Assembly: GCF_046105845.1 (NCBI RefSeq)
Contig: NZ_CP151004.1
Source of the DNA: Escherichia coli
GTDB taxonomy: Bacteria; Pseudomonadota; Gammaproteobacteria; Enterobacterales; Enterobacteriaceae
Reading direction: 5' to 3' (one strand)
Length of the DNA stretch: 64,000 nt
The position numbers were made by a program, and so were the translations under genes. The notes beneath the pieces are model-generated. The model worked only from the letters and a program-made list of their open reading frames with translations, did not search any database and had not been told where the DNA came from. Shown here piece by piece: positions 1-64,000 of this stretch. Within the stretch, counting starts at the first letter, position 1; the number at the start of each line of letters is the position of its first letter.

Positions 1-874
1 TATCTATTTCCCTGACGATTTTAATAGTAAAAAAAAGTATCCTGCCATTATCAGCGCCCATCCAATTGGAAGCTGCAAAGAACAGACATCGGGTAGTGTG
101 TATGGTGCCGCCCTGGCAAAAGCTGGCTTTATCGTCATTGCTTTTGATGCCAGTTTTCAGGGAAGCAGCGGTGGGGAACCGCGTTATCTGGAAGATCCAA
201 CAATGCGAGTAAAAGACTTCAGCATTGTCGTTGATTACCTTACCAGCTTACCTTACGTTGATGCCGGGCGTATTGGTGTACTGGGTATTTGTGGTGGAGG
301 TGGATATGCCATTAATGCCGCAATGACAGAACGTCGAATTAAAGCTATTGGTACTGTCACGGGTGCAAACTACGGGCGTCTTATGCGTGAGGGATTTACA
401 GCGTTTAATCCTATCGGAGCACTCGAAGCAATGGCGCAACAAAGAACAGACGAAGCTAACGGCGCAAAACTTCGCGTAGATGATTTACTCCCCTCTTCTC
501 CAGATGCAGCTCTTGAAGCGGGATTAACAGAAATAGACCTTTTTGAAGCCACAGAATATTATCGTTCGCCACGAGGCTGTGCACCTAATGGGGTAAATCG
601 TTCGCTATTCTCACATCAGACTGTTGCCGTGGGTTGGGATGCATTTCATCTTGCAGAAGTCCTGTTAACTCAACCAATAATGGTTGTGGTGGGCGATAGA
701 GTGGGCGCATTTGGTGCCTACCGTGACGGCTGCGAAATTATTGGCCGCGCTGCCTCAAAACATAAAGAGCTGGTCGTGGTTGAAGGTTATTCACATTACG
801 ACCTGTATGATAAGCCAGAACCTGTGAAACAGGCGCTCGATAAATTAATTCCTTTTTATAAAACACATTTGTAA
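1..874 (+). CDS. alpha/beta-fold hydrolase (dienelactone-hydrolase-like), 5' end outside window
   Basis: Frame is open from position 2 with no stop until 872-874, so the N-terminus lies upstream of the window. Paralogous by eye to the 385-aa protein at 19629..20786 (shared GICGGGG/GICGWGG core and C-terminal KELVVV.G..H.DLYD). Confidence 0.75.
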   Translation, partial: IYFPDDFNSKKKYPAIISAHPIGSCKEQTSGSVYGAALAKAGFIVIAFDASFQGSSGGEPRYLEDPTMRVKDFSIVVDYLTSLPYVDAGRIGVLGICGGGGYAINAAMTERRIKAIGTVTGANYGRLMREGFTAFNPIGALEAMAQQRTDEANGAKLRVDDLLPSSPDAALEAGLTEIDLFEATEYYRSPRGCAPNGVNRSLFSHQTVAVGWDAFHLAEVLLTQPIMVVVGDRVGAFGAYRDGCEIIGRAASKHKELVVVEGYSHYDLYDKPEPVKQALDKLIPFYKTHL

Positions 875-1118
875 TAATCTTACAGGGAGATTCCTTATCT
901 CCCTGACATTTATCCTTTATTGACTACACAACAATAATGAAATTACTCAAAAAGAAATTTCATTAAAGAAACAAAAAAGCAGTAACTCAATCATTAAGAT
1001 TATTAGAAACCCTTTGAAGGGATTATAAATAAAGCCAGAAATCTTGGTTCCAAAGCTGGCAACAACTAACCAGTTAAAACATACGCATCAAAATCAGATA
1101 AACATTTGAGGTATTGTT

Positions 1119-2261
1119 ATGACAAATAAACACCCATCATTGTTTTCTCCTTTTATGCTGACAGAAAAAATAAAGCTACGTAATCGTATCGTTATGGCTC
1201 CTATGACGACCTGGTCAGCGAATCCTGATGGAACCATCTCTGAGCAAGAACTCGAATTTTATAAACGCCGCTCACAAAATGTTGGTTTAGTAATAACAGG
1301 ATGCACCTATGTCACGCCAAGCGGCATTGGGTTTACTCATGAATTTGCCGCGTATGACGACCGTTTCATTAACAGCCTTGAAAAGTTAGCAGCTGCAGCC
1401 AAAAGTGGCGGTGCTCCGGCTATTTTGCAGATTTTCCACGCCGGTAATAAAGCCATCCCGGAGCTTGTGCCAAATAACGATGTTATTAGTGCCAGCGCAT
1501 CAAGCGTAAAATCTGGTGATTTTATGAAGAGAGTGGTACAAAGCAGGGAAATGACTGAAAACGAAATTCAGGAAACCATTAGAGCATTCGGAGATGTCAC
1601 AAAAAGGGCGATTAAAGCAGGTTTTGATGGCGTTGAACTTCATGGTGCGCACGGATTCCTTCTGCAGAATTTCTTCTCCCCTCTATTTAACCAGCGTAAT
1701 GACCGATGGGGAGGAGATCTTGAAGGACGTATGCGCTTCCCGCTGGCCGTATTACAGGAAGTAAAAAATGTAGTCTATGAATATGCGACAAAGCCCTTTG
1801 CTATCGGTTACAGAATATCTCCTGAAGAATCTGTAACAGGGGGGCTGCGGATAGAGGATACTTATAAACTCCTTGATCGACTCATTTCATCCGGTATTTC
1901 GTATATACATACCTCGCTGGTCAGTATTAACGATAGCTACCCTGTTGAGTCGCCAAATGGCCCCCGAACTATTGAATTGATTTTAAATCATATTGCAGGC
2001 AGAGTGCCGGTAATCGCTGCAGGTAAAATACGCACACCGTCTCAGGCTCAAGAAGCAATTTCCGCTGGCCTGCCACTTGTTGCGATCGGTAAAGGGCTGG
2101 TGATAAATCCAGAATGGGTGACTTTAGCTGAATCAGGTAGAGGCCATGAAATTCAAACAACCCTTAATCCACAACTTGTTCCTGAATTAACCATTCCGGA
2201 TAAACTATGGGATCAAATTCAGGCATCGAAAGGAACTGGCTGGTTTCCGTTAATGGATTAA
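1119..2261 (+). CDS. NADH:flavin oxidoreductase, Old Yellow Enzyme-like TIM-barrel family
   Basis: 380-aa ORF with OYE-like motifs (RIVMAPMTT near N-terminus, HGAHGFLLQNFFSP, RNDRWGG). Family call from motif recognition only. Confidence 0.75.
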   Translation: MTNKHPSLFSPFMLTEKIKLRNRIVMAPMTTWSANPDGTISEQELEFYKRRSQNVGLVITGCTYVTPSGIGFTHEFAAYDDRFINSLEKLAAAAKSGGAPAILQIFHAGNKAIPELVPNNDVISASASSVKSGDFMKRVVQSREMTENEIQETIRAFGDVTKRAIKAGFDGVELHGAHGFLLQNFFSPLFNQRNDRWGGDLEGRMRFPLAVLQEVKNVVYEYATKPFAIGYRISPEESVTGGLRIEDTYKLLDRLISSGISYIHTSLVSINDSYPVESPNGPRTIELILNHIAGRVPVIAAGKIRTPSQAQEAISAGLPLVAIGKGLVINPEWVTLAESGRGHEIQTTLNPQLVPELTIPDKLWDQIQASKGTGWFPLMD

Positions 2262-2733
2262 ATATCTATTACTCTCCCGAGAGTAAAACTATCAAATCAA
2301 TGAGTAACCGATACAGCCTCACAAATTCTTTCAGATAATTAACCCGTCACTGCGGCACGTTCTCTCGTAAGGCGTGCCTGCAGTGTAATCCAGTATGTAT
2401 CTGGCATAGTTGACGGTTTAATAGAACTCAATTCCTCTCCCAGGTCACCAACAACGATATCTTGTATAACACCCCAGGAGATACGACATTATGATGAGAT
2501 GAGGTATGCTCCTCAGCGCCAATCAACGCCAGGGCTGGGCCAGTTTTGAGATCAGACTCATTCCCGGACTGACTTCAGGCGACATATATCAATGACGTTG
2601 GGGCAATAAAAGATAGCCGATGTAATACATCTATTCAAATTTGTGATACATGTCAAAAAATTGGTTGACCAAACTCGTTATTTATATAAGGGCACTTACG
2701 AAGTGCACTCTTTTTTAAAGCGAGGAAGTACCA

Positions 2734-2835
2734 ATGAAAGAGAATAAAGTACAGCAAATCAGTCATAAACTGATTAATATCGTTGTTTTTATCGCAATTG
2801 TAGAATACGCCTATTTATTTCTCCATTTCTATTAA
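2734..2835 (+). CDS. ykgR: small hydrophobic protein YkgR (33 aa)
   Basis: ATG at 2734 to TAA at 2833-2835 gives MKENKVQQISHKLINIVVFIAIVEYAYLFLHFY, below the ORF-track length cutoff. Matches my recollection of K-12 YkgR and sits next to ykgM as in K-12. Confidence 0.6.
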   Translation: MKENKVQQISHKLINIVVFIAIVEYAYLFLHFY

Positions 2836-3157
2836 TAACGGCAGTAAACTGTTCACTTCAGTGATATTTAAAATATGCATCCTCTCCCTTTTTGTAAGTA
2901 ATTATTATATCCGTGGGAGAGGAATACACGCTGTCAGGTAATCAATCATACTGCGATAAATCATCGGCCAGTAAAGTGGAGATAACCTCCATTCTCGAAA
3001 AAGCGAAACTATCATCAATCACTCATCCAGGCGTTTATGGGAGCGTCGCCAACGGCTGCTAACAATGCCAGACTTCCCCGTTGGGGAAATTCCACATACC
3101 ACAAATAGTCACAGGGATTGGGTGTTGAAATGATCCGGATGAGCATGTATCTTTATG

Positions 3158-3175
3158 GTTATGTTATAACATAAC
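3158..3175. promoter_or_regulatory. Zur box (palindrome GTTATGTTATAACATAAC) upstream of ykgM
   Basis: Perfect AT-rich palindrome about 10 bp upstream of the ykgM start; ykgM-ykgO is a known Zur-repressed operon. Confidence 0.7.
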
Positions 3176-3186
3176 AGGTAAAAATG

Positions 3187-3450
3187 ATGAAACCCAATAT
3201 CCATCCTGAGTATCGTACTGTGGTGTTCCATGACACCAGTGTTGATGAGTACTTTAAAATCGGCTCGACTATCAAAACAGACCGTGAGATTGAGCTGGAT
3301 GGCGTAACGTATCCGTACGTGACAATTGATGTCTCTTCGAAATCGCACCCGTTCTATACAGGGAAGCTGAGAACAGTAGCATCAGAAGGAAATGTTGCAC
3401 GGTTCACCCAACGTTTTGGTCGTTTTGTTAGCACGAAAAAGGGGGCGTGA
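3187..3450 (+). CDS. ykgM: 50S ribosomal protein L31 type B (zinc-independent paralog)
   Basis: Translation [62 protein letters not shown]... is an L31 sequence lacking the Zn-ribbon cysteines. Second ATG (3187) chosen; the ORF track starts at 3184. Confidence 0.9.
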
Positions 3451-3590
3451 TGAAAGTCCTTAACTCTCTGCGTACCGCAAAAGAACGCCATCCAGACTGT
3501 CAGATTGTGAAGCGAAAAGGACGGCTATATGTGATTTGTAAATCTAATCCACGTTTTAAGGCCGTTCAGGGTCGTAAGAAAAAACGTTGA
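3450..3590 (+). CDS. ykgO: 50S ribosomal protein L36 type B paralog
   Basis: 46-aa [49 protein letters not shown] whose ATG overlaps the ykgM stop (GTGATG); not in the ORF track. Confidence 0.85.
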
Positions 3591-3996
3591 TTCAAAATTC
3601 GACGGATTAATGATATTTGTCTGATTAATAATCAGACCTGATTAATGTTGGTGTATTTATTACACCAGCATTAATTTTCTTGGGGATGTATCTTCCTGTT
3701 CATTTAAGGTCAACTGCCTGACGTTTCTCTCCGAATATTCCATTATATTAATGTTGACTTGTTAACCAGGTGCGCCCTGTATGCTGGCATCAACTCTCTT
3801 TTAGACTGAACACGCCACTCAGTTTCCTCCCTTTGCGACGCAGCCTGCATTTACACTCAAACGGTTAAGATGATAAATGTGGTAAATCTGTTGGTACTGA
3901 CATAAAAACGTTTACGTCACAGGAACGGCCTGATCCACCGGTAACCCCATCGCCGACGTTCGAGTGCCAGTTAGAGTAACGCGCACAGATGACTGA

Positions 3997-4221
3997 ATGC
4001 AGTGCCCTGGCAAAGAGGCCATCGTTCCTGTGACAACTGGCAGTCTTCGTTTAACTTCACTTAATTTGGCTCTTAGGGGGCTTACCGGACAGATGACGTA
4101 CTTACACCTGTTTAATTTTTCATCACTTATTGGGATGAACACCCATAACCATTTTGTGCGGCATGTTAATCCATTAAAACACCTTACTGATTGGCAAATC
4201 ATCTTTAATTATGACTCATGA
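3997..4221 (+). CDS. small hypothetical protein (occupies the position of K-12 ykgL)
   Basis: 74-aa ORF between ykgO and ecpR, called by position and size only. An antisense ORF overlaps it; weak call. Confidence 0.25.
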   Translation: MQCPGKEAIVPVTTGSLRLTSLNLALRGLTGQMTYLHLFNFSSLIGMNTHNHFVRHVNPLKHLTDWQIIFNYDS

Positions 4222-4604
4222 TAGTTTTATATTCTATTTCTTATCATTTAAACTTGTTTTTTTACTAGTCCATCACACAACACATTAAGACTATTCCTAA
4301 CACCTCAGGGCAAAGTTCCTGGCTAATATAAAATGCAAGTAAGAATTGAACGTTATATTGCCAATAACCTTATGAAACTGAATGTCTTTTTCTTCTTATC
4401 AAAAAAGCAATATTTTCATTTTTTGTAAATATTGACTTAACCATGGAATTCCTTTTCTGTTCACATATTGACACTCATCAGGAAAAAAACATAAATTTAA
4501 ACCTAATCGAAATAATTAAAACTTAATCTCGTTTAACCTATATTGATATGTGCTACGTATCTTATTTACTTCCGATTTACTAAAGAAACTGAATGTACCT
4601 GTAA

Positions 4605-5216
<612 letters not shown>

Positions 5217-5290
5217 ACTCCAGGCAAGTTAGTTTTAAAAAATGACTCACAGGGACATCACGTCCTCAATTCAACTCGGGAAGAAAAGCA

Positions 5291-5878
5291 ATGAAAAAAA
5301 AGGTTCTGGCAATAGCTCTGGTAACGGTGTTTACCGGTACAGGTGTGGCGCAGGCTGCTGACGTAACAGCTCAGGCTGTAGCGACCTGGTCAGCAACAGC
5401 CAAAAAAGACACCACCAGTAAGCTGGTTGTGACGCCACTCGGTAGCCTGGCGTTCCAGTATGCCGAAGGCATTAAAGGTTTTAACTCACAGAAAGGTCTA
5501 TTTGACGTAGCTATCGAGGGTGACTCAACGGCTACCGCCTTTAAACTGACCTCACGTCTTATCACCAACACCTTAACCCAGTTGGATACCTCAGGTTCCA
5601 CACTGAATGTGGGCGTGGATTATAACGGCGCGGCAGTCGAAAAAACTGGCGATACCGTGATGATCGATACCGCCAACGGCGTACTGGGCGGCAACCTTAG
5701 CCCACTGGCTAACGGTTACAATGCCAGCAATCGTACCACCGCACAGGATGGTTTCACTTTCTCCATCATCAGCGGCACCACCAATGGTACCACCGCAGTA
5801 ACCGATTACAGCACTCTACCGGAAGGCATCTGGAGCGGCGACGTTAGCGTACAGTTCGACGCTACCTGGACCAGTTAA
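5291..5878 (+). CDS. ecpA: E. coli common pilus major pilin subunit
   Basis: 195 aa with signal peptide [22 protein letters not shown] and a Thr/Gly-rich pilin-like mature region; position after ecpR. Confidence 0.9.
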
Positions 5879-5933
5879 TCTCTCTGATGTACCAGCAGGG
5901 GTCCCCCCTGCTTTATTCCTGGACGGAATTGTT

Positions 5934-6602
5934 ATGAAAAAGCACCTTCTGCCTCTCACTCTGCTGTTTTCCGGAATATCTCCGGCCCAGGCGCTGGATG
6001 TCGGCGATATATCATCGTTTATGAACAGTGACAGCAGCACGCTGAGCAAAACGATCAAAAACAGTACCGACAGTGGTCGCCTCATCAATATCCGTCTCGA
6101 ACGGCTCTCTTCACCGCTTGACGACGGGCAGGTTATCGCAATGGACAAGCCGGATGAGTTGCTACTCACTCCCGCCAGCTTGCTGCTACCCGCCCAAGCC
6201 AGCGAAGTGATCCGCTTCTTCTATAAGGGACCCGCAGATGAAAAAGAGCGCTACTACCGCATTGTCTGGTTTGATCAGGCCCTCAGTGATGCGCAGCGCG
6301 ATAATGCCAACCGAAGCGCTGTAGCCACTGCTTCCGCCCGCATCGGCACCATTCTGGTCGTCGCCCCTCGCCAGGCGAACTACCACTTTCAGTACGCCAA
6401 CGGCTCCCTGACAAATACAGGAAATGCGACGCTGCGGATCCTCGCCTACGGCCCCTGCCTGAAAGCCGTCAATGGTAAGGAGTGTAAAGAGAATTACTAC
6501 CTGATGCCGGGCAAGTCGCGTCGTTTTACCCGCGTGGACACTGCGGATAACAAAGGACGGGTTGCACTTTGGCAGGGTGATAAGTTCATTCCCGTGAAAT
6601 AG
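5934..6602 (+). CDS. ecpB: ECP periplasmic chaperone
   Basis: 222 aa, signal peptide; shares the ...[19 protein letters not shown]... block with EcpE at 10755..11465; operon position. Confidence 0.88.
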
Positions 6603-6627
6603 ATAGCTGTGCAGATGGATAACGACA

Positions 6628-9153
6628 ATGCCTTTACGACGGTTCTCCCCAGGACTGAAAGCCCAGTTTGCCTTCGGCATGGTCTTTTTGTTCGTTCAGC
6701 CCGATGCCAGCGCTGCTGACATAAGTGCGCAGCAAATAGGTGGGGTGATTATTCCGCAGGCCTTCAGTCAGGCGCTTCAGGACGGCATGAGCGTCCCGCT
6801 CTATATTCATCTCGCCGGTAGCCAGGGTCGCCAGGACGATCAGCGAATCGGCAGCGCTTTTATCTGGCTGGATGATGGACAGCTACGCATCCGGAAAATA
6901 CAGCTTGAAGAGAGTGAAGATAACGCCAGTGTCAGCGAACAAACTCGACAACAGCTGATGGCTCTGGCGAACGCCCCGTTCAATGAGGCCCTTACCATCA
7001 CACTGACTGACAACGCGCAGCTGGATCTCAGCTTGCGCCAACTGCTGCTGCAGCTGGTGGTCAAGCGCGAAGCGCTTGGCACCGTACTACGCTCACGTAG
7101 CGAAGACATCGGGCAGTCCAGTGTTAACACCCTCAGCAGTAATCTGAGCTATAACTTCGGCATCTATAACAACCAGTTGCGTAACGGCGGGAGCAACACC
7201 TCCAGCTATCTGTCGCTGAATAACGTTACTGCGCTGCGCGAACATCACGTGGTGCTCGACGGCTCACTGTACGGGATTGGTAGCGGTCAACAGGACAGTG
7301 AATTATATAAAGCGATGTATGAACGCGATTTTGCCGGTCACCGATTTGCCGGTGGAATGCTCGACACCTGGAACTTGCAGTCCTTAGGGCCGATGACCGC
7401 CATTTCAGCAGGGAAGATTTACGGCCTTTCCTGGGGAAACCAGGCCAGCTCCACCATCTTCGACAGCAGCCAGTCGGCCACGCCAGTGATCGCCTTTTTA
7501 CCGGCGGCGGGCGAAGTACATCTCACCCGTGATGGCAGGCTACTAAGCGTTCAGAACTTCACCATGGGCAATCATGAAGTGGATACCCGGGGTCTACCGT
7601 ACGGTATTTACGATGTGGAAGTTGAGGTCATCGTTAACGGTCGCGTGATCAGCAAACGCACTCAACGGGTCAATAAGCTGTTTAGCCGGGGGCGCGGCGT
7701 CGGTGCACCACTGGCGTGGCAGATATGGGGCGGTAGCTTTCATATGGATCGCTGGTCGGAAAACGGGAAAAAGACGCGACCAGCCAAAGAGAGTTGGCTG
7801 GCAGGTGCCTCGACCTCCGGCTCACTGAGTACGCTTAGCTGGGCGGCAACGGGATATGGATACGATAATCAGGCCGTGGGTGAAACCCGTCTGACGCTGC
7901 CGCTTGGGGGGGCGATCAACGTTAACCTGCAAAATATGCTGGCCAGTGACAGCTCATGGAGCAGCATCGGCAGCATCAGCGCCACTCTACCGGGAGGCTT
8001 TAGTTCGCTGTGGGTTAATCAGGAAAAAACCCGCATTGGCAATCAATTGCGACGTAGCGATGCCGACAACCGTGCTATCGGCGGCACACTCAACCTGAAC
8101 TCACTGTGGTCGAAGCTGGGTACGTTCAGCATCAGCTACAATGATGACCGCCGCTACAACAGCCATTATTACACGGCAGATTACTATCAAAGTGTCTACA
8201 GCGGTACCTTTGGTTCGCTTGGCCTGCGGGCCGGTATTCAGCGCTATAACAACGGCGACAGCAGCGCCAATACAGGGAAATATATCGCTCTCGATCTCTC
8301 GCTACCACTGGGCAACTGGTTTAGCGCAGGGATGACCCATCAAAACGGCTACACCATGGCAAACCTGTCAGCACGCAAACAGTTTGATGAAGGAACCATT
8401 CGCACTGTTGGTGCCAATCTGTCACGAGCCATCTCCGGCGATACCGGTGATGACAAAACCCTCAGCGGTGGGGCGTATGCACAGTTCGACGCTCGTTACG
8501 CCAGCGGAACGCTGAACGTCAATAGCGCGGCGGACGGCTACATCAATACCAACTTGACCGCCAATGGCAGCGTCGGCTGGCAGGGTAAAAACATCGCTGC
8601 CAGCGGGCGGACTGATGGCAACGCTGGGGTGATATTCAACACCGGGCTGGAGGACGACGGTCAGATCAGCGCCAAAATCAACGGGCGGATTTTCCCGCTT
8701 AACGGCAAGCGTAACTATCTCCCGCTCTCTCCCTATGGAAGATATGAGGTGGAGTTACAGAACAGCAAAAACTCACTCGACAGCTACGATATCGTCAGCG
8801 GCCGCAAAAGCCATCTGACTCTCTATCCAGGCAATGTCGCTGTCATTGAGCCAGAGGTGAAGCAGATGGTTACCGTCTCCGGTCGTATCCGTGCGGAAGA
8901 CGGCACACTGCTGGCTAACGCACGGATTAACAACCATATCGACCGAACCCGAACCGATGAAAACGGCGAGTTTGTCATGGATGTGGACAAGAAATACCCC
9001 ACTATCGATTTTCGCTACAGTGGCAATAAAACCTGCGAAGTGGCACTGGAACTCAACCAGGCGCGCGGTGCCGTCTGGGTCGGTGATGTGGTCTGCAGCG
9101 GCCTCTCATCGTGGGCGGCGGTGACGCAGACAGGAGAAGAGAATGAGAGTTAA
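6628..9153 (+). CDS. ecpC: ECP outer-membrane usher
   Basis: 841-aa ORF with signal peptide, usher-like size and composition, operon position. Confidence 0.9.
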
Positions 9154-10786
9154 CCTACTGATAGCGATGATAATCTTTGCGCTAATCTGGCCTGCAACCG
9201 CGCTCAGAGCGGCAGTGAGCAAAACAACCTGGGCGGATGCTCCGGCACGCGAGTTTGTGTTTGTCGAAAACAACTCAGACGACAACTTTTTCGTCACGCC
9301 TGGCGGGGCGCTGGATCCGCGCCTGACCGGTGCCAACCGCTGGACCGGTTTAAAATACAATGGTTCAGGAACCATCTATCAGCAAAGTCTCGGCTACATT
9401 GATAACGGTTACAACACCGGCCTTTATACCAACTGGAAGTTTGATATGTGGCTGGAAAATTCACCAGTTTCATCTCCTTTAACTGGCTTGCGCTGCATCA
9501 ACTGGTACGCCGGGTGTAATATGACCACCAGTCTTATCCTGCCGCAAACCACCGACGCCAGTGGATTTTATGGCGCGACGGTGACCAGCGGCGGCGCGAA
9601 GTGGATGCACGGCATGTTGTCAGACGCGTTTTACCAGTATCTGCAACAAATGCCCGTCGGCAGCAGCTTTACAATGACCATCAATGCCTGCCAGACCTCT
9701 GTGAACTATGACGCCAGCAGCGGCGCACGCTGTAAGGATCAGGCCTCCGGCAACTGGTATGTTCGCAACGTCACCCATACGAAAGCAGCAAATCTACGGT
9801 TGATAAATACCCACTCGCTGGCGGAGGTGTTTATCAACAGCGACGGAGTACCGACTCTGGGCGAAGGGAACGCCGACTGCCGGACGCAAACCATCGGCAG
9901 CCGTTCAGGATTAAGTTGTAAGATGGTTAACTATACCCTGCAAACAAACGGACTCAGCAACACCTCAATCCATATCTTCCCGGCGATCGCCAACTCGTCG
10001 TTAGCCTCGGCCGTCGGGGCGTACGATATGCAGTTCAGTCTGAATGGCAGTTCATGGAAACCGGTGAGCAATACTGCCTATTACTACACCTTCAACGAGA
10101 TGAAGAGCGCAGACTCGATCTATGTTTTCTTCTCGAGCAACTTCTTTAAGCAGATGGTGAACCTCGGGATCAGCGATATCAACACCAAAGATCTATTCAA
10201 CTTTCGCTTTCAGAACACCACATCACCGGAGTCTGGCTGGTATGAATTTTCTACCTCCAACACGCTGATTATCAAACCCCGTGATTTCAGCATCAGTATT
10301 ATCTCCGATGAATATACTCAGACACCGTCGCGGGAGGGATATGTTGGCAGCGGCGAGTCGGCACTCGATTTCGGCTATATCGTAACCACCAGCGGTAAAA
10401 CAGCTGCCGACGAAGTGCTGATCAAGGTGACCGGACCCGCGCAGGTGATTGGCGGGCGCTCCTATTGTGTCTTCAGCTCCGATGATGGTAAGGCGAAAGT
10501 ACCGTTCCCGGCGACGCTTTCCTTTATTACCCGCAGCGGAGCTACAAAAACCTACGATGCCGGGTGCGATGATAGCTGGCGGGATATGACCGATGCGCTG
10601 TGGCTGACCACACCGTGGACTGATATCTCTGGCGAAGTGGGGCAGATGGATAAGACCACAGTCAAATTTTCGATTCCAATGGATAACGCCATTTCGCTGC
10701 GTACGGTAGATGATAACGGCTGGTTTGGCGAAGTCAGCGCTTCAGGAGAGATTCATGTTCAGGCGACGTGGCGTAACATTAACTAA
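9143..10786 (+). CDS. ecpD: ECP tip adhesin/polymerised subunit
   Basis: 547 aa, signal peptide, 11-bp overlap with the ecpC stop; operon position. Confidence 0.88.
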
Positions 10787-11465
10787 GGCCCTGCTGACAG
10801 TGGTCTGTATGCTGGCGGCACCTTTGACACAGGCGATTTCGGTCGGCAATCTGACTTTTTCACTGCCGTCCGAGACTGACTTTGTCAGCAAACGTGTAGT
10901 GAATAACAACAAAAGCGCACGGATATACCGTATTGCCATCAGTGCTATTGATAGCCCGGGCAGCAGTGAATTGCGCACCCGACTGGTGGATGGTGAACTG
11001 CTTTTCGCCCCCCGCCAGCTGGCGTTGCAGGCTGGTGAGAGCGAGTATTTTAAATTTTACTATCATGGTCCACGGGATAACCGCGAGCGCTACTACCGGG
11101 TCTCATTTCGCGAGGTCCCCACTCGCAACCAGACAAGACGCAGCCCAACCGGCGGCGAGGTCAGCACGGAGCCGGTGGTGGTGATGGATACCATTCTGGT
11201 AGTACGACCTCGTCAGGTTCAGTTTAAATGGTCCTTCGACCAGGTGACAGGAACGGTAAGTAACACTGGCAACACATGGTTTAAGCTACTGATTAAGCCA
11301 GGATGTGATTCGACCGAAGAGGAAGGCGATGCCTGGTATCTACGTCCGGGAGACGTGGTTCATCAGCCTGAGTTACGTCAGCCGGGGAATCATTATCTGG
11401 TCTATAACGACAAATTCATTAAGATTAGCGATTCCTGTCCGGCTAAGCCCCCTTCGGCGGACTAA
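10755..11465 (+). CDS. ecpE: ECP second periplasmic chaperone
   Basis: Start set at the internal Met ([14 protein letters not shown]...), giving 236 aa with a signal peptide; paralog of EcpB. The ORF track extends to 10710. Confidence 0.85.
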
Positions 11466-11777
11466 GACTTATCCATCGGTCGAGGGAAGAATTCCACCTC
11501 AGAGCCCCAAAAATCGTTTAAATGATGTGGAAGCGATCGTCAATGTCACCTGTAATGATGGGCTTTCTCATATGCACACCATAGTGTTCAGGAGACACGG
11601 AAAGGTACCAGGCAGCCTGCTAACGAGTGGTTTATTCACGAATTAGTACGTAAAATCGGTAAAGGCTGGAAATCATTCAATACTCACACTATCGAAAGTT
11701 CCCCAGCCAACCGCGGTACGTTCTTACATACGATGTACCGCTGTTCTCTTTACGATTTATAGCTGTACTGGTGAATT

Positions 11778-12107
11778 ATGAGCAATCTGAATCCATGCAT
11801 GACGTGTGGTGCCTGTTGTGCATTTTTCCGCGTCTCTTTTTACTGGGCCGAAGCCGACGATGCTGGCGGTACCATTCCCGCCAGGCTCACTGAACAAATA
11901 TCCCCTTTTCACCGATGCATGAGCGGTACCAATCAGAAAAACCCCCGATGTATTGCCCTTGCAGGAACACCGGGCAAAAATGCCTGCTGCACGATATATA
12001 AAAATCGATCGTCCACGTGCAGAGAATTCGCCATGTCTGGTGAGAACGGAGTCGTCAATGAGGCTTGCAATCGTGCAAGAGCTAAATACGGGCTGACACC
12101 GTTATAA
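11778..12107 (+). CDS. ykgJ: YkgJ family Cys-rich (putative Zn/Fe-chelating) protein
   Basis: 109 aa with CxxC-rich N-terminus ([11 protein letters not shown]); conserved K-12 neighbourhood between ecpE and yagU. Confidence 0.85.
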
Positions 12108-12130
12108 ATATGCAATAATTAATTGCACTG

Positions 12131-12163
12131 CCCCGCCAGCTATAATCGCGGGGCTTCGTTTTT
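12131..12163 (+). terminator. rho-independent terminator after ykgJ
   Basis: GC stem CCCCGC...GCGGGG followed by a T-run (CTTCGTTTTT). Confidence 0.5.
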
Positions 12164-12317
12164 CAGGGATAACAAAACCCGAAACTTCTTCCATCTGCCA
12201 GCAACAATGCCTCTTCCTCTATAGTGTTCTCCGGATCTACAGCATCCTGAAGTAGCGCGATGTACTCATTGGCTATCTGCGTCAGAAAGTTAAAAACAAT
12301 GTTTTTAACCTATAAAA

Positions 12318-12342
12318 ATGGCGCTGTATTTGCGCCATTTTT
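12318..12342. terminator. bidirectional hairpin terminator between ykgJ and yagU
   Basis: AAAAATGGCGC-TGTATTT-GCGCCATTTTT: perfect stem flanked by an A-run and a T-run, immediately 3' of yagU (minus strand). Confidence 0.55.
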
Positions 12343-12355
12343 ATCATTCAATGCA

Positions 12356-12970
12356 TTATCTGTTTGAGCCTAAAGGGATCTCAGGGTCTGGCTCATGAGT
12401 AATTCTGTTTCGTAAATCTCTGCGAATAATTTCAATGGACCAGAACCAGACTAAATGTCCAAAAATTTCAGAAACATTCTCATACCACGGGAGATCAAAC
12501 AGAGGTGGCGTCAGTCCCATGAGAGGGAATGAAATCATATGAACAAAAAGTTGGGCTAAAGCACCTGCCAGTAAGCCCTGCCAGAGTTTAATTTTTGGAA
12601 ATACTTCAGCGACCACACAGTAACCAACGGCAAACACTATCGAAAAGATAATGTGCGTAACGCCAACCCAGTTAAAGACATGCCCGGCAAAGGTATAAAC
12701 AGCCGCATTGGGATCTGTCAGCCCTAGCCAGTCTCGAAGAAAAATATACGGAGGATTGAGAAAATTACGGGAGCAATCAATTTGCCCAGCAGCCCTGATT
12801 AATGATTCCGGGCCACACGCTGCATTAAACATATCCACCGGGCTACGTGGCGGCAATGGAACTTCAGCCCCCCACTTCACAAATGCGGAAACAACGCCAG
12901 CAATCAGCCCAATGAATGCAGCAAGACCATAACGTCTGCGGTTCGGTGGAGTTTGTTCAAATATATTCAT
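12356..12970 (-). CDS. yagU: inner membrane protein YagU (DUF1440 family)
   Basis: 204 aa with several hydrophobic helices; K-12 neighbourhood. Confidence 0.85.
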
Positions 12971-13376
12971 ATCTACCCTGCTTGTACCATTATGTTATAC
13001 ACCTCTTCAGGAGTATTCATAAAACAAGACAAATGTAAAGAACTGTATTGTTTTGTATAACAAAATAGTTTCCTAATCGCCAATGAATATAAGCACCATC
13101 ATTTCTCCCTATTTTTATGTTAGAAGTGACAAAGATTTGTAGGGTGATGCAGAGCTGACAATCACAGGTTTCCTTATCGGTTTTTGCATCGCACAACTAA
13201 AGCAATAAACGAGCTCCCGTCATCGGCGAATATGAATTAATTAGCCGGGCTCATAGCTGCATTCGCGTTTTAAGAATAATCCTCCTGCTCTCACCGACTA
13301 TGCTTAACATTTAAAAAAGCATCAGCACTCTCGCAACGCTCTCTTATTTTCCCCTTTAGAATACCGGAGGCCTGGT

Positions 13377-14066
13377 ATGAGCAACCAAGGCGAATACCCC
13401 GAAGATAATCGGGTTGGGAAGCACGAGCCGCACGATTTTAGTTTGACCCGTCGCGATCTGATTAAAGTCAGCGCCGCAACGGCGGCGACCGCCGTGGTTT
13501 ATCCTCATTCTACGCTTGCAGCAAGCGTTCCGGCAGCTACACCCGCGCCCGAGATAATGCCCCTGACACTTAAGGTGAACGGCAAAACCGAGCAGTTGGA
13601 CGTTGATACCCGAACCACGCTACTGGACGCTTTGCGTGAAAATCTGCATCTGATCGGTACCAAGAAAGGTTGCGATCACGGGCAGTGCGGAGCCTGTACC
13701 GTGCTGGTCAATGGTCGCAGGCTTAATGCCTGCCTGACGCTTGCAGTCATGCATCAGGGGGCCGAGATCACCACCATTGAAGGCCTGGGTTCACCAGAGA
13801 ATCTTCACCCCATGCAGGCGGCCTTTATCAAGCATGATGGCTTCCAGTGCGGCTACTGCACCTCCGGGCAAATTTGCTCATCAGTAGCGGTGCTAAAAGA
13901 GATTCAGGACGGCATTCCCAGTCACGTCACGGTCGATTTGGTTTCCCCTCCAGAAAGAACTGCCGATGAGATCCGTGAACGTATGAGCGGCAACATCTGT
14001 CGCTGTGGTGCATACGCTAACATCCTTGCCGCCATTGAAGATGCTGCGGGGGAGATAAAATCATGA
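13377..14066 (+). CDS. paoA: periplasmic aldehyde oxidoreductase, [2Fe-2S] subunit with Tat signal
   Basis: 229 aa; twin-arginine motif TRRDLIK; ferredoxin-type cysteine clusters ([24 protein letters not shown]). Confidence 0.9.
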
Positions 14067-15019
14067 AGGCGTTTACCTATGAACGAGTGAACACCCCGGC
14101 CGAGGCGGCACTTAGCGCTCAGCGCGTACCCGGCGCAAAATTTATCGCTGGCGGGACCAATCTGCTGGACCTGATGAAGCTGGAAATTGAAACGCCCACC
14201 CACCTTATCGATGTGAACGGCCTCGGGCTCGATAAGATTGAAGTGACCGACGCGGGTGGGCTGCGCATCGGCGCACTGGTACGGAACACCGACCTGGCGG
14301 CTCACGAGCGCGTGCGTCGTGATTACGCGGTACTCTCCCGCGCCCTGCTCGCTGGCGCGTCTGGTCAGTTACGTAATCAGGCAACCACCGCAGGTAATCT
14401 GCTCCAGCGCACGCGCTGCCCCTATTTTTACGACACCAATCAGCCCTGCAATAAGCGCCTGCCCGGGAGCGGCTGCGCGGCACTTGAAGGCTTTAGCCGT
14501 CAGCACGCGGTGGTAGGCGTAAGCGAAGCCTGCATTGCCACCCATCCGAGCGATATGGCGGTCGCAATGCGGTTGCTGGATGCGGTAGTGGAAACCATCA
14601 CGCCGGAGGGAAAGACTCGCAGTATCACACTGGCTGATTTTTATCACCCACCGGGGAAAACGCCGCACATTGAAACCGCCCTGCTTCCCGGTGAGCTTAT
14701 CGTTGCGGTGACGTTACCTCCGCCGCTCGGCGGAAAACATATCTACCGCAAGGTGCGCGATCGCGCCTCCTACGCCTTTGCTCTGGTGTCGGTCGCGGCG
14801 ATTATCCAGCCAGACGGCAGCGGGCGCGTCGCACTGGGCGGAGTAGCTCATAAGCCCTGGCGCATTGAGGCTGCGGATGCTCAGCTATCCCAGGGGGCGC
14901 AGGCCGTGTATGACGCGCTGTTCGCCAGCGCCCATCCCACCGCTGAAAACACCTTTAAACTCCTGTTGGCGAAGCGAACGCTTGCCTCCGTACTGGCTGA
15001 AGCGAGGGCACAGGCATGA
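14063..15019 (+). CDS. paoB: aldehyde oxidoreductase FAD-binding subunit
   Basis: 318 aa; start overlaps the paoA stop (ATGA coupling); CO-dehydrogenase flavoprotein-like. Confidence 0.9.
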
Positions 15020-17214
15020 AATTTGATAAACCCGCAGGGGAAAACCCGATCGATCAGCTGAAGGTTGTCGGTCGTCCCCATGACCGCATCGACGGACCGC
15101 TGAAAACTACTGGCACGGCACGCTACGCCTACGAATGGTATGAAGAAGCTCCCAACGCCGCCTATGGTTATATCGTCGGTTCCGCCATTGCCAAAGGATC
15201 CCTCACCGCCCTCGATACGGACGCCGCGCAAAAAGCGCCGGGCGTACTGGCTGTCATTACCGCCAGTAACGCCGGGGCACTCGGCAAAGGCGACAAAAAC
15301 ACCGCCAGGCTGTTAGGCGGCCCCACTATTGAGCACTATCATCAGGCCATTGCGCTGGTAGTGGCTGAGACCTTCGAACAGGCGCGAGCGGCGGCCTCGC
15401 TGGTGCAGGCGCACTATCGCCGTAATAAAGGAGCTTACTCCCTGGCGGACGAGAAACAGGCCGTCAGTCAGCCGCCGGAAGACACGCCCGATAAAAATGT
15501 TGGTGACTTTGACGGGGCTTTCACCTCCGCTGCGGTGAAGATTGATGCTACCTACACGACCCCGGACCAGAGCCATATGGCGATGGAGCCGCATGCCTCG
15601 ATGGCCGTCTGGGATGGAAATAAGCTTACTCTCTGGACCTCAAATCAGATGATTGACTGGTGCCGCACCGATCTGGCAAAAACGCTGAAAGTGCCCGTGG
15701 AGAATGTGCGTATTATCTCCCCGTATATCGGCGGAGGGTTTGGCGGCAAGCTGTTCCTGAGAAGCGATGCGCTGCTGGCGGCCCTCGCCGCCCGTGCGGT
15801 GAAACGTCCGGTTAAAGTGATGCTCCCCCGCCCCACTATTCCCAATAACACCACGCACCGCCCCGCCACCCTTCAGCACTTGCGTATCGGTACTGACCAG
15901 AGCGGGAAAATCACCGCTATCTCACATGAAAGCTGGTCCGGAAACCTGCCCGGCGGCACGCCGGAAACGGCGGTACAGCAAAGCGAATTACTCTACGCCG
16001 GAGTGAGTCGTCATACCGGCCTGCGGCTCGCCACGCTTGATTTGCCGGAAGGGAACGCCATGCGTGCGCCCGGCGAAGCCCCCGGTCTGATGGCGCTCGA
16101 AATCGCGATCGATGAACTGGCGGAAAAAGCGGGCATCGATCCCGTCGAGTTTCGCATCCTGAATGACACTCAGGTTGACCCCGCCGACCCGACGCGCCGC
16201 TTCTCTCGCCGTCAGCTTATCGAGTGCTTGCGCACCGGAGCGGATAAATTTGGCTGGAAGCAGCGCAACGCCACACCCGGACAGGTGCGCGACGGGGAGT
16301 GGCTAGTCGGCCACGGCGTCGCAGCGGGCTTTCGCAATAATCTGCTGGAAAAATCGGGTGCGCGGGTTCATCTCGAACAAAACGGCACCGTTACCGTGGA
16401 AACGGACATGACCGATATTGGCACTGGCAGCTACACCATTCTGGCCCAGACGGCAGCGGAAATGCTTGGCGTACCGCTGGAGCAGGTTGCGGTTCACCTC
16501 GGCGATTCCAGTTTCCCGGTTTCTGCGGGGTCTGGTGGACAATGGGGCGCGAATACCTCCACCTCCGGCGTTTACGCCGCCTGTGTGAAGCTTCGCGAAA
16601 TGATTGCCTCGGCAGTCGGGTTTGATCCTGAGCAGTCGCAGTTTGCCGACGGCAAGATTACCAACGGTACCCGAAGCGCCATGCTACATGAGGCCACCGC
16701 AGGCGGCAGACTGACAGCGGAAGAAAGCATTGAATTCGGAACACTGAGCAAGGAGTACCAGCAGTCGACCTTTGCCGGGCATTTTGTGGAGGTCGGCGTG
16801 CATAGCGCGACGGGAGAAGTTCGGGTCCGGCGTATGCTCGCTGTGTGTGCTGCAGGACGCATCCTGAATCCGAAAACTGCACGCAGCCAGGTCATTGGCG
16901 CAATGACTATGGGCATGGGCGCGGCACTGATGGAGGAGCTGGCGGTGGATAACCGTTTGGGCTACTTCGTTAATCACGATATGGCGGGGTATGAGGTTCC
17001 GGTCCATGCGGATATCCCAAAACAGGAGGTGATTTTCCTGGATGATACCGACCCCATATCCTCCCCGATGAAGGCCAAAGGTGTCGGTGAGCTGGGCCTG
17101 TGCGGCGTGAGCGCGGCTATCGCCAACGCGGTGTATAACGCCACCGGTATTCGGGTACGGGATTATCCCATCACTCTGGATAAGCTGCTCGATAAGCTGC
17201 CGGATGTGGTTTAA
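15016..17214 (+). CDS. paoC: aldehyde oxidoreductase molybdopterin-binding catalytic subunit
   Basis: 732 aa; xanthine-dehydrogenase-family large subunit; start overlaps the paoB stop. Confidence 0.9.
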
Positions 17215-17223
17215 GGAGGAACA

Positions 17224-18180
17224 ATGTCATACCCACTTTTTGACAAAGACGAGCACTGGCATAAGCCAGAGCAGGCGTTTCTCACCGATGACCACCAGGC
17301 CATTCTGCGCTTCGCCGTAGAGGCGCTAATGTCCGGTAAAGGAGCGGTGCTGGTGACGCTGGTGGAAATACGCGGCGGCGCGGCGCGCCCGCTCGGGGCG
17401 CAGATGGTGGTGCGCGAAGATGGCCGTTACTGCGGTTTTGTCTCTGGCGGCTGCGTGGAGGCCGCTGCCGCTTTTGAAGCGCTGGAGGTGATGGGCTCAG
17501 GCCGCGATCGCGAAGTTCGCTATGGCGAAGGTTCACCGTGGTTTGACATCGTTCTGCCCTGCGGCGGTGGGATCACGCTGACGCTCCATAAACTACGCTC
17601 GGCACAGCCTCTGCTCGCCGTGCTGAACCGCCTGGAACAGAGAAAACCGGCGGGTCTGCGCTACGATCCGCAAGCTCAATCGCTGGTGTGCCTGCCCACG
17701 CAAACCCGGACGGGCTGGAATCTCAATGGCTTTGAGGTGGGGTTCAGGCCATGCGTCAGGCTGATGATTTACGGACGTTCTCTTGAGGCGCAGGCAACCG
17801 CGAGTCTTGCAGCAGCCACAGGCTATGACAGCCATATCTTCGATCTTTTTCCGGCCTCAGCCAGCGCTCAGATCGATACCGATACGGCGGTCATTTTGCT
17901 GTGCCATGATCTCAACCGGGAGCTGCCAGTGTTGCAGGCCGCGCGAGAAGCAAAACCCTTTTATCTCGGCGCATTGGGCAGCTATCGAACCCACACGTTA
18001 CGTCTGCAAAAGCTCCACGAGCTGGGATGGTCCAGGGAGGAAACAACGCAAATCCGGGCACCCGTCGGGATATTCCCCAAAGCCCGGGATGCGCATACTC
18101 TGGCACTCTCCGTGCTGGCAGAAGTCGCCTCTGTACGTCTCCATCAGGAGGAGGATTCATGCCTGCCCCCGTCGTCCTGA
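17224..18180 (+). CDS. paoD: molybdenum cofactor insertion chaperone (XdhC family)
   Basis: 318 aa immediately after paoC; XdhC/CoxI-like. Confidence 0.85.
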   Translation: MSYPLFDKDEHWHKPEQAFLTDDHQAILRFAVEALMSGKGAVLVTLVEIRGGAARPLGAQMVVREDGRYCGFVSGGCVEAAAAFEALEVMGSGRDREVRYGEGSPWFDIVLPCGGGITLTLHKLRSAQPLLAVLNRLEQRKPAGLRYDPQAQSLVCLPTQTRTGWNLNGFEVGFRPCVRLMIYGRSLEAQATASLAAATGYDSHIFDLFPASASAQIDTDTAVILLCHDLNRELPVLQAAREAKPFYLGALGSYRTHTLRLQKLHELGWSREETTQIRAPVGIFPKARDAHTLALSVLAEVASVRLHQEEDSCLPPSS

Positions 18181-18245
18181 TCCTTGCGGCCGGGCGTGGA
18201 GAGCGCTTTCTCGCCTCCGGGGGAAATACCCATAAATTAAGAGAA
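18159..18245 (+). pseudogene. 5' stub of a MobA/MocA-like molybdenum-cofactor nucleotidyltransferase gene
   Basis: RBS AGGAGGAGG then ATG at 18159 overlapping the paoD stop. First ~27 aa (MPAPVVLILAAGRGERFLASGGNTHKL) fit the N-terminal NTP-transferase motif; the frame then runs into the convergent MFS gene with no further family signal. 3' boundary approximate. Confidence 0.4.
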
Positions 18246-18359
18246 AAATCTGCAGTAGTCGTTTTAGAAAATCACCTAAATCGTTTAAAAGAGCGCCCAA
18301 CCCATAGTGGGCGCTCATCGCCTTGTGTGACTTATTCAGCAACGCGCACCCTCGCCGGA

Positions 18360-19553
18360 CTAAAGCGCACCGGCCTTCTGGCGTGCGGTAACAAAGGTCA
18401 GTACGCCAGCGCAAAGGAGCAGCACGCTACTCATAGCAAACGTGCTCTGCCAGCCAAGGCGGTCAAATACGATGCCTCCTGCTGTTGATCCAAGGGCGAT
18501 GGCGAGCTGAATCACCGCGACCATGAGCCCGCCTCCGGCTTCGGCGTTGTCAGGCAACGTACGCGCAATCCATGTCCACCATCCGGTTGGCGCGGCGGTG
18601 GCCAGCATGCCCCAGAGTCCTAACAGCAGCGAGACCGTCCAGACGTGATGCCCGGTCAGCATCAGACCGATAGCAATGACGGCCATCAGTCCGGGTATGG
18701 CCATCAGCGTGGGGTAGAATTTTCTGTTGAGAAATGCCGAAACAACCAGCGTGCCAATAAAACCGGCCACGCCGATAATCAGCAAAATCAACGACAAGCC
18801 TAAGGAATTAACCCGTGTCACCGACTCCAGAAACGGGCGCACATAGGTGAATAGTGCAAACTGCCCCATGAAAAACAGGCAGCAGGCTATCATGCCGACC
18901 ACAACCATGCGGCGGCTAAATAAGCGGAATACCGCGCCACATGAAGTGTGGCTTTTATTCGCATCCATGCTTGGCAGGCTGATGCACTGCCAGATAAAGG
19001 CGACAACCGCGATGGGCACCAGGCACAAGAAAGCGCCTCGCCATCCGACCGTAGCCCCCAGATAGCTTCCCAGCGGTGCGGCCACGACCGTCGCCAGCGC
19101 ATTACCGGCGTTGAAAATTGCCAGCGCACGCGTGACCTGATGCTGCGGCACCAGACGAATCGCCGTTGCCGCTGACATCGACCAGAATCCGCCAATAGCC
19201 ACACCAATCATCGCACGACCGACCATATACATCAGATAACTGGAAGCCAGCGCAATAATAAGCCCCGATACGGCCATCAGAACCGTCATCCCCAGCAGCA
19301 GGAACTTACGATTCATCTTTCCAGCTAGCGTTGAAAGCGTCAGGCTGGTCAGAACCGCCAGCGCGCCGGAGATAGCAATCCCCTGCCCTGCCAGCCCCTC
19401 CGTCACGCCTAAATCGCGGGTAATCGGCGTGAGCAGGCTGACGGGCATAAATTCAGAAGCAATCAGCACAAACACGCACAGGGTCATGGCAAAAATACCG
19501 CCCCAGTATGCGCGCTGATGATGAGGTGATAGTGTTTGGCTTAGTGTCGACAT
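18360..19553 (-). CDS. MFS transporter (12-TM, sugar/drug efflux-like)
   Basis: 397 aa, highly hydrophobic with repeated TM helices; hairpin GAGCGCCCA...TGGGCGCTC lies just 3' of it at about 18290-18316. Confidence 0.8.
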   Translation of the reverse strand: MSTLSQTLSPHHQRAYWGGIFAMTLCVFVLIASEFMPVSLLTPITRDLGVTEGLAGQGIAISGALAVLTSLTLSTLAGKMNRKFLLLGMTVLMAVSGLIIALASSYLMYMVGRAMIGVAIGGFWSMSAATAIRLVPQHQVTRALAIFNAGNALATVVAAPLGSYLGATVGWRGAFLCLVPIAVVAFIWQCISLPSMDANKSHTSCGAVFRLFSRRMVVVGMIACCLFFMGQFALFTYVRPFLESVTRVNSLGLSLILLIIGVAGFIGTLVVSAFLNRKFYPTLMAIPGLMAVIAIGLMLTGHHVWTVSLLLGLWGMLATAAPTGWWTWIARTLPDNAEAGGGLMVAVIQLAIALGSTAGGIVFDRLGWQSTFAMSSVLLLCAGVLTFVTARQKAGAL

Positions 19554-19628
19554 AGTGAAATTTCACAAAGATCAGGATAAAAGCCACCAGCCTATGGCCG
19601 GTGGCTTTGCATCAATTCAGGAGAGGTT

Positions 19629-20786
19629 TTATTTCAGTTTGGTCTGGAAAAATTGTTCGAACTTCGCGAAAGGTATTTTTCCGGCCACGTTATCGTACAG
19701 GTCCACGTGATTTGCCCCTGGTACCACCACCAACTCTTTGTCTTTACTGCCAACCGCCTTGTAAGCATCTTCAGCAAAATAGCGTGAATGTGCTTTCTCA
19801 CCGGTCACAATCAGCGTCGGAATGGTGATTTCACTGGCGTAGCTCAACAGCGGCATATTCATAAATGACAGCGGCATCGTTGCCGTCCACGCCCCGGTAG
19901 AGTTAACGGAACGTTCGTGGAAGCCGCGCGGCATGCGATAGTAGTCAAAGAACTCTTTCAGTACCGGATGAGGATTTGCCGGCAGCGTTTCTGGCAGAAT
20001 GCGCTCGCCAGCACTGACCTTGCCGTTGCTATCGACATTAATATCATGACCACCGTGAGCGAACGTTCCGCTCTGCGCATCCTGCCAGCGCTGTTCATTC
20101 AGATATTGCAGAACGGCACGACGGTCGGCGGTAGAATAACGGTCTTTGCCATCCCCCACACCATGACCCATCGCCCGGCTCATGTCATACATCACGCTGG
20201 TAGCTACCGCTTTAACGCGGGTATCCATCGCCACGTCGTTCAGCGCCATGCCGCCCCAGCCACAAATACCGAGCAGCCCGATACGGTTGCGATCTACCTC
20301 TTTTTGCAGCCCTAAGAAATCCACCGCCGCGCTGAAATCTTCAGTGTTGATATCCGGTGAGGCGACGTTTCGCGGATAGCCGCCGCTTTCCCCGGTGTAA
20401 GAAGGATCGAACGCCAGGGTAACAAACCCTCGTTCCGCCAGCGTCTGCGCATACAGGCCGCTGGATTGCTCTTTCACCGCGCCAAATGGCCCACTGACCG
20501 CAATCGCCGCCAGCTTGCGATCGCCACGGTCTTTAGGCAGGTAAAGATCGCCCACTAAGGTGATGCCATATCGGTTCGGGAACGAGACTTTACGGTGATC
20601 GACTTTCTGGCTCTCGGCGAACGTTTTATCCCATTTATCTGTCATGGACACAGGGGCATTAGGATTGGTTGAATCAGCATAACTCATTGTCGTGACCCCA
20701 CTTAATGATGCGAAAAGCAGCATGGTCGGCATCGCGGTTTTTAGCGTTCGGGTGAAGGCTTTCATAAAAATCCCCATAAAAAACAA
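19629..20786 (-). CDS. secreted alpha/beta-fold hydrolase (dienelactone-hydrolase-like)
   Basis: 385 aa; signal peptide (MKAFTRTLKTAMPTMLLFASLSGVTTMSYA, so the true start may be the internal Met); paralog of the partial ORF at 1..874. Confidence 0.8.
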   Translation of the reverse strand: MFFMGIFMKAFTRTLKTAMPTMLLFASLSGVTTMSYADSTNPNAPVSMTDKWDKTFAESQKVDHRKVSFPNRYGITLVGDLYLPKDRGDRKLAAIAVSGPFGAVKEQSSGLYAQTLAERGFVTLAFDPSYTGESGGYPRNVASPDINTEDFSAAVDFLGLQKEVDRNRIGLLGICGWGGMALNDVAMDTRVKAVATSVMYDMSRAMGHGVGDGKDRYSTADRRAVLQYLNEQRWQDAQSGTFAHGGHDINVDSNGKVSAGERILPETLPANPHPVLKEFFDYYRMPRGFHERSVNSTGAWTATMPLSFMNMPLLSYASEITIPTLIVTGEKAHSRYFAEDAYKAVGSKDKELVVVPGANHVDLYDNVAGKIPFAKFEQFFQTKLK

Positions 20787-20951
20787 CAGAGAGATACAGG
20801 TTTCCGACGGACAACGCTGCGGTGCTTTACTTTGATGGGGTCATTATAGTGAGCAGAATTAGTGCTGATTAGGGGGCGATTAATGCTAAGATTAATACCA
20901 TATTGTTATAAATTAATGCGGAGATTGCCGGCATGAAGGGGGGATGTTTCA

Positions 20952-21836
20952 ATGGCGAAAAGGGAGAACTACAACGAGCTGTACCTGTTTATGCAGGTGG
21001 TGCGGGAAGGCAGCTTTACCGCAGCGGCTCAGCGGCTGGGTCTTGCTCAGTCAGGAGTCAGCCGTTCTGTTCGCGAGCTTGAAGAAAGGCTCGGCGTCCA
21101 GCTGCTAGTGCGCACCACGCGTAAACTGTCGCTGACACAAGCAGGCGAGCAGCTCTACCAGAAGACGGCATCTGGATTTGAAATGTTAGATCTTGGGCTT
21201 GCCACGCTGGCGCACTATCGAGAGACGCCCTCCGGCACGGTGCGTATCAATGCCAGCCAGCACGCGATTGATAAATGCCTGCTGCCAAAGCTGGCGGTAT
21301 TTAAACAGCGATATCCTGATATCCGGCTTGAACTGATAAATGAGAGCCGGTTCGTCGATATCATCGAGGAAAGATTCGATGCAGGTGTCCGCCTGGGGCC
21401 TGAAGTCGGCCAGGGTATGGTCGCGGTACGCATCACGCCCGATATGGAGATGGCAATTGTGGGGACTCCGGAACATTTTCGTCGCTATGGTTTTCCGCAA
21501 ACCCCGGCGGATTTAAAGGCGCATCCCTGTATCGCCTATCAGTTTGCCGACGGCAGCGTATACCAGTGGGAACTCAATCAGGATGATAAAAAAATCACTC
21601 ATCGCCCTGAAGGGCAATGGGCCTTATCCGACAGCTATATGGAAGCAGAAGCCGCCCGGCTGGGCCTCGGATTGGCCTATGTTCCTGTTGAACTGGTCGC
21701 GGATGATTTAGAACACGGTAAGCTTATCAGGGTGTTGCAGCGTTACAGCCTGCGAATGGAGGGATTGTTTCTCTATTACCCTCATCGCAACGTCTCCCCC
21801 GCCCTGCGGATGGTCATTGATACATTGAAAATCTGA
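20952..21836 (+). CDS. LysR-family transcriptional regulator
   Basis: 294 aa; N-terminal HTH (FTAAAQRLGLAQSGVSRSVRELEERLGVQLL) typical of LysR; divergent from the hydrolase/MFS pair. Confidence 0.85.
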   Translation: MAKRENYNELYLFMQVVREGSFTAAAQRLGLAQSGVSRSVRELEERLGVQLLVRTTRKLSLTQAGEQLYQKTASGFEMLDLGLATLAHYRETPSGTVRINASQHAIDKCLLPKLAVFKQRYPDIRLELINESRFVDIIEERFDAGVRLGPEVGQGMVAVRITPDMEMAIVGTPEHFRRYGFPQTPADLKAHPCIAYQFADGSVYQWELNQDDKKITHRPEGQWALSDSYMEAEAARLGLGLAYVPVELVADDLEHGKLIRVLQRYSLRMEGLFLYYPHRNVSPALRMVIDTLKI

Positions 21837-22058
21837 ACGTTAATAACGACCGACTCTTCACTGTGCAACATTGTGTCAGGTAGTCCCTCTGCGTTCAATT
21901 CCAGGGTCTGCTTTGAGCGAGAAAGAGGGGACTATCCAGCAATGGAGATCACCCAAAAGAAAAAACCACCTGGCTCCCTCGACAACCTTCATCCAGGCAT
22001 TTAGCCTCAATCAACATTTTTATATCTGTCAGGTTACTTCATGATGAAAACTGATCAT

Positions 22059-22305
22059 TATCGTTGTTTTTGTTGCAATAGTAGAATACGCGTATTTATT
22101 CCTCCATCTCTATTAATAACGGCAATAAACTGTTCACTTCACTGATATTTAAAATATGTATCCTTTTCAAGCTGTTCAGCGGCGTAAGAAAAAGTATTAA
22201 TTATGAATTCGACGATTTAACCATATCTGTCTGATTGGTAATCATCCGTGATTAATGTTGGTCTATTGATTACGCCAGCATTAACCGCTTAGGGATGTAT
22301 TCTTC
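22059..22305. repeat. degenerate second copy of the ykgR/ykgO flanks with ykgM and most of ykgO missing
   Basis: 22059..22153 aligns by eye with 2775..2873 (ykgR 3' half and downstream) and 22156..22305 with 3558..3705 (ykgO 3' end and downstream), with scattered substitutions; the ~680 bp carrying ykgM/ykgO is absent between the two blocks. Confidence 0.7.
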
Positions 22306-22607
22306 CTGTTGATATCCCCCCCTCGAAAAAGAGAGAAAATAAAACTGTGTCCAATATTACTCTACCACTCCAGACCGAAGCATCGGTGGGATTAGCAGGA
22401 CGACTGGTACAGAAGGATGGTATAGCGTCATTTGTCGGGCATTCCATTGCCATAATAATGACAATTTTGAATCAATAGACATGCTTCTTGATCATGTCTT
22501 AAAAATTAGACCATGAGCCTTACGAAGCATCATTTTTACTGACTGGTATTAACTTTGCTATCATATAAACTCTGTTCTTAAAAACGCGCCCAGAATTTAT
22601 ATGATTT

Positions 22608-22748
22608 TCATTGTTTTTCTGCCTGTAAAGAAATTTCTTTTTCAGTGCTGTCGATGGTTGAACCGACGGCAGTAATCGTTTTGGCGACGCTACTGAAGGA
22701 TATTAAAGACAGTGTAACCACAACAATTAAAGAATAGATAATATTCAT
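22608..22748 (-). CDS. small hydrophobic/secreted protein (46 aa)
   Basis: ATG at 22748 preceded by AGGAGA RBS; MNIIYSLIVVVTLSLISFSSVAKTITAVGSTIDSTEKEISLQAEKQ, an N-terminal hydrophobic helix then a polar tail. The ORF track gives a longer version from 22796. Confidence 0.4.
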   Translation of the reverse strand: MNIIYSLIVVVTLSLISFSSVAKTITAVGSTIDSTEKEISLQAEKQ

Positions 22749-22963
22749 GCTAATTCTCCTGACAATTGAGAGGATGAGTTTTATATACAAAGGCATTAAA
22801 TATGAGTCATGTTTACTCCCTGTGAAAATAATCTTACTGTAATTAAACCTTCATCTCCTTCGGAGTGAGCAATGCATAATATAATGCATCTTGCTATTCA
22901 AAACAGTGGATATAAATTTTCCTCGCGACCTATTTAATAAAACGTGAATATAAAAGTTAGTCT

Positions 22964-23515
22964 TCAGTTTGCAGATGCAGTAGGTCTGATGGTAATTTCG
23001 GTTGTATCAACTGTTTCGGGAGATTCAATAATATGCCTTACAGCACGGGCAATATCCGCGGGTTGAAGTGCAACAGAACGGTAGGCGTCCATTGACTTCA
23101 TGGTTTCCACATGGGTAATGGTTGAAGCCAGTTCACTTTCTACAACCCCAGGATTTACGCAGGTCACACGGATTTTCGAGCTTTCCTGCCGTAAGCCATC
23201 CGAAATAGCCCGTACTGCAAATTTTGATGCACAATAGACTGCGCCTGTGGGCACAACAGAAAGGACACCAATAGAACCAAGATTGATTATCTGACCGGAA
23301 CCCTGTGCTTCCATCACCGGAAGTACAGCGCCAATTCCCCAAAGTACGCCTTTGATATTCACGTCAATAGTGAGTTCCCATTCATCTTGTTTTCCTGCTG
23401 CAAGCGGTGAAAGCGGCATAACGCCCGCATTATTGATAAGAACATCAACTCGCCCCCAGCTATCCAGCGCTGCTTGCACGAAATCGGCCATGGACTGCCG
23501 GTCTGTGACATCCAA
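22964..23515 (-). pseudogene. short-chain dehydrogenase/reductase (SDR), N-terminally truncated
   Basis: 183-aa ORF has the SDR core (NNAG, catalytic Y...K in VYCASKFAV) but lacks the N-terminal TGxxxGxG NAD-binding segment; its 5' end abuts the integrase remnant. Confidence 0.7.
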
Positions 23516-23519
23516 CTTG

Positions 23520-23686
23520 CATTTTCAGAAATGGGAGGCTGGGAGTCTATCGAAATGGTTCGTCGATATGCTCACCTCGCGCCTAATCACCTTACCGAAC
23601 ACGCACGGCAAATAGACTCAGTCCTGAACCCATCGGTCCCAAATTTGTCCCAGTCAAAAAATAAGAAAGGTACTAATGATGTGTAA
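23520..23686 (+). pseudogene. tyrosine-recombinase (phage integrase) C-terminal remnant
   Basis: ...[28 protein letters not shown]... matches the conserved C-terminal tyrosine-recombinase block (catalytic Y in RYAHL) and ends 14 bp from the tRNA 3' end; no upstream integrase body. 5' boundary approximate. Confidence 0.6.
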
Positions 23687-23700
23687 CTTATTGATTTAAA

Positions 23701-23776
23701 TGGTGCCGATAATAGGAGTCGAACCTACGACCTTCGCATTACGAATGCGCTGCTCTACCAACTGAGCTATATCGGC
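23701..23776 (-). tRNA. thrW: tRNA-Thr (anticodon CGU)
   Basis: The reverse complement reads GCCGATATAGCTCAGTTGGTAGAGCAGCGCATTCGTAATGCGAAGGTCGTAGGTTCGACTCCTATTATCGGCACCA: cloverleaf, CGT anticodon, CCA end; next to proA as in K-12. Confidence 0.9.
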
Positions 23777-23890
23777 CCTGAAAGGACATGTTCACGAACG
23801 TGAATCACGGTGGACAAGGTTAAAACTAACCGGGCGATGCGTCAATGGCCTTGTGAATCAAATGGCTACTTTTGCATCACCCGGTTTTAT

Positions 23891-25144
23891 TTACGCACGA
23901 ATGGTGTAATCACCAATGCCGATCCACTTGTAAGTGGTCAGTGCTTCCAGCCCCATTGGGCCACGCGCGTGGAGTTTTTGTGTGCTTACCGCCACTTCCG
24001 CACCCAGACCAAACTGGCCGCCGTCGGTAAAACGCGTAGAGGCGTTAACGTAAACAGCGGACGAATCCACTTCGTTAACAAAACGCTGGGCGTTGCGCAT
24101 ATCGCGGGTCAGGATCGCATCGGAGTGTTGTGTGCCGTGTTCACGAATATGGGTGATGGCATCGTCAAGATCGCTGACGATTTTGACGTTCAAATCTAAT
24201 GACAGAAACTCATCGTCATACTCTTCCGCTTTCACAGCCACCACCTTCGCGGGGCCTGTCTGCAACTGCGCCAGCGCAGCTGCATCTGCGTGTAATGTCA
24301 CGCCGCTTTCCGCCATTTGTTTGCTTAATGCGGGCAGGAAGCTGTCGGCGATGTTTTTATTCACCAGCAACGTTTCAACCGTATTACATGTGCTCGGACG
24401 CTGGGTTTTCGCGTTGACGATTACTTTCAGGGCTTCAGCGATCTCTGCACTTTCATCAACATAAATATGGCATACGCCTATACCACCTGTGATCACCGGG
24501 ATCGTCGACTGTTCGCGGCACAGTTTATGCAGGCCAGCGCCACCACGCGGGATCAGCATGTCGATGTATTTATCCATACGCAGCATTTCACTGACCAGCA
24601 CACGGTCAGGATTATCAATCGCCTGCACGGCACCCGCCGGTAAGCCGCAGGATTTCAGGGCGTCCTGAATCACCGCCACCGTTGCAGCGTTAGTGCGACA
24701 CGTTTCTTTGCCGCCGCGCAGGATCACCGCGTTACCTGTTTTCAGGCACAGCGAAGCGACATCTACCGTCACGTTCGGGCGCGCTTCATAAATCACGCCA
24801 ATCACCCCCAGCGGCACGCGACGGCGCTCCAGACGCAGACCACTGTCCAGTACGCCGCCATCGATTACCTGCCCCACCGGATCGGCGAGATTACACACCT
24901 GACGCACATCGTCGGCGATGTCTTTCAGCCGTGCGGGCGTCAGTGCCAGACGGTCAAGCATCGCTTCGCTAAGGCCATTGGCACGCGCGTCAGCAACATC
25001 CTGGGCGTTAGCGTTGAGGATGATTTCGCTTTGTGCTTCCAGTTCATCGGCGATTTTTTCCAGCACACGATTTTTTTCGCGGCTGGAGAGTTGCGCTAAT
25101 TTATACGAGGCTTGCTTTGCGGCAATGCCCATTTGTTCCAGCAT
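23891..25144 (-). CDS. proA: gamma-glutamyl phosphate reductase
   Basis: 417 aa, aldehyde-dehydrogenase-like; conserved proBA operon. Confidence 0.9.
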
Positions 25145-25155
25145 CGGCCAGCTCC

Positions 25156-26259
25156 TTAACGGGTAATCATGTCATCACGGTGAACGGCAACCGGGCCATA
25201 TTCATATCCCAGTATTGCATCAATTTCTTGCGAGTGGTGTCCGGCAATGCGGCGTAATGCATCGCTGTTGTAACGACTGACGCCGTGGGCGATATCGCGA
25301 CCTTCGAGGTTGCAAATGCGGATGACTTCACCACGCGAGAAATTGCCAGTCACGCTTTTAATACCTTTCGGCAACAGGGAGCTGCCGCGTTCAAGAATGG
25401 CGGCGGTTGCCCCTTCATCTACCGTGATTTCACCCGCAGGTGGTGCACCGAAAATCCAGCGTTTGCGGTTTTCAAGCGGAGTCGCCTGGGCATGGAACAA
25501 CGTACCGACGGAGATGCCTTCCATCACATCACCAATAACGCCCGGCTTGCTGCCCGCGGCAATAATGGTGTCGATACCCGCACGGCAAGCCACGTCTGCG
25601 GCCTGCAATTTGGTACTCATGCCGCCAGTTCCGAGGCCTGAAACGCTGTCGCCAGCAATCGCGCGCAGTGCGTCATCAATGCCGTAAACATCTTTAATCA
25701 GTTCTGCCTGCGGATTGCTGCGCGGGTCAGCGGTATACAAACCTTTTTGATCGGTCAGCAGCAACAGTTTATCGGCACCCGCCAGAATCGCCGCCAGCGC
25801 AGAAAGATTGTCGTTATCGCCGACCTTAATCTCTGCAGTAGCGACAGCATCGTTCTCATTGATTACCGGAACGATATTGTTATCGAGCAACGCACGCAGG
25901 GTGTCGCGGGCGTTCAGGAAGCGTTCACGGTCTTCCATATCAGCACGGGTCAGCAGCATTTGCCCGACGTGAATGCCATAAATAGAAAACAGCTGTTCCC
26001 ACAGTTGAATCAGTCGACTCTGCCCTACCGCCGCCAGCAGTTGTTTCGAGGCGATAGTCGCTGGCAGTTCCGGGTAACCCAGGTGCTCACGTCCGGCGGC
26101 GATCGCGCCCGACGTCACAATAACAATCCGATGCCCGGCGGCATGTAACTGCGCGCACTGGCGAACAAGTTCAACGATATGGGCACGGTTCAGACGGCGC
26201 GATCCGCCTGTTAGCACACTGGTGCCGAGTTTTACCACCAGCGTCTGGCTGTCACTCAT
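25156..26259 (-). CDS. proB: glutamate 5-kinase
   Basis: Start set at [16 protein letters not shown] (367 aa); amino-acid kinase plus PUA domain. The ORF track extends upstream to 26346. Confidence 0.9.
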
Positions 26260-26546
26260 GATTCTCTGCCATTCAATTTTAGGAAAAATGATATCAAACG
26301 AACGTTTTAGCAGGACTGTCGTCGGTTGCCAACCATCTGCGAGCAAAGCATGGTGTTTTGTTGCGCGGGATCAGCAAGCGTAGCGGCAGTTGTTTACGCT
26401 TTTATTACAGATTTAATAAATTACCACATTTTAAGAATATTATTAATCTGTAATATATCTTTAACAATCTCAGGTTAAAAACTTTCCTGTTTTCAACGGG
26501 ACTCTCCCGCTGAATATTCGCGCGTTAATTAAAATCAGGAATGAAA

Positions 26547-27602
26547 ATGAAAAAGAGCACTCTGGCATTAGTGGTGATGGGCATTGTGGCATCTGCATCC
26601 GTACAGGCCGCAGAAATATATAACAAAGACGGTAATAAACTGGATGTCTATGGCAAAGTTAAAGCCATGCATTATATGAGTGATAATGACAGTAAAGATG
26701 GCGACCAGAGTTATATCCGTTTTGGTTTTAAAGGCGAAACACAAATTAACGATCAATTGACCGGTTATGGCCGTTGGGAAGCAGAGTTTGCCGGTAATAA
26801 AGCGGAGAGTGATACTGCACAGCAAAAAACGCGTCTCGCTTTTGCCGGGTTGAAATATAAAGATTTGGGTTCTTTCGATTATGGTCGTAACCTGGGCGCG
26901 CTGTATGACGTGGAAGCCTGGACCGATATGTTCCCGGAATTTGGTGGCGACTCCTCGGCGCAGACCGACAACTTTATGACCAAACGCGCCAGCGGTCTGG
27001 CGACGTATCGGAACACCGACTTCTTCGGCGTTATCGATGGCCTGAACTTAACCCTGCAATATCAAGGGAAAAACGAAAACCGCGACGTTAAAAAGCAAAA
27101 CGGCGATGGCTTCGGCACGTCATTGACATATGACTTCGGCGGCAGCGATTTCGCCATCAGTGGGGCCTATACCAACTCCGATCGCACCAACGAGCAGAAC
27201 CTGCAAAGCCGTGGCACAGGCAAGCGTGCAGAAGCATGGGCAACAGGTCTGAAATACGATGCCAATAATATTTATCTGGCAACTTTCTATTCTGAAACAC
27301 GCAAAATGACGCCAATAACTGGCGGCTTTGCCAATAAGACACAGAACTTTGAAGCGGTCGCTCAATACCAGTTTGACTTTGGTCTGCGTCCATCCCTGGG
27401 TTATGTCTTATCGAAAGGGAAAGATATTGAAGGTATCGGTGATGAAGATCTGGTCAATTATATCGACGTCGGTGCTACATATTATTTCAACAAAAATATG
27501 TCAGCGTTTGTTGATTATAAAATCAACCAACTGGATAGCGATAATAAGCTGAACATCAATAATGATGATATTGTCGCGGTTGGCATGACCTATCAGTTTT
27601 AA
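26547..27602 (+). CDS. phoE: outer membrane phosphoporin
   Basis: Signal peptide [21 protein letters not shown], porin-like beta-strand composition, C-terminal F (...GMTYQF). Confidence 0.9.
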
Positions 27603-27610
27603 TGGATATT

Positions 27611-27631
27611 GCCGGATGTGATGCATCCGGC
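27611..27631. terminator. hairpin between convergent phoE and crl
   Basis: GCCGGATG-TGATGC-ATCCGGC inverted repeat immediately after the phoE stop. Confidence 0.5.
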
Positions 27632-27640
27632 ACATTTCAC

Positions 27641-28099
<459 letters not shown>

Positions 28100-29344
28100 T
28101 TAACACAAACGTTTTTCGATCCAGTCGGTGATTTCCTGAAGACCTTTGTCAAAATTCCGATACACCGGGTTAAATGGGATCTCTAATAATTTACCGTCAG
28201 CAGATGATGAGGTGATTAAGCGTGAGTCCTCTTCCGGGCTGAACGGATCGTTCTTCCAGTAGCCTGATAACATTGGCGTTGGGCAACGACGTCCCAGCAA
28301 TCCTTGCACTTTTAATGAATAACGATTCAGCTCCACGCGTAACGCTTCGTCGGAAGCATCATGCATCCCCAAACGACTCGCCAGAACGTCAAGATACATT
28401 TCCGGCACCTGTTGCTGGCACTTAAAATCACTCAACAGGGTATGAACTACCGGACCAAGACAGGCAACCGCTTTCAGACGCGGCGATTCAAGGTATGCCA
28501 GACGTACGGCAACGTTAGCGCCGAAACGGAAACCAAAGGCCGCGACGCGAGTGTGATCTACCCACGGTACGTTAGGCAGCGCCTTTAAGACGTGCTGATG
28601 CAACAGGCTGGAGTCCTGGGTGAGCTTCCATTTTGAAGAAAAGCCCACCGACGGCATATCAATAGTCAGCATCGCAATGCCGCGCGGCGCAAAATAACGT
28701 TCATACAGGCTGTAATAGTCCGTCTGCATCGCATCCAGACCACCACACATTAATACTGTCGGGAACGGGCCATCACCTTTCGGCATATGCAAAAAGCCGG
28801 TGATGGGCGCACCGCCGGGTACGGTAAACTCCATCTGCCGCATCGTGCCCGGCAGACGCTGAGCGGCCTCTTCATAGGCGCGGTTTGACAAAGCCTGCGC
28901 TTGCTCGGCCAGGTCATCTCCTTTCAGATGAGGATAGGCGGCAATGTTGTACAACGTAGCCGCATGCAGCCAGTGACGACCACTGAGTTGCGGATCTTCT
29001 TCCGCACAGGCTTTTTGTTGCCACACCATCGCCTGGGTGGCCCACTCATAAATCCAGTTGCCACCACGGTAGCCAATCACCGTATCGTATAAATCATCGT
29101 CGGTACGTTCGGCATCGCTCATCACAATACGCGCCTGGACGTCGAGGATTTCACGTGGGTCAATGCCGCGCCAGATCCACATCAAACGGTTAATCATGCG
29201 ATACCAGTGAGGGATGGTTTTACCATCAAGGGCCGACTGCACAGGCGGTTGTGCGCCGTGATTAAAGCGGCGAACTAGCGTCGAGGTTTCAGGATGTTTA
29301 AAGCGGGGTTTGAACAGGGTTTCGCTCAGGTTTGCCTGTGTCAT
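28100..29344 (-). CDS. frsA: fermentation/respiration switch protein (alpha/beta hydrolase esterase)
   Basis: 414 aa; hydrolase-fold motifs; neighbourhood. Confidence 0.9.
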
Positions 29345-29435
29345 GGATGCAGCCTCCAGAATACTTACTGGAAACTATTGTAACCTGCCTGAAGTTAAAA
29401 AGAACAACGCCCGGCAGTGCCAGGCGTTGAAAAGA

Positions 29436-29894
29436 TTAGCGACCGGAGATTGGCGGGACGAATACGACGCCCATATCCCACGGTTGTTCGATCCAGGTAT
29501 CTTGCGGGATATCAACAACATAATCATCAACCAGCGGACGACCAGCCGGTTTTGCGAAGATGGTGACAAAGTGCGCTTTTGGATACATTTCACGAATCGC
29601 AACCGCAGTGCCACCGGTATCCACCAGGTCATCAATAACGATGAAGCCTTCGCCATCGCCTTCTGCGCGTTTTAGCACTTTAAGCTCGCGCTGGTTGTCG
29701 TGATCATAGCTGGAAATACAAACGGTATCGACATGACGAATACCCAGTTCACGCGCCAGTAACGCACCCGGTACCAGACCGCCACGGCTTACGGCAATAA
29801 TGCCTTTCCATTGTTCAGAAGGCATCAGTCGGCTTGCGAGTTTACGTGCATGGATCTGCAACATGTCCCAGGTGACGATGTATTTTTCGCTCAT
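29436..29894 (-). CDS. gpt: xanthine-guanine phosphoribosyltransferase
   Basis: 152 aa; PRPP-binding motif ([12 protein letters not shown]). Confidence 0.9.
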
Positions 29895-30154
29895 GTGAAG
29901 TGTCCCAGCCTGTTTATCTACGGCTTAAAAAGTGTTCGAGGGGAAAATAGGTTGCGCGAGATTATAGAGATCTGGCGCACTAAAAACCAGTATTTCACAT
30001 GAGTCCGCGTCTTTTTACGCACTGCCTCTCCCTGACGCGGGATAAAGTGGTATTCTCAAACATATCTCGCAAGCCTGTCTTGTGTTGACAACATTTTCTG
30101 CTAACCCTGTGACCTGCAATACTGTTTTGCGGGTGATCGACAAGGAGACTTAAC

Positions 30155-31612
30155 GTGTCTGAACTGTCTCAATTATCTCCACAGCCGCTGTGGGATATTT
30201 TTGCCAAAATCTGTTCTATTCCTCACCCGTCCTATCATGAAGAGCAACTCGCTGAATACATTGTTGGTTGGGCAAAAGAGAAAGGTTTCCATGTCGAACG
30301 CGATCAGGTAGGTAATATCCTGATTCGTAAACCTGCTACCGCAGGTATGGAAAATCGTAAACCAGTCGTCTTGCAGGCCCACCTCGATATGGTGCCGCAG
30401 AAAAATAACGACACCGTGCATGACTTCACTAAAGATCCTATCCAGCCTTATATTGATGGCGAATGGGTTAAAGCGCGCGGCACCACGCTGGGTGCGGATA
30501 ACGGCATTGGTATGGCGTCTGCGCTGGCGGTTCTGGCTGACGAAAACGTGGTTCACGGCCCGCTGGAAGTGCTGCTGACCATGACCGAAGAAGCCGGTAT
30601 GGATGGTGCTTTTGGCTTACAGAGCAACTGGTTGCAGGCTGATATTCTGATTAACACCGACTCCGAAGAGGAAGGTGAAATCTACATGGGTTGCGCGGGG
30701 GGTATCGACTTCACCTCCAACCTGCATTTAGATCGTGAAGCGGTTCCCGCTGGTTTTGAAACCTTCAAGTTAACCTTAAAAGGTCTAAAAGGCGGTCACT
30801 CCGGCGGTGAAATCCACGTTGGCCTGGGTAATGCCAACAAACTGCTGGTGCGCTTCCTGGCGGGTCATGCGGAAGAGCTGGACCTGCGCCTTATCGATTT
30901 CAACGGTGGCACACTGCGTAACGCCATCCCGCGTGAAGCCTTTGCGACCATTGCTGTCGCAGCTGATAAAGTCGACGCCCTGAAATCTCTGGTGAATACC
31001 TATCAGGAGATCCTGAAAAACGAGCTGGCAGAGAAAGAGAAAAATCTGGCCTTGTTGCTGGACTCTGTAGCGAACGATAAAGCTGCTCTGATTGCGAAAT
31101 CTCGCGATACCTTTATTCGTCTGCTGAACGCCACCCCGAACGGTGTGATCCGCAACTCCGACGTGGCAAAAGGTGTGGTCGAAACCTCCCTGAACGTCGG
31201 TGTGGTGACCATGACTGACAATAACGTAGAAATTCACTGCCTGATCCGTTCTCTGATCGACAGCGGTAAAGACTACGTGGTGAGCATGCTGGATTCGCTG
31301 GGTAAACTGGCTGGCGCGAAAACCGAAGCGAAAGGCGCGTATCCAGGCTGGCAGCCGGACGCTAATTCTCCGGTGATGCATCTGGTACGTGAAACTTATC
31401 AGCGCCTGTTCAACAAGACGCCGAACATCCAGATTATCCACGCGGGCCTGGAATGTGGTCTGTTTAAAAAACCGTATCCGGAAATGGACATGGTTTCTAT
31501 CGGGCCAACCATCACCGGTCCGCACTCTCCGGATGAGCAGGTTCATATCGAAAGCGTTGGTCATTACTGGACACTGCTGACTGAACTGCTGAAAGAAATT
31601 CCGGCGAAGTAA
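30155..31612 (+). CDS. pepD: cytosol non-specific dipeptidase (aminoacyl-histidine dipeptidase, M20 family)
   Basis: 485 aa from a GTG start; M20 peptidase motifs (HLDMVPQ, MTEEAGMDGA). Confidence 0.9.
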   Translation: MSELSQLSPQPLWDIFAKICSIPHPSYHEEQLAEYIVGWAKEKGFHVERDQVGNILIRKPATAGMENRKPVVLQAHLDMVPQKNNDTVHDFTKDPIQPYIDGEWVKARGTTLGADNGIGMASALAVLADENVVHGPLEVLLTMTEEAGMDGAFGLQSNWLQADILINTDSEEEGEIYMGCAGGIDFTSNLHLDREAVPAGFETFKLTLKGLKGGHSGGEIHVGLGNANKLLVRFLAGHAEELDLRLIDFNGGTLRNAIPREAFATIAVAADKVDALKSLVNTYQEILKNELAEKEKNLALLLDSVANDKAALIAKSRDTFIRLLNATPNGVIRNSDVAKGVVETSLNVGVVTMTDNNVEIHCLIRSLIDSGKDYVVSMLDSLGKLAGAKTEAKGAYPGWQPDANSPVMHLVRETYQRLFNKTPNIQIIHAGLECGLFKKPYPEMDMVSIGPTITGPHSPDEQVHIESVGHYWTLLTELLKEIPAK

Positions 31613-31668
31613 TTATTTGATTTGCTGCCGGATGGCGTTTAATCGCCTTCCGGCAGTTTCATCCTTCA

Positions 31669-32223
31669 TTATCCTTCGATAAAAGCCATCCCTGTAAATG
31701 TCCGTCGCGGGTTGCCACGTTCAATTTGATGATGGAACATTCGCCACTGCGATTTCAGCGCCGCGCTATTTTCCTGTTGCTGTTGTTCCAGCTTCCAGGC
31801 AATCAGCAATCGCGCCAGCCGCTTGTTAGCATGCCCAGAAACCAGTTTTTGCGCCCATGATGAGGCCGATACGGACTCGGACAAATCCACTGAATAGTGC
31901 CGCACCAACTTTCGCTTAATGCCCATGCGTTATCGCCATCCAGAGAAATCAGCGCCGAACGCAGCGTGTCAGAGTAGCGGCCCGTTTCTGTTTCCAGCAC
32001 CGTTACCGCGACGTCTTGCCGGGTAAAAACGGCCTGCGGAGAAGAACGCTGCGCCAATCGGGTAGCCGCGTCCGGGGTGTAAATCTGGCATCCCTACTAC
32101 GCGCTGCATGTTGGGTAAATTTGCCGTGGTGTGTAATTGTTGGATCGCTAAACTCTCGATCCACAGGTCATCAGATGCGATGGTAAATACCGCATAGGAT
32201 AAGGGACGAATATATTTGCCCAT
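31669..32223 (-). pseudogene. prfH: rtcB-like/prfH (release-factor homolog) remnants, frameshifted
   Basis: Three overlapping minus-strand ORFs in different frames: 31969..32223 (RtcB-like N-terminus, ...[14 protein letters not shown]...), 31803..32057 and 31669..31926 (release-factor-like pieces). Needs at least one frameshift to join and lacks most of rtcB. Confidence 0.6.
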
Positions 32224-32467
32224 GTATCATTCCATTTATACTCGTCATACTTCAAGTTGCATGTACTGCGACTCGAATTATTTAGAGTATATAAATATAA
32301 AAATCAGGAAATGGCAGACGAATCCAGGGCAAGAAAAAAGAATTAATCCTGGAAAGGTCTGCAAAGAGTCATTGATAAAGGATTTGTCATGATTTACCTC
32401 CTTGCAGTTTGTGGAATAAGAAAACGCGCACATACCAGGCGGGTGTTATTTTCATTGCAAGCTGAAT

Positions 32468-32920
32468 TTAATGTTGCGGTTTATATCGCATAGAAAAATT
32501 AGTAAACCACGCTCCCCTGCATTCAACGCGCTGCTGCTTAACTGTCTGAAAACCATAACGTTCAAAAAAGGGTTTTGCGGTTATGCTGGCGTCCACCGTA
32601 AGTTCGGATTCAGACTTAATCAAAGGTTTTAACAAAGCGCTGGCAACCCCACAGCGGGTGTATTCAGGGTCAACAAATAACATATCGATATAGTGTTCAA
32701 TGCGGGAAATAAAACCAACCGATTGTGCATTAATGATCGCAACCCACACTTGTGATTTCGCGAATTTCTCCTTCCAGCGAGATTCGTCAATCTGCGCCCA
32801 GGCGGCAATTTGCTGCGGAGAATAGTGCTGACTGGCAGTCATCGTAACCGCTCGAAGGAAAATAGCGCATAGTTGCTGAAAATCGCCAGGCTGATAGTTT
32901 CTTATTTGTATGTTATTCAT
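32468..32920 (-). CDS. yafP: GNAT-family N-acetyltransferase
   Basis: 150 aa; last gene of the dinB-yafN-yafO-yafP cluster. Confidence 0.85.
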   Translation of the reverse strand: MNNIQIRNYQPGDFQQLCAIFLRAVTMTASQHYSPQQIAAWAQIDESRWKEKFAKSQVWVAIINAQSVGFISRIEHYIDMLFVDPEYTRCGVASALLKPLIKSESELTVDASITAKPFFERYGFQTVKQQRVECRGAWFTNFSMRYKPQH

Positions 32921-32929
32921 AATATAAAT

Positions 32930-33328
32930 TCAAAAACGCATGCGAAACGCTTCTGCCATTTTTCCAATTTTATGCATTTGGTTGTTATCTCGAGCCAGTT
33001 TATGAGGTTCAGGCTTCAGAATGGCAATGAGCAACCATGCTTGCTCATCAAACGCACCCTGACAATATACCAAATGCGCTTCGTCATTCGTTCTGCTGAA
33101 TTGGCGCAACTGTGGCGGAAATGGATTATTCACATTTGCCAGATGAATATGAGCAACTCGCTCAAATTTGATTAATGGCCAGGTAAACGAGTCGTCGTAG
33201 AGTGCATCGCGACCAAATATATCTGGCAAAACACCGTCACGCTTATAGGAAATAAAATCCGCCGTTAACGCATCAAGTTCCTCTGCTGTAAGTTGCAGGC
33301 GAATAAGTTTTGTTTTGAATACCCGCAT
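32930..33328 (-). CDS. yafO: ribosome-dependent mRNA interferase toxin YafO
   Basis: 132 aa immediately downstream of yafN; overlapping stop/start architecture. Confidence 0.85.
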   Translation of the reverse strand: MRVFKTKLIRLQLTAEELDALTADFISYKRDGVLPDIFGRDALYDDSFTWPLIKFERVAHIHLANVNNPFPPQLRQFSRTNDEAHLVYCQGAFDEQAWLLIAILKPEPHKLARDNNQMHKIGKMAEAFRMRF

Positions 33329-33330
33329 CC

Positions 33331-33624
33331 TTATTCCTTAAAGTCATTGAAATCATCATCCGTCATATCATTAAGATATTGTTCAGCGCGGCGTGTAATT
33401 TCCTCTAATCTTGCAGCACTTGGACGGAAGCGCGCCTTTATGGGCTTTTTCTCCTCTTGTTCAGCAAGCATGTCCATTAACGCTTCGAATGCGCTGGCAC
33501 TTAAGAGATATCCTGCGGGGCGATTATTAGAAAGAACCGCAACCGGTTGATCAATAAAGTATTTAGCTGGGTTTTTACGTAACTCAGTAATATTGACCGA
33601 TTTTTCAGCGAGAATTCGATGCAT
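33331..33624 (-). CDS. yafN: antitoxin YafN (Phd/YefM-like)
   Basis: 97 aa, acidic C-terminus; between dinB and yafO. Confidence 0.85.
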   Translation of the reverse strand: MHRILAEKSVNITELRKNPAKYFIDQPVAVLSNNRPAGYLLSASAFEALMDMLAEQEEKKPIKARFRPSAARLEEITRRAEQYLNDMTDDDFNDFKE

Positions 33625-33675
33625 ACAGTGATCCCCTCATAATAATGCACACCAGAATAGACATAATAGTATACA

Positions 33676-34731
33676 TCATAATCCCAGCACCAGTTGTCTT
33701 TCCATTTGCGGGTCAAGTAACGTCACATGCAGCCCCACCAGACGCACACCGCGCCCGCCACGGCGTTCATCCCAGGTTTTACGCGCAGTGGCGATCAAGT
33801 CAGCTTTATTCAGCCGTGGCCAGACGTGCTCCTGAGTAGTTTGCTGAAAATCATCAAACTTTAATTTCACCCCCTGGCGAGCAATCAGTAAATCAGGTTT
33901 AACCTTTGCCAGGCGGCGTTCAAGTTCCGGGTACAGCCGCTCGATAATCGCTTCACATTCAGACCAGTGATGAATATCTTCCGCCATCGTGCGTTCCACG
34001 CCGACGGATTTTCGCAACCGTTCGCTGTTAACGTCGCGCTCGTCAATCCCCTGACTACGCTCCCACAAAATGCGGCCAAATTTGCCAAAACGTTTGAGCA
34101 GAGTCACCAGATCACACTTTTGCACATCACCGCAGGTCCGCAGCCCCATCGCTTCCAGTTTTGCCGCCGAAACTTTGCCGACGCCGGGAATTTTTGCCAG
34201 CGGTAAGGTTTGCAGAAATGCCGGAACTTCTGCCGGAGTAATCACAAACTGACCGTTGGGTTTATTCATGTCGGAAGCAATTTTGGCGAGAAACTTTACC
34301 GGCGCAACGCCCGCAGATGCCGTCAGTTGCAGCTCGTTAAAGATCGTCTGACGGATTTCCTGGGCGATGAGGGTCGCGGAGCCGTGGCAATGCACACTAT
34401 CGGTGACGTCGAGATAGGCTTCATCCAGTGATAACGGTTCAATGCGCGAGGTGAAGCGCGAGAAAATTTCGCGGATATGATTTGAGGCTTCTTTGTAGGC
34501 GTCAAAGCGCCCTGGAAGCAGCGTGAGATGTGGGCATAATTTGAGTGCCATCCCTGTCGGCATAGCGCTACGTACGCCAAATTTACGCGCGGGATAATTG
34601 GCGGTGCTGATCACCCCCCGACGTTCGCGGCTGCCGCCAATAGCAATAGGGATATCGCGCAGGGCGGGATTGTCGCGCATCTCCACCGCTGCGAAAAAGC
34701 AGTCCATATCCACATGAATGATTTTACGCAT
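33676..34731 (-). CDS. dinB: DNA polymerase IV (Y-family translesion polymerase)
   Basis: 351 aa starting [33 protein letters not shown]...: canonical Y-family N-terminus. Confidence 0.9.
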
Positions 34732-34745
34732 TGCTCACCTCTCAA

Positions 34746-34765
34746 CACTGGTAAAGTATACAGTG
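34746..34765. promoter_or_regulatory. LexA (SOS) box upstream of dinB
   Basis: CACTGGTAAAGTATACAGTG contains CTG-N10-CAG with an AT-rich core, 15-30 bp upstream of the dinB start. Confidence 0.7.
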
Positions 34766-34801
34766 ATTTCAGGGTTTGAGAAATGCGTAAAGATTCAGCA
34801 T

Positions 34802-35500
34802 CTAGCGCGTTCGCTGCGAATGCACCTGCTGCTTATCCAGCTTTTGCACCAGCGGCTGCACCACTTTATCCCCATGCTGACCAAAGTATTGATACAGCGT
34901 ATCGGACGCACTTTTGGTCAGCACCATAATCTCAATGCGTCGGTTGCCCGCGCTTTGCGGATTTTTCGCGTCCAGCAGCATCTGGTCCGCCATCGCGCTC
35001 ACCTGCATCACTTTATCTTCCGGCATTCCGGCCTCTTCCAGCACCCGACGAGCCGAAAGCGCGCGATCGCCCGAAAGGTTCCAGTTGTTGTAGATATTGT
35101 TTTTGTAGGCCATCGCATCGGTATGCCCGGTAATAATAATTTTGTTATCGAGCGAGTCGAACACTGGCGCGAGCTCCACCAGCAAAGTTTTAAAGAACGG
35201 CATAATCTGTGCGCTGCCGCGTTCAAACATATTGCGGTTCTGGTCATCTTTAATCAGCACGCGCAGTCCCTGGGGAACAATCTCCATCTCCAGATTCGCT
35301 TCCATATGTGCATCACGGGCAATGGTGTTGATACTGGTCGCCAGCTCGCCAAGCTCAGTAGCGGATTTCTTCTTCAGCAGCGCCGTTTTCTCATTGACGT
35401 CACGCGCTTTTTTCTCCGTCTCTTCCGGCACCGCCACGGTGGCAGGTTTTGGCGGATGAGACGGGCTGATTTTATTTAACGGCGACAACCCGCCGCCATT
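34802..35500 (-). pseudogene. lafU: lateral-flagellar MotB-like protein remnant (Flag-2 scar)
   Basis: C-terminal OmpA/MotB-like region (...IITGHTDAMAYKNNIYNNWNLSGDRALSARRVLEEAGMPEDKV...NRRIEIMVL...) with no N-terminal TM anchor; the 5' part of the annotated ORF is merely antisense to the lfhA fragment. 5' boundary approximate. Confidence 0.6.
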
Positions 35501-35539
35501 GAAAATCGACTGCCCGTGCAGCGCGGCGATAATGCTTTC

Positions 35540-37271
35540 ACGCTCGGATTTACTGACGCTGTTGACAATCAACTTTATCGTCGTCACCAAAGGGGCCGAG
35601 CGTATTTCCGAGGTTTCTGCCCGCTTTACCTTAGACGCGATGCCCGGTAAACAGATGGCGATTGACGCCGATCTTAACGCTGGGTTGATCAACCAGGCGC
35701 AGGCGCAAACCCGGCGTAAAGATGTTGCCAGCGAGGCCGATTTCTACGGCGCGATGGACGGGGCATCGAAGTTTGTGCGCGGGGACGCCATCGCCGGGAT
35801 GATGATTCTGGCGATCAACCTGATCGGCGGCGTCTGTATCGGCATCTTCAAATACAACCTGAGCGCCGACGCCGCCTTCCAGCAGTATGTGCTGATGACC
35901 ATCGGCGACGGGCTGGTGGCGCAGATCCCGTCCCTGCTGCTCTCCACCGCGGCGGCAATTATCGTCACCCGCGTCAGCGACAATGGCGATATCGCCCATG
36001 ACGTGCGCCACCAGCTGCTGGCAAGCCCGTCGGTGCTCTACACCGCCACCGGGATCATGTTTGTGCTGGCGGTGGTGCCGGGGATGCCGCATCTGCCATT
36101 TTTGCTGTTCAGCGCCCTGCTGGGTTTTACCGGCTGGCGGATGAGCAAACGCCCGCAGGCGGCGGAGGCGGAGGAGAAAAGCCTCGAAACGCTGACCCGC
36201 ACCATCACCGAAACCAGCGAGCAACAGGTCAGTTGGGAGACTATTCCGCTGATCGAACCCATCAGTTTAAGCCTCGGTTACAAACTGGTGGCGCTGGTCG
36301 ATAAAGCGCAGGGTAACCCACTCACCCAGCGTATTCGCGGCGTGCGGCAAGTGATATCCGACGGCAACGGCGTGCTGCTGCCGGAGATCCGTATTCGGGA
36401 AAACTTCCGCCTCAAGCCCAACCAGTACGCCATATTCATCAACGGCATTAAGGCCGATGAAGCGGATATTCCGGCGGATAAACTGATGGCCCTGCCCTCC
36501 AGCGAAACCTACGGCGAGATTGACGGCGTGCTGGGGAACGACCCGGCGTACGGGATGCCGGTCACCTGGATTCAGCCTGCGCAGAAAGCGAAGGCGCTGA
36601 ATATGGGGTATCAGGTGATCGACAGCGCCAGCGTGATTGCCACCCATGTGAACAAGATTGTCCGCAGCTATATTCCTGATTTGTTTAACTATGACGATAT
36701 TACTCAGCTGCATAACCGTTTGTCGTCGATGGCACCGCGACTGGCGGAAGATTTGAGCGCGGCGCTCAATTACAGCCAGTTGCTGAAAGTGTACCGGGCG
36801 CTACTGACTGAAGGCGTTTCCCTACGCGATATCGTCACCATCGCCACCGTGCTGGTCGCCAGTAGCACAGTGACCAAAGATCATATTCTGCTGGCAGCTG
36901 ATGTGCGCCTGGCGCTACGGCGCAGCATTACCCATCCGCTCGTTCGCAAGCAGGAGCTGACGGTGTATACGCTGAATAATGAGCTGGAAAATCTGCTGAC
37001 CAACGTGGTGAATCAGGCGCAACAGGCCGGCAAAGTGATGCTCGACAGCGTGCCGGTGGACCCGAATATGCTTAACCAGTTCCAGAGTACGATGCCACAG
37101 GTGAAGGAGCAGATGAAAGCGGCGGGGAAAGACCCGGTGCTGCTGGTGCCGCCGCAACTGCGTCCATTGCTGGCGCGCTATGCAAGGTTGTTTGCGCCGG
37201 GGCTGCATGTGCTGTCGTATAACGAAGTGCCGGATGAGCTGGAGTTGAAGATTATGGGGGCGCTGAGTTGA
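35540..37271 (+). pseudogene. lfhA: FlhA-family export-gate protein, N-terminally truncated (Flag-2 scar)
   Basis: Reading frame carries FlhA motifs (VVTKGAERISEVSARFTLDAMPGKQMAIDADLNAG) but starts inside the membrane domain with no proper N-terminus or RBS; overlaps the lafU remnant. 5' boundary approximate. Confidence 0.65.
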
Positions 37272-37307
37272 TGCCTTTTAAGAAACACAATACGATGACA
37301 TCAATTT

Positions 37308-37703
37308 ATGACGTCAGGGATTGATAAGATGATGAAAACGCGTTTATTAATATCTCAAGCATCGAACATTATCACCATTAAAGGTCAACCAGCCGCAGTG
37401 ACATTTGAAGCCGATATCAACGCATTTCGCGGCAAATTTCTCAATGTAAATGGTTATTGCGACTTTGTAGCGACAAGCATTGAGGCGTTATACCGGGAAG
37501 GTGAAAGTGCGCTGGATGAGTGGATGGCGGATTGTGAAGAGGACGGCATTGCCCCTTTTCGTGAAGAAGAGCAAAAACGCCTGACGCTTCGTGTTCCTCA
37601 TCACATCGATTCACGACTGACCATTGTCGCCAGACAACATTCCATTTCAAAAAATCAGCTCATTGTTGATGTATTAGAACGTGAGTTTTCATCCCAGATG
37701 TAA
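37308..37703 (+). CDS. HicB-like antitoxin-fold protein with C-terminal ribbon-helix-helix
   Basis: 131 aa; the C-terminus (KRLTLRVPHHIDSRLTIVARQHSISKNQLIVDVLEREF) looks like a CopG/Arc-type RHH; the N-terminal half resembles the HicB fold only loosely. Followed by a clear terminator. Confidence 0.45.
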   Translation: MTSGIDKMMKTRLLISQASNIITIKGQPAAVTFEADINAFRGKFLNVNGYCDFVATSIEALYREGESALDEWMADCEEDGIAPFREEEQKRLTLRVPHHIDSRLTIVARQHSISKNQLIVDVLEREFSSQM

Positions 37704-37708
37704 ACAGG

Positions 37709-37737
37709 TCGGATGCCGTGTGGCATCCGATTTTTTT
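37709..37737 (+). terminator. rho-independent terminator
   Basis: TCGGATGCC-GTGT-GGCATCCGA followed by TTTTTTT, 6 bp after the stop of the 131-aa gene. Confidence 0.6.
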
Positions 37738-37759
37738 CCTGATCGTCAGTATTCTCCGT

Positions 37760-38518
37760 TTACAAAATCGTCTCTTCCGTCAAAATCCTGCGCGCGCCTA
37801 AAAAATGATCCTGCCAGAAAGGCTCAGCTAACCGACTTACCCGAATGGTTTCCCCCGTGCGCGGCGACTCGATAAACTGACCGTCTCCCAGATACACGCC
37901 CATATGATCGGCTATCTCGCGGCTGTGGATATGGAAAAACAGCAAATCTCCCCGGCGCAGGTCGTTGTTCGCCACAATCGTTGCCCGATGGTAGTGATAC
38001 ATCTCATTAGCCGTACGCGGGAGCTTCGCCTCGAGGATCTTGTTGTAGGCATAAAAAACCAACCCGCTACAGTCGAAGCCTTGATCAGGCCGCGTGCCGC
38101 CCCAGACGTAAGGTTTGCCAAGCTGCTGCTCCAGGCGGTGAATCGCCACTTCGGTGATGTTGTGTAGATGGTCGCTGCTTAAGAAATGGTTGTTCTCCGC
38201 CAGCGCCTGCCAGCGTCTGTCACTCGCCTTGAGCGGCGCAGGAAACCATTCTGGATGCTGTTTTATCTGTTCGCGGTTGTGCTGGCGCAGCGCCTTTCTG
38301 CTTTCGGCATTGCCTTCCACAATGTAGCTGGCCTGCTTTTTCAGATGGGTTTGGTACTGTTTTAATAAACGCGCCCGGTTTTGCATCCGCTGGCGGGCGG
38401 CGTAGCTGAAAGAGATATGTGATGTGGTGGCGCTGGCGAGTAAAGGGAGCAAAACGCATAACGAAAACACGCCTGGATGCAGAAATCTGCCGTGAAAGAA
38501 CGAAGACATGAAGGACAT
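37760..38518 (-). CDS. yafL: NlpC/P60 (C40) family peptidase lipoprotein
   Basis: C-terminal NlpC/P60 signature (FDCSGLVFYAY ... HMGVYLG); N-terminal signal/lipoprotein-like region; start may be the second Met. Confidence 0.85.
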   Translation of the reverse strand: MSFMSSFFHGRFLHPGVFSLCVLLPLLASATTSHISFSYAARQRMQNRARLLKQYQTHLKKQASYIVEGNAESRKALRQHNREQIKQHPEWFPAPLKASDRRWQALAENNHFLSSDHLHNITEVAIHRLEQQLGKPYVWGGTRPDQGFDCSGLVFYAYNKILEAKLPRTANEMYHYHRATIVANNDLRRGDLLFFHIHSREIADHMGVYLGDGQFIESPRTGETIRVSRLAEPFWQDHFLGARRILTEETIL

Positions 38519-38809
38519 AAACTAGCTGAATGAAGGAGAGAATTTTAAAAGGTTGGGGGAGTAAACGGGATTATTAATTGCTTATTTGCATATTAGTTAC
38601 GAGGTTTCATAATCTTAGGAAATAAGTGATACATGCGCTTTTCGGACTAATGAAAACTGCCCCTGTGCTAAATTTGTAAACCCTGCGCCGACAGGCTTGC
38701 GTAAAACTCTTTTGGTGATAATGTGAGCCTTCCAAATCCAGACTATTCCGATTTGGGATCCATTTTGCCGTCCTGGCGTGTGTAACCGTTTTATCAAGGA
38801 ATAAGCAGT

Positions 38810-39550
38810 ATGCGTAAAATCGCATTAATTCTTGCGATGTTGTTGATCCCGTGCGTTTCGTTTGCCGGTTTGCTGGGCAGCAGTAGCTCAACCACGCCAG
38901 TGAGCAAAGAGTATAAGCAGCAGTTGATGGGATCCCCTGTCTACATCCAGATCTTCAAGGAAGAACGTACGCTCGATCTCTACGTCAAAATGGGCGAGCA
39001 ATATCAGCTGCTCGACAGTTATAAAATCTGTAAATATTCCGGCGGCTTAGGGCCAAAACAGCGTCAGGGCGATTTCAAAAGCCCGGAAGGGTTTTATAGC
39101 GTCCAGCGTAATCAGTTAAAACCAGACAGCCGTTACTACAAAGCAATTAATATTGGATTCCCCAATGCCTATGACCGTGCGCATGGTTATGAAGGGAAAT
39201 ACCTGATGATCCACGGCGATTGTGTTTCCATCGGCTGCTACGCGATGACCAATCAGGGTATTGATGAGATCTTCCAGTTCGTTACTGGTGCGCTGGTGTT
39301 TGGTCAGCCGAGCGTGCAAGTGAGTATTTACCCGTTCCGCATGACCGACGCCAATATGAAGCGCCATAAGTATTCCAACTTTAAGGACTTCTGGGAGCAA
39401 CTGAAACCGGGCTACGACTACTTTGAGCAAACCCGTAAGCCACCGACCGTTTCTGTGGTCAATGGCCGTTACGTGGTCAGCAAGCCGTTAAGCCACGAAG
39501 TTGTGCAACCACAGCTGGCATCAAACTACACGCTCCCCGAGGCAAAATAA
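38810..39550 (+). CDS. yafK: L,D-transpeptidase-fold periplasmic protein YafK
   Basis: 246 aa; signal peptide [19 protein letters not shown]; YkuD-like catalytic region ([14 protein letters not shown]). Confidence 0.85.
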
Positions 39551-40288
39551 GCGCCATTCGCCTGGCATAATCTTTTGCCAGGTTTCATTGCCCGTCAGCG
39601 GCTGTGTCGCAATCACCGTGACCACATCATTCGGTGTGGTCTGCGAGCTGAAGTCGATTTCCACATCCTGATCCAGCAACGTTGCCACGCCAAACGGCGC
39701 GCGGCGGGTGATCCAGTGTAAATTAGTCGAGCAATACGCCATTACATAGCGCCCGTCAGAAAGCAGCATGTTGAAAACGCCCTTCTGCCGCAGTTCATCC
39801 GCCAGTGAGGCGATATATTTAAACACTGCCGCCATGTTGCCCGGTGTGCGCGGGTAACGCTGCGTTAATTTATGCAGGAGCCAGCAGAAGGCTTTTTCGC
39901 TGTCGGTTTCACCGACCGGGCGGAAGTTGCCGGTTTCCAGTGATTTATAGCCCGTCAGTTGCCCATTATGGGCATAAGTCCAGTTACGCCCCCATAACTC
40001 GCGGGTAAACGGGTGAGTATTTTCCAGCGCCACCTCGCCCCGATTCGCCTGGCGAATATGAGCCACCACCGAACAGGATTTTATCGGGTAGTCCTGGACA
40101 AGTTTGGCGATGGGAGAATTAAAGCTGGGTTGCGGATCTTTAAATGTGCGACAGCCTTTACCTTCGTAAAAGGTAATGCCCCAGCCATCTTTATGTGGCC
40201 CGGTTCCACCACCACGCTGTACAAGCCCGGTGAAACTAAAGCAGATATCGGTAGGGACGTTGGCGCTCATCCCGAGCAATTCGCACAT
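39521..40288 (-). CDS. yafJ: class II glutamine amidotransferase
   Basis: Start at MCELLGMS... (Cys2 nucleophile typical of class II amidotransferases), 255 aa. Confidence 0.85.
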
Positions 40289-40403
40289 GGGTAACCTCCA
40301 CAACAGCGGGAGCGCATGGCCCCCGGCGAAGATTGATTAAAAAGTACAAAGGTTCAGGCTGTTACCCTCACCCCGGCCCTCTCCCTGAAAGGGAGAAAAG
40401 ACC

Positions 40404-40982
40404 TTACTTAACCATCTCTTTTTCAATCAACTGGATCAGGATATGGATCACTTTAATGTGAATCTCCTGAATGCGGTCGGCATAACCAAAGTGCGGTACG
40501 CGAATTTCGATATCCGCTGTGCCAGCCATTTTACCGCCGTCTTTACCGGTCAGGGTGATCACTTTCATCCCCTTCTCACGCGCCGCCGCGATCGCTTTGA
40601 TCACGTTTGCAGAGTTACCGGAGGTGGAGATCCCCAGCAGTACATCGCCTTCGCGACCTACCGCTTCAACGTAACGGGAGAAAATATCATTGAAACCAAA
40701 ATCGTTACCGACGCAGGAAATATGACTAACGTCAGAAATGGCAATCGCCGGATAGCCCGGACGGTTTTCACGGTAGCGACCGGTCAACTCTTCGGCAAAG
40801 TGCATGGCGTCGCAATGGGAGCCGCCGTTGCCGCAGGAAAGCACTTTACCACCGGCTTTAAAGCTGTCTGCTAACAGGACCGCCGCGCGCTGAATGGCGT
40901 GAATATTGGCGTCATCTTTTAAAAAGTTAGCCAGCGTTTCCGCCGCTTCGTTCAGTTCATTACGAATAAGATCCTGGTACAT
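40404..40982 (-). CDS. gmhA: D-sedoheptulose 7-phosphate isomerase
   Basis: 192 aa from [20 protein letters not shown]...; SIS-domain motifs. Confidence 0.9.
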
Positions 40983-41221
40983 GAGGATATCCTTCAGCAT
41001 AAATGTAATAGACAAAATGCAGTGTACCGGATACCGCCAAAAGCGAGAAGTACGGGCAGGTGCTATGACCAAGACTTTTTGACCTGAAGTGCGGATAAAA
41101 ACAGCAACAATGTGAGCTTTGTTGTAATTATATTGTAAACGTATTGCTAAATGTTTTTACATCCACTACAACCATATCATCACAAGTGGTCAGACCTCCT
41201 ACAAGTAAGGGGCTTTTCGTT

Positions 41222-43666
41222 ATGATGATTTTGAGTATTCTCGCTACGGTTGTCCTGCTCGGCGCGTTGTTCTATCACCGCGTGAGCTTATTTATCAGCA
41301 GTCTGATTTTGCTCGCCTGGACAGCCGCCCTCGGCGTTGCTGGTCTGTGGTCGGCGTGGGTACTGGTGCCTCTGGCCATTATCCTCGTGCCATTTAACTT
41401 TGCGCCTATGCGTAAGTCGATGATTTCCGCGCCGGTATTTCGCGGTTTCCGTAAGGTAATGCCGCCGATGTCGCGCACTGAGAAAGAAGCGATTGATGCG
41501 GGCACCACCTGGTGGGAGGGCGACTTGTTCCAGGGCAAGCCGGACTGGAAAAAGCTGCATAACTATCCGCAGCCGCGCCTGACCGCAGAAGAGCAAGCGT
41601 TTCTCGACGGCCCGGTAGAAGAAGCCTGCCGGATGGCGAATGATTTCCAGATTACTCATGAGATGGCTGATTTGCCGCCGGAGTTGTGGGCGTACCTTAA
41701 AGAGCATCGTTTCTTCGCGATGATCATCAAAAAAGAGTACGGCGGGCTGGAGTTCTCGGCTTATGCCCAATCTCGTGTGCTGCAAAAACTCTCCGGCGTG
41801 AGCGGGATCCTGGCAATTACCGTCGGCGTGCCGAACTCATTAGGCCCGGGCGAGCTACTGCAACATTACGGCACTGATGAGCAGAAAGATCACTATCTGC
41901 CACGTCTGGCGCGTGGTCAGGAGATCCCTTGCTTTGCACTGACCAGCCCGGAAGCGGGTTCCGATGCGGGCGCGATTCCGGACACCGGGATTGTCTGCAT
42001 GGGCGAATGGCAGGGCCAGCAGGTGCTGGGGATGCGTCTGACCTGGAACAAGCGTTACATTACGCTGGCACCGATTGCGACTGTGCTTGGCCTGGCATTT
42101 AAACTCTCCGACCCGGAAAAACTGCTGGGTGGCGCAGAAGATTTAGGTATTACCTGTGCGCTGATCCCGACTACCACGCCGGGCGTGGAAATTGGTCGTC
42201 GCCACTTCCCGCTGAACGTACCGTTCCAGAACGGACCGACGCGAGGTAAAGATGTGTTCGTGCCGATCGATTACATCATCGGCGGGCCGAAAATGGCCGG
42301 GCAAGGCTGGCGGATGCTGGTGGAGTGCCTCTCGGTAGGCCGCGGCATCACCCTGCCTTCCAACTCAACCGGCGGCGTGAAATCGGTAGCGCTGGCAACG
42401 GGTGCGTATGCGCACATCCGCCGTCAGTTCAAAATCTCTATTGGTAAGATGGAAGGGATTGAAGAGCCGCTGGCGCGTATTGCCGGAAACGCTTATGTAA
42501 TGGATGCTGCGGCATCGCTGATTACCTACGGCATTATGCTCGGTGAAAAACCTGCCGTGCTGTCGGCTATCGTTAAGTATCACTGTACCCACCGTGGGCA
42601 GCAGTCGATTATTGATGCGATGGATATCACTGGTGGCAAAGGCATTATGCTCGGGCAGAGCAACTTCCTGGCCCGTGCTTACCAGGGCGCACCGATTGCC
42701 ATCACCGTTGAAGGGGCTAACATTCTGACCCGCAGCATGATGATCTTCGGACAAGGAGCGATTCGTTGCCATCCGTACGTGCTGGAAGAGATGGAAGCGG
42801 CGAAGAACAATGACGTCAACGCGTTCGATAAACTCCTGTTTAAACATATCGGTCACGTCGGTAGCAACAAAGTTCGCAGCTTCTGGCTGGGCCTGACGCG
42901 CGGTTTAACCAGCAGCACGCCAACCGGCGATGCCACTAAACGCTACTATCAGCACCTGAACCGCCTGAGCGCCAACCTCGCCCTGCTTTCTGATGTCTCG
43001 ATGGCTGTGCTGGGCGGCAGCCTGAAACGTCGTGAGCGTATCTCGGCACGTCTGGGGGATATTTTAAGCCAGCTTTACCTCGCCTCTGCCGTTCTGAAGC
43101 GTTATGACGACGAAGGCCGTAATGAAGCCGACCTGCCGCTGGTGCACTGGGGCGTACAGGATGCGCTGTATCAGGCTGAACAGGCGATGGATGATTTACT
43201 GCAAAACTTCCCGAACCGCGTGGTTGCCGGGCTGCTGAATGTGGTGATCTTCCCGACCGGACGTCATTATCTGGCACCTTCTGACAAGCTGGATCATAAG
43301 GTGGCGAAGATTTTACAAGTGCCGAACGCCACCCGTTCACGTATTGGTCGCGGTCAGTACCTGACGCCGAGCGAGCATAACCCGGTTGGTTTACTGGAAG
43401 AGGCGCTGGTGGATGTGATTGCCGCCGACCCAATTCATCAGCGGATCTGTAAAGAGCTGGGTAAAAACCTGCCGTTTACCCGTCTGGATGAACTGGCGCA
43501 CAACGCGCTGGCGAAGGGGCTGATTGATAAAGATGAAGCCGCTATGCTGGTGAAAGCTGAAGAAAGCCGTCTGCGCAGTATTAACGTTGATGACTTTGAT
43601 CCGGAAGAGCTGGCGACGAAGCCGGTAAAGTTGCCGGAGAAAGTGCGGAAAGTTGAAGCCGCGTAA
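41222..43666 (+). CDS. fadE: acyl-CoA dehydrogenase
   Basis: 814 aa from [18 protein letters not shown]...; N-terminal membrane segment then acyl-CoA dehydrogenase domains. Confidence 0.9.
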
Positions 43667-43673
43667 TTGAATA

Positions 43674-43699
43674 ACGGAGCCGAAAGGCTCCGTTTCTTT
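43674..43699. terminator. terminator hairpin between convergent fadE and ivy
   Basis: ACGGAGCC-GAAA-GGCTCCGT followed by TTCTTTAT. Confidence 0.6.
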
Positions 43700-43708
43700 A
43701 TCCGCTAA

Positions 43709-44182
43709 TTATTTAAAATTAAAGCCATCCGGATGGTTTTCCAGGCTGCCGGTCAACGCCGCGAACAGCACCGTTTTACCATCAATCGAAAGCGCATCGT
43801 TCACATTCAACCAGGTGAGTTTCTCTTGCGACGTTTTCTCATCAATGGTCGAGAACAGCCCCGTCATCTGATTAGATTTCTCGGACCACATCACAGCGAT
43901 ACGTTGCGAGCCACAGTCATGCGGTTTGCACGCGCTCATCACCTGATACGTCTCATCTCCCAATGTCACGGTTTGTGCAGGGGTATAAGTCCCGCCTTTC
44001 ATCACCCAAGCAGGCAGCTTATGCCCTTGCACCATCTGATTAAACGCAGCTTTGGTGGTTTCGCCCTTTGCAAGGCTGCTAATGGTTAAATCATCCTGCG
44101 CCATTGCACTGGTGGCGATGACCAGAGCGGCGACTGTCGTTATTGCCTTAAACATCATTCCTCCCGAGCTTATCCTGCCCAT
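43709..44182 (-). CDS. ivy: inhibitor of vertebrate C-type lysozyme
   Basis: 157 aa, signal peptide, conserved CKPHDC loop. Confidence 0.9.
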   Translation of the reverse strand: MGRISSGGMMFKAITTVAALVIATSAMAQDDLTISSLAKGETTKAAFNQMVQGHKLPAWVMKGGTYTPAQTVTLGDETYQVMSACKPHDCGSQRIAVMWSEKSNQMTGLFSTIDEKTSQEKLTWLNVNDALSIDGKTVLFAALTGSLENHPDGFNFK

Positions 44183-44335
44183 GTTATTAACCTCCTAAAG
44201 CCTGGCGATAACACGATAATTTGCAAATCAGATATTTCCAATATCAGCATTTGTTATCAATTTATTCTGCGCTAAGGCAACTGCCTGATAAGGTGTTAGA
44301 GTTATAAAACCCTTCGCATAAAGGAGTTGTACACC

Positions 44336-45106
44336 GTGCCTGGTTTGAAGATTACGCTTTTACAGCAACCACTGGTGTGGATGGATGGTCCTGCCAACCT
44401 GCGTCATTTTGATCGTCAACTGGAAGGCATTACCGGGCGCGATGTGATCGTTCTACCGGAGATGTTTACCAGCGGCTTTGCCATGGAAGCGGCAGCTGCG
44501 TCGCTAGCACAAGATGACGTAGTGAACTGGATGACAGCCAAAGCGCAGCAGTGCAATGCGCTGATTGCAGGCAGTGTTGCATTACAAACGGAGTCTGGTT
44601 CGGTTAACCGCTTTTTGCTGGTTGAGCCGGGCGGCACGGTACATTTTTATGATAAGCGTCATCTGTTCCGCATGGCAGATGAGCATCTGCATTATAAAGC
44701 GGGCAATGCGCGAGTGATTGTGGAATGGCGCGGCTGGCGTATTTTGCCGCTGGTGTGCTACGACTTACGTTTTCCGGTGTGGTCGCGCAATCTCAACGAT
44801 TACGACCTCGCCCTGTACGTCGCCAACTGGCCTGCTCCGCGCTCTCTGCACTGGCAGGCATTGCTGACGGCCCGCGCGATTGAGAATCAAGCGTATGTGG
44901 CGGGATGCAATCGCGTCGGCAGCGATGGCAACGGCTGCCATTATCGCGGTGACAGCCGGGTGATTAATCCACAGGGCGAGATTATCGCCACCGCCGACGC
45001 GCATCAGGCAACGCGCATTGATGCGGAGCTGTCGATGGTGGCGTTGCGGGAGTATAGAGAAAAGTTTCCGGCATGGCGGGATGCGGATGAGTTTAGGTTG
45101 TGGTGA
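44336..45106 (+). CDS. yafV: omega-amidase (nitrilase-superfamily C-N hydrolase)
   Basis: Start set at GTG giving MPGLKITLLQQ... (256 aa); nitrilase-family E-K-C triad context (VCYDLRFP). Confidence 0.85.
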   Translation: MPGLKITLLQQPLVWMDGPANLRHFDRQLEGITGRDVIVLPEMFTSGFAMEAAAASLAQDDVVNWMTAKAQQCNALIAGSVALQTESGSVNRFLLVEPGGTVHFYDKRHLFRMADEHLHYKAGNARVIVEWRGWRILPLVCYDLRFPVWSRNLNDYDLALYVANWPAPRSLHWQALLTARAIENQAYVAGCNRVGSDGNGCHYRGDSRVINPQGEIIATADAHQATRIDAELSMVALREYREKFPAWRDADEFRLW

Positions 45107-45219
45107 GTGGGTGTTGTGTTTAGGGCCGGGGAGAGTCGGGGTATGACTACGAAAGCCCCTAACTTAAACACGATATTACGCCAGAAGTCACCATTTCCAA
45201 AACACAACGCCGTTGTACC

Positions 45220-45390
45220 GTGGGATATCTGCCCAACAGCAGCGACACGCCGGTGATCAAAATCAGCGCCAAATGGCTGAGAGAAGCGGGATTTGAGATC
45301 GGCACGGGCGTTACCGTGAAGATCCCGGAAGGTTGCCTGATCCTGCTTGCGGATAACAACGAAGTACAGGAACTGAGGAAGGAACTTTAT
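45220..45390 (+). pseudogene. SymE-like (AbrB-fold type I toxin family) gene fragment
   Basis: From a GTG start, ...TPVIKISAKWLREAGFEIGTGVTVKIPEGCLILLA... closely resembles the SymE core (KGQWLEAAGF.TGT.V.VKV.EGCIVL). The frame then continues for ~100 codons antisense to the convergent MucR-like gene, which I regard as non-coding read-through. 3' boundary approximate. Confidence 0.4.
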
Positions 45391-45758
45391 AAGGTTAAAC
45401 AGGCTGTCTTCAATATAGAACCGGAGCGATTACGCCAGTCAGGATCTGACTTTAGTTGCCTTCTCTTTATTCTCATCATGGCTATTTGTTCTGCGGGATC
45501 AAGCTTTCCCTTTGCTATTCTCGCCTTCATATATTCAATTTGTTTCTCCAGATATGAAATCCCTGCCAGTGCGATGTGCTTCGGTATGTTCCATTTTTCA
45601 CGATATTCGTCAGCGCGTATTCCATGCACAAACCAGATATGGCGCGGTAAAAAAATGAGCAACTTGCCACACTCCAGACAGGGTATTTTTTCCCGCTTAT
45701 GATATGCCAGAACCTCTTCACGCGTTTCGAATGGCCTGTTCCTCTCTTTTTTGTACAC
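45387..45758 (-). CDS. Ros/MucR-family zinc-finger transcriptional regulator
   Basis: 123 aa with the Ros/MucR signature IPCLECGKLLIFLPRHIWFVHGIRADEYREKWNIP (C-x2-C ... H-x4-H followed by EYREKW.LP). Confidence 0.7.
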   Translation of the reverse strand: MYKKERNRPFETREEVLAYHKREKIPCLECGKLLIFLPRHIWFVHGIRADEYREKWNIPKHIALAGISYLEKQIEYMKARIAKGKLDPAEQIAMMRIKRRQLKSDPDWRNRSGSILKTACLTL

Positions 45759-45822
45759 AAAGACTCCTTTTAAAAAATGGCAAGGTCACATATCCCTTAT
45801 TGGTACATAAATCCCCCGACGT

Positions 45823-47199
45823 TTACTGACTTTGTTCCACCTTCGTATCCAGTAAAATTACATAGCGATTCAGCAACTGATTTAACCGGGTATCTATCTG
45901 CGTCAACAGCGTCGGCGAAACCTCTCCGGTCTGTTTTTGCTCTTCCAGTTGCCGAAGCAGTTCTTCCAGCGGCGGCTCCTTTAACGACTGCCGGATGCCG
46001 TACACCGCCGTTTTTAGTTCCGAGCCGGTCAGATATCTCCCCTTACGCTCATCCAGTGCATCCAGCTGCGCCGACAGGCGCTGTAGCTGGCTTTGCGCCT
46101 GTGCGTAGCCATTCAATGCCTCAGCAGACATGGCGCTCAGCTCCCGCTGCTTACGCCACTGCGCGTTCAGCGCCCTGACCTGAGGATTATCCGGCCACAG
46201 GGCATCAAGCTGGCGTAGCTGGCGATATCCCTGCTCCAGCGGCCAGCGGGCAGGCAATTTGTTTAACTGCTCCAGCTGCATCTGACTTGCCGCAATTGTT
46301 CTGTCCTGAGCCAGCAGCGCCTTATCCTTTACATCCAGCTTTGCCAGTTCGCCGCTCTCCAGCGACTGCGGCAACGGCATGACAGACAGTTGTATTCGCT
46401 GGATTAGCGCGTCCGGCTGATTAAGCTGCGACCAGCCCCATAATCCTGTTCCGCCGAGACAGGCCATCACAACCATTCCGGCCATAAATATCGGCCATGC
46501 CCGCTGCCGGGAGATTTCAGGGGATGGCACGGATGGACTGGCATCCTTATCGTTTTGCTGAGCGGGTCTGGTTGCAAAAACCGGCTGTGGACTTTCTTCT
46601 GACTTTTTCGGTTGCTTCATTTCCTTGCGGGGTAATTCAGGGGGAGTGATAGTGGTTTCCGCTCCCTGTGGTGCCAGCCGCTCCAGACGTAGCGCCGCAT
46701 TACGAAACTGCCCGGCCAGCACATCCAGTTTCGTCATATGCCACAGTTCACACTGTTGCAGCGTGGTTTCGATGGCGGAAAGATGCTGTACACAACGGTA
46801 AATCTGCGGCAGATCCTGATACTGAATATCCAGCGTTCTCAGTGCCTGCTGCATTTTTTCTGTGACCCAGCTGAGCAGTGATATTCTGGAATGTACCTGT
46901 ACCGGCCAGAAGTCGGCCCATCGCTGGAGCAGTATGTCCAGTGAACCGAGTCCGTCTGCCATCCCTGCCAGCCCCTGCCGTCTGGTTATCGCCAGTACGT
47001 AACAGACCAGCGTCTGTAATTCCACGCCATTTTGCCGGAACAGCGCGAGGCTGAGTTTTTCCACCTGACGCCAGTCCACATCCGGTCGGGCCGGGTGAGT
47101 CAGTTTACTCATTTCAGCCTGCAGTTCACCGGATTCCTTATAAGTACAGGGATCGCCGCCCATGACGAACTGGCTGATAAAATTCGCGTTACTTGCCAT
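45823..47199 (-). CDS. TssA-family (ImpA_N domain) membrane-anchored T6SS accessory protein, TagA/VasL-like
   Basis: 458 aa; N-terminal ImpA_N-like region (GGDPCTYKESGELQAEMSKL...), one central TM helix (AWPIFMAGMVVMACLGGTGLWGW), Q/L-rich coiled-coil C-terminus; last gene of the T6SS block. Confidence 0.6.
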   Translation of the reverse strand: MASNANFISQFVMGGDPCTYKESGELQAEMSKLTHPARPDVDWRQVEKLSLALFRQNGVELQTLVCYVLAITRRQGLAGMADGLGSLDILLQRWADFWPVQVHSRISLLSWVTEKMQQALRTLDIQYQDLPQIYRCVQHLSAIETTLQQCELWHMTKLDVLAGQFRNAALRLERLAPQGAETTITPPELPRKEMKQPKKSEESPQPVFATRPAQQNDKDASPSVPSPEISRQRAWPIFMAGMVVMACLGGTGLWGWSQLNQPDALIQRIQLSVMPLPQSLESGELAKLDVKDKALLAQDRTIAASQMQLEQLNKLPARWPLEQGYRQLRQLDALWPDNPQVRALNAQWRKQRELSAMSAEALNGYAQAQSQLQRLSAQLDALDERKGRYLTGSELKTAVYGIRQSLKEPPLEELLRQLEEQKQTGEVSPTLLTQIDTRLNQLLNRYVILLDTKVEQSQ

Positions 47200-47627
47200 C
47201 AGTACGCCCGCTCCTGCTGTTTGAGATGACGCAGAACAATTCGTCCTTCCGGAGAAAATACGCCATCAAAGCGTATCCAGCCGGTATCGGGAAGCTGCGC
47301 GTGGATCAGGTAATTAAGATGCCCCGGACGGGGCTGGGGGAGTAACTCCACCTGTATCTGACTCAGGCGTGGTTCATAACGCAGCAGCGTTTCTTCAATC
47401 TGACGCATCAGGCCATGAATACCCGCAGCCATCCCCTGATGGATCAGACTGAGATCCGGCAGACCGTAATCCGGCAAATGCGCCAGCGTGCCTGCCCGAC
47501 AGTTGATAATGCGTTGCATATTGTCCATCACGGAAAGGATAAGCTGATCCCGCTCGCTGACCTGTTCCAGTGGTAACTCGCCGCTGAAACTGAACGTCAG
47601 CATTTCATATAAGGAAGGTGTCGACAT
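47199..47627 (-). CDS. tssE: T6SS baseplate protein TssE (gp25-like)
   Basis: 142 aa, size and position between tssJ and the TagA-like gene with a 1-nt overlap; family call by context. Confidence 0.7.
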   Translation of the reverse strand: MSTPSLYEMLTFSFSGELPLEQVSERDQLILSVMDNMQRIINCRAGTLAHLPDYGLPDLSLIHQGMAAGIHGLMRQIEETLLRYEPRLSQIQVELLPQPRPGHLNYLIHAQLPDTGWIRFDGVFSPEGRIVLRHLKQQERAY

Positions 47628-47630
47628 CGG

Positions 47631-48167
47631 TTATTTATCCTTGAGAGGCAGCAGTCGCAGGTCGCTTCTCATCAGTTCAATCGAGCGCGGCTTGTCGGCC
47701 TCCAGTTCGTCCCTTTTGATCACCAGACGCCAGCTGTCGCTTTTTTCATCAGGGTGATAAAACTGCCCGATAATGGCGACAAACTGCGTCTCTTTATCCA
47801 GCGGCTCATTCAGGGATGCCGTGCCTTCCGGTTTTACCCAGACGGTGTGTTTTGCCAGTACGTCCTTCTCCAGCGTCTTCTCTTCCTGCATAAACAGGGT
47901 GTCATAATCCGCCTTGTCAAAATCTTCGCGGGTTTTCAGTTGCCAGACATGCACCATCGTGGAAAGCGGCGTATCTTCCGCATCCGTATTCAGGGCACTT
48001 CGGGAGAAGAAATCGAGATGCAGTATTTTGATTTGCTTGTAGAAAACGGCTGAGGCCACGCTTTTCGATTCATCCACCACTTTCTGAATCAGCCCGCAGC
48101 CACTCAGAACAACCGTCAGCATCGCCATACAGAGCAGCGCCGGACGTTTAAAACGAATAGGAAACAT
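47631..48167 (-). CDS. tssJ: T6SS outer-membrane lipoprotein TssJ
   Basis: 178 aa; lipoprotein signal with lipobox LSGC (MFPIRFKRPALLCMAMLTVVLSGC). Confidence 0.7.
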   Translation of the reverse strand: MFPIRFKRPALLCMAMLTVVLSGCGLIQKVVDESKSVASAVFYKQIKILHLDFFSRSALNTDAEDTPLSTMVHVWQLKTREDFDKADYDTLFMQEEKTLEKDVLAKHTVWVKPEGTASLNEPLDKETQFVAIIGQFYHPDEKSDSWRLVIKRDELEADKPRSIELMRSDLRLLPLKDK

Positions 48168-49236
48168 GAGTCATACACTCCCTGTTACGAATGGATAAAG
48201 CGGGTATTAATCCCTGATAACGCCCCAGACTGACCGTCACTGTTCCGGTCGCGGGCGCGGCAAAGGAGGCGCGAAGGATGCCGGTACGGCTAATCTGTAC
48301 GCGCTGTTTTCCCAGCCGGGCAGCAGGCAACAGGCTGACGGGCAGTGTCAGTTGCAGACGGGCCTGACAGCGCCAGCCCAGATAAACGCGCAGCAGTACC
48401 AGCAAATCGCTGTGCAGCTGTCCGCCAGGCAGCCAGCCACGCGCTTCTGCGGCATCTTCGGTATACAGTTTCAGCAGCAACTGGCTGTTGACGTCGGTGC
48501 CGGTACGCCCCAGCAGCGTTCGCGTTTTCAGGCTGATGCGTGAATTTTTTGACAGACCCGCAGGGGCCGGGAGAATAACAGGCTGCGGATCATGAGGCAC
48601 CACCGTCGCTTTCGTCAGCGGGGCAAGCAGTCCCACCAGTGCCGTAACGCCTTCCGCCGTGCGCGTCGGCAGGCGCATCACGCTGAGCAGGGCCAGAAAA
48701 CGGGATACCGGCGTGGCGATATGGTTCTCGCTGCCGGGAATACCCAGCCCGATGAGTCCCAGCAGACAACGGGAAATGTCATCCACAGCACCTGCTTCAA
48801 ACGACGCCGGGTAGTTATATTTGCGCCAGATGCGGTAATACTGGGTGATAAAGCGGTGGTTAAAAATATCGAGAAACGCCATCACTGCGTCATGTCCGTC
48901 ATGACGCTGGGTAATGTAGTCCAGATAGGCGGTTGGCAGCGGCGAATCCACGCCGTACAGGCCGAAAAAGGTGGTGCGCACCGTGGGTGGTGCGTCGGGA
49001 TTGTCCACGTCACGTTCAACGTTCTTTAACTCGCTGACCGGAAAGCCCATTCCGGGATGGGGACGAAAGCGCACCGCATCGGCGGCGGGGCTGTCGGTAC
49101 TGCCCAGCGGCGCTTTCTGTTGGCTCTGTTCCAGCAACTGGCAAAAACGGTAAAAATTGATCCGCGCAATATCCGGGGCCAGCCGGTCGGTCAGCCCGGT
49201 ACGCGCTGGCTGTGATGCTCTGTCCATTGCAGGCAC
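48148..49236 (-). CDS. tssG: T6SS baseplate protein TssG
   Basis: 362 aa; N-terminal F.F.Q.LE-type motif (INFYRFCQLLEQ); follows tssF with overlap. Confidence 0.75.
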   Translation of the reverse strand: MPAMDRASQPARTGLTDRLAPDIARINFYRFCQLLEQSQQKAPLGSTDSPAADAVRFRPHPGMGFPVSELKNVERDVDNPDAPPTVRTTFFGLYGVDSPLPTAYLDYITQRHDGHDAVMAFLDIFNHRFITQYYRIWRKYNYPASFEAGAVDDISRCLLGLIGLGIPGSENHIATPVSRFLALLSVMRLPTRTAEGVTALVGLLAPLTKATVVPHDPQPVILPAPAGLSKNSRISLKTRTLLGRTGTDVNSQLLLKLYTEDAAEARGWLPGGQLHSDLLVLLRVYLGWRCQARLQLTLPVSLLPAARLGKQRVQISRTGILRASFAAPATGTVTVSLGRYQGLIPALSIRNRECMTHVSYSF

Positions 49237-50951
49237 TTTCCTGTGGGTTGCAGAATTAAGGTCAGTTGAGTGAATAAGTGGATATCGGCATACAGTGCGA
49301 AGAAGCGGTGCAGCAGTTCACCAAACAGTGTGATATCACCTTCTCCGGCAAAGCCGTTACTGTCCAGCGTTACCTGAATATCCACGCCACGCAGCAGAAA
49401 GCCTCTTTCAAAACGCTGTATCAGGCTGTGCTGAACGTCGACAATCGCCTCCAGACGACGGCGGTTCATCTCGCTTTCGGTCCAGTCGTACAACGCCAGC
49501 GTGCCGCGCACAATTTCGGCGTTATCCATCATCGATAAAAAGTTAGAACCAAGGTGGCTGAGCACCCGCCAGTGGAAGCGGTCACGCGCCGGGGGATAGC
49601 AGGGCTGCGTCGGGGCGCACAGGTTGCGCACCCGCAGGACGTTCTGTGAGGCGTGGACTGGCGTATCGAGTAGCGTGCTCTGTAAAGCTTTACGGGGAAG
49701 CTGCCCGTTAGTGCCGGTCAGACTTAAGGACAGAGTTTCATCCTCCAGCATCCGGTCAGAATCAAACGCATCGCCGCCCAGAATCAGCCAGGTATCATGC
49801 AGGCCGGAAGGGCCGCGCTTAACCCGCGTATGGTAATAACGTTCCGGCGCATCGTGGCGCAGCATCCCGCCCCGGTGACGAAAGCTGGAGAATGGCACAT
49901 ACGCCTGACTGCCGGTATGGCGCGAAGAAATAATGTTGTCGACGGAATAAATCTCGGTATGCCCGTCCTGAATTCGCATCGGGCGCAGCAGAAATTCGTT
50001 TTCCAGTGGCGAAAGGTGTAACGGATCGGCTTCCAGCGGGAACAGGTTGATAACCGGCACGCAGTGCAGGCGGAGATTGTCGGTATTAAACGGCAAATCA
50101 TGAGGCCAGCTTTCCGCCAGCACCACGTCAATCTCAAAGCCGGTTATCCCTTCCGGCCAGATGACGTTCTCCAGCCCGTTGAGTGCCACAAACATAAACT
50201 TCTCGCGGAAGGTGAAATACTCCAGCAGCAACTGGTAGCCGCTGAACGCCGACTCGCCTTTTGGCCAGAGCCTGTCATTATCCTCAAAGCCCAACGGGGA
50301 AAAGTGTGCGTCAAGCGTCCGGCGATCCTGCCCCGGCAGACGCAACCAGAACTGCTGCGTACCAAGCGTTAAAGCCCGGTGCAGCGCACAGGCCACCGGA
50401 CTGTCGGCATTGAGATAGAGCGGCAGGCGGGATAAATCGATCTGTGACCAGTCACCGACCAGCGGGCCGCATTCAAAGCGCAGACGAATAACCGAACGTC
50501 CGTCCGGTTCATATTGCAATGACACGTCCGGCAACGCCAGCGGATGCAGCGTGATATCCCGCGTGGCGCTGTAGAAACAGCGGGTTCTGCGCTCGCCAAC
50601 AGGGCGCGACAATACCTGAAAATCGCTCAGCGTTTCGCTCTGCTTCATCTGCCGGTGATCTGTCGACAGTTCAACCACGGAAAGTGACGGGATAGTTCGC
50701 AGGTAGTGAGGCCACAGCAGGCTGACCAGCCCTTCAGTCAGCTCCGGCAGATCGTCGTCCAGCTTCTCGCGCAGGCGGCCCATTAAAAAAGCAAAGCCTT
50801 CGAACAGGCGTTCCACATAGGGATCGCGTGCGCCGGGTTTATCAAGATTGAGCATCGCGGCGCGGTCGGGGTAAGCCTGCGCAAATTCTTTCCCCGCTTC
50901 ACGCAGGTAGCGCATTTCGGCTTCGTAGTAGCGTTGGGTTAAGTCGTCCAT
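49191..50951 (-). CDS. tssF: T6SS baseplate protein TssF
   Basis: About 590 aa; start placed at the ATG of MDDLTQRYYEAEMRYL (the ORF track begins at an upstream TTG, 50990); tssF-tssG pairing. Confidence 0.75.
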   Translation of the reverse strand: MDDLTQRYYEAEMRYLREAGKEFAQAYPDRAAMLNLDKPGARDPYVERLFEGFAFLMGRLREKLDDDLPELTEGLVSLLWPHYLRTIPSLSVVELSTDHRQMKQSETLSDFQVLSRPVGERRTRCFYSATRDITLHPLALPDVSLQYEPDGRSVIRLRFECGPLVGDWSQIDLSRLPLYLNADSPVACALHRALTLGTQQFWLRLPGQDRRTLDAHFSPLGFEDNDRLWPKGESAFSGYQLLLEYFTFREKFMFVALNGLENVIWPEGITGFEIDVVLAESWPHDLPFNTDNLRLHCVPVINLFPLEADPLHLSPLENEFLLRPMRIQDGHTEIYSVDNIISSRHTGSQAYVPFSSFRHRGGMLRHDAPERYYHTRVKRGPSGLHDTWLILGGDAFDSDRMLEDETLSLSLTGTNGQLPRKALQSTLLDTPVHASQNVLRVRNLCAPTQPCYPPARDRFHWRVLSHLGSNFLSMMDNAEIVRGTLALYDWTESEMNRRRLEAIVDVQHSLIQRFERGFLLRGVDIQVTLDSNGFAGEGDITLFGELLHRFFALYADIHLFTQLTLILQPTGKCLQWTEHHSQRVPG

Positions 50952-51026
50952 CGGAGGATTTATCTTTCCTTTTATTGAAATTAATACCAACGAGTAGTGA
51001 GATTAGAATTTTTTATTTTCAGAATC

Positions 51027-51431
51027 CTAAGGACATATAGATGGATCATTTATTTCAAAAGAAAAATCGGACTCCATACTAGATGAGGATTTTTTCAATA
51101 AAGAGGAGATATGATATCCAGATAAAGTTTTAGAATTGTTACCATCAGATATCAAAATACTAAGTTCAGAAACAATATTTACAGGGTTTTTATTAAAAAC
51201 ATCTGACTCTCTACCTGTGTAAATAAAGTATACAATTGGCTTCCGCTCTCCGATATCAAGATGAAAATTATCTCTTACTTTACCATCATAATGTGTTGAA
51301 TTATTGACCGTCGAAATGTTAATAGATACTTTGCATGTATTTACCATGACAATGGAACAAGAATAGAATGGTTGAGATAAACATCCAGCACACAGCGTAC
51401 ATAATAAAAAAAAGAATATTAATCTAGTCAT
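51027..51431 (-). CDS. lipoprotein-like secreted protein; candidate immunity protein for the upstream PAAR toxin
   Basis: 134 aa; N-terminal signal peptide with Cys cluster (MTRLIFFFLLCTLCAGC...); start overlaps the stop of the PAAR-HExxH gene by 8 nt; AT-rich. Confidence 0.4.
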   Translation of the reverse strand: MTRLIFFFLLCTLCAGCLSQPFYSCSIVMVNTCKVSINISTVNNSTHYDGKVRDNFHLDIGERKPIVYFIYTGRESDVFNKNPVNIVSELSILISDGNNSKTLSGYHISSLLKKSSSSMESDFSFEINDPSICP

Positions 51432-52863
51432 GAAATTTCACCCGAGATAACCATATCATTGCACATACATCGTTTTCGACAGCAACCGACCTTGCATATA
51501 GATCACTGGTGTATATATGCCCATTATAATATTTCATTAAATCTATCTCGCCAGTTCCTGGATAAACTGAATGAGGCAGTGCATATTGAGGTGGTACAAG
51601 ATTAGAGGTCCCTTTATGCTCCCATGAATACGTATTCCCACCGTAACTTTTTAATATCATATGACCAGTCTCATGGGCTACATCAAGTTTAAATTCTAAT
51701 CCAGCCTTAAAAACAGGATCCGCGCCTTTCTGATACCCACGGCCATATTCATAATACCCCCTATTGAAATAAATGTTCATACGTCCCATAAAAGCACTAG
51801 ACCTGACGCTTTCTAGATCTTGCTCCTCAATTAAATCAAAAGAATCCATGGCTGGATCAATATTTATTGATACAGAGATATTTACATTATATTTACCGTG
51901 CGGAGTAGTAATATTATTGCCAATTCCGGGATTCCTCATTCCATTTCGTGCCCAATAATACTCTATTCCATCCTTGGCAAGTTGCTTTAATTTTTCAAAC
52001 CCTACAGGTGCAATACGATCATCTTTATGACTCACACCATCATCTTCAAATTCTACTCGCCAACTGACATCAACTATTTTTTGATTCTTGTCTACTTTTA
52101 CATCAATCCAATCTTCCTCATTCGCAGAAGTTTTCAATGGATAATCAACTTTTATCATCATATCACCACATAAAGCAATCAGTCTTACGAGTAGTGATTT
52201 GCTTTTTAGCTTAGTTGTATCCAGTATGTCTTGATTACTGTAGCCATCCCATTGCCAGGCATGCTCTCCCTTATCAAAATATTTACCGGTCTGCTGTTCA
52301 CTATAAATCACTTCATTACCATCAAGCACTTCCAGAGAAAGCGCTTCAGCCTCATCGCCTTTATTTGTGATGGTAAAATCTATTTTTTCTGTATTCTTCG
52401 TACTACCACCGCTAATCATTTCTTTATAATCAGGTATATTCAATGGCGTCAGTATCTTATTACCTGATAATTTAATTCTGTAATCCAGTTTTACATCATC
52501 TGAGGATGAATCAGAACCAGAAGTCAGATCCTTTTTCGCCGACTGCGCATGTTGTTCCGCTTCACTTCCCCCGTCATCCGTCTCATACACATCATCCATC
52601 ATTGACGCAATAAATCGCGCCTTACACGGGCAACTGCTCTGACTGTCCAGCGATCCCGCCATCAGCCTGCCGTGAATATCCGTTTCCGGCACGCCGCCGA
52701 CGATAATAAACATCCCCGAATGTTTACCGCAGGTCACTCTGTCCATATCCCGCGCCTGCGGGATACCCATGATCGTATGGTCGTCCGCCCCTTCAATAAT
52801 TTTGCCGCCGCAGGTGGTCTTATCGCCCCTGACCAGAAAATAGCCTCTTCCCATCGTCATCAC
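51424..52863 (-). CDS. PAAR-domain protein with C-terminal HExxH (putative zinc metallopeptidase-like) toxin domain
   Basis: 479 aa. The N-terminal ~90 aa fit the PAAR pattern (RGDKTTCGGKIIEGADDHTIMGIPQARDMDRVTCGKHSGMFIIVGG); then an acidic/Ser-rich linker; the C-terminal region contains HETGH. Start overlaps the tssA stop. Confidence 0.65.
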   Translation of the reverse strand: MMTMGRGYFLVRGDKTTCGGKIIEGADDHTIMGIPQARDMDRVTCGKHSGMFIIVGGVPETDIHGRLMAGSLDSQSSCPCKARFIASMMDDVYETDDGGSEAEQHAQSAKKDLTSGSDSSSDDVKLDYRIKLSGNKILTPLNIPDYKEMISGGSTKNTEKIDFTITNKGDEAEALSLEVLDGNEVIYSEQQTGKYFDKGEHAWQWDGYSNQDILDTTKLKSKSLLVRLIALCGDMMIKVDYPLKTSANEEDWIDVKVDKNQKIVDVSWRVEFEDDGVSHKDDRIAPVGFEKLKQLAKDGIEYYWARNGMRNPGIGNNITTPHGKYNVNISVSINIDPAMDSFDLIEEQDLESVRSSAFMGRMNIYFNRGYYEYGRGYQKGADPVFKAGLEFKLDVAHETGHMILKSYGGNTYSWEHKGTSNLVPPQYALPHSVYPGTGEIDLMKYYNGHIYTSDLYARSVAVENDVCAMIWLSRVKFHD

Positions 52864-54497
52864 TCCTTATGCTGCGTATCACACAGTACCGCTGCCCGTA
52901 CCGGATCGATTGTCACCAGCGTTCCCAGCAGGATTTCCATTTTTCGGTTCAGCAGGGCTTTATCCGCATAGCGGTGCGCCCGCAGGCGCAGCAGTTTCAG
53001 TTGCCGGGCTTTTACCTCAAACAGCAGTTCCGGCTCCCACTGCGTCAGCGTTATTCCCTGTGCGGCGGTATCCAGTTCTTCCAGCAGCAGGAGTGCCATC
53101 TCGTTTTTACCGTACTGTTCCGCCACCCGCGCCATCAGCAGCCGCAATAACAGGCGCTGTCGTGCCGTGGTGATGCCCGGACGGGTCTGTATCCAGCCCA
53201 GCGCCGCTTCCACGCCCTGACTGTCTGCCATCTCCAGTGCTTCCGGCTCCAGCGCCAGTACGTCATTTGTGGCGTCGTCTGTCGGTACAGCGGCTTTCCC
53301 CGCAAGCCATGCGCCGTCTTCCCGCATCATGACCTGCTGCGCTATCCAGTTGCGCGTCACCTCATCGGCGAACGGTGTGCCGTCGTTCCATGCCAGATTT
53401 TCCAGCCCCGGCAGGCGTTCCAGCAGTAACGCCAAGTCCTGACGGATAACGGCTGTCCACCTGTCCCACGGTACGCCCGCCTTAGTCAGCGCCTGATGCA
53501 GATACCACTGAATGTCCAGCCAGAAATGGCTGACGCCGGTGCTGAACATCAGGTCGGCCTGCTCCAGCAGTTCCGTCCAGTTCTGCTGGGCATACAGCCG
53601 CTTAAGCTGATTGCGTGACTCGGTGCGCGGCGGGGCCAGCCGGGTTTTGCCGTCCACATCCGGCGGCAGTTCATGCACCGTGTCCCAGCGCAGGGTTTTC
53701 ATCAGCCGGTGCGCCGAAAGCCAGCCCTGCGGCTGTTCATTCAGATAACGGGCCAGCACTTTCGCCTGGTCGAGCAGGTCACGCCCGGAGGTGATGGTCT
53801 GTACCTGTGGCGCATCCACCGGGGATGACGGTGCAGGAACGCTGCTGCTGTTTTGCGGCACCACTGCGTTCATCCCTCCCGACTGCGCCAGACGCGATTC
53901 CAGCGCGTTAATCAGCGGCATCAGGGAGGGGGAATGCTGGTCTTCGGGCCATGCAGTGAAGGAAACCGTCAACTGACTGAGGGCAGCAACAATGTTCGCA
54001 AAATCCTCTTTTGCCACTTCCGGGTAGCGGGCAAGGCTGTCGAGCATCTTTTCCCCCGCCAGCCACTCCAGCGCCATTTTCCGGCTGGCCGGTCGCGAGG
54101 GCAGCAGTTGCGTACCGAAGCGTTCCACCAGTCCGGTCAGCAGCGCCAGTCCTTCCGCCAGTCCGCGCTCACCGTCGCGGTGCAGTCGCGCCCAGATGTA
54201 GTAAGTGGCGATGCGCACGTCTTTTGCCTGCGTCAGCAGCAGGGATTCGGCAAGCTGGCAGATGAGGTCCGTATCCGCGCCGGAAAGTTTGTTCATCTCG
54301 TCGCGGATACGCAGAAAATCGTCGTGGTAGCCGGGGTCTTCCCCGACCGGCGTATCTGTCGTCACCGGCAGCAGCCATGTCTGCCACAGTGCCGCCTGTG
54401 CTCGCGCCACATCCAGTGCATCCCGGTCGGCAAAACAGCTACGGGTCAGCTTTTGCAACAGTTCACTCATCGGCGTCTTCCCCGTATTCTTCCGCAT
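52860..54497 (-). CDS. tssA: T6SS protein TssA
   Basis: 545 aa; ImpA_N signature (PVGEDPGYHDDFLRIRDEMNKL); immediately downstream of tssM with overlap. Confidence 0.75.
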   Translation of the reverse strand: MRKNTGKTPMSELLQKLTRSCFADRDALDVARAQAALWQTWLLPVTTDTPVGEDPGYHDDFLRIRDEMNKLSGADTDLICQLAESLLLTQAKDVRIATYYIWARLHRDGERGLAEGLALLTGLVERFGTQLLPSRPASRKMALEWLAGEKMLDSLARYPEVAKEDFANIVAALSQLTVSFTAWPEDQHSPSLMPLINALESRLAQSGGMNAVVPQNSSSVPAPSSPVDAPQVQTITSGRDLLDQAKVLARYLNEQPQGWLSAHRLMKTLRWDTVHELPPDVDGKTRLAPPRTESRNQLKRLYAQQNWTELLEQADLMFSTGVSHFWLDIQWYLHQALTKAGVPWDRWTAVIRQDLALLLERLPGLENLAWNDGTPFADEVTRNWIAQQVMMREDGAWLAGKAAVPTDDATNDVLALEPEALEMADSQGVEAALGWIQTRPGITTARQRLLLRLLMARVAEQYGKNEMALLLLEELDTAAQGITLTQWEPELLFEVKARQLKLLRLRAHRYADKALLNRKMEILLGTLVTIDPVRAAVLCDTQHKE

Positions 54498-57400
54498 CCT
54501 TCATACTCCTGCCGGTCAGAAATACCTGTCCCGGCAGGCGGAAATTTTTCAGCTCCAGCAGCGCCATCGGCCCTTTGCCCTGTTCAACCCGCAGCAGGTA
54601 ATTCAGCGGCAGGCCGTCCTGCGCTTTCCACACCACTTTAAAGGTACTGCTGTCCACCGGTGTCACCTGCGCCTGTTCCAGCAGACGAATTAGGCTCCAG
54701 CTTCCCCGGTAATCCGCCAGTATACGTTCCATCGCCTGCGTGCTGGTCCAGCTCAGCGATGCGCCGGGTTGCCACTGTTCATCCGGCCAGTTAAAACGCT
54801 GCCAGCGTTCTTTCTGGTTGAAATACTCCAGTTCCTGCCCGTCAATCACCAGATGTGTTTTCATCACGTCTCGGGCCGGTTTTGCCCGCAGTTCAAAATG
54901 TATTCCGGCATCGCCGCTGGCAAAGGCGGTGTCAGCCACGTCACGCAGGCGGTTCAGGGCGCGAATAAAGTCCGGGTTGACCGTCAGCCCCTGCGTGTTC
55001 ATGGCGTCCGCCACCCAGTAGCGGCCTTCACGTTTCAGAACGCCGGAAAGGTTGGCGGCAATAAACTGGTTGATGCGCCCGTCATCGCGCAGATACTGCG
55101 CCAGCAGGGGGAGGGAAGCATCGTTCTGTGAGGCTTTGAACGGGTAGCGACCAGCGAAGTCCTGATTCCAGTGGCTGACAATCGCCCGCTGCCACTGGCG
55201 GTTCAGGCTGTCCGCCGCAGGCGTCAGCACCTGCCGCCACGACTGCTCCACCGGGCGGACGAACAGCGCCTGACCGAAGCCACTCCATTCCTCGCCCAGA
55301 CTGGCGGCGATTAACCGTCCGTAGTCGCGGGTGTCGGTGAGGTCAACGGTTTTGCCCTGCAAGACTGTCTGCGCCAGTTGTTGGGTCATCTCCTGTGGGT
55401 CGGGGGCGTTGGTCACCTGTTGCAGTTTGAGGCGCACGCGGGTGACGCGGGTCAGATACGTTTGCAGGCTGAGTTGCGTATCGCCACCACCGCCTCCGGC
55501 CTTATCGCCCAGCAAACGCAGCAGCGGCGCGAAGGTTTTATCCAGTGGCCCGACAGGCACGTCGTCTTCACGGGATTGCTGCGGCGTTTTCTCCTTGCCG
55601 TTAAACAGTTCCTGTGCCGATTTCGCCAGCGAGTCCGACAGGCCACGGTTTTCCCTGCCAGCCGCCGCCTGCCAGGCGAGGGTGTCCGTCAGCGCAATCA
55701 GCGGCGACTGACGGGCATCGGCCATCAGCGTCAGCTGGTCGAGAATGCCGGAGAGTGAGTCTTCCTTTTTCCAGCGAATGCTGTTGAGAAACGCCAGCCA
55801 GCTTCCGGCAAAGTCGGTAAAGTAGCGTGAGGTGAGACGGTTACGCAGCGTATCCGGCGAGATATCCGCAGAGGTATCCTGCTGGCGGTCGCTGAGTACC
55901 CAGTCGATTTCCTCGCGCCGCGCCGTCACCACCTGCTCGATGGCTTCCCTGACCTGTCCTTCCCACGCCTGACGGGTGAACATCCCCGGCACCGTCTGTT
56001 CCGTACTGAAAAGAGATTCGGTGAGCGTATCCCCGGTCATGTCCGCCAGCGTCATATCGGCGTAGTTGCGGGACACCTGTTGCAGTACGTTCTGGTAGAG
56101 GGTGTTTTCGGCATTGCGCACACCAATCTGGCGCAGCAGGATTTTACGCACCGCGCCGGTCAGTTCCGGTGGCGGCGAGGTTTTCCACTGCGGGTGTTCC
56201 GGCAGGTTCGCCATCCAGAAGGTCAGCAGTGACGGCAACACGCTCTGACGCACACCTTCCGGGATATTTTCATAGCGCAGGCCGTCCGCCATCAGCGTGG
56301 TACTGAAAAAGGCAGCGTCGGCCTTTTCCGGGCGGGAAGTCATCAGCAATGCCTTAAGCTGCTTATAGCGTTGTTCACCAGTGGCGGTACGCTGAGGACT
56401 GTTGGGCGGCAGCGCGACAAAGGCGTTCAGTTGCTGTTGCAGATGGTCAACGGCCACGTCGCGCACCAGCCGGTTTGCCGCCTGTGCATAGCCAGGAAAG
56501 GCGGCGGCGAGCAGTTGCTGGTTACGTTCAAGGCCAAAACGCTGATACCACGGCGCACCTTCGCGGATACGATATTGCAGGCGCTCCAGTTCGCCCTGCA
56601 GGGTATGCAGCGCCACCAGTTGTTCAGACAGCGGCAGCCGGGTATCAAGCGCTCGTGCAGTCTGGATGCTGGTTTCCTGAACAAGCGCGCGGTTGGCGAA
56701 GAAAGAGGTCGTCATTCCGGCCCCCCATATCGCCAGCATGCAGATGCCGCTTATCAGCGCGGCGCGTAGCCACGGAAAGCCCACTGTACGCCCCCGTGCG
56801 TTATCGCCGGTCACGCCCGCCCAGACCGGTGACGGCAGCCACGCATGAGGTGCGGCCTCCGGTACGGCGGTAAGCGGCGGGCTGAACATCAGACCGCGCA
56901 GGCGCAGGGAAGAGAATGCGCCGCCTGCCAGCAGCGGTTTCAGGACGGTCTGCCAGTGAGCGATACCCCGCTCTGCAAGGGTATGAGCCAGACGCAGCAG
57001 GAAATCATGGCGGTTATCGGTCAGCAGTTGCGACATGCCCTGTTCCGTCAGCGGCAGGGTTTGTGCTTCCAGCATTACAGCCAGTTGTTCCGGGGGACAG
57101 CGTTCCGGCAGCAGGCAGCCGACGCTTTGCAGAGGGCGTCCGGTCTGATAATCACCGTTGTCACAGACCTGCCACAAATAGAGTGGGGCCTGAAAACCGA
57201 GTCGCTTACTGCCGTTTATCAGTTCGCGCCAGCCTTTGTCGAGTTGCGCTGTCTGGCGGCTCTGTTCTTCTGTCAGCGCCCAGATGATGCCATCCAGCGG
57301 ACGGCTGCGACGCAGTTTTTTTAAGGCGGTCAGCAGTGTGACATCAGGCTCCGCTGATGGCCTGCCGCCATATATCAGCACCGTGTGGTCGCCCTCCAGC

Positions 57401-57852
57401 CAGTGTTGCCCGGTCAGCCCCGGCGCGATGGCTTCTGCCTGTTCAGGCTCGCCGGTCACCTGCAGCAGGCGGACTTTACGCCGCCAGAACGGACCGTAGC
57501 GGTCGCGCAGGAAGGCGGCGAGTTCCACCATTGCCGGATGACGGCTGTCGGCTTTCTTTGTCGTCACCGCCCGATAGTCATCCCCGGCGGCAAGCTGTCT
57601 GCGGAGTTCAAAGTTCTGTACGGCAGCGTGGCGGTTCAGCAGATGATAAACCCCCATGATAATCAAAAAGACCACGCCTGCGGCAATCACGCCCGCCATC
57701 CAGTACATCTGCTGCGGGCTGCCCGGCTCGACGCCCAGCAATGCCGGTTTACGGTGAATGAGCGTACAAAGTGCAACCACGACAGCCACGGTCATGACGA
57801 TTACTGGCCCTGAGAGCGAACGGGGCCGGAGACGGCTTAATCCCGGAACCAC
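54463..57852 (-). CDS. tssM: T6SS membrane-complex protein TssM (IcmF family)
   Basis: About 1130 aa from a GTG start at 57852-57850, 8 nt after an AGGAGG RBS and overlapping the upstream stop by 1 nt (alternative ATG at 57798; the ORF track extends to 58113). Two N-terminal TM helices, a third TM around residue 430, large C-terminal domain. No Walker A seen by eye. Confidence 0.8.
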   Translation of the reverse strand: MVPGLSRLRPRSLSGPVIVMTVAVVVALCTLIHRKPALLGVEPGSPQQMYWMAGVIAAGVVFLIIMGVYHLLNRHAAVQNFELRRQLAAGDDYRAVTTKKADSRHPAMVELAAFLRDRYGPFWRRKVRLLQVTGEPEQAEAIAPGLTGQHWLEGDHTVLIYGGRPSAEPDVTLLTALKKLRRSRPLDGIIWALTEEQSRQTAQLDKGWRELINGSKRLGFQAPLYLWQVCDNGDYQTGRPLQSVGCLLPERCPPEQLAVMLEAQTLPLTEQGMSQLLTDNRHDFLLRLAHTLAERGIAHWQTVLKPLLAGGAFSSLRLRGLMFSPPLTAVPEAAPHAWLPSPVWAGVTGDNARGRTVGFPWLRAALISGICMLAIWGAGMTTSFFANRALVQETSIQTARALDTRLPLSEQLVALHTLQGELERLQYRIREGAPWYQRFGLERNQQLLAAAFPGYAQAANRLVRDVAVDHLQQQLNAFVALPPNSPQRTATGEQRYKQLKALLMTSRPEKADAAFFSTTLMADGLRYENIPEGVRQSVLPSLLTFWMANLPEHPQWKTSPPPELTGAVRKILLRQIGVRNAENTLYQNVLQQVSRNYADMTLADMTGDTLTESLFSTEQTVPGMFTRQAWEGQVREAIEQVVTARREEIDWVLSDRQQDTSADISPDTLRNRLTSRYFTDFAGSWLAFLNSIRWKKEDSLSGILDQLTLMADARQSPLIALTDTLAWQAAAGRENRGLSDSLAKSAQELFNGKEKTPQQSREDDVPVGPLDKTFAPLLRLLGDKAGGGGGDTQLSLQTYLTRVTRVRLKLQQVTNAPDPQEMTQQLAQTVLQGKTVDLTDTRDYGRLIAASLGEEWSGFGQALFVRPVEQSWRQVLTPAADSLNRQWQRAIVSHWNQDFAGRYPFKASQNDASLPLLAQYLRDDGRINQFIAANLSGVLKREGRYWVADAMNTQGLTVNPDFIRALNRLRDVADTAFASGDAGIHFELRAKPARDVMKTHLVIDGQELEYFNQKERWQRFNWPDEQWQPGASLSWTSTQAMERILADYRGSWSLIRLLEQAQVTPVDSSTFKVVWKAQDGLPLNYLLRVEQGKGPMALLELKNFRLPGQVFLTGRSMKDAEEYGEDADE

Positions 57853-59066
57853 TATGATGCCTCCTGCGGTAAAACGAACGGCGACACCACGGTCGCCCAT
57901 GAATAATGTCCACCCTGAACGCCGCTGAGCGTCAGTTGGGGTTGTTGTAAATGCACTGACGCCAGCGCCGCAGCGGCGACGGACAGCCACGGCGCAGCCG
58001 GGCCGGAGCGCCCCAGAAAGGCATCCAGCTCGTACATCAGGGCTTCCTGAGCAAACGGCTGGTTCAGGCTTAACAACGCGGCACGCTGTTCCCTGTCCAG
58101 TTCGGCAGTCCACATGCCGGATATTGCATCTGGCTGCACCGGCATCCAGTCCAGCGCCTGTGCAATGCCTGACACCATCATCTCTGTATCAGTGATACGT
58201 TCAGGACGATGCAGCAGGGCCAGCGGCGTCAGCGCGGTTTGCGTCAACCGGTTTGCCAGCAACAGCGCGGTGGCGGATTCTGCCGTCCGTTCCGGGTTCT
58301 TCGGTTCAAGTCGTACGGAAATCACCAGCAGTACGGCCTTTTCCTGAATAAAGTTGTCCAGCCAGTCGTCCACGGCGGCCAGCCCCGGCTCCGGGGCAGA
58401 AAACAGACGGGCTTCCGGGAGTCCGGCTTTTTGCCATTCGTCCTGCCAGATAGCCATAACCGTTGACTCAGAAAGCGACGTACTGGTTTCTAAAAGCACG
58501 TTGATATGAAAATCATCGGGTAGCAGCGTCAGTTGCAGCCTGATATCGCTGAACAGACGGGAAAAAACTTCGGATAGACGTCCGGTAACCGGTTTATTGG
58601 TTAATACAGGGATGACACTGCGACGCACAGTATCTTCTCCGCGCAAATCAGCGTAAGTATTCAACACCTGCTGACGCGCCAGAAATGCTGTTGTAGTTTC
58701 TGCAACGGAATCACCATTCAGCGCGGTTTGTACGGAAAAACTGAGTATCTGCAACGCCCGTCGTCCCCGTCGCGTTTCCTGCAAAATCACCTCTTCCCGG
58801 CGCTTATTCCAGGCATCAGCCCGAATGTACTGCGTGATAAAAAACAGCCAGCGAACTGAAGCAACCAGCGACCAGATAAAGGCAGGCACACCACAGGCCA
58901 GCCCCCAGAAATACGGGCCGTTTTTTGCCAGTTCATCGCTGGCAAATAATGAAGTCAGGGCCACACCTGTGGACAGCATCAGTAATAAGGCTGACAGCCA
59001 TTTAATGCGGGCTGGCGGTGTGGGATAGGGTTCTGCGTCGGGAATGGCATGGAGTCGAACAGGCAT
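57852..59066 (-). CDS. inner-membrane protein of unknown function, translationally coupled to tssM
   Basis: 404 aa; two N-terminal TM helices (WLSALLLMLSTGVALTSLF; FWGLACGVPAFIWSLVASVRWLFFI) then a ~300-aa soluble domain with no motif I recognise; GC-rich like the core tss genes. Confidence 0.4.
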   Translation of the reverse strand: MPVRLHAIPDAEPYPTPPARIKWLSALLLMLSTGVALTSLFASDELAKNGPYFWGLACGVPAFIWSLVASVRWLFFITQYIRADAWNKRREEVILQETRRGRRALQILSFSVQTALNGDSVAETTTAFLARQQVLNTYADLRGEDTVRRSVIPVLTNKPVTGRLSEVFSRLFSDIRLQLTLLPDDFHINVLLETSTSLSESTVMAIWQDEWQKAGLPEARLFSAPEPGLAAVDDWLDNFIQEKAVLLVISVRLEPKNPERTAESATALLLANRLTQTALTPLALLHRPERITDTEMMVSGIAQALDWMPVQPDAISGMWTAELDREQRAALLSLNQPFAQEALMYELDAFLGRSGPAAPWLSVAAAALASVHLQQPQLTLSGVQGGHYSWATVVSPFVLPQEAS

Positions 59067-59126
59067 AAAAATAATCCGCTATTAAATTAGGTATATGATG
59101 TGGTTATATCCCGCTTTTCGATTAAA

Positions 59127-59504
59127 TTACTCTGATACATTTATGGTATATATTTTGCCAAACCGTCCTCTGCCACCACCACCTATGGAGAATCCTCCGA
59201 TTTCAATGACTATCGCCCCTTTTACAACAGGGATACCCTGAACAATAAGGCAACTATTTTGGTCTGGCTCAAAAACATCAATAGTCAAACCCGAATTCTC
59301 AGGCCTGAAATCTTTCAATGGAAAAAAAGGTACAGGCCCAACTCCTCCTGAAATCTCGATTTTTGCATAGTAACTCTGACCTAATTTTGCATCAGGCAAG
59401 GAGTCTGGGGAAACAGTAGTTTTTGGGATGATTAGCATATGTAAACATCCAGTTAGTGATATTGATAATGAACATATGAGTAAAAATTGAATTGTCTTTT
59501 TCAT
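59127..59504 (-). CDS. small lipoprotein; candidate immunity protein
   Basis: 125 aa; lipoprotein signal MKKTIQFLLICSLSISLTGC; ATGA start/stop overlap with the upstream gene; Gly-rich C-terminus; AT-rich. Confidence 0.45.
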   Translation of the reverse strand: MKKTIQFLLICSLSISLTGCLHMLIIPKTTVSPDSLPDAKLGQSYYAKIEISGGVGPVPFFPLKDFRPENSGLTIDVFEPDQNSCLIVQGIPVVKGAIVIEIGGFSIGGGGRGRFGKIYTINVSE

Positions 59505-60361
59505 GACTTGTTAGTGTCAATGTCAATATAAACCTGATTGGATCTAATGTTAAATTTATCTTCAAGTTTTTCACCCGACATATCAAGATTTAGCAGTAAT
59601 TTTTTAATTCCATCGTCGTTATTATCACCTAAGCATGAATTATCTGGTTCGAGGTGGCTATTATCTTTATTAAAGAAGCATATGTATTTCTGGCTCAATA
59701 GATTAAACATTTTTTTATAGATGCGCTGCCGAACAAGCCATTGTTCATTGACAAACGGATATTCAAGAGTACCTACCTTGTAACGCCGTAAGCCCGGCGG
59801 AAAAGCATATAAAGATTTATTCAAATAAATACTGACAACATACTTTTCCCCGGATTTAATCTCGAACCAGTTTCCAGAATCAGGATCGTCATCATAGCCA
59901 TTACAAAATGAACCCAGAAAATCCAGTCTTGAGTTATCAGTAATAATAAGAAAGTCTTGTTTACATGATGAGGTATATGCCATGTCTTGTTTATTTTTTT
60001 TAAAAAAAGTCAGAAAAATATCAGGAAGATAGAATGAATGGTGGCTTTTATTTTCAAATTCTATAGTCATTACAACTTCTTTTTTAGATTTTTGCTCTGC
60101 AAATAAACGGATAAACATGTTGATTTCAGACTGTAGCTTTTTATTTTCTTTATCATCCAATAAGTATCCTGGTGAGAGGAAAACATACTTCTCATCATCA
60201 CGTAATGGATAAAAAAAAGGTGAGTCAGTTACTATTCTGCTTTCCCCATAACCATAACCATACTTCTTAAAAACCAGTAAGTCATCGGCAATTGAATTAA
60301 GTGAAAACAGCAATAAGAAACAAAAAATTGCATAATTAATAAATTTACTAAATGTATGCAA
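59501..60361 (-). CDS. secreted protein of unknown function; candidate immunity protein
   Basis: Start placed at the TTG 7 nt after GAAGGAGG, giving the signal peptide MHTFSKFINYAIFCFLLLFSLNSIA; the ORF track's longer version starts at 60397. Very AT-rich. Confidence 0.45.
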   Translation of the reverse strand: MHTFSKFINYAIFCFLLLFSLNSIADDLLVFKKYGYGYGESRIVTDSPFFYPLRDDEKYVFLSPGYLLDDKENKKLQSEINMFIRLFAEQKSKKEVVMTIEFENKSHHSFYLPDIFLTFFKKNKQDMAYTSSCKQDFLIITDNSRLDFLGSFCNGYDDDPDSGNWFEIKSGEKYVVSIYLNKSLYAFPPGLRRYKVGTLEYPFVNEQWLVRQRIYKKMFNLLSQKYICFFNKDNSHLEPDNSCLGDNNDDGIKKLLLNLDMSGEKLEDKFNIRSNQVYIDIDTNKS

Positions 60362-60448
60362 AATAACCTCCTTCAATAAAAAATCAAAAAAAAACACAAG
60401 TTACATTTTACTCTAAATATAACTTGATTGATTAACAATTAAAGAAGA

Positions 60449-61252
60449 TTACTCGGGTGGTGGTGGGGGATTATTATCAACTATAATTTTTAAATCCTTA
60501 CTCATGTCCTCTTCCACAGATTTTTTTATATCTATTAAAATCTCTTCATTCAGAGCTATCTGAAAATATTTCTCAACATTATAAGCACTTCTGAAAACGG
60601 CCTGATTGTGTTGACTAACCATTGTTTTTGCAGCAGCCAAATGAGCATCACCACTCATAAATGCCGGTTTCCCTTGCGCATTCATATCATGTGTGCTCAT
60701 TCCACCACCAATACCACCTTTGCCGGTCCTACAAAAATGAGACATTTCATGACACAGCGTTGAAACCTGAGAATCAACACCACATAATGGTTTGTCCTTA
60801 AACTTTCCAGCTATAAAAATATGATAATCTTTATCAATAAATTCATTAACTCTGGCAGTGAAATTCCCACATACCGTATTATTAATATAATAGCAAGTTA
60901 ACACTCCATCCTTATCATATCTGAACATTTGATTATGAATTGTTTTAATCCTCTTGATACCATCCTGCATTATTAACAATGCAGTCTGTTTAGTTTCATC
61001 ATCATCTCCTATCAATTCATCACCTTTGGTGCCAAATATTTTATAAAACTCGCTTATCTCTTTTTCCTTCCCCCCCTTATTCCAACCCTCAAGAGAATGT
61101 TCGCGAATCTCAAGAACTTTTTCTTGGGCTTTGTGTGCTCGTAATATCATCTCTTTAAATTTATTAGTAATAACAACTTCAGCGACACAAATCTCTACAG
61201 TAGCTGGAGCTGGAGCTGGCTTGCCGTTTGATATTTTATTTCCCATATACAT
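60449..61252 (-). CDS. VgrG-adjacent protein with HExxH motif; candidate T6SS effector (putative metallopeptidase-like)
   Basis: 267 aa starting 6 nt after the vgrG stop (alternative ATG at 61246 has better RBS spacing). No signal peptide; contains CHEMSH followed by a Gly-rich segment; Pro-rich termini (PAPAPA, PPPPPE); AT-rich. Confidence 0.5.
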   Translation of the reverse strand: MYMGNKISNGKPAPAPATVEICVAEVVITNKFKEMILRAHKAQEKVLEIREHSLEGWNKGGKEKEISEFYKIFGTKGDELIGDDDETKQTALLIMQDGIKRIKTIHNQMFRYDKDGVLTCYYINNTVCGNFTARVNEFIDKDYHIFIAGKFKDKPLCGVDSQVSTLCHEMSHFCRTGKGGIGGGMSTHDMNAQGKPAFMSGDAHLAAAKTMVSQHNQAVFRSAYNVEKYFQIALNEEILIDIKKSVEEDMSKDLKIIVDNNPPPPPE

Positions 61253-61258
61253 TCCCTG

Positions 61259-63760
61259 CTAGTCGATCAGAACTTCAGGAAGTATTAATTCAACCTTTAT
61301 TTCCTGATCATTGTCTCTATTAAAGTTTTCTGTGTTTCCGTTATCATCAGTTACTCCCTCCTTTTGCGTCCCTTCAGCAAAGTATGCAATATATTTTGTG
61401 TTCGCATAAGGTATGCCATAATCATCCACAAAGTGAAACTGAAGGTTATATTCCCCGCTCTCAATCAACGGAAATGCCATTAGTTCCGGCGTCAGCTTCG
61501 CCTTCGGCTTACGACCGTAATATCCCGCCTTAACGTTATATTCTCCCGGCGTTCCAGCTTCTATCCCGCAGGCATCCAGCCGGATATAGCTGCCACCGCC
61601 GTTTAGGGTGATTTTCTTCTTCGCGGTGATCTTGATCTCATCTTCCGTACTGGTGATCACTATCGATTTCTGAGCCAACAGTTCCATCAGATCGTTCTGT
61701 GCCTGTACCGAGATCGCCCCCTTGTTGGCAAACAGCTTGATACCCGCTTTGCGCACAAACACGCTCAACGCCTGACCCACACCGATAAACATATTCTTCA
61801 CAACACCGATATCAGCGTGATTTCCTGCGTTCGCGATCAGGTTTTTCGATGCCGCCAGTTGCAGGTGCTCTCCGCTGGCGATCGCCACGCCTTTGGGTGC
61901 GCTTAGCAGGATCGCAGCCTGCGTCAGATCTTTTACACTCTGCTGCAACAGCGCTATCTGTGATGACAGATCTGCCGGATCGGCATTCGCCGTCTGCGCA
62001 TCAGTGGACAGCGACTTCATCTGTGACTGTGCGCCATCCAGTATTGCCATCGCCGGAGCCATTTCGCGCACCTGACCCTGCGCCTTGTCCTGCGCGTCGG
62101 CGCTGATAAAGATGCCTTTCTTTGCCCGCACCGCGCCCCACAGATCGGTACGCAGTTCAAAGCCTTCCCCGCGCTGCTGTTTCCCGGCGTCCACCAGATG
62201 ACCGAGGTTTAGCTGGCTCTTGCCGCCGTACTCGGTACTGACCTTGATATGCTCTTTGCCGCGCTCGTCATCCAGCCGGATTTTGTTGTTTGCCGGGGTG
62301 CGCAGCACGTTACGCTTGTAGTTCTGGATGGTCACATGGTCGGTGTGCGCCGAGTCGTGCTTTACCCCGGCGATATACGGTCGGTCCGGGTTGCCTTCCT
62401 CAAAGGCGATACTGACTTCCGTTCCCGCCAGCAGCGGCAGGTGCAGGCCGTAGGTGTCTCCCGCATACGGGCGCGACTGGCGCACCCACAGGCTTTCATA
62501 ACCCGGTTTCCACGTCTCGCGGTCAAAGTCGAGGTTGACCCGGTAGCGCCCGTCCTTGTCGATATGGGCATAGATATCGTTCTTCACCGTGCTGGTGACC
62601 CGCGCCGGGAGCGTTCCGGCCATGACCGGGCGGGGGATAAACGCCGGGCGGTAGCCGTAGCGTTCTGAGTACGGGATAGCGGTAAACGTCAGTTCATAGC
62701 TGCGGTCACGCGCCGCGCTGGCCGTCACGCCGGTAATCAGTACGCCCTTGCGGAACACCGCTGGCGCGTCGTCGCCCTGAACCCTGATTTCCAGCCCCGG
62801 CATCAGCAATGAACTGGTGCTCTGGCCTTTGAGAATGGCCTGTTCATTCAGGTAGCGTTCGTGGCGGATACGGGCATAAAACGCGCCGCTTTCCGCTGAT
62901 TCCTGGTCGCCTTTTTGCAGGAAGTTGTCGGCGTAGTGATAGGCTTCGCCGTAGGTGGTGTTATCGCCCCCGGTGGCGTCATGCTGCTCTGTCATCATCT
63001 CTGCTGTGGCGGTGCGGTAGTTGTAGTCCCGCGTGGTGACGCTTTTCTCCACCACGCTGTATGCCGTGTTCAGCCCCCATACGGCTTCCGTTTCACCATC
63101 AAACAGCCCTGAAGTATGGCGAAGCGGCAGCGTCAGTCCGCGCTCGTAGCCGCTCTGGTCGTCGTAAAACTCGACAACCTCAATTTTCAGCCGGGCGTCG
63201 GTGGCAAAGCGGAACCAGATACCCACTTCCGACAGCAGGCGTGAAATAAACGTCAGGTCGTCCTCACCGTACTGCATCACCTGTTCACGGGACGGGTATT
63301 CGCTTTTGAGGTTAAACACGAAGTCCTGACCGCGCATCTGATGCCGCTCGCGCAGGATTTTTTCGACGATTTGCGGCACCGTCAGATTCTGGTAGATGGC
63401 GTTCTGGCGGCTGCGGGCCAGCAGTGCCATACGGGGTTCAAGGCGCACTTCGTAACGGGCTTCATCCTGTGACGAGGAGAGATGTTTAAAGCCAGTAATG
63501 ACCCCGTACAGGGTGCGCAGGGGGGCCTGCACCGGCATTCCCTGTACGGGCGGTGCCGTCAGGCTGAATGCGCCGTCCTGCATCAGCACCGACTCCGGCT
63601 CGATGGCTTTATCGGTACTGGTAAACTTAATGTCGTAGCGGAAGGGGGCGCTGAGTTGCTCACTACCCGTAAAGGTCAGCACGTCCACCGGGCTTTTCAG
63701 GCTGCGAATTTTGAGCTTGTGGTGCGCGTGGTTAAAGTTTAGGGCAGGAATATTCATCAT
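61259..63760 (-). CDS. vgrG: T6SS spike protein VgrG with C-terminal extension
   Basis: 833 aa; gp27/gp5-like VgrG body, beta-helical region, then an extra ~100-aa C-terminal segment (...ELMAFPLIESGEYNLQFHFVDDYGIPYANTKYIAYFAEG...). Confidence 0.85.
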   Translation of the reverse strand: MMNIPALNFNHAHHKLKIRSLKSPVDVLTFTGSEQLSAPFRYDIKFTSTDKAIEPESVLMQDGAFSLTAPPVQGMPVQAPLRTLYGVITGFKHLSSSQDEARYEVRLEPRMALLARSRQNAIYQNLTVPQIVEKILRERHQMRGQDFVFNLKSEYPSREQVMQYGEDDLTFISRLLSEVGIWFRFATDARLKIEVVEFYDDQSGYERGLTLPLRHTSGLFDGETEAVWGLNTAYSVVEKSVTTRDYNYRTATAEMMTEQHDATGGDNTTYGEAYHYADNFLQKGDQESAESGAFYARIRHERYLNEQAILKGQSTSSLLMPGLEIRVQGDDAPAVFRKGVLITGVTASAARDRSYELTFTAIPYSERYGYRPAFIPRPVMAGTLPARVTSTVKNDIYAHIDKDGRYRVNLDFDRETWKPGYESLWVRQSRPYAGDTYGLHLPLLAGTEVSIAFEEGNPDRPYIAGVKHDSAHTDHVTIQNYKRNVLRTPANNKIRLDDERGKEHIKVSTEYGGKSQLNLGHLVDAGKQQRGEGFELRTDLWGAVRAKKGIFISADAQDKAQGQVREMAPAMAILDGAQSQMKSLSTDAQTANADPADLSSQIALLQQSVKDLTQAAILLSAPKGVAIASGEHLQLAASKNLIANAGNHADIGVVKNMFIGVGQALSVFVRKAGIKLFANKGAISVQAQNDLMELLAQKSIVITSTEDEIKITAKKKITLNGGGSYIRLDACGIEAGTPGEYNVKAGYYGRKPKAKLTPELMAFPLIESGEYNLQFHFVDDYGIPYANTKYIAYFAEGTQKEGVTDDNGNTENFNRDNDQEIKVELILPEVLID

Positions 63761-63804
63761 TATTTTCCTGTATAGATAGAAATATTTTCGTCATTAAAAA
63801 TAAA

Positions 63805-64000
63805 TCAACAATGAAACTCAATGAACTCTCGCCATTGTGGTGTCGCATTATTTTTCACTAAGAAATCGTTTCTTTCATCAGGTGATAGACTGTGCCAGAA
63901 CGGAGACCAAATACTCTCCCACCAGAACTCAACTTCTCCTTGTAAGCTACCGAAAGTATCGGGTTCCAACTCAGGAAAAACATCCCATGGCACAGGTTCT
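63805..64000 (-). CDS. hypothetical Trp-rich protein, probably 5'-truncated by the window end
   Basis: Minus-strand frame is open to the window edge; C-terminal sequence ...FWWESIWSPFWHSLSPDERNDFLVKNNATPQWREFIEFHC; no recognisable family. Confidence 0.3.
   Translation of the reverse strand, partial: EPVPWDVFPELEPDTFGSLQGEVEFWWESIWSPFWHSLSPDERNDFLVKNNATPQWREFIEFHC

Follow-up and report, generated by a model that had tools for sequence, protein, structure and literature searches.

The thrW locus of the stretch of Escherichia coli DNA analysed here (the window, 64,000 nucleotides of contig NZ_CP151004.1) very probably carries a fixed deletion scar, built in steps at a tRNA hot spot, at which the last 54 codons of a tyrosine recombinase abut an SDR-family oxidoreductase gene that lacks its 5′ end. 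Judged from sequence comparison, the simplest history would be an ancient integration by a phage of the Sf/P22 integrase type, decay of the element to an integrase stub, and a deletion running from inside this stub into the SDR gene. Neither remnant would be expected to work, since the integrase is without five of its six catalytic residues and the SDR is without its cofactor-binding fold, start codon and promoter. On every inspected genome with the same junction, RefSeq lists the pseudogenes “SDR family oxidoreductase, missing N-terminus” and “integrase, missing N-terminus”. The scar is thus already annotated as two pseudogenes and, as a deletion at a site where phages are well known to integrate, it is ordinary.

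The thrW locus and its two gene remnants

The locus is the E. coli thrW locus. A tRNA-Thr is the sole tRNA that ARAGORN finds in the 64-kb window, and it is annotated upstream of proA in all related genomes. To the right of thrW lie proA (23891-25144, minus strand) and then proB, and to the left the pao operon, an MFS transporter, a hydrolase and a LysR regulator. The interval from the LysR gene to thrW holds a small ORF, a minus-strand frame of 183 codons (22964-23515) and a plus-strand frame ending at 23686. Among the tRNA integration sites of E. coli, thrW is one of the most frequently used (PMC7545054). The features that make up the scar are the following.

22964-23517, minus strand: SDR-family oxidoreductase pseudogene, residues 58-240 of 240 (BLASTP, Pfam PF00106)
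23516-23517, no strand: deletion junction, dinucleotide CT common to both parents, a microhomology (alignment with the intact SDR locus and a longer integrase remnant)
23518-23686, plus strand: integrase remnant, last 54 codons and stop of an Sf/P22-type tyrosine recombinase (BLASTP, blastn, annotation)
23687-23700, no strand: 14-bp phage-derived spacer from the int stop to the att core (alignment with SfII int-attP and a resident prophage)
23701-23746, no strand: 46-bp att core common to thrW and the attP of SfI, SfII, SfV, SfX and P22 (single copy in the window)
23701-23776, minus strand: thrW, intact tRNA-Thr with anticodon CGT/CGU (ARAGORN and Rfam RF00005, 71.8 bits)

The minus-strand frame matches residues 58-240 of the intact 240-residue SDR of O157:H7 (WP_000361969.1) at 178 of 183 positions (97%, BLASTP). 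It is homologous to PF00106 and keeps the YxxxK catalytic motif, as YCASK, and the profile is covered from position 56 to 191 only (E = 2e-37), against 1-191 in the intact protein. The intact N-terminus reads MDKVILITGASSGIGEGI, and the glycine-rich cofactor motif TGASSGIG (TGxxxGxG) occupies residues 8-15, within the 57 residues missing here. The fragment is accordingly devoid of the TGxxxGxG signature of a classical SDR, in agreement with a reading made from the window sequence alone (the sequence-only reading), according to which the gene had lost its NAD-binding N-terminus. The native Leu58 codon, TTG, opens the ORF in the window, and an in-frame TGA stands four codons upstream; the piece is therefore a fragment without start codon, promoter or Rossmann N-terminus. 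Nor is it a complete shorter gene in related strains, for the SDR is a gene of 240 codons in 389 other genomes, mostly O157:H7 and its relatives, which hold the 5′ end missing here, and it is a pseudogene wherever it is short. The frame remains open, with five amino-acid changes relative to the intact protein. This is mildly unexpected for an old pseudogene, but 183 codons can stay open by chance.

The small ORF beside the SDR fragment (22520-22798, minus strand) encodes 92 amino acids in six other genomes, with an N-terminus resembling a signal peptide. Pfam matched it to no family; our impression, which we take only as such, is of a likeness to the YhcN/DUF1471 proteins. In this window alone it is broken, through a TGA nonsense codon at 22610-22608 and the loss of one base near 22579 and of another near 22595, so that a second pseudogene adjoins the scar.

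The plus-strand frame 23516-23686 corresponds to residues 334-387 of the 387-residue SfII integrase, with 50 of 54 residues identical (93%; E = 9e-36, BLASTP), so that the earlier estimate of some 55 remaining codons, and the assignment of these to an integrase C-terminus, were well founded. At the DNA level (blastn) the identity of the remnant to the int 3′ end amounts to 97.1% for SfII and phi458, 96.5% for SfV, SfI and SfIV, and 78.5% for P22. The fragment belongs to the SfII/SfV/P22 type by homology, and a P4-type integrase was rejected on orientation as well as sequence, both being of the lambdoid/P22 type. The Pfam match, to PF00589, is weak: at 16.4 bits (E = 0.008) it falls short of the cut-off of 27.1, and it extends over profile positions 151-171 of 172 only. 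A total of 333 of the 387 residues are absent, and only 14% of the gene is left. The catalytic-Tyr motif is present, without the rest of the complete catalytic domain (~170 aa, R-K-H-R-H/W-Y) and without the N-terminal arm- and core-binding domains. The integrase piece is a remnant, a predicted non-functional member of the PF00589 family.

The position of this remnant is that of an integrase gene beside its att core. Its stop codon (23684-23686) is separated from the 3′ end of the tRNA, as the sequence-only reading had stated, by 14 bp (23687-23700). The homology to SfII attP covers this spacer and exactly 46 bases of the tRNA, where it ends at ...ACGAAT. The published 46-base core of SfI, SfII, SfV, SfX and P22, ATTCGTAATGCGAAGGTCGTAGGTTCGACTCCTATTATCGGCACCA, equals the reverse complement of 23701-23746 (PMC3636060). 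The 3′ end of int faces the 3′ end of the tRNA, a layout found also in the intact integrated lambdoid/P22-type prophage of strain TK3046. A naive attB that was never occupied was rejected, given that a phage int 3′ end and spacer flank the tRNA. A direct repeat of the thrW 3′ end further into the window, which the sequence-only reading had suggested seeking, is absent: with as many as 6 substitutions allowed, the 46-bp core occurs only once in the 64 kb, no 14-mer is shared, and an exact search with 12- to 20-mers returned only a chance 12-mer. There is, therefore, no attL/attR pair in the window. A search for the arm-type repeats of SfII attP gave only short, unconvincing matches.

The junction and the DNA that was lost

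The junction was placed by aligning the window with the intact SDR locus and with the longer integrase remnant of strain RIVM_C037794. At this point the window reads ...CATCCAACTTGCATTTTCAG..., the intact SDR reads ...CATCCAACTCCCGCGC... and the RIVM_C037794 remnant reads ...TTCTCTTCTTGCATTTTCAG.... The SDR parent is split at the join between ...CATCCAACT and CCCGCGC, and the integrase parent between ...TTCTCTTCT and TGCATTTTCAG. No IS element, terminal repeat or other repeat is found at the join. With a 2-bp microhomology, no IS and no second att copy in 64 kb, the join bears the marks of an apparent illegitimate deletion and not of Int/Xis excision.

The intact arrangement is represented by O157:H7 PV15-279 and by strain 2017-02-2CC, in which the order is paoD, MFS transporter, hydrolase, LysR, small ORF, SDR, a second, divergent LysR gene (LysR2), an island, an integrase or integrase remnant, thrW and proA. 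The island in these strains is P4-like, measures 13-16 kb and is situated between LysR2 and the integrase or its remnant. In K-12 the 3′ end of LysR2 lay originally ~160 bp from thrW: the distal att copy of the CP4-6 prophage is followed by ~20 bp, then by ~140 bp of LysR2 downstream flank, and then by the 3′ part of the LysR gene (yagP). The minimum loss in the window is thus ~1.3 kb, comprising 171 bp of SDR, the 98-bp intergenic region, the 900-bp LysR gene and ~140 bp of flank. Any element then present was lost as well, so that the total was possibly tens of kilobases.

The comparison of the locus across E. coli genomes, which the sequence-only reading had proposed, shows an identical junction in 19 of the 5,426 complete genomes. 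An assembly artefact or chance was rejected, because the junction is common to 19 independent complete assemblies. An exact scan of the GTDB species representatives with the 32-base junction gave no match, so that beyond the E. coli genomes the junction has not been encountered. Including that of the window, three junction haplotypes are present, which differ from one another by 16-23 substitutions per ~1 kb and yet have many states in common that set them apart from the two intact-SDR haplotypes used for comparison. The left flank of the window has its best matches (up to 99.4%) mostly in scar-bearing strains. That haplotypes diverged by ~2% share one junction fits a single deletion event, which may be old or may have been spread by homologous recombination.

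In five of the 19 scar genomes a newer element has been inserted at thrW, between scar and tRNA, which indicates that thrW is still usable as an attachment site. The scar has been displaced from thrW by an ICE-like element with its own integrase in 19KM1776, and by a CP4-6-like element in an O169:H41 strain. Where the displaced 49-bp piece of the thrW 3′ end meets the new element in 19KM1776 (locus L003, 9204-9315), RefSeq lists a 112-nt “tRNA-Ser”, which probably reflects a mis-annotation of the hybrid att site.

For the annotation of such loci, the consequence is that both pieces should be labelled pseudogenes, and little importance attaches to them beyond this; surveys of islands and prophages should count thrW here as unoccupied but scarred. 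The locus also illustrates the turnover of a tRNA hot spot, from integration to integrase stub, through deletions that consume the flank, to reuse of the tRNA by new elements.

History of the scar and competing explanations

The stepwise history would begin with a lambdoid phage of the SfII/SfV/P22 integrase type that integrated in the 46-bp core at the thrW 3′ end, an event that, on established knowledge together with the sequence found here, would have left the int 3′ end 14 bp from the reconstituted tRNA. As the distribution of alleles suggests, the element would then have decayed to a short int-3′ remnant that is now found in hundreds of genomes. In a third step, for which the junction is at hand and the mechanism is putative, illegitimate recombination at CT would have joined int, 54 codons from its end, to codon 58 of the SDR gene. 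The DNA lost in this step would have run from the SDR 5′ end over the 98-bp intergenic promoter region and the divergent LysR gene to ~140 bp of thrW flank, together with the distal att copy and whatever island DNA was present.

The intermediate stub is suggested by the bases next to the join. The match of full-length Sf-type integrases to the window begins only at 23528, with GAAATGGGAGG, and the 12 bases adjacent to the join (TGCATTTTCAGA) agree with a diverged allele whose upstream continuation is present in RIVM_C037794. A 121-bp probe of this breakpoint-proximal allele (CTTGCATTTTCAGAAATGG) is covered to at least 80% in 800 genomes, and full-length integrase genes matched only its last 38 bases. 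In a spread sample of the rows matching the allele, 12 of 12 were truncated “integrase” pseudogenes; the remnant-only status of the allele rests on these sampled annotation rows (12 of 800 genomes). Since the junction side matches an allele known from remnants in ~800 genomes, the last deletion probably began in an older remnant, cutting into an integrase that had already decayed. More decayed copies of int, each followed by a partial thrW copy, stand in E2348/69 and AR_451 at the far end of island arrays beside yagU.

Unlikely by comparison is a history without an older remnant stage, in which one large deletion removed a complete and recent SfII-like prophage (~40 kb) together with its flank. 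Such prophages, with full-length Sf-type integrases, do occupy thrW in many genomes (e.g. TK3046), and, apart from its first ~12 bases, the remnant matches full-length integrases at 97% identity. The 12 junction bases (the CTTGCATTTTCAG allele) and their continuation in RIVM_C037794 differ, however, from all full-length integrases sampled, and the allele ...GGTTCAGTCCAGTGTTTCTCTTCTTGCATTTTCAG... was seen in truncated copies only (800 genomes; 12 of 12 sampled rows). These differences favour the stepwise history, with its intermediate stub.

It is very unlikely that the deletion was an IS-mediated adjacent one, extending from an IS element in int to the SDR gene, with subsequent loss of the IS. 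IS3-family elements do truncate the thrW-proximal integrase in O157:H7 (a 504-bp remnant) and in GMF065 (674 bp), but the junction in the window is a plain 2-bp microhomology with no IS or terminal repeat, and in none of the 19 genomes was an IS seen separating the SDR piece from the int stub. IS-mediated adjacent deletions, moreover, normally leave the IS in place, which counts against this explanation.

Retention of the int 3′ end under selection, whether as a hybrid att arm, as a region for thrW 3′ processing or termination, or as a small ORF, is likewise given little credence. The segment, beside thrW or a displaced thrW copy, is matched in 2,328 of the 5,426 genomes (roughly 40%) and in many different island contexts, and by analogy with the attP of lambda and P22 one arm would overlap the int 3′ end; both points speak for a function. 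Against it, no terminator-like site, Rfam family or significant fold is associated with the segment: the chimeric 70-codon ORF at 23474-23686 has no promoter-like site on the plus strand nearby and no terminator-like site, Rfam assigned the remnant region to no family (matches below threshold were noise), and the predicted RNA fold downstream of thrW is not unusual (z = 0.39). Displaced copies, furthermore, gather stops and indels. Persistence is more simply explained if deletions that reach thrW or proA are counter-selected and every new Sf-type phage delivers the sequence again. One further idea, a speculation with a slim chance of proving right, is that the int-3′ segment may keep an attP arm and so make thrW a hybrid, attL-type site that biases the capture and stacking of Sf-type phages, integrase-less satellites and defence islands. 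The junction of SDR and int would then be a favoured, “cleared and re-armed” allele spread by homologous recombination, and not one inherited neutrally.

A clean Int/Xis excision that restored an empty attB, with the integrase-like stretch as original chromosome, would account for a nearly empty site and an intact thrW but can be dismissed almost entirely, as excision between attL and attR would remove int wholly and leave the SDR gene untouched, whereas here 169 bp with 97% identity to phage int remain along with the spacer and the neighbouring SDR gene is cut at non-att sequence. The sequence-only reading had described the scar as that of a lost or never-completed integration. Its first part holds insofar as an int remnant at the att position points to a lost element, with the amendment that chromosomal flank (the SDR 5′ end and the LysR gene) has gone too, so that the loss was not by excision. 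Its second part does not hold, because site-specific integration, being conservative, cannot produce a partial int joined to a chromosomal gene, as in the microhomology join found here.

Related loci and other remnants

The closest relatives of the remnant are the integrases of SfII, SfV, SfI and SfIV (the P22 Int family), which share with it the last 54 residues (93%; 97% in DNA), the 14-bp spacer and the orientation, along with an identical 46-bp core. The window differs from these phages in having no xis, gtr genes, prophage or second att copy, and in that the first ~12 bases of its int piece are of the diverged allele.

The ~34-kb CP4-6 prophage that the sequence-only reading placed at thrW in K-12 is indeed annotated there, at 262898-297205 (34,308 bp; NC_000913.3), and starts inside thrW. 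K-12 has the same tRNA gene and the same neighbourhood as the window, with proBA on one side and the pao operon on the other, and some of the same int-3′ spacer (~18 bp) survives at the distal att copy of CP4-6. The island DNA of K-12 amounts to 34.3 kb, with intF at its far end; in the window only 185 bp separate the SDR fragment from thrW, and these contain no element genes and thus constitute neither prophage nor island. The end points of the deletions also differ, as K-12 fuses the 3′ part of LysR2 to paoD whereas the window fuses the SDR gene to int. K-12 yagP is a truncated 3′ piece of the LysR gene that was lost in the window, and its alignment (locus L011, NC_000913.3, 38207-38792; compared with locus L009, 20907-21387) has this LysR 3′ part fused to the end of paoD. 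K-12 has, by this comparison, an apparent larger and independent deletion scar of its own in the neighbourhood, now displaced 34 kb by CP4-6. Strains differ in the scar that they carry in this neighbourhood, and these scars, that of K-12 among them, are independent.

The IS-truncated remnants of O157:H7 and GMF065 are of the same integrase type, occupy the same position beside thrW and reflect the same process of decay. They are longer than the remnant in the window (504 and 674 bp, respectively) and end at an IS3-family element, and their islands are still present. These islands comprise a P4-like satellite and an AbiE/Dnd defence island (O157:H7/GMF065), and the SDR gene of O157 is intact. 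To the left of thrW, other strains have cargo for defence against phages: RIVM_C037794 carries AbiEi/AbiEii and a 1,069-aa reverse transcriptase (locus L004, 791-6918), GMF065 carries AbiE and Dnd/Dpt phosphorothioation genes (locus L014, 10632-31726), and 19KM1776 carries its ICE-like element with a retron-type HNH gene (locus L003, 9341-17252). A truncated Sf/P22-type integrase lies directly beside thrW in both RIVM_C037794 and GMF065, while in 19KM1776 the scar has been pushed away from the tRNA.

Further into the window, at ~34800-37270, lie lafU and an N-terminally truncated FlhA-like ORF, which are a remnant of the Flag-2 lateral flagellar cluster according to the annotation of the matching stretch in strain 2017-02-2CC. 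This remnant is another deletion scar inside the same window. A type VI secretion cluster lies in the stretch from 45000 to 64000. No complete E. coli genome matches it at more than 96% identity, and only 247 of the 5,426 genomes cover at least 80% of it; it diverges more than the rest of the window, where the best matches are 97.8-99.4%.

Follow-up and report, generated by a model that had tools for sequence, protein, structure and literature searches.

Between yafP and pepD, on the minus strand of the 64,000-nucleotide stretch of Escherichia coli DNA analysed here (the window), lies an rtcB2-prfH remnant at positions 31669-32223. The surrounding gene order, taken from the list of open reading frames (ORFs), is crl, frsA, gpt (minus strand), pepD (plus strand), the remnant, and then yafP, yafO, yafN and dinB (minus strand), which is the K-12 gene order reversed. 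Alignment to intact alleles places the native rtcB2 ATG at position 32223 and the native prfH stop codon at 31669. A first-pass annotation of this DNA had described a decayed rtcB-like/prfH module adjoining pepD, together with three overlapping minus-strand ORFs in different frames; all three ORFs are present, and the module is borne out by profile matches and by alignment to intact pairs. The features of the locus, with the two deletions designated D1 and D2, are as follows.

30155-31612, plus strand: pepD, convergent with the remnant and 3' of prfH'
31625-31656, no strand assigned: GC-rich hairpin (RNA fold -25.1 kcal/mol, z -6.8 against shuffles)
31669-31926, minus strand: ORF3; residues 25-82 match positions 143-200 of 200 of TIGR03072 (PrfH), E 1e-15 (1.1e-15)
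31669-31833, minus strand: second prfH' fragment, codons 151-204 and the native stop, in a frame differing from that of the first fragment (TIGR03072, alignment)
31803-32057, minus strand: ORF2; residues 13-76 match positions 31-94 of 200 of TIGR03072, E 2e-26 (1.7e-26)
31831-31834, minus strand: D2 junction, at a 4-bp microhomology, GCAT (alignment)
31833-32024, minus strand: first prfH' fragment, codons 31-94, part of the rRNA-recognition domain (TIGR03072, alignment)
31969-32223, minus strand: ORF1; residues 1-69 match positions 1-69 of 379 of NF007153 (RtcB2), E 2e-30
31969-32016, minus strand: out-of-frame tail of ORF1, 15 nonsense codons and a stop, which is prfH DNA read in the wrong frame
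32017-32025, minus strand: D1 junction (blastn and MAFFT against intact alleles)
32017-32223, minus strand: rtcB2' fragment, codons 1-69 of 379 (NF007153 match, Pfam RtcB match, alignment)
32224-32467, minus strand: intergenic DNA from the yafP stop to the rtcB2' ATG, the former operon upstream region, which aligns with the intact allele except for an inserted repeat
32240-32296, no strand assigned: short form (57 bp) of an ERIC-like palindrome, its near end 17 bp upstream of the rtcB2' ATG

Matches to NCBIfam models lie far above chance for all three ORFs, which carry RtcB2 residues 1-69, PrfH residues 31-94 and PrfH residues 151-204, respectively. The scores are those of fragments: rtcB2' reaches 105.9 bits against a cut-off of 407 for NF007153 (641.9 bits for the intact allele) and so falls short of a full-length RtcB2, while the two prfH' fragments reach 93.0 and 57.7 bits against a cut-off of 166.65 for TIGR03072 (release_prfH; 327.7 for the intact allele) and do not make up a full-length protein in one frame. 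The models used for RtcB2 were NCBIfam NF007153 and TIGR03073 (release_rtcB) and Pfam PF01139 (RtcB), the last of which gives ORF1 a sub-threshold 23.8 bits (cut-off 27) over positions 1-38 of 426. A Pfam scan found nothing in ORF2 and ORF3, in agreement with the loss of the RF-1/GGQ domain, and no Pfam match in five further mechanical ORFs within 31698-32433 (three on the plus strand, two on the minus strand). The best database match to the yafP-pepD spacer is CFSAN018748, a swine isolate (99.9% identity), in which database matching finds a single copy of the remnant sequence and PGAP labels both genes as pseudogenes ("frameshifted; internal stop; incomplete").

Another decayed module is found at window positions 34802-37271, some 2.6 kb from the remnant. 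Here lafU overlaps, head to head, a flhA-like gene (lfhA) that is truncated at its N-terminus; this arrangement is the scar of the deletion of the lateral-flagella (Flag-2) cluster, which K-12 is known to share. In CFSAN018748 the flhA-like gene carries a pseudogene annotation and is followed by hicA/hicB.

Two deletions and their junctions

Break points were mapped by aligning, with blastn and MAFFT, the intact alleles of 85.0412, C3 and H2, those of K-12, E. coli C and 254D-1, and the window. The first-pass annotation had proposed such an alignment to intact rtcB-prfH pairs; it was run on E. coli alleles from the same locus, which are closer to the window than Salmonella pairs, and the break points resolve into D1 and D2, with no single intact prfH frame emerging. 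The order yafP, rtcB2-prfH, pepD is conserved in the intact alleles (85.0412, C3, H2) and in the remnant ones. Locus and flanking genes are thus those of bona fide prfH, which is the one property of a functional gene that the window retains; by every other mark of a functional RtcB2 or PrfH that was checked, it falls short.

D1 comprises 1027 bp, with which RtcB2 residues 70-379 and PrfH residues 1-30 were lost. Its junction, TTTTTACCCGGCAAGACG, is identical in the window and in K-12 and coincides with an imperfect short repeat, TACCCGRCA, present as TACCCGGCA on the rtcB2 side and as (T/G)(A/C)CCCGACA on the prfH side. As the fusion of rtcB2 codon 69 to prfH codon 31 is out of frame, the 84-residue ORF1 ends in nonsense codons, its translation reading FYPA and then the 15-residue tail, and the prfH frame that follows is opened only by a fortuitous TTG start in rtcB2 DNA. 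The catalytic core of RtcB consists of a metal-binding Cys in the DIGCG motif and of His ligands and a nucleophile downstream; in intact RtcB2 the motif NDIGCGM occupies residues 73-79 (DIGCG from 74), past the break at residue 69, and the window keeps 18% of RtcB2 and none of this core. Also within D1 falls the 4-bp overlap of the rtcB2 stop with the prfH start, seen in the intact 85.0412 allele (L003 3412-3415) and absent here. Since the junction is the same in K-12, D1 is the published deletion of about 1000 nucleotides in K-12 and O157 (Baranov et al., 2006, PMC1586002; Tian et al., 2022, PMC9304027).

Of the seven aligned alleles, the window alone has a cluster of four substitutions within 7 bp, at window positions 32032-32038 (TCTGTTGGT to TCCGCAGGC), corresponding to rtcB2' codons 62-64 (S, V63A, G) and lying a short way upstream of the D1 junction. 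Such clustering resembles the outcome of one multi-nucleotide change or of a micro-conversion more than that of point mutations arising one by one.

D2 removes 169 bp, which is not a multiple of 3: PrfH codons 95-150 and one further base are gone, and the resulting shift of frame creates ORF3. The GGQ motif, residues 120-122 of intact PrfH and hence including Q122, lies inside the deleted segment. The GGQ domain spans PrfH residues 108-161, and Q122 mutants lose PrfH-dependent repair (Tian et al., PMC9304027). By alignment D2 is present in E. coli C and absent from K-12 and 254D-1, and the window allele is therefore more decayed than that of K-12.

The alignment shows a decay in two steps, in which an ancestral deletion between the short imperfect repeats first joined the two genes (D1) and a later one at the GCAT microhomology (D2) took out PrfH 95-150 with the GGQ motif and shifted the frame once more. 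The three overlapping ORFs follow from these two scars. The locus had earlier been called frameshifted and likened to that of K-12, and both descriptions hold in part: the frames do change, although through deletions of 1027 and 169 bp rather than small frameshifts, and the K-12 locus is decayed as well, with an identical D1 junction, whereas the window adds D2 and a shortened upstream ERIC-like element.

Two explanations would leave prfH essentially whole. Homopolymer indels can, as a general point, mimic frameshifts, and the frame breaks might then be sequencing or assembly errors in an otherwise intact gene; yet the frame changes fall at gaps of 1027 and 169 bp, not at indels of 1-2 bp, and 2,672 and 659 genomes, each finished independently, show these junctions too (see below). 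We give this possibility a negligible probability: gaps this large, shared by hundreds to thousands of finished genomes, exclude sequencing error, and the scars are common inherited alleles, not artefacts. The other explanation starts from prfB, the release-factor-2 gene, which uses a +1 programmed frameshift and whose models PrfH matches weakly as a paralogue, so that full PrfH might still be made by a programmed ribosomal frameshift of this kind. However, intact prfH in 85.0412, C3 and H2 is a single ORF, its 204 codons matching TIGR03072 end to end, and the shift in the window sits exactly at the 169-bp deletion, where even a perfect frameshift would yield a product with neither the catalytic domain nor the N-terminal 30 residues. 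A prfB-type gene was rejected on these grounds, frameshifting being absent from the intact orthologues and the frame change coinciding with D2, and there is next to no chance that it accounts for the locus.

Distribution and variation of the remnant

Among the 5,426 complete E. coli genomes surveyed, about 2,672 carry a D1-type remnant, the criterion being a single place that spans 80% or more of the 855 bp. The DNA removed by D1, searched for as a 1018-bp interval, is still present in about 2,675 of the 5,426, which are intact-like by presence of the interval alone. The D2 junction was found in 659 of the same genomes with a 50-bp probe across the junction, each half of which is too short to seed a match by itself. 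A 44-bp probe for the D1 junction proved unusable for counting, as the window-private SNP cluster beside the junction shortened most matches, and coverage of the 855 bp was used instead. About 40 records are at least 99% identical to the window across the whole 855 bp. Plasmids account for six of the matches to the rtcB2-prfH interior, and two copies occur in some genomes, which indicates occasional mobility or duplication of the module in E. coli.

The remnant is already known, decay of the operon in E. coli having been in the literature since 2006, and the allele with both deletions is already present and annotated in hundreds of public genomes. Its closest known counterpart is the K-12 pseudogene pair ykfJ (rtcB2') and prfH, between yafP and pepD, which has the same locus, relative orientation and 1027-bp junction and is 97.7% identical to the window over shared columns. 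The two differ in that K-12 keeps a continuous prfH' frame (codons 31-204) of 168 codons and a stop, whereas prfH' in the window is broken by D2, and in that K-12 has a full 129-bp ERIC and the window the 57-bp short form. E. coli C shares both deletions, with the same junctions, but has the full-length ERIC, in contrast to the short form of the window allele, itself shared at 99.9% with CFSAN018748. Thirteen substitutions are private to the window allele (7 synonymous, 3 non-synonymous and 3 non-coding, too few for a test of selection), and window-private changes include the non-conservative D10Y and R180W. In 23GD35035 similarity to the window remnant ends at base 733 of the 855, close to the 3' end of prfH', and an IS91-family transposase gene replaces pepD (L006 1276-1404); this allele adds another decay state, reached independently, to those of the locus.

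Variation also marks the upstream region. The ERIC-like element of the window consists of the two outer arms only, with a 72-bp internal gap relative to a full copy. This 57-bp form is shared by 254D-1 and the intact alleles of C3 and H2; a full copy of 127-129 bp stands at the same site in K-12 and E. coli C, matching 21 of 22 bases in each of the ERIC1R and ERIC2 primers, and the B2-type intact allele has no ERIC-like element there. The D1 remnants include all four combinations, the short and the full ERIC each occurring with and without D2, which implies either that recombination took place within about 550 bp or that the ERIC core has changed repeatedly.

Signals for expression were sought on both sides of the remnant. 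A scan of 31500-32600 returned no sigma-70 promoter and two terminator-like matches, no more than in shuffles. Expression of rtcBA is sigma-54 dependent; a search of the yafP-rtcB2' spacer with the sigma-54 consensus found no site, the count over the whole window being below chance. An Rfam scan of 31400-32700 found no family, its only hit being a chance sub-threshold snoRNA match (E 0.3). Downstream, the hairpin at 31625-31656 occupies part of the 56 bp that separate the convergent stop codons of prfH' and pepD; it is identical in all aligned alleles and is probably a shared bidirectional terminator.

These observations bear on whether the remnant may have gained a new role, with the 84-residue RtcB2 N-terminal peptide or a remnant transcript being expressed and selected. 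ORF1 does retain its native ATG and upstream context, and the D1 remnant persists in about half of E. coli genomes. Nonetheless, decay continues differently across strains (D2, the ERIC changes, the IS91 insertion), no promoter-like site lies upstream and no Rfam family matches, and the K-12 PrfH fragment, when expressed, went to inclusion bodies (reviewer's report printed with Baranov et al., 2006, PMC1586002). We consider such a role extremely unlikely. A related idea is that the roughly 50/50 split between genomes that keep the D1 interval and those with the remnant reflects balancing or antagonistic selection, in that RtcB2-PrfH might impose a cost on cells that meet no colicin E3-type toxins; the stepwise further decay through D2, with the occurrence of all four D2/ERIC combinations, is what suggests selection of this kind. 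We hold this, and likewise co-option of the 84-residue RtcB2 N-terminal ORF, to be very improbable.

Loss of function and its consequences

What was lost is best gauged against the intact module, known from ATCC 25922 and CFT073 and, for PrfH on the damaged 70S ribosome, from PDB 7SA4, with which the window shares orthologous DNA at the same chromosomal site. In the 85.0412 allele rtcB2 encodes 379 residues and prfH 204, and this intact PrfH matches PDB chain 7sa4_8 across residues 1-204. How the intact module works has been established by experiment. Colicin E3 and CdiA-CT(ECL) cut 16S rRNA between A1493 and G1494; PrfH, which is specific for the damaged 70S ribosome, then frees the nascent peptide, after which the subunits separate and the rRNA of the 30S subunit is religated by RtcB2 (PMC9304027). 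Intact PrfH enters the A site of the cut ribosome and hydrolyses peptidyl-tRNA through its GGQ motif. The operon shields ATCC 25922 from colicin E3, and BW25113, in which it is truncated, is unprotected (PMC9223846).

The segments that the window retains are about 95-96.5% identical to the intact alleles, but compared with the intact module it is without RtcB2 70-379, PrfH 1-30 and PrfH 95-150. Judged by the residues missing, none of the three ORFs would be able to ligate RNA or release a peptide. We conclude that the region is almost certainly what is left of the E. coli rtcB2-prfH operon, a pair of pseudogenes without function; nothing observed speaks against this reading.

The significance of the remnant as such goes little beyond annotation. 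What is called the K-12 pseudogene is one among several decay states of the locus, and D2, together with the short and full ERIC states, could act as a small lineage marker. The strain should lack this defence against decoding-centre ribotoxins unless another copy lies elsewhere in a genome of which 64 kb is in view. Along with K-12, O157 and roughly half of the E. coli sequenced so far, it should fail to repair the cuts that colicin E3 and CdiA make in the decoding centre.

Follow-up and report, generated by a model that had tools for sequence, protein, structure and literature searches.

Truncated lfhA and lafU mark the Flag-2 deletion scar of Escherichia coli, an exact joint that may have formed more than once

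How did the two outermost genes of a lateral flagellar cluster come to be joined by their truncated ends, and did this happen once, in an ancient ancestor, or repeatedly in different lineages? The question is raised by a locus in a stretch of Escherichia coli DNA of 64,000 nucleotides (GCF_046105845.1, NZ_CP151004.1; hereafter the window, meaning the whole stretch), where fragments of a MotB-like gene, lafU, and of an FlhA-like gene, lfhA, lie side by side between dinB and yafL. A preliminary description made from the sequence had placed the outer ends of the two fragments at 34802 and 37271, and both are present there, as judged from their stop codons (lafU 34802-34804, lfhA 37269-37271 in the ORF listing), Pfam and BLASTN. 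Mechanical ORF calling returns 296 codons at 34802-35692 on the minus strand and 590 codons at 35499-37271 on the plus strand, within which are retained the 3′ 769 nt of lafU (minus strand) and the 3′ 1704 nt of lfhA (plus strand). The features of the locus are as follows.

34802-35570, minus strand: lafU remnant ('lafU), codons 53-307 and stop of the Flag-2 MotB-like stator protein
35568-35570, no strand: deletion junction ATC, common to both parents in a three-way base-level alignment with the breakpoints of strain 042
35568-37271, plus strand: lfhA remnant (lfhA'), codons 131-697 and stop of the Flag-2 FlhA-like export-gate protein
35571-35692, minus strand: spurious 5′ extension of the lafU ORF, antisense to lfhA, with no lafU homology past 35570
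35499-35567, plus strand: spurious 5′ extension of the lfhA ORF, antisense to lafU (ORF list and alignment)
33676-34731, minus strand: dinB, conserved neighbour on the lafU side, a 351-aa ORF collinear with dinB of 7/2, 042 and MG1655
37760-38518, minus strand: yafL (NlpC/P60 peptidase), conserved neighbour on the lfhA side, from the ORF and the annotation of the collinear strain 7/2

Beyond lfhA' the ORF listing continues with a HicB-like ORF, yafL, yafK and yafJ, and the gene order dinB-'lafU-lfhA'-...-yafL agrees with that of the annotated genomes 7/2, 042 and MG1655.

Alignment with an intact Flag-2 cluster had been set beforehand as the check on a deletion, and for this we used the cluster of E. 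coli 042 (NC_017626.1, locus L002), in which lfhA occupies 2683-4776 on the minus strand and lafU 40237-41160 on the plus strand. BLASTN against this reference split the region in two, window positions 34500-35573 matching lafU/dinB (99.6% identity) and 35559-37278 matching lfhA (96.5%). In a three-way base comparison lafU homology stops at 35570 and lfhA homology starts at 35568, which leaves ATC alone in common; this triplet lies within a 14-bp imperfect direct repeat (TGTTGACAATCCAC / TGATGATCATCAAC, 10/14 matches). With both breakpoints mapped, 36,006 bp are absent relative to E. coli 042, and the 36-kb interior of the 042 cluster found no match in the window by either blastn or tblastx. 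Apart from the remnants, no Flag-2 gene was found at the locus, nor was a full-length lfhA or lafU.

The mapping also alters how the fragments are to be described. They had been thought to overlap by roughly 150 bp, and the overlap itself had been read as the signature of the deletion; neither point survives. Only ATC is common to the two genes in the alignment. The mechanical ORFs overlap by 194 nt, and the PGAP models of other strains by 35 nt, because each reading frame stays open past the joint, on the strand opposite the other fragment, and such an overlap is an artefact of ORF calling that is unsound as evidence of deletion. That the genes face each other is right insofar as their truncated 5′ ends abut head-to-head, but they do not converge, since transcription runs outward. 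Full-length, truly overlapping genes are ruled out by the BLASTN split, the base-level junction and the missing codons.

From the lafU remnant nt 1-155 (codons 1-52) are absent, and with them most of the hydrophobic segment 35-58; what remains is a protein identical to residues 53-308 of 042 LafU at 255/256 aa. Pfam recovers the OmpA domain alone from the ORF (E=1.3e-14). Full-length LafU has both parts of a MotB-type stator, whereas here the architecture is incomplete, the OmpA-like PF00691 being kept and the N-terminal TM/plug PF13677 gone; the earlier reading of a MotB-like protein without its membrane anchor is borne out. Lacking anchor and signal sequence, the periplasmic domain would therefore be left without access to the periplasm. 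PGAP annotates the lafU remnant as a 786-nt CDS in strains 7/2, O157 and others. The start used for this 261-aa 'LafU' corresponds to the GTG at window positions 35585-35587, which lies in the spurious antisense extension, and the N-terminus of the model, MTTIKL, is the antisense of lfhA codons 131-136.

The lfhA remnant is an unbroken 567-codon ORF which begins within the second hydrophobic block (residues 108-143). Missing are nt 1-390, that is codons 1-130; the N-terminal truncation seen earlier is real, but the alignment puts the loss at 130 residues and not at about 100. The hydrophobic block 7-66 and most of 108-143 are deleted, leaving the N-terminal transmembrane region of FlhA/FHIPEP incomplete, and the FHIPEP match of the ORF (E=2e-189) begins at profile position 99 of 657. 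Between nt 391 and the stop codon lfhA' is 96.7% identical to 042 lfhA, with 4 aa differences in 567 codons. A consensus scan gave one promoter-like match near the junction, at 35506-35533, and this match is weak (9/12). Both remnants are probably non-functional pseudogenes, because each has lost its own start, its upstream promoter region and its N-terminal membrane segments. Counting against this are the open reading frames of both remnants, the strongly conservative nature of their substitutions and the intact CDS that PGAP calls for lafU.

The region is almost certainly the Flag-2 deletion scar, in which one deletion joined the 3′ portions of lafU and lfhA, and no observation speaks against this identity. 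As such it is a feature already known, the classic fhiA/mbhA remnant represented by the E. coli K-12 pseudogenes b0229/b0230. The large internal deletion of the lateral flagellar cluster that had been proposed is confirmed by the mapped breakpoints, the absent interior, the dinB-yafL site, the K-12 junction and the literature. The original description of the Flag-2 scar is credited in later papers to Ren et al. 2005. In MG1655, lfhA (b0229) and lafU (b0230) are annotated as pseudogenes between rayT/yafL and dinB. The lfhA (fhiA)/lafU (mbhA) pair of K-12 and that of the window share genes, orientation, the neighbours dinB and yafL, and the junction, the 13-mer GTTGACAATCAAC occurring at window positions 35561-35573 and at MG1655 250056-250068. 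The two differ in sequence by about 4.5% (95.5% identity over 2,535 nt, ungapped), the window carries an orphan hicB where K-12 has rayT, and unlike K-12 it lacks dinJ-yafQ. The intact Flag-2 of 042 occupies the same chromosomal site, and the parts kept in the window are 96.7% (lfhA) and 99.6% (lafU/dinB) identical to it, whereas lfhA codons 1-130, lafU codons 1-52 and all genes between them are missing.

K-12 and B are reported to keep nothing of Flag-2 but the fhiA and mbhA remnants (PMC3032704). According to De Maayer et al. 2020 (PMC6993521), truncated copies are present in all of the 76/100 E. coli strains without flag-2, and truncated lfhA/lafU occur in 531/4,028 strains, Citrobacter among them. 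As in the window, everything between the outermost two genes has gone as a block in these truncated pairs. That paper seems to invoke direct repeats and to give no junction, whereas the exact repeat found here is 2-3 bp. The lfhA/lafU scar is described in PMC3032704, PMC6993521 and PMC11420993, each of which cites Ren et al. 2005.

The junction is widespread in the species. An 81-bp sequence spanning it is identical in 7/2, O157:H7 Z563 and 19KM1776 and differs by one SNP in K-12 derivatives, and the junction sequence is common to all six E. coli genomes inspected. Among 5,426 complete E. coli genomes, 4,071 (75%) have an unbroken match over the junction; most of the remainder split at window positions 35559-35568, like 042. 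The scar in the window is ordinary, and mainly useful as a marker for a strain without lateral flagella.

With the identity of the scar settled to this degree, we turned to its history, and compared lfhA codons 131-697 from 11 E. coli strains with the scar and 5 with an intact cluster. The 16 alleles are all collinear, with no indels and no internal stops. There are 209 variable sites, and third-codon positions account for 39 of the first 40. Pooled dN/dS was 0.026 for scar-scar, 0.029 for scar-intact and 0.034 for intact-intact pairs, at a dS of about 0.18. Moreover, the scar alleles are not monophyletic and are interleaved with alleles from intact clusters. The intact strain PCN033 shows no differences from the scars of SCU-102 and 19KM1776 over 1704 nt of lfhA and 1036 nt of lafU/dinB, the intact strain MARGA_4 none from the K-12-type scar over the same 1704 + 1036 nt (2740 nt), and on the lfhA side intact 042 and scar C4 are the same. 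Agreement extends into the wider flanks: between the K-12-type scar and MARGA_4 there are 3 mismatches and 1 gap over 8,077 nt and 4 mismatches over 7,281 nt, and between 19KM1776 and PCN033 2 differences over 8,423 nt and 3 over 2,313 nt. These scar/intact pairs are clean 36-kb indels in clonal backgrounds.

At least six distinct haplotypes can be told apart within 120 nt of the junction, and all four combinations of scar or intact with C or T at position +12 were found. In E. coli the sequence directly beside the junction is invariant, over 69 nt towards lafU and over about 11-38 nt towards lfhA, and outside these zones the flanks show a difference about every 9-20 nt. The flanks of PRO_A are mosaic, resembling 042 next to lfhA and divergent next to lafU.

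Scars in other genera were found by a protein search with the PGAP-style chimeric LafU; a scan of genome contigs for lfhA remnants returned mostly generic FlhA matches (pattern DAMPGKQM) and three close relatives. LafU proteins without PF13677 came from Citrobacter gillenii, C. amalonaticus, Citrobacter sp., Kluyvera ascorbata, Kluyvera sp., Atlantibacter hermannii, Atlantibacter sp. and isolate H11S18. Their truncated N-termini read (M/V)TTIKL-IVNSVS or MKL-IVNSVS (the hyphen marks the joint), where TTIKL is again the antisense of lfhA codons 131-136. At the DNA level the joint is ...ACGAT(A/G)AAGTT(G/A)AT-(T/C)GT(C/T/G)AA(C/T)AGC... in every cross-genus case, and yafL adjoins lfhA' in the Kluyvera, Citrobacter and Atlantibacter scars. 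The junction position is the same in E. albertii, C. gillenii, C. amalonaticus, K. ascorbata, A. hermannii, Atlantibacter sp. and isolate H11S18; to the nucleotide, it is constant in at least five genera, with an exact repeat of 2-3 bp. The E. albertii type strain has the identical junction and decayed remnants, with 63 gap positions and a frameshifted lfhA'.

Around this constant joint the flanks are genus-specific, and the scars are 73-82% identical between genera. Outside Escherichia, lfhA' of all six scars is open throughout its 567 codons and starts INFIVVTKG, at an inter-genus dS above 1. Synonymous bases particular to a genus lie 3-9 nt from the junction and are common to the scar and intact alleles of that genus. 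Thus lafU of Kluyvera has GTT at +6 (scar and intact alleles are identical at 822/834 positions, with the first mismatch at 120 nt), lafU of C. amalonaticus has GTG at +6, and lfhA of Atlantibacter has ATT AAC TTC at +3 and +9. The scars of A. hermannii and Atlantibacter sp. give a dN/dS of 0.03-0.08 at a dS above 1, and Atlantibacter scars of two species one of 0.026 at a dS of 1.25. Table 1 of De Maayer et al. (PMC6993521) lists an intact locus in none of 5 Atlantibacter strains. A. subterraneus has a full-length 696-aa LfhA, and about 3 of the 563 aa that it shares with the truncated forms of that species differ. Intact and scar forms exist side by side in E. coli, E. albertii, K. ascorbata, C. 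amalonaticus and A. subterranea, and about 25% of genomes are intact in E. coli and in E. albertii alike.

On balance we lean, by rather little, towards the view that a site-directed process has produced the exact joint repeatedly, and in recent times, in separate lineages and genera, and not once in an ancient ancestor. Recurrent deletion is suggested because the remnants show no decay, the scar alleles are not monophyletic, at least six haplotypes occur around the joint, the junction is shared across genera, and genus-specific bases lie close to it. That the process would be site-directed follows from the recurrence of the joint, the sole basis for this part of the reading. In its most specific form, an excision of 36 kb precise to the nucleotide would have joined lfhA codon 130/131 to lafU codon 52/53 independently across E. 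coli backgrounds and genera, and this too we hold to be just on the probable side.

The usual textbook reading of fhiA/mbhA, a single ancient deletion inherited vertically while the remnants decay as neutral pseudogenes, accords with a junction that is identical in every scar examined, with a literature that treats the scar as uniform, and with the decayed scar of the E. albertii type strain. We nevertheless find it highly improbable. The 11 E. coli scar alleles have neither stops nor indels and a dN/dS of 0.026 at a dS of 0.18, they are interleaved with intact alleles and in three cases identical to them, and the scars of five other genera keep their own genus's sequence to within 3-9 nt of the junction, their lfhA' ORFs still intact at a dS above 1. 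One ancient deletion might instead have been kept in each genus as a presence/absence polymorphism, recombination with intact strains overwriting the flanks up to the junction. The coexistence of both forms in several species across genera, the shared figure of about 25% intact genomes in E. coli and E. albertii, and the reported recombination of the flag-2 region in ST131 speak for such a history, as does the constancy of the junction position despite variation at the site, which counts against recurrence in being equally expected from common descent. However, the polymorphism must then predate the split of at least five genera (dS above 1), its conversion tracts must end within 3-9 nt of a 36-kb heterology, and scars at a frequency of 75% predict a mostly neutral flank ancestry, yet dN/dS is 0.026. 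We therefore regard this history as unlikely.

Recombination could also have acted on a younger scar, one that arose once or a few times in E. coli and spread under selection for loss of Flag-2, with crossovers falling in the invariant sequence next to the junction. This is a real possibility, though we would not bet on it. Room for such crossovers is given by 69 nt towards lafU and 11-38 nt towards lfhA, and these invariant zones, which would let a scar pass between E. coli haplotypes by homologous recombination, count against recurrence; mosaic flanks such as those of PRO_A, and the report of flag-2 as a recombination region in ST131, point the same way. The existence of all four scar/intact and C/T (+12) combinations weighs against such a spread, and the scars of other genera, differing from those of E. 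coli 1-9 nt from the junction, go unexplained by it. Homologous recombination cannot have carried the scar from one genus to another, since differences lie 1-9 nt from the joint. It is very doubtful, lastly, that the truncated genes still work as they stand in the scar and are kept by purifying selection. The intact ORFs, a dN/dS of 0.03-0.08 even between A. hermannii and Atlantibacter sp. at a dS above 1, the 261-aa LafU modelled by PGAP and, according to PMC6993521, the lack of an intact locus in the 5 Atlantibacter strains are what such selection would leave. But 'LafU has neither anchor nor signal peptide, the E. albertii scar is frameshifted, and the only promoter-like match near the junction is weak; for Atlantibacter, the full-length A. 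subterraneus LfhA, with its roughly 3/563 aa differences, means that recent derivation suffices. The Atlantibacter hint of selection in the scar state was largely rejected once this protein was found.

How was the scar in the window made? Flag-2 is a cluster of roughly 40 lateral-flagella genes with lfhA and lafU at its ends, both transcribed outward. A single deletion removed the interior of the cluster together with 390 nt from the 5′ end of lfhA and 155 nt from that of lafU, 36,006 bp in all when set against 042, and left the two 3′ portions joined head-to-head at the 3-bp microhomology ATC. As read from the bases at the breakpoints, the joint was probably made by non-homologous (microhomology) joining and not by homologous recombination; the best local alignment between the two breakpoints (+/-150 nt) scores 18 against a shuffle mean of 17.8, not above chance. 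The reciprocal joint of the excised cluster, were it to circularise, would read ...CTGTGGAT joined to GATCATCAGG....

Site-specific recombinases and IS200/IS605-type excision likewise give one exact joint repeatedly without long homology. A domain scan of seven Flag-2 ORFs, the unannotated or loosely annotated ones, found no recombinase or transposase domain. For excision by a site-specific recombinase we have neither an enzyme in these seven ORFs nor two sites alike above chance. No conserved hairpin and no arm sequence common to the two sites was found. In E. coli the lafU breakpoint falls within a hairpin with an 8-bp stem, and at the lfhA breakpoint there is a 12-bp palindrome, TGATGATCATCA; the lafU hairpin was rejected as a required feature, being disrupted in Kluyvera. 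The left flank of the scar ends in TTGAT, the target of ISDra2, in five taxa, but an ISDra2-like target is weakened as a candidate by TTAAT in two taxa (C. amalonaticus, Atlantibacter), and the resemblance to IS200/IS605-type excision is a lead only. The gene rayT is adjacent in K-12, 042 and O157 and absent from the window, PCN033 and Kluyvera. The motif ATCCTG in lfhA, which we take to resemble the IncP nic consensus, was rejected because it sits 9-12 nt off the break. The negative search for a mechanism and a microhomology of 2-3 bp both count against recurrence.

As far as we could find, undecayed remnants together with a nucleotide-identical joint across genera have no explicit description in the literature. 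If the scars do represent independent events, a 36-kb flagellar/type III secretion locus is being lost irreversibly through a defined molecular process and not by random decay. A site-directed deletion mechanism so far unrecognised, or else programmed loss, would then have to operate within two conserved flagellar genes. Independent origins would also call for caution in taking the scar as evidence of shared ancestry, and would make the deletion mechanism open to experimental search. The patchy distribution of Flag-2 in E. coli and E. albertii, roughly 25% present and 75% lost, would then need to be reread.

The position directly after the truncated lfhA (lfhA′) differs in content between strains. 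In the window it is occupied by an orphan HicB-family antitoxin gene (37272-37703; Pfam HicB, E=1.6e-10) with no hicA beside it. Strains 613, 2009C_3996, NR3736 and 205 carry a hicA-hicB pair at the same position, and the about 380 nt that include hicA in these strains compare with 83 nt left in the window. The position is taken by rayT in K-12, 042 and O157, whilst PCN033 and 19KM1776 contain neither hicB nor rayT there. Therefore, with a hicA-hicB pair, an orphan hicB, rayT or neither gene present depending on the strain, the site following lfhA′ is an insertion point with variable content.

Another small deletion scar was observed about 2.5 kb from the Flag-2 scar, at 31800-32250, where rtcB and prfH are reduced to short fragments. 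In 7/2, 19KM1776 and PCN033, which are collinear with the window here, the annotation lists these fragments as pseudogenes, either partial or frameshifted; both genes are intact in 042. On the other side, the dinJ-yafQ toxin-antitoxin pair is absent between yafL and yafK/dpaA (38518-38810), as in 042, 7/2 and 19KM1776 and unlike K-12 and MARGA_4.

The Flag-2 scar joint is itself a small inverted repeat, GTTGA-CAA-TCAAC (35561-35573). The motif GATnnTCAAC was found in opposite orientation at both parental sites (GATCATCAAC in lfhA and GATTGTCAAC in lafU), because similar I/V-N codons occur in two transmembrane segments.

Two further features belong to Flag-2 loci of other species:
L108 (Citrobacter amalonaticus, intact Flag-2), 2680-3999: large serine recombinase gene with Resolvase, Recombinase and Zn_ribbon_recom domains
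L021 (E. albertii NBRC 107761), 2831-5398: scar with the same junction as that of the window

The recombinase gene lies immediately 3′ of full-length lafU and probably belongs to an integrated element; E. coli 042 has no equivalent. The E. albertii scar is decayed: its alignment with the window has 63 gap positions, and lfhA′ is frameshifted. Its LafU homology stops at residue 299, and no dinB homologue was found in the 2.9 kb past lafU.

The remainder of the window contains the following features:
4626-11465: alternate chaperone-usher (CS1/ECP-like) pilus operon, usher of 841 aa
12150-12350: IS009 RNA (Rfam, 190 bits)
13377-18180: molybdopterin aldehyde/xanthine-type oxidoreductase operon
23701-23776: tRNA-Thr(CGU)
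45823-63760, minus strand: type VI secretion cluster adjoining yafV/ivy, with VasL, TssF, TssA/VasJ, TssM/IcmF (1216 aa) and VgrG (833 aa) among its members

Lastly, in the E. coli genome searches, 15-17 matches to the lfhA/lafU region fell on records typed as plasmid, not chromosome. Among 5,426 complete E. coli genomes, the best match to the backbone at 22000-46000 reached no more than 98.1% identity over 24 kb, and the source lineage is therefore poorly represented. The Flag-2 scar locus in the window is a mosaic, in which identity to the 042/PCN033 types is 99.6-99.7% on the lafU/dinB side, and the lfhA side reaches 98.3% at best.

Follow-up and report, generated by a model that had tools for sequence, protein, structure and literature searches.

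The slot between yafL and fhiA (lfhA) in Escherichia coli is occupied by tnpA-REP (rayT) in two-thirds of the strains (Ton-Hoang et al. 2012; PMC3333891). The same authors found hicA and hicB instead of rayT in 24 of 110 strains, mostly B1, for example IAI1, and these hicAB strains presented neither tnpA-REP nor traces of BIME (PMC3333891). The pieces of lfhA and lafU that the Flag-2 deletion has left behind count as pseudogenes, and direct repeats are present at this deletion's ends (PMC6993521). HicB proteins repress their own operon in the studied systems, and we follow here the classification of Gerdes 2024 for class 4 hicAB (PMC10865869). The gene family described below, its annotation and the replacement of rayT by hicAB at this slot are already on record.

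We analyzed a 64-kb stretch of E. coli DNA, hereafter called the window, which carries a K-12-type Flag-2 deletion; the match of a Flag-2-intact strain to the window ends upstream of position ~35565. An open reading frame at 37308-37703 (plus strand) fills the slot that the lfhA remnant and yafL delimit and that rayT occupies in K-12, and neither rayT nor the Y1 transposase of a REPtron is present there in the window. An earlier note on this DNA had recognized the lfhA remnant and drawn the comparison with K-12 rayT, both correctly. The gene at 37308-37737 is an intact HicB antitoxin of the known hicAB cassette, from which the toxin gene has been deleted. Its flanks are the following:

35553-37271, plus strand: 3' remnant of lfhA (Flag-2 flhA-like), the left flank, an open reading frame described by PGAP as 'incomplete, missing N-terminus', with its stop codon TGA at 37269-37271
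37760-38518, minus strand: yafL (C40 peptidase), the right flank, convergent with hicB

The surroundings of the slot vary between strains. K-12, H10, E. coli C and GF4-3 carry the dinJ-yafQ toxin-antitoxin pair between yafL and dpaA, and the window (38519-38809), 7/2 and XJ6.1 lack it, while the N-terminus of yafL, i.e., its signal-peptide region, has a different sequence in the window and in 7/2. The whole lafU'-lfhA'-hicB-yafL segment (~34800-38500) is hyper-divergent between strains (dS 0.1-0.35) and visibly mosaic, in contrast to the region of the housekeeping neighbour dpaA (38810-39550), where dS is 0.01-0.10. The remnants of lafU (34802-35587, minus strand) and lfhA (35553-37271, plus strand) show no internal stop in six of seven strains, and the third of lfhA that is next to the scar differs between the window and H10 by 35 synonymous and 0 non-synonymous changes. 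Either a function is retained by the lafU and lfhA remnants, or old haplotypes acquired the direct-repeat deletion, by its recurrence or by its spread.

In RefSeq, the product already bears the annotation "type II toxin-antitoxin system HicB family antitoxin", and the Pfam HicB family PF05534 matches its C-terminal 50 residues (E = 2.6e-10). Sequence searches of the PDB with this HicB and with the HicA of strain H10 returned no significant match, so that a fold comparison was needed. The AlphaFold2 model, obtained from 40 homologues with a mean pLDDT of 89.5, presents an N-domain made of a beta-sheet and a long helix, followed by a strand-helix-helix module, which we delimit as follows:

37359-37562, plus strand: HicB N-terminal domain, residues ~11-78, partial RNase H-like fold
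37578-37700, plus strand: C-terminal ribbon-helix-helix DNA-binding domain, residues ~84-124

The fold comparison related the model to TTHA0281 and to the HicB of B. pseudomallei, and its C-domain to the ribbon-helix-helix proteins CopG/TacA, NikR, ParD and MazE. The N-domain has the beta-beta-beta-alpha-beta, partial RNase H-like fold of HicB, which in solved complexes is the part that binds HicA, and the C-terminus has the ribbon-helix-helix of the RHH-type HicB proteins (PF05534, class 4 hicAB). Pfam and fold comparison thus agree with the earlier reading of the gene as an ORF with a HicB-type N-domain and a ribbon-helix-helix C-terminus. A scan of the protein against NCBIfam gave only noise, and PADLOC found no defence-family match for HicB, HicA or the small overlapping ORFs at 37681-37872 (plus strand) and 37444-37650 (minus strand).

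No HicA-like ORF lies beside hicB or anywhere in the 64-kb window, in accordance with the missing adjacent toxin reported before, and tblastn of the window with the HicA of H10, the HicA of Leclercia and an approximate K-12 HicA yielded only noise. By contrast, hicA adjoins hicB in Leclercia and at the corresponding loci of 1371 genomes. In H10 and many other strains, a 92-aa hicA overlaps a 118-aa hicB by 8 nt between the lfhA remnant and yafL, and the H10 hicA matches Pfam HicA_toxin (E = 6.4e-7). This H10 HicA (L002 2677-2955), which has no sequence relative in the PDB, reads GSRRKF where K-12 HicA reads GSNHLKL, which we take to be the position of the catalytic histidine.

Compared with H10, the window lacks ~260 bp, from codon 4 of hicA to just upstream of the hicB start and including the hicB Shine-Dalgarno, as well as a further ~40-46 bp in which the -35 box and the upstream member of a pair of 21-bp operator-like repeats were located. 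When the junction was compared with H10 by blastn, positions 37283-37336 aligned to the hicA leader, its Shine-Dalgarno, the ATG and the first three codons, and positions 37344-37367 to the final bases of hicA and the beginning of hicB.

37329-37358, plus strand: deletion junction, made of ATG ATG AAA (hicA codons 1-3), then 7 unexplained nt as filler, and a diverged hicA 3' end/hicB start

The old hicB ATG now reads ATT, and 4 extra nucleotides keep the frame open. The resulting fused frame runs from the former hicA ATG (37329) into hicB and adds a 10-residue extension, MMKTRLLISQ, which is poorly modelled and disordered, with a pLDDT <50 at residues 6-10. Several changes were required for this in-frame capture of the hicA ATG, namely a G-to-T change opening a TGA, the 4 extra nucleotides and the deletion itself. 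A degraded hicA, which the earlier note had suggested looking for beside the gene, is thus found around the ~260 bp deletion in the form of a leader, a start codon, three codons and a few 3' bases. Together with the allelic hicA and hicB of 1371 among 5426 genomes, these remains support the proposal of that note that the gene is the survivor of a degraded toxin-antitoxin pair. Indeed, hicAB is best taken as the ancestral state, because remnants of hicA persist in the window and because the hicA-hicB architecture is found in Leclercia and on Salmonella plasmids. The opposite polarity, with hicB alone as the ancestral state, is ruled out by the leader and codon remnants of hicA and by the conservation of hicAB in other genera.

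The junction also bears on the position of the hicB start, which is likely 37329 (or 37332).

37329-37703, plus strand: orphan hicB coding sequence with the likely start, 124 aa and stop; alternative starts at 37308 (131 aa), 37332 (123 aa) and 37350 (ATA, 117 aa)
37316-37320, plus strand: Shine-Dalgarno-like AGGGA, 8 nt upstream of the ATG at 37329, a heritage of the hicA leader

The AGGGA occupies a homologous position in the hicA leaders of H10 and Leclercia. A start at 37308 was rejected as the likely one: it has no Shine-Dalgarno, falls inside a palindrome and lies ~12 nt downstream of the -10 box. The 131-aa ORF that had been delineated previously therefore probably begins too far upstream. 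The PGAP/RefSeq model (WP_097420904.1, WP_024166466.1, protein cluster P0001) is a 117-aa protein, 'MSQASN...', that starts at the ATA at 37350 read as Met, apparently placed by homology to full-length HicB. This is probably a mis-annotation of the start codon, since an ATG preceded by a Shine-Dalgarno is available 21 nt upstream of the ATA.

Upstream and downstream of the coding sequence, the following signals were recognized:

37268-37296, plus strand: candidate weakened promoter as read from the bases, with a -35 TTGATG (37268-37273), a 17-nt spacer and a -10 TACGAT (37291-37296)
37296-37316, plus strand: single remaining 21-bp operator-like unit, TGACATCA-N5-TGACGTCA, over the -10/start-site region, the presumed site of the HicB ribbon-helix-helix
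37706-37733, plus strand: intrinsic terminator-like hairpin with a 12-pair stem followed by a T-run, 3' of the stop codon

The -10 box is homologous to that of the hicAB promoter, the original -35 box TTGACG is deleted and the replacement TTGATG overlaps the lfhA stop codon. A promoter scan calls TTGACG-17-TACGAT as the hicAB promoter of H10 and does not call the version of the window, which retains 8 of 12 consensus positions. Full cassettes, both the E. coli hicAB and that of Leclercia, harbor two 21-bp units (TGACxxCA-N5-TGACGTCA) located 40 bp apart, the first covering the -35 box and the second the -10/start-site region; every hicB-only locus presents a single unit, the downstream one, and the K-12 rayT locus none. 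The Leclercia homologue encodes a HicB that is 66% identical, resides in another genomic context where it adjoins higBA, and exhibits the two-unit arrangement upstream. As this layout is conserved there, the units are likely HicB operators. The 21-bp unit has one match in the window compared to 0 in 100 shuffles. Two isolated TGACGTCA palindromes occur at 35395-35402 and 42811-42818, neither of them within a 21-bp unit, and the total of three TGACGTCA in the window is within chance, as 12 of 100 shuffles reach 3. The gene had been credited with its own terminator, and the hairpin and T-run bear this out; the hairpin is conserved in the hicAB alleles, but the T-run is interrupted there. An Rfam scan of 36800-38900 gave only a chance sub-threshold match on the terminator.

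In order to place this allele in the population, the slot was surveyed in 5426 complete E. coli genomes. While rayT was present in 3575 of them (66%), hicB was found in 1479 genomes and hicA, i.e., full hicAB, in 1371 (25%), one copy each and at least 95% identical even in a sensitive blastn mode. The junction specific to the window, and thus hicB only, was identified in 108 genomes (2%), and ~7% of the genomes had none of rayT, hicAB or hicB-only. This distribution agrees with that of Ton-Hoang et al. 2012. Among the strains with the window allele are clinical ones that resemble ST405, E. coli C, the guinea-fowl isolate GF4-3 and XJ6.1, the latter with an intact Flag-2 locus, so that the loss of hicA is independent of the Flag-2 deletion. 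The cassette had no match in a phage collection, the matches to E. coli "plasmids" were megabase records that are in effect chromosomal, and a related cassette (~67% identity) was present on plasmids of Salmonella only. In E. coli ZH177, the hicA match covers only 64% of the gene.

The explanation that we favor, and consider quite probable as a whole, is that the gene is a deletion-derived orphan HicB, most probably a relic that does no harm, evolves under relaxed constraint and would act as an autorepressor. A class-4 hicAB module with hicA upstream occupies the lfhA-yafL slot in place of the rayT REPtron in about a quarter of the E. coli genomes, and one lineage of this cassette, a haplotype diverged by ~25-30% at silent sites, has lost ~260 bp. 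The surviving hicA leader, Shine-Dalgarno and ATG are fused in frame to hicB, and HicB would now be translated from the initiation site of the toxin. We infer that HicB is most likely still produced, if only in small amounts, with the weakened promoter driving transcription and the captured hicA start serving for translation. By analogy with its family, it would oligomerise through the ribbon-helix-helix, bind the remaining TGACATCA-N5-TGACGTCA and repress its own promoter. As the genome contains no cognate toxin, the orphan HicB would have nothing to neutralise, and a HicA of the same family that enters the cell could be neutralised by it as a side effect.

Alternatively, the orphan HicB might be kept by selection, either for immunity or anti-addiction against the HicA of hicAB cassettes that arrive on plasmids or in recombining DNA, or as a co-opted ribbon-helix-helix regulator, in which case the fusion would be an adaptive rescue of expression; we see this as an unlikely reading, though one with several arguments in its favor. 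The ORF is intact in the five hicB-only alleles that were read (window, XJ6.1, 7/2, E. coli C and GF4-3), which represent lineages among the 108 genomes, even though their junction segment has diverged by 2.5-3.3%. The window-type haplotype occurs in the orphan state only and differs from the hicAB alleles by 19 fixed silent changes and 1 replacement, and multiple changes were needed for the frame from the hicA ATG to stay open. Salmonella plasmids carry related hicAB cassettes, and solitary hicB (PMC10865869) and orphan antitoxins (PMC7192599) are on record in other organisms. The intact ORFs, the frame-keeping changes and the 19:1 count are equally compatible with ongoing selection for a function, and we leave a small chance that the gene is maintained in this way. 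The more specific version, with a toxin-less HicB under purifying selection in several phylogroups after the capture of the toxin start, providing immunity to hicAB cassettes that recombine again and again into this highly variable slot or serving as a co-opted regulator, is doubtful.

The substitution ratios, which could be expected to favor selection, do not withstand a control. Pairwise dN/dS of hicB is 0.012 against H10 and 0.05-0.12 among orphan alleles (overall 0.01-0.12), but the lfhA and lafU remnants of Flag-2-deleted strains present ratios of 0.003-0.07 (dS 0.05-0.25). Moreover, the polymorphism table of hicB reveals two deep haplotypes and mosaic recombinants, as exemplified by GF4-3, in which the orphan junction is combined with a hicB body of the H10 type. 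Because of this remnant control and of the mosaic recombination, low dN/dS cannot prove selection after the deletion, and it was rejected as a proof of selection on the orphan; low ratios at a mosaic locus can reflect imported or pre-deletion variation. Substitutions private to the orphan lineages amount to 5 synonymous and 5 non-synonymous changes, compared to the 19:1 of the fixed differences (Fisher p = 0.009), and hint at relaxed constraint, the 5:5 count being small and not significantly different from neutrality or mild constraint. Also against selection, one operator unit and the -35 box have been lost, the 64-kb window contains a single operator-like unit and no other target, and the cassette was found on no phage of the collection.

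The search for cognate hicA was performed by blastn in a 'distant' mode, sensitive to ~65-70% identity. Since 1371 and 108 add up to 1479, the hicAB and hicB-only states appear complementary, which is most simply read as the absence of any cognate hicA from genomes with the window allele. A genome-wide search for a HicA acting in trans, which the earlier note had advised, accordingly gave no cognate hicA by these counts (108 versus 1371 among 1479), nor do they leave a functional type II pair, i.e., a toxin and its cognate antitoxin in the same genome. A trans pair of this HicB with a HicA encoded elsewhere, e.g., the K-12-type HicA (YncN) or a divergent one, has some room in that the protein-level HicA search covered the 64-kb window and that the majority of E. 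coli strains have the hicAB of K-12, which is unrelated, but it is highly improbable given the exact complementarity of single-copy hicA with the hicB-only genomes, the lack of a HicA-like ORF in the window, and the fact that K-12 HicA has its own HTH-type HicB, antitoxin-toxin recognition being normally cognate.

Decay of toxin genes was also observed outside this locus. In a Leclercia-like contig from a JGI metagenome (L005 2730-2870 and 3815-4021), which is otherwise syntenic with three others, the two toxin genes are truncated, hicA to 46 instead of 92 aa and higB to 68 instead of 107 aa, and the antitoxins are full length or nearly so. This contig reads as another instance of toxin-first decay.

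Beyond annotation, the importance of the locus is small, as it is an ordinary leftover of a described system. The present analysis adds a base-level path to an orphan antitoxin, in which the toxin was deleted, one of the operators disappeared and the antitoxin became joined to the start codon of the toxin. It also adds a four-state census of the slot in 5426 genomes, the 2% frequency of the hicB-only state and a likely error in the RefSeq start. E. coli C and the ST405 strains would be convenient natural backgrounds to study whether orphan antitoxins confer immunity to cognate toxins.

Among known systems, the closest is the hicAB of IAI1 and other B1 strains at the yafL-fhiA (lfhA) slot (PMC3333891), with which the window shares the slot, hicB (96% protein identity), the leader, the -10 box, the operator-like unit and the downstream hairpin. 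The window differs in that only three codons of hicA are left, that it lacks the -35 box and the upstream operator unit, that the Shine-Dalgarno and ATG of hicB are replaced by the hicA initiation site, and that silent sites diverge by ~25-30%. The rayT (tnpA-REP) REPtron of K-12 is a mutually exclusive alternative at the identical slot, but an unrelated gene and mechanism. With the class 4, RHH-type hicAB of Yersinia pestis (HicA3-HicB3, 4p78), Burkholderia pseudomallei (6g1c, 6g1n) and S. pneumoniae (HicBA, 5yrz), the locus has in common a two-domain HicB and palindromic promoter repeats, and its intact alleles have hicA upstream overlapping hicB. However, sequence identity to the solved HicB proteins of this class is only 11-16%, the window has no toxin, and the partner HicA of its subfamily is long (92 aa) and only weakly matched by the Pfam HicA family. 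The HicAB of E. coli K-12 (YncN/YdcQ; PDB 6u0i) is more distant, with an HTH DNA-binding HicB (class 3), another locus and an intact toxin (PMC10865869). Finally, the orphan antitoxins surveyed in Klebsiella pneumoniae (PMC7192599) and the solitary hicB of Methanosarcina (PMC10865869) are likewise antitoxins of type II modules without an adjacent toxin; in contrast to these, intact alleles of this locus in E. coli itself allow the deletion that led to the orphan hicB of the window to be retraced base by base.

Follow-up and report, generated by a model that had tools for sequence, protein, structure and literature searches.

A probably ancestral-type yafL-yafK/dpaA interval without dinJ-yafQ in Escherichia coli

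Organization of the yafL-yafK locus

In the window, that is the whole 64-kb stretch of E. coli DNA that was analyzed, yafL and yafK/dpaA are divergent direct neighbours with 291 bp between them, and they lie in the following setting:

34802-37271: what remains of the Flag-2 flagellar cluster, namely lafU and a truncated lfhA
37308-37703, plus strand: HicB-family open reading frame (ORF), 131 aa
37760-38518, minus strand: yafL, NlpC/P60 (C40) peptidase gene, from the ORF list
38519-38809: yafL-yafK interval, 291 bp
38810-39550, plus strand: yafK/dpaA (ldtF), peptidoglycan meso-diaminopimelic acid protein amidase gene (NF040599)
Right of yafK/dpaA: yafJ, gmhA and fadE, in that order

The identity of both neighbours is clear. 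YafK scores 428 bits against the NCBIfam equivalog NF040599 (LdtF_DpaA_YafK; cutoff 365) and shares 100% amino acid identity with K-12 DpaA, YafL carries the NlpC/P60 domain (Pfam PF00877, 114 bits), and the annotation of near-identical genomes also uses the names yafL and yafK. Counted from the first ATG (38518), yafL encodes 252 aa; the PGAP annotation of near-identical genomes starts the gene at the second ATG (38509), which gives an interval of 300 bp instead of 291 bp, and the choice between the two starts has no effect on the remaining results.

The other flank of yafL is polymorphic, with rayT in K-12 and MS7163, a full hicA-hicB in strain 144 and hicB only in the window. The window gene is an orphan of the HicB family (PF05534, 41 bits) within 37272-37703, between the lfhA remnant and yafL, and its first ~10 codons differ from the strain-144 version. 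HicA (PF07927) is absent at this site, where the roughly 300 bp that encode it in strain 144 are missing, which leaves HicB without the adjacent HicA of a hicAB type II module. A strain-144 hicAB query matched at the site in 1479 of 5426 E. coli genomes, with 1371 of these matches covering at least 80% of the query, including hicA; the partial matches, among those listed, hold hicB only, as in the window. The yafN-yafO pair of the dinB-yafN-yafO-yafP operon is present on the minus strand at 32933-33624 (YafN 100% identical to K-12; YafO 99% identical to strain 7/2), and the window thus has one intact (yafN-yafO), one decayed (hicB only) and one empty toxin-antitoxin site within 6 kb.

The overlap of lafU and truncated lfhA at 34802-37271 is a Flag-2 lateral-flagella deletion scar, as in K-12; XJ6.1, the strain most similar over yafL-yafK (99.6%), has an intact Flag-2 cluster with full-length flhA. 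Across window positions 30000-50000, identity reaches only 97.5-97.7% in the best-matching complete E. coli genome, and co-linearity with strains such as 7/2 ends at about 45130; in strain MEW the match runs on into genes for type VI secretion (TssG, VasL). The weak best match and the break in co-linearity thus point to a mosaic with an island downstream of yafV.

Absence of dinJ-yafQ and replacement relative to K-12

Persistence studies have made use of ten mRNA-cleaving toxin modules of K-12, and the dinJ-yafQ pair is among them. A sequence-only reading of the window had placed this module between yafK and yafL in K-12, which the MG1655 annotation bears out:

245065-245805: dpaA
245961-246239: yafQ
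246242-246502: dinJ
246712-247461: yafL

The spacers in MG1655 are 155 bp (dpaA-yafQ) and 209 bp (dinJ-yafL), and the same order of dpaA, yafQ, dinJ and yafL is given in Table 1 of PMC5120126. The same reading had noted a gap of about 290 bp between yafL and yafK with no ORF of the dinJ or yafQ kind, and had proposed a TBLASTN search with both proteins; the gap measures 291 bp, and the search, run on the 64-kb window, agreed with that observation. With tblastn, K-12 DinJ gave a best E-value of 2.8 against the 64-kb window and nothing against the interval alone, while K-12 YafQ gave a best E-value of 0.30 against the window and, against the interval, a 24-residue chance match as its best. The 830-bp K-12 segment described below, searched by blastn at word size 7, found only chance words of 8-11 nt in the interval and a single chance word of 14 nt in the rest of the window. 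The plus strand of the interval (38519-38809) has no ORF of at least 30 aa, its sole ORF being one of 20 aa (38723-38785), and the two minus-strand ORFs (94 aa and 60 aa) match no family. A degenerate dinJ-yafQ remnant in another frame was rejected, as the permissive tblastn and blastn searches gave nothing. The interval therefore holds none of the parts of a dinJ-yafQ type II toxin-antitoxin module: no DinJ ORF, no YafQ ORF and no DNA homologous to its promoter/operator.

Alignment to the K-12 locus (L001 coordinates) divides the region as follows:

Window 37752-38445, K-12 7471-6777: 93% identity (blastn)
Window 38446-38669 (224 bp), K-12 5947-6776 (830 bp): not alignable; in the window a haplotype-specific segment in which 151 bp of upstream sequence adjoin the first 73 nt of yafL
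Window 38669-38670: right-hand junction, which in K-12-type genomes lies 15 nt past the yafQ stop codon (blastn and alignment)
Window 38670-40341, K-12 5946-4275: 98.2% identity (blastn)

In K-12, the 830 bp span the module genes yafQ and dinJ with the dinJ promoter region, and then run through ~150 bp of sequence upstream of yafL into the gene itself, of which they take in the first 64 nt. That the 224 bp and the 830 bp cannot be aligned is backed both by the alignment and by shuffle-controlled global alignments (z = 0.5 to 2.3). An alignment with K-12, which the sequence-only reading had also proposed, does show the module missing at the site, and it shows in addition an exchange of 830 bp for 224 bp that reaches into yafL. 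As judged from these alignments, the dinJ-yafQ polymorphism is a replacement covering the yafL promoter region and signal-peptide codons and not a clean insertion.

The boundary within yafL is sharp, since K-12 and the module-free alleles share ~40% identity over the first 60 nt and 85-100% in the later 60-nt bins. The window yafL encodes an ancestral-type signal peptide, MSFMSSFFHGRFLHPGVFSLCVLLPLLASA, with the type of N-terminus found in E. albertii and Citrobacter. The YafL signal peptides of K-12 (MSLPSIPSFVLSGLLLICLPFSSFASA) and the window (MSSFFHGRFLHPGVFSLCVLLPLLASA) have 8 of 27 residues in common, and each, counted from the annotated start, has 27 residues with a Cys at position 18. 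In register, the window signal peptide matches those of other Escherichia species at 16-18 of 27 residues and that of C. braakii at 11 of 27 (shuffle P about 0.001), and the K-12-type signal peptide matches Citrobacter/Kluyvera, at the same length, at 12 of 27 (shuffle P about 0.0004). The idea that the K-12 yafL N-terminus is a foreign, non-homologous sequence was softened because both types match Citrobacter in register (11-12 of 27, shuffle P about 0.001 or below), and for this reason the two signal-peptide types are probably homologues that have diverged very far. Within E. coli, the mature part of yafL is itself unusually polymorphic, with 93-97% nucleotide identity between strains compared with about 98% for the neighbouring yafK; the signal-peptide codons fall into two sharp classes, and at each locus examined the class agrees with whether dinJ-yafQ is present.

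Distribution of the two alleles and ancestral state of the site

A search of 5426 complete E. coli genomes located the window-type 224 bp (the empty allele) in 2084 (~38%), about 100 of them at 99% identity or more to the window and the others at 77-95%, and the 830-bp dinJ-yafQ segment of K-12 in 3342 (~62%). Added together, the counts give 5426, the total that would result if nearly every genome held one allele or the other; this is consistent with disjoint allele sets and not strict proof of them. Among 29 evenly spaced matches to the whole yafL-yafK region, 12 were module-free (single-piece) and 17 module-bearing. The proposal of the sequence-only reading that the module is an accessory insertion absent from this genome is thus upheld as regards its accessory nature (3342 of 5426 genomes) and its absence within the 64-kb window, and needs correcting only in that the event was a replacement and not a pure insertion. 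The distribution agrees with the literature, where yafQ-dinJ is reported from every genome of the EB1A lineage but, in the FGB2 lineage, from phylogroup F only (PMC6896753), YafQ is described as widespread in phylogroups A, B1 and F (PMC10790755), and a review finds no toxin-antitoxin system conserved across four reference strains (PMC7167474). An uneven phylogroup distribution of dinJ-yafQ is already published, and the empty site reported here is ordinary.

Relatives were scanned with YafK, taking one genome per species, which gave 80 Enterobacteriaceae loci. A yafL adjoining yafK without dinJ-yafQ is present in E. albertii, Escherichia sp. E1V33, the E. coli-labelled outlier SCPM-O-B-8794, nine Citrobacter loci and Phytobacter massiliensis, with a start-to-start yafL-yafK distance of 290-380 bp in the module-free relatives, and most other genera among the 80 loci have no yafL at the yafK-adjacent position. 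In E. albertii, E1V33 and SCPM-O-B-8794, the corresponding interval shares 75-78% identity with the window 224 bp. As expected of an unoccupied yafL-yafK/dpaA region, the interval in the window lies between divergent neighbours, is homologous to that of module-free relatives and retains an intact yafK-proximal block. Since the module-free outgroups have the window-type YafL N-terminus, the occupied state would be the derived one. We therefore favour, with a probability of roughly 90%, the reading that the empty yafL-yafK site is ancestral and the occupied state derived, and that the window carries a normal member of the empty type, composed of 151 fast-evolving bp and a conserved yafK-proximal block, in a lineage that either never received the module-bearing segment or regained the empty allele by recombination. 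On this reading, the variable part of the interval and the first ~25 yafL codons would have been replaced in ~62% of genomes by the 830-bp segment, which would bring a different yafL 5' end and promoter region together with dinJ-yafQ, oriented as yafK. Escherichia sp. MOD1-EC7003, the only scanned relative with the module at the site, also has the K-12-type yafL 5' end; alleles have crossed species lines by recombination, and presence or absence does not map cleanly to species. For this reason the ancestry of the window allele is inferred from its sequence type and not from a reconstructed tree.

It is very unlikely that the window lineage once had dinJ-yafQ at this site and then deleted it. 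Toxin-antitoxin modules do decay, as seen at the neighbouring hicAB site of the window, where the toxin gene has been lost, and in E. coli PSS-11 (NZ_AP027694.1, 2023171-2024083), where an IS1 lies beside the last 44 nt of yafQ, followed by dpaA, and where part of Flag-2, yafL, dinJ and most of yafQ have gone in a deletion associated with the IS1, a true secondary loss. A deletion inside a K-12-type haplotype would, however, have left a K-12-type yafL 5' end, whereas the 224-bp segment of the window, including the yafL signal-peptide codons, is homologous to module-free Escherichia alleles and resembles the K-12 segment only at chance level; nor was any deletion scar seen in the interval, or any remnant of dinJ, yafQ or their promoter. 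In-place deletion is thus largely refuted by the alignments, and loss would be possible only as replacement of the whole allele from a module-free donor, which is indistinguishable from never having had the module. There is equally little chance that dinJ-yafQ resides elsewhere in this genome, whether chromosomal or plasmid-borne, beyond the 64 kb of the window: some genomes do have the K-12 segment at two places, it occurs on 15 plasmid records (mostly F-prime-like with chromosomal DNA), and distant DinJ/YafQ-like pairs are found on ~40-kb enterobacterial plasmids, but genomes with the empty allele (2084) and those with any K-12 match (3342) total exactly 5426, as expected if very few hold both, and YafQ is rare outside phylogroups A, B1, E and F in published surveys (PMC6896753; PMC10790755).

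Conserved region upstream of yafK

The interval consists of two parts of different character, the second of which contains a possible promoter:

38519-38669: variable, lineage-specific intergenic part, 151 bp, with no conservation across the 80 Enterobacteriaceae loci
38670-38809, plus strand: conserved 140-bp block directly upstream of yafK
38697-38724, plus strand: candidate yafK promoter, with a -35 element TTGCGT (38697-38702), a 16-nt spacer and an extended -10 element TGaTAATGT (38716-38724)

The yafL promoter presumably lies within 38519-38669. This part also contains a promoter-like match directed toward yafK (38585-38613, TTTGCA-17-CATAAT), and the consensus promoter scan as a whole returned 2 sites, which is not above the shuffle expectation of 1.1. 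Between the window and K-12 the 140-bp block does not differ at all (100% identity), and its identity is 93.6% with E. albertii and 86% with C. braakii; conservation of the block equals or exceeds that of the yafK coding sequence. Column conservation over the 80 species is absent through 38669 and sets in abruptly at 38671, the strongest conserved blocks being TTGTAAAC (38674-38681), CTTGCG (38696-38701) and TG-n-TAATGTGAGC (38716-38728), followed by further strong blocks at TTTGCCGTCCTGGCG and, just before the yafK ATG, TTTATCAAGGAAT. In the columns of the candidate promoter, CTTGCG, which lies 16-17 nt upstream of the TG-n-TAATGT motif, is conserved at 96-100%, TG at 100% and TAATGT at 93-100%, compared with 11% for the base between TG and TAATGT. 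Although the consensus scan did not call it, the pattern TTGCGT-16-TGaTAATGT fits an extended -10 promoter and is proposed as a candidate on the strength of this conservation.

The 140-bp block therefore probably comprises the yafK/dpaA promoter, regulator sites, a leader of about 80 nt and the Shine-Dalgarno sequence AAGGAA. Other readings of the sequence were rejected. No part of the interval matched Rfam at E <=1 and a small RNA was rejected accordingly, the lone Rfam match (23.8 bits at 37681-37740) lying outside the interval and being irrelevant to it; a structured leader in the block was rejected on its fold z-score of -0.21; the hairpin at 38730-38758 is often broken and shows no compensatory change across the 80 species; and a leader peptide encoded by the 20-aa ORF at 38723-38785 was rejected, as the ORF varies from 3 to 50 codons and its frame shifts among species.

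Our data suggest an autonomous yafK promoter, contrary to the RegulonDB entry as quoted in PMC5120126, according to which yafK has no promoter, is likely cotranscribed and depends on read-through from dinJ. K-12-type genomes have the module immediately upstream of the 140-bp block, pointing in the same direction as yafK, so that transcripts from the dinJ promoter could extend into yafK in those genomes, which is impossible here. In the window, yafK would rely on its own conserved upstream block, without transcription from a dinJ promoter.

Origin of the module-bearing segment

Plasmids of ~40 kb from Klebsiella, Citrobacter and Enterobacter carry RelB/DinJ and RelE/YafQ-family pairs with 68% nucleotide identity to the K-12 module. 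The match spans positions 215-796 of the 830-bp K-12 segment and covers the promoter/operator, the antitoxin and the toxin; it begins 59 nt ahead of the dinJ start codon and breaks off 19 nt short of the yafQ stop codon. These limits agree with the transferable unit set out in the part of PMC5120126 that cites Ramisetty and Santhosh (2016), namely a promoter plus two ORFs with no terminator, and the extent of the plasmid homologues delimits a putative mobile unit. The plasmid copies are without the yafL-proximal 214 bp of the K-12 segment, and no such pair is present in the window. These ~214 bp (the yafL promoter region and signal-peptide codons of the module haplotype) have no detectable DNA similarity to the empty allele and are not explained by the mobile unit.

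A tentative and rather doubtful explanation is an exchange of alleles in place of an insertion, in which a yafL-dinJ-yafQ-yafK segment entered Escherichia by homologous recombination from a distant enterobacterial donor not yet sampled, the crossovers falling in two conserved stretches, the mature part of yafL and the block upstream of yafK. A donor of the K-12-type segment was not found, and among the 120 best YafL clusters the K-12-type signal peptide occurs only in Escherichia-like proteins. Plasmids with high-identity matches were rejected as donors, these being F-prime-like plasmids with chromosomal DNA. If such an allele exchange did take place, the haplotypes would also differ in the export of YafL and in the transcription of yafL and yafK.

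Significance and comparison with known loci

The finding is of little import in itself. Variation at this locus is already known, and the sharp contrast between the haplotypes in signal peptide and promoter of yafL is a minor detail, probably undescribed. The finding does mean that K-12 is no universal template for the yafL-yafK locus, given that more than a third of complete E. coli genomes have no dinJ-yafQ and that absence of the module is probably the older state. Both haplotypes keep the family-wide conserved block upstream of yafK/dpaA, and the claim that yafK has no promoter, as well as the effects of dinJ-yafQ deletions on yafK, therefore merit checking.

In comparison with the known loci, the K-12 yafL-dinJ-yafQ-dpaA locus (b0227-b0224) has the same flanking genes in the same relative orientation as the window, with yafK, yafJ and the 140 bp upstream of yafK 98-100% identical and the mature part of yafL 93% identical, and differs on the other side of yafL in having rayT where the window has the orphan hicB. 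The module-free E. coli strains 7/2, XJ6.1, 144 and MS7163, together with E. albertii, share the arrangement of the window at a similar spacing (288-311 bp by annotation). Over the 224-bp segment, identity to the window is 100% in 7/2 and TOE51, 93% in 144, 88% in MS7163 and about 75% in E. albertii, and the module-free loci of E. coli and E. albertii differ from that of the window only by sequence divergence and small indels.

Follow-up and report, generated by a model that had tools for sequence, protein, structure and literature searches.

A probable decay scar of truncated mucR-like and SymE-family genes at the edge of a T6SS island in Escherichia coli

The yafV-proximal boundary of the T6SS island occupying the yafV-aspV interval in one lineage of Escherichia coli is very likely a decay scar, at which a SymE-family gene and a mucR-like gene, both truncated, lie joined tail to tail. 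The scar was studied in a 64,000-nt stretch of E. coli DNA (contig NZ_CP151004.1 of assembly GCF_046105845.1), which is referred to here as the window. The gene order around 45 kb of the window is fadE, ivy, yafV, a 160-codon frame on the plus strand, a 123-codon ORF on the minus strand, and vasL, beyond which the minus strand carries tssE, tssJ, tssG, tssF, and more T6SS genes. The 123-aa and 160-aa ORFs overlap convergently (45387..45702), and vasL is located upstream of the mucR-like gene on the same strand with a gap of 64 nt between them. The first-pass annotation had assigned these coordinates, strands, and the convergent overlap correctly, and its placement of the locus at the island edge was borne out by a comparison of genomic contexts. 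Two truncated genes joined tail to tail represent ordinary gene decay rather than a new regulatory arrangement, and the Ros/MucR and SymE families are both known and already annotated. The features of the locus are collected in Table 1.

Table 1. Features at the yafV-proximal edge of the T6SS island (positions in the window).
Feature	Position	Strand	Basis or remark
yafV, 2-oxoglutaramate amidase	44336..45106	+	core gene flanking the island; 98.6% identity to ETEC1738 yafV (L003 3247-4017)
SymE-family gene remnant	45164..45407	+	Pfam SymE_toxin; alignment to D6 (L026 3994-4287), ETEC1738, and F2_81
Partial Rfam Ssr1 match (3' ~225 nt), antisense to the SymE remnant	45190..45445	-	below gathering score
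160-aa open frame, SymE remnant plus mucR antisense	45220..45702	+	judged a chance fusion, no gene
isrA-like match nested in the Ssr1 match	45240..45323	-	below gathering score
3'-truncated mucR-like gene, 123 aa, GTG start	45387..45758	-	Pfam ROS_MUCR
Deletion or illegitimate-recombination junction	45407..45408	.	shared base T at 45407; three-way alignment and blastn
Shine-Dalgarno AGGAG, 5 nt 5' of the mucR GTG	45764..45768	-	read from sequence
vasL, ImpA_N/VasL domain protein, last T6SS core gene	45823..47199	-	annotated homologues; Pfam ImpA_N and VasL on an identical gene

The breakpoint was located at 45407|45408, with one shared base, by a three-way alignment and by pairwise blastn, in which window 44300-45407 is 98.6% identical to ETEC1738 and window 45407-46000 is 98.8% identical to E24377A. 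The segment 45090-45407 is found as yafV followed by a "SymE family type I addiction module toxin" at 99.7% identity in ETEC1738 and two related strains, and the segment 45407-45900 was recognized by megablast as the pair "MucR family transcriptional regulator" and "VasL domain-containing protein" in many genomes at 98.6-99% identity. Among 5426 complete E. coli genomes, megablast returned no place that covers at least 80% of 45050-45900, and in none of them do an intact symE and an intact mucR stand side by side at yafV; the contexts of the other mucR alleles are different loci. Seven other contigs match the window without a difference over 731 nt that span the junction (45100-45830), and an eighth, short contig contains the same 60-nt junction sequence. 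All 8 contigs shown, of the 14 with the 123-aa protein, have the context tssG-tssJ-tssE-vasL-mucR'-yafV-ivy-fadE. An assembly artefact was considered as the origin of the junction and rejected, because the junction is the same in independent assemblies and read sets. Since the scar-bearing copies are identical to each other, the lack of further decay is uninformative on selection.

A single deletion or illegitimate-recombination event would have joined the two convergent genes tail to tail, cutting both of their 3' ends at a cost of 15 codons to SymE and of 65 codons, including the helix-turn-helix, to MucR. The annotation made from the sequence had instead proposed that insertion of the MucR-like gene, or of the whole island, disrupted a SymE-type locus. 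This proposal has to be abandoned, as both genes are cut at one and the same junction, mucR being left without its last 65 codons, and as the SymE copy at yafV is already 5'-truncated in genomes that never received this T6SS cluster.

On the plus-strand side of the junction, residues 5-42 of the 160-aa frame match the Pfam family SymE_toxin (PF08845) with an E-value of 1.1e-9, which is significant and not a chance match, so that the SymE-like N-terminus described at the outset is real. The homology to a 97-aa SymE-family gene begins at codon 4 (window ~45164), just after an in-frame TAA at 45160, and the 3' end is cut at the breakpoint; the remnant therefore corresponds to codons 4-82 of the 97-codon gene, and the native ATG, Shine-Dalgarno, promoter, and last 15 codons are gone. 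The copy in D6, in comparison, is 97 aa long and has an ATG and a GAGG ribosome-binding site. In the window, ETEC1738, and F2_81 alike, sequence flanking yafV replaces the native start, ribosome-binding site, and upstream region, and the SymE-family gene at yafV was already without its start codon, ribosome-binding site, and promoter before the junction event. The gene in ETEC1738 is annotated with 77 aa, and the window is without its last 15 codons and the hairpin after it. No intact SymE gene of ~160 aa was found in related genomes, where the intact forms have 77-97 aa, and the frame in the window is accordingly a fragment, as had been supposed. SymE-family genes that are ~95% identical occur at up to 6-8 places per genome, in convergent orientation behind the final small ORF of an Rhs toxin/immunity array.

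The remnant shares the AbrB-like SymE core with the SymE/SymR system of E. coli K-12, in which SymE has 113 aa and is SOS-induced. However, it is one of a group of shorter paralogues (77-97 aa) that are positioned convergently at Rhs array ends, and its match to the NCBIfam model for endoribonuclease SymE (NF010128; model positions 32-88, E 3.5e-9) reaches 36.5 bits, far below the equivalog cut-off of 132 bits. It also differs from the K-12 system in being truncated at both ends and in having neither a LexA box nor a SymR match: a scan of 45100-45220 upstream of the remnant gave no LexA-box-like site, and Rfam gave no SymR match over the remnant. Neither a promoter-like site nor a Shine-Dalgarno was found upstream of it, and a scan of 44900-46100 for promoters and terminators yielded one promoter-like and one terminator-like site, which is no more than in shuffled sequences. 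From these features we infer that the SymE remnant is dead.

Two readings would nevertheless give the plus-strand side of the scar a function. In one of them, the 160-aa frame is genuinely coding, its product being a toxin derived from SymE that has gained a hydrophobic tail, given that its 160 codons are uninterrupted and that the SymE core in residues 5-42 is kept. This is extremely unlikely, because the native start is gone, nothing resembling a promoter, a LexA box, or a Shine-Dalgarno precedes the frame, and its tail is an antisense frame that was already open in mucR. In the intact mucR of E24377A, the same antisense frame is stop-free for 157 codons, which explains the 160-aa ORF. In addition, the exact 160-aa sequence is absent from a collection of 15 billion proteins, and gene callers called the frame on none of the 8 junction contigs shown. 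The frame is thus judged to be a chance in-frame fusion of the SymE remnant with the antisense of mucR, and not a gene. The other reading assigns the function to neither protein but to an antisense RNA over the SymE remnant that resembles Ssr1 or IsrA. Ssr1 of Shigella flexneri and IsrA of Salmonella SPI-6 are both described at the ends of Rhs/T6SS islands; in S. flexneri, Ssr1 was mapped to the interval that separates an Rhs gene from a hypothetical ORF (PMC4782007), and IsrA is the cis-antisense partner of STM0294.1n, with which it shows an inverse expression pattern (PMC2330248). The antisense strand of the window does align with both: the minus strand over the remnant matches the 3' ~225 nt of the Rfam family Ssr1 (RF02627) at 192.9 bits and, weakly, isrA (RF01385) at 31.8 bits. 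However, both matches stay below the gathering scores of 820 and 51, respectively, and the window has lost the ~400 nt of the Ssr1 model on the far side of the breakpoint, which make up most of it and contain the mapped 5' end, whereas the intact locus of E. coli TB06052 (L004 5101-5755) gives a near-complete Ssr1 match of 766.8 bits. Moreover, with the target gene already dead, an antisense regulator would have nothing to control. The antisense RNA is therefore a very unlikely explanation, although transcription of the T6SS strand would now run antisense over the SymE remnant towards yafV, and any antisense transcript in the window would presumably come from this T6SS/mucR' strand. As for TB06052 itself, the Ssr1 match spans the last small ORF of the Rhs array and the symE antisense. 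Ssr1 looks there like the mRNA of this last small ORF (106 aa, L004 5430-5750), the 3' end of the transcript crossing the SymE-family gene in antisense, rather than like an independent intergenic sRNA.

On the minus-strand side of the junction, residues 20-79 of the 123-aa ORF match positions 60-119 of the 123 positions of the Pfam model ROS_MUCR (PF05443) with an E-value of 1.8e-11 and 44.6 bits, confirming that the Ros/MucR signature is no product of chance; NCBIfam and PHROGs matched no family to the protein. The zinc site has the spacing C27-x2-C30-x9-H40-x4-H45. The exact 123-aa protein is present in RefSeq as "MucR family transcriptional regulator [Escherichia coli]" (WP_409023507.1) and was read on 14 contigs, one of them of 4.74 Mb. 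Its intact counterpart in E24377A, the terminal gene of the vasL-type T6SS island, is a gene of 549 nt encoding 182 aa (WP_000276887.1), which has the same vasL upstream, the same 64-nt spacer, and the same start, and which differs in its site, amiC instead of yafV. Codons 1-117 of the window copy (45408..45758) are homologous to the 182-codon gene and are followed by 6 codons and a stop taken from symE-derived DNA (45387..45407). The window copy consequently keeps the Ros-type Cys2His2 finger and is without codons 118-182, and so without the C-terminal helix-turn-helix. Its first 117 codons are 97% identical to those of E24377A, with 3 amino-acid differences; the 3 non-synonymous changes and 1 synonymous change are too few to judge selection.

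Because the AGGAG and the GTG start are intact, the mucR remnant may still be translated, following transcription with or after vasL, into a finger-only protein of 117+6 residues. The function of such a product is probably impaired or lost. Alternatively, the truncated 123-aa protein might still work as a finger-only regulator, perhaps with an altered or dominant-negative effect on the T6SS island, and this has a small but appreciable chance of being correct. The zinc ligands and the whole Ros-like domain are kept, the frame behind the intact start is uninterrupted, and several independent samples carry the allele. The zinc-finger domain alone is reportedly the DNA-binding unit in Ros87, according to the work on the 2JSP structure, for which reason a finger-only product could still bind DNA. 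On the other hand, the helix-turn-helix that was lost is as conserved across the family as the finger, the persistence of the allele may reflect only recent clonal descent given that the scar copies are identical, and mucR has been lost repeatedly elsewhere. Ordinary decay is still the favored account of the mucR side.

In an alignment of 16 homologues, C27, C30, H40, and H45 are invariant. A C-terminal block comprising W131, S134, R155, E160, I165, L176, Y177, and W179 is nearly invariant and conserved down to 51% identity, and a C-terminal three-helix helix-turn-helix (~141-181) is found in 15 of the 15 full-length homologues and is absent from the window copy. The full-length homologue matches ROS_MUCR with an E-value of 3.2e-11 and Pfam HTH_23 at residues 141-181 with an E-value of 4e-4, and HTH_Tnp_1 is among the precomputed matches of its relatives. 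An AlphaFold2 model built from 25 sequences (mean pLDDT 90) predicts a finger at residues 20-82, a helical linker at 88-133, and a three-helix bundle at 142-181. The best fold match of this model in the PDB is Ros87 (2JSP; Foldseek probability 1.00, target-normalised TM 0.52 over 71 columns), at an E-value of 0.011 that is weak owing to the small size of the domain; small helix-turn-helix domains, including the N-terminal domains of IS-type transposases, come after it. The sequence-based comparison of the family profile with 2JSP gives an E-value of 7.4e-11, and the zinc ligands are aligned to CLECG...RH....H. The homologues have 182-189 aa and occur in E. coli, Salmonella enterica, Cronobacter turicensis, and a few others. 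In an exhaustive search of 1.84 billion cluster representatives, the full-length architecture was found in only about ten clusters, and the finger alone in 647 representatives at E-values up to 0.001, often in multi-repeat proteins.

The enterobacterial protein has the same Cys2His2 domain (C-x2-C-x9-H-x4-H) as Ros of Agrobacterium and MucR of Sinorhizobium, Brucella, and Caulobacter, and it shares the motif EYREKW(N/D)(I/L)P with these alpha-proteobacterial proteins. Unlike them, it carries the finger at its N-terminus, and, when intact, it adds the helical linker and a C-terminal transposase-like helix-turn-helix. Model positions 1-59 remain unmatched, and residue 1 falls close to the beginning of the Ros87 fragment in the alignment, from which it can be deduced that the enterobacterial protein is without the N-terminal part of classical MucR/Ros. 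In alpha-proteobacterial MucR, this N-terminal region carries the higher-order oligomerisation behind the H-NS-like behaviour. On the basis of its domains and genomic setting, the intact 182-aa protein most likely recognizes specific DNA sequences and is linked to the T6SS island in a regulatory or an island-maintenance capacity; it is probably no oligomerising silencer. A literature search on a MucR family regulator in E. coli, or on MucR together with T6SS, returned nothing relevant.

The full-length gene, which is carried by strains such as E. coli W, E24377A, and O103:H2 12009, was detected in 246 of the 5426 complete E. coli genomes, and its context is vasL-mucR-amiC-argA-recD in every one that was read. 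A Ros/MucR protein had been described as unusual in E. coli, which is an overstatement in view of this number and of the name given by PGAP. The Salmonella homologue, with 77% identity, is found in the same vasL-mucR-amiC-argA-recD context, and an E. coli allele with 86% identity (GCA_043343895.1; L037 5001-7608) stands after vasL at a third site, beside dkgB/yafC-type genes. In this genome, Cas1-like and AcrVA2-like genes follow directly after the full-length mucR at the T6SS island end. In Cronobacter (57% identity) and in a 53%-identical relative, the gene is at the other end of the T6SS cluster, divergent from tssB, and ICE-type genes (ArdC, TraI_2) are on its other side; in Cronobacter turicensis (L030 6001-11418), the gene lies between tssB and GlgS, ArdC-N, TraI_2, and HNH genes. 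The Cronobacter position is a hint that the finger plus helix-turn-helix protein may belong to a mobile element instead of the T6SS. A 43%-identical relative has a mobile-element setting that includes an antirestriction gene and lacks a T6SS, and the closer members of the intact family always adjoin a T6SS cluster in the contexts read. Linkage to the T6SS in three genera supports the view that the intact gene encodes a DNA-binding protein that goes with the island; a T6SS regulator and a factor of the mobile element carrying the island fit this linkage equally well. The proposal of an island-encoded regulator can accordingly be retained in part: the full-length homologue is T6SS-linked in E. 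coli, Salmonella, and Cronobacter, whereas nothing supports the silencer role and the copy in the window is truncated.

The gene is also prone to loss at this island end: of the complete E. coli genomes in which the end is retained, about two thirds are without mucR. In strain MEW (L025), where the yafV-aspV interval is likewise occupied by this T6SS island, an ISAs1 fragment leaves only the first 87 nt (29 codons) of mucR, and symE is absent. In JJ1886 (L042 3501-3540), only ~32 nt (~11 codons) of mucR are left beside vasL, and several hundred other complete genomes give the same 38-40-nt mucR remnant match. The window contains a third, independent truncation of mucR. The JJ1886-type remnant is followed by a block of sugar-metabolism genes (PTS, MalY, KpsF, and phosphoglycerate dehydrogenase), and its T6SS cluster has decayed as well, tssJ being partial and an IS66 being present. 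With regard to the sites of the vasL-type T6SS island, most carriers have it at amiC/argA, and yafV-aspV is its site in the window and in 2 of the 5426 complete genomes. A different T6SS/Rhs array, with symE at its end, takes up the yafV-aspV site in ETEC1738 and several other genomes.

By itself, the scar is of little importance, being a textbook case of island-edge decay that also produced a long antisense ORF by accident. Of more consequence is that a Ros/MucR-type finger combined with a helix-turn-helix travels with one type of T6SS island in E. coli, Salmonella, and Cronobacter, so that such fingers can no longer be regarded as foreign to E. coli. The intact gene is a reasonable candidate for a T6SS regulator, and the literature search found no paper on this finger plus helix-turn-helix subfamily. 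It is tempting to go further and regard the intact 182-aa protein as dedicated to regulating or maintaining the vasL-type T6SS island in Enterobacteriaceae and the finger-only allele as a naturally occurring separation-of-function variant with retained DNA binding and an effect on T6SS expression; taken as a whole, this combined proposal is speculative and rather improbable.

A last alternative to decay is that an intact, island-borne Ros/MucR xenogeneic silencer was inserted into the SymE locus and silences the AT-rich cargo DNA of the T6SS island. The finger is indeed of the Ros/MucR type, the gene accompanies the T6SS island across several genera and at three sites in E. coli, and SymE is indeed disrupted, all of which agree with such a silencer. 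However, the gene is not intact, 65 conserved C-terminal codons being gone, and the N-terminal Ros/MucR region, through which alpha-proteobacterial MucR oligomerises, is absent, with only model positions 60-119 matched. The regulator had been said to flank AT-rich T6SS cargo genes directly. In fact, the GC content of the adjoining DNA from vasL to tssF, which includes core T6SS genes, is 0.53-0.60, and the AT-rich blocks are 5 kb and 14 kb away from mucR. Furthermore, mucR is missing from some two thirds of the complete E. coli genomes that keep this island end. This alternative is thus quite improbable, and the decay scar remains the preferred reading of the locus. The two AT-rich blocks, at 50800-52600 and 59200-61000, have a GC content of 0.30-0.38 in an otherwise GC-rich T6SS island. 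Their ORFs 51424..52863, 59501..60397, and 60449..61252 gave no NCBIfam match and presumably represent effector/immunity cargo; at the matching places, strain MEW is annotated with a colicin E3/pyocin S6-type cytotoxin and an M35 metalloendopeptidase.
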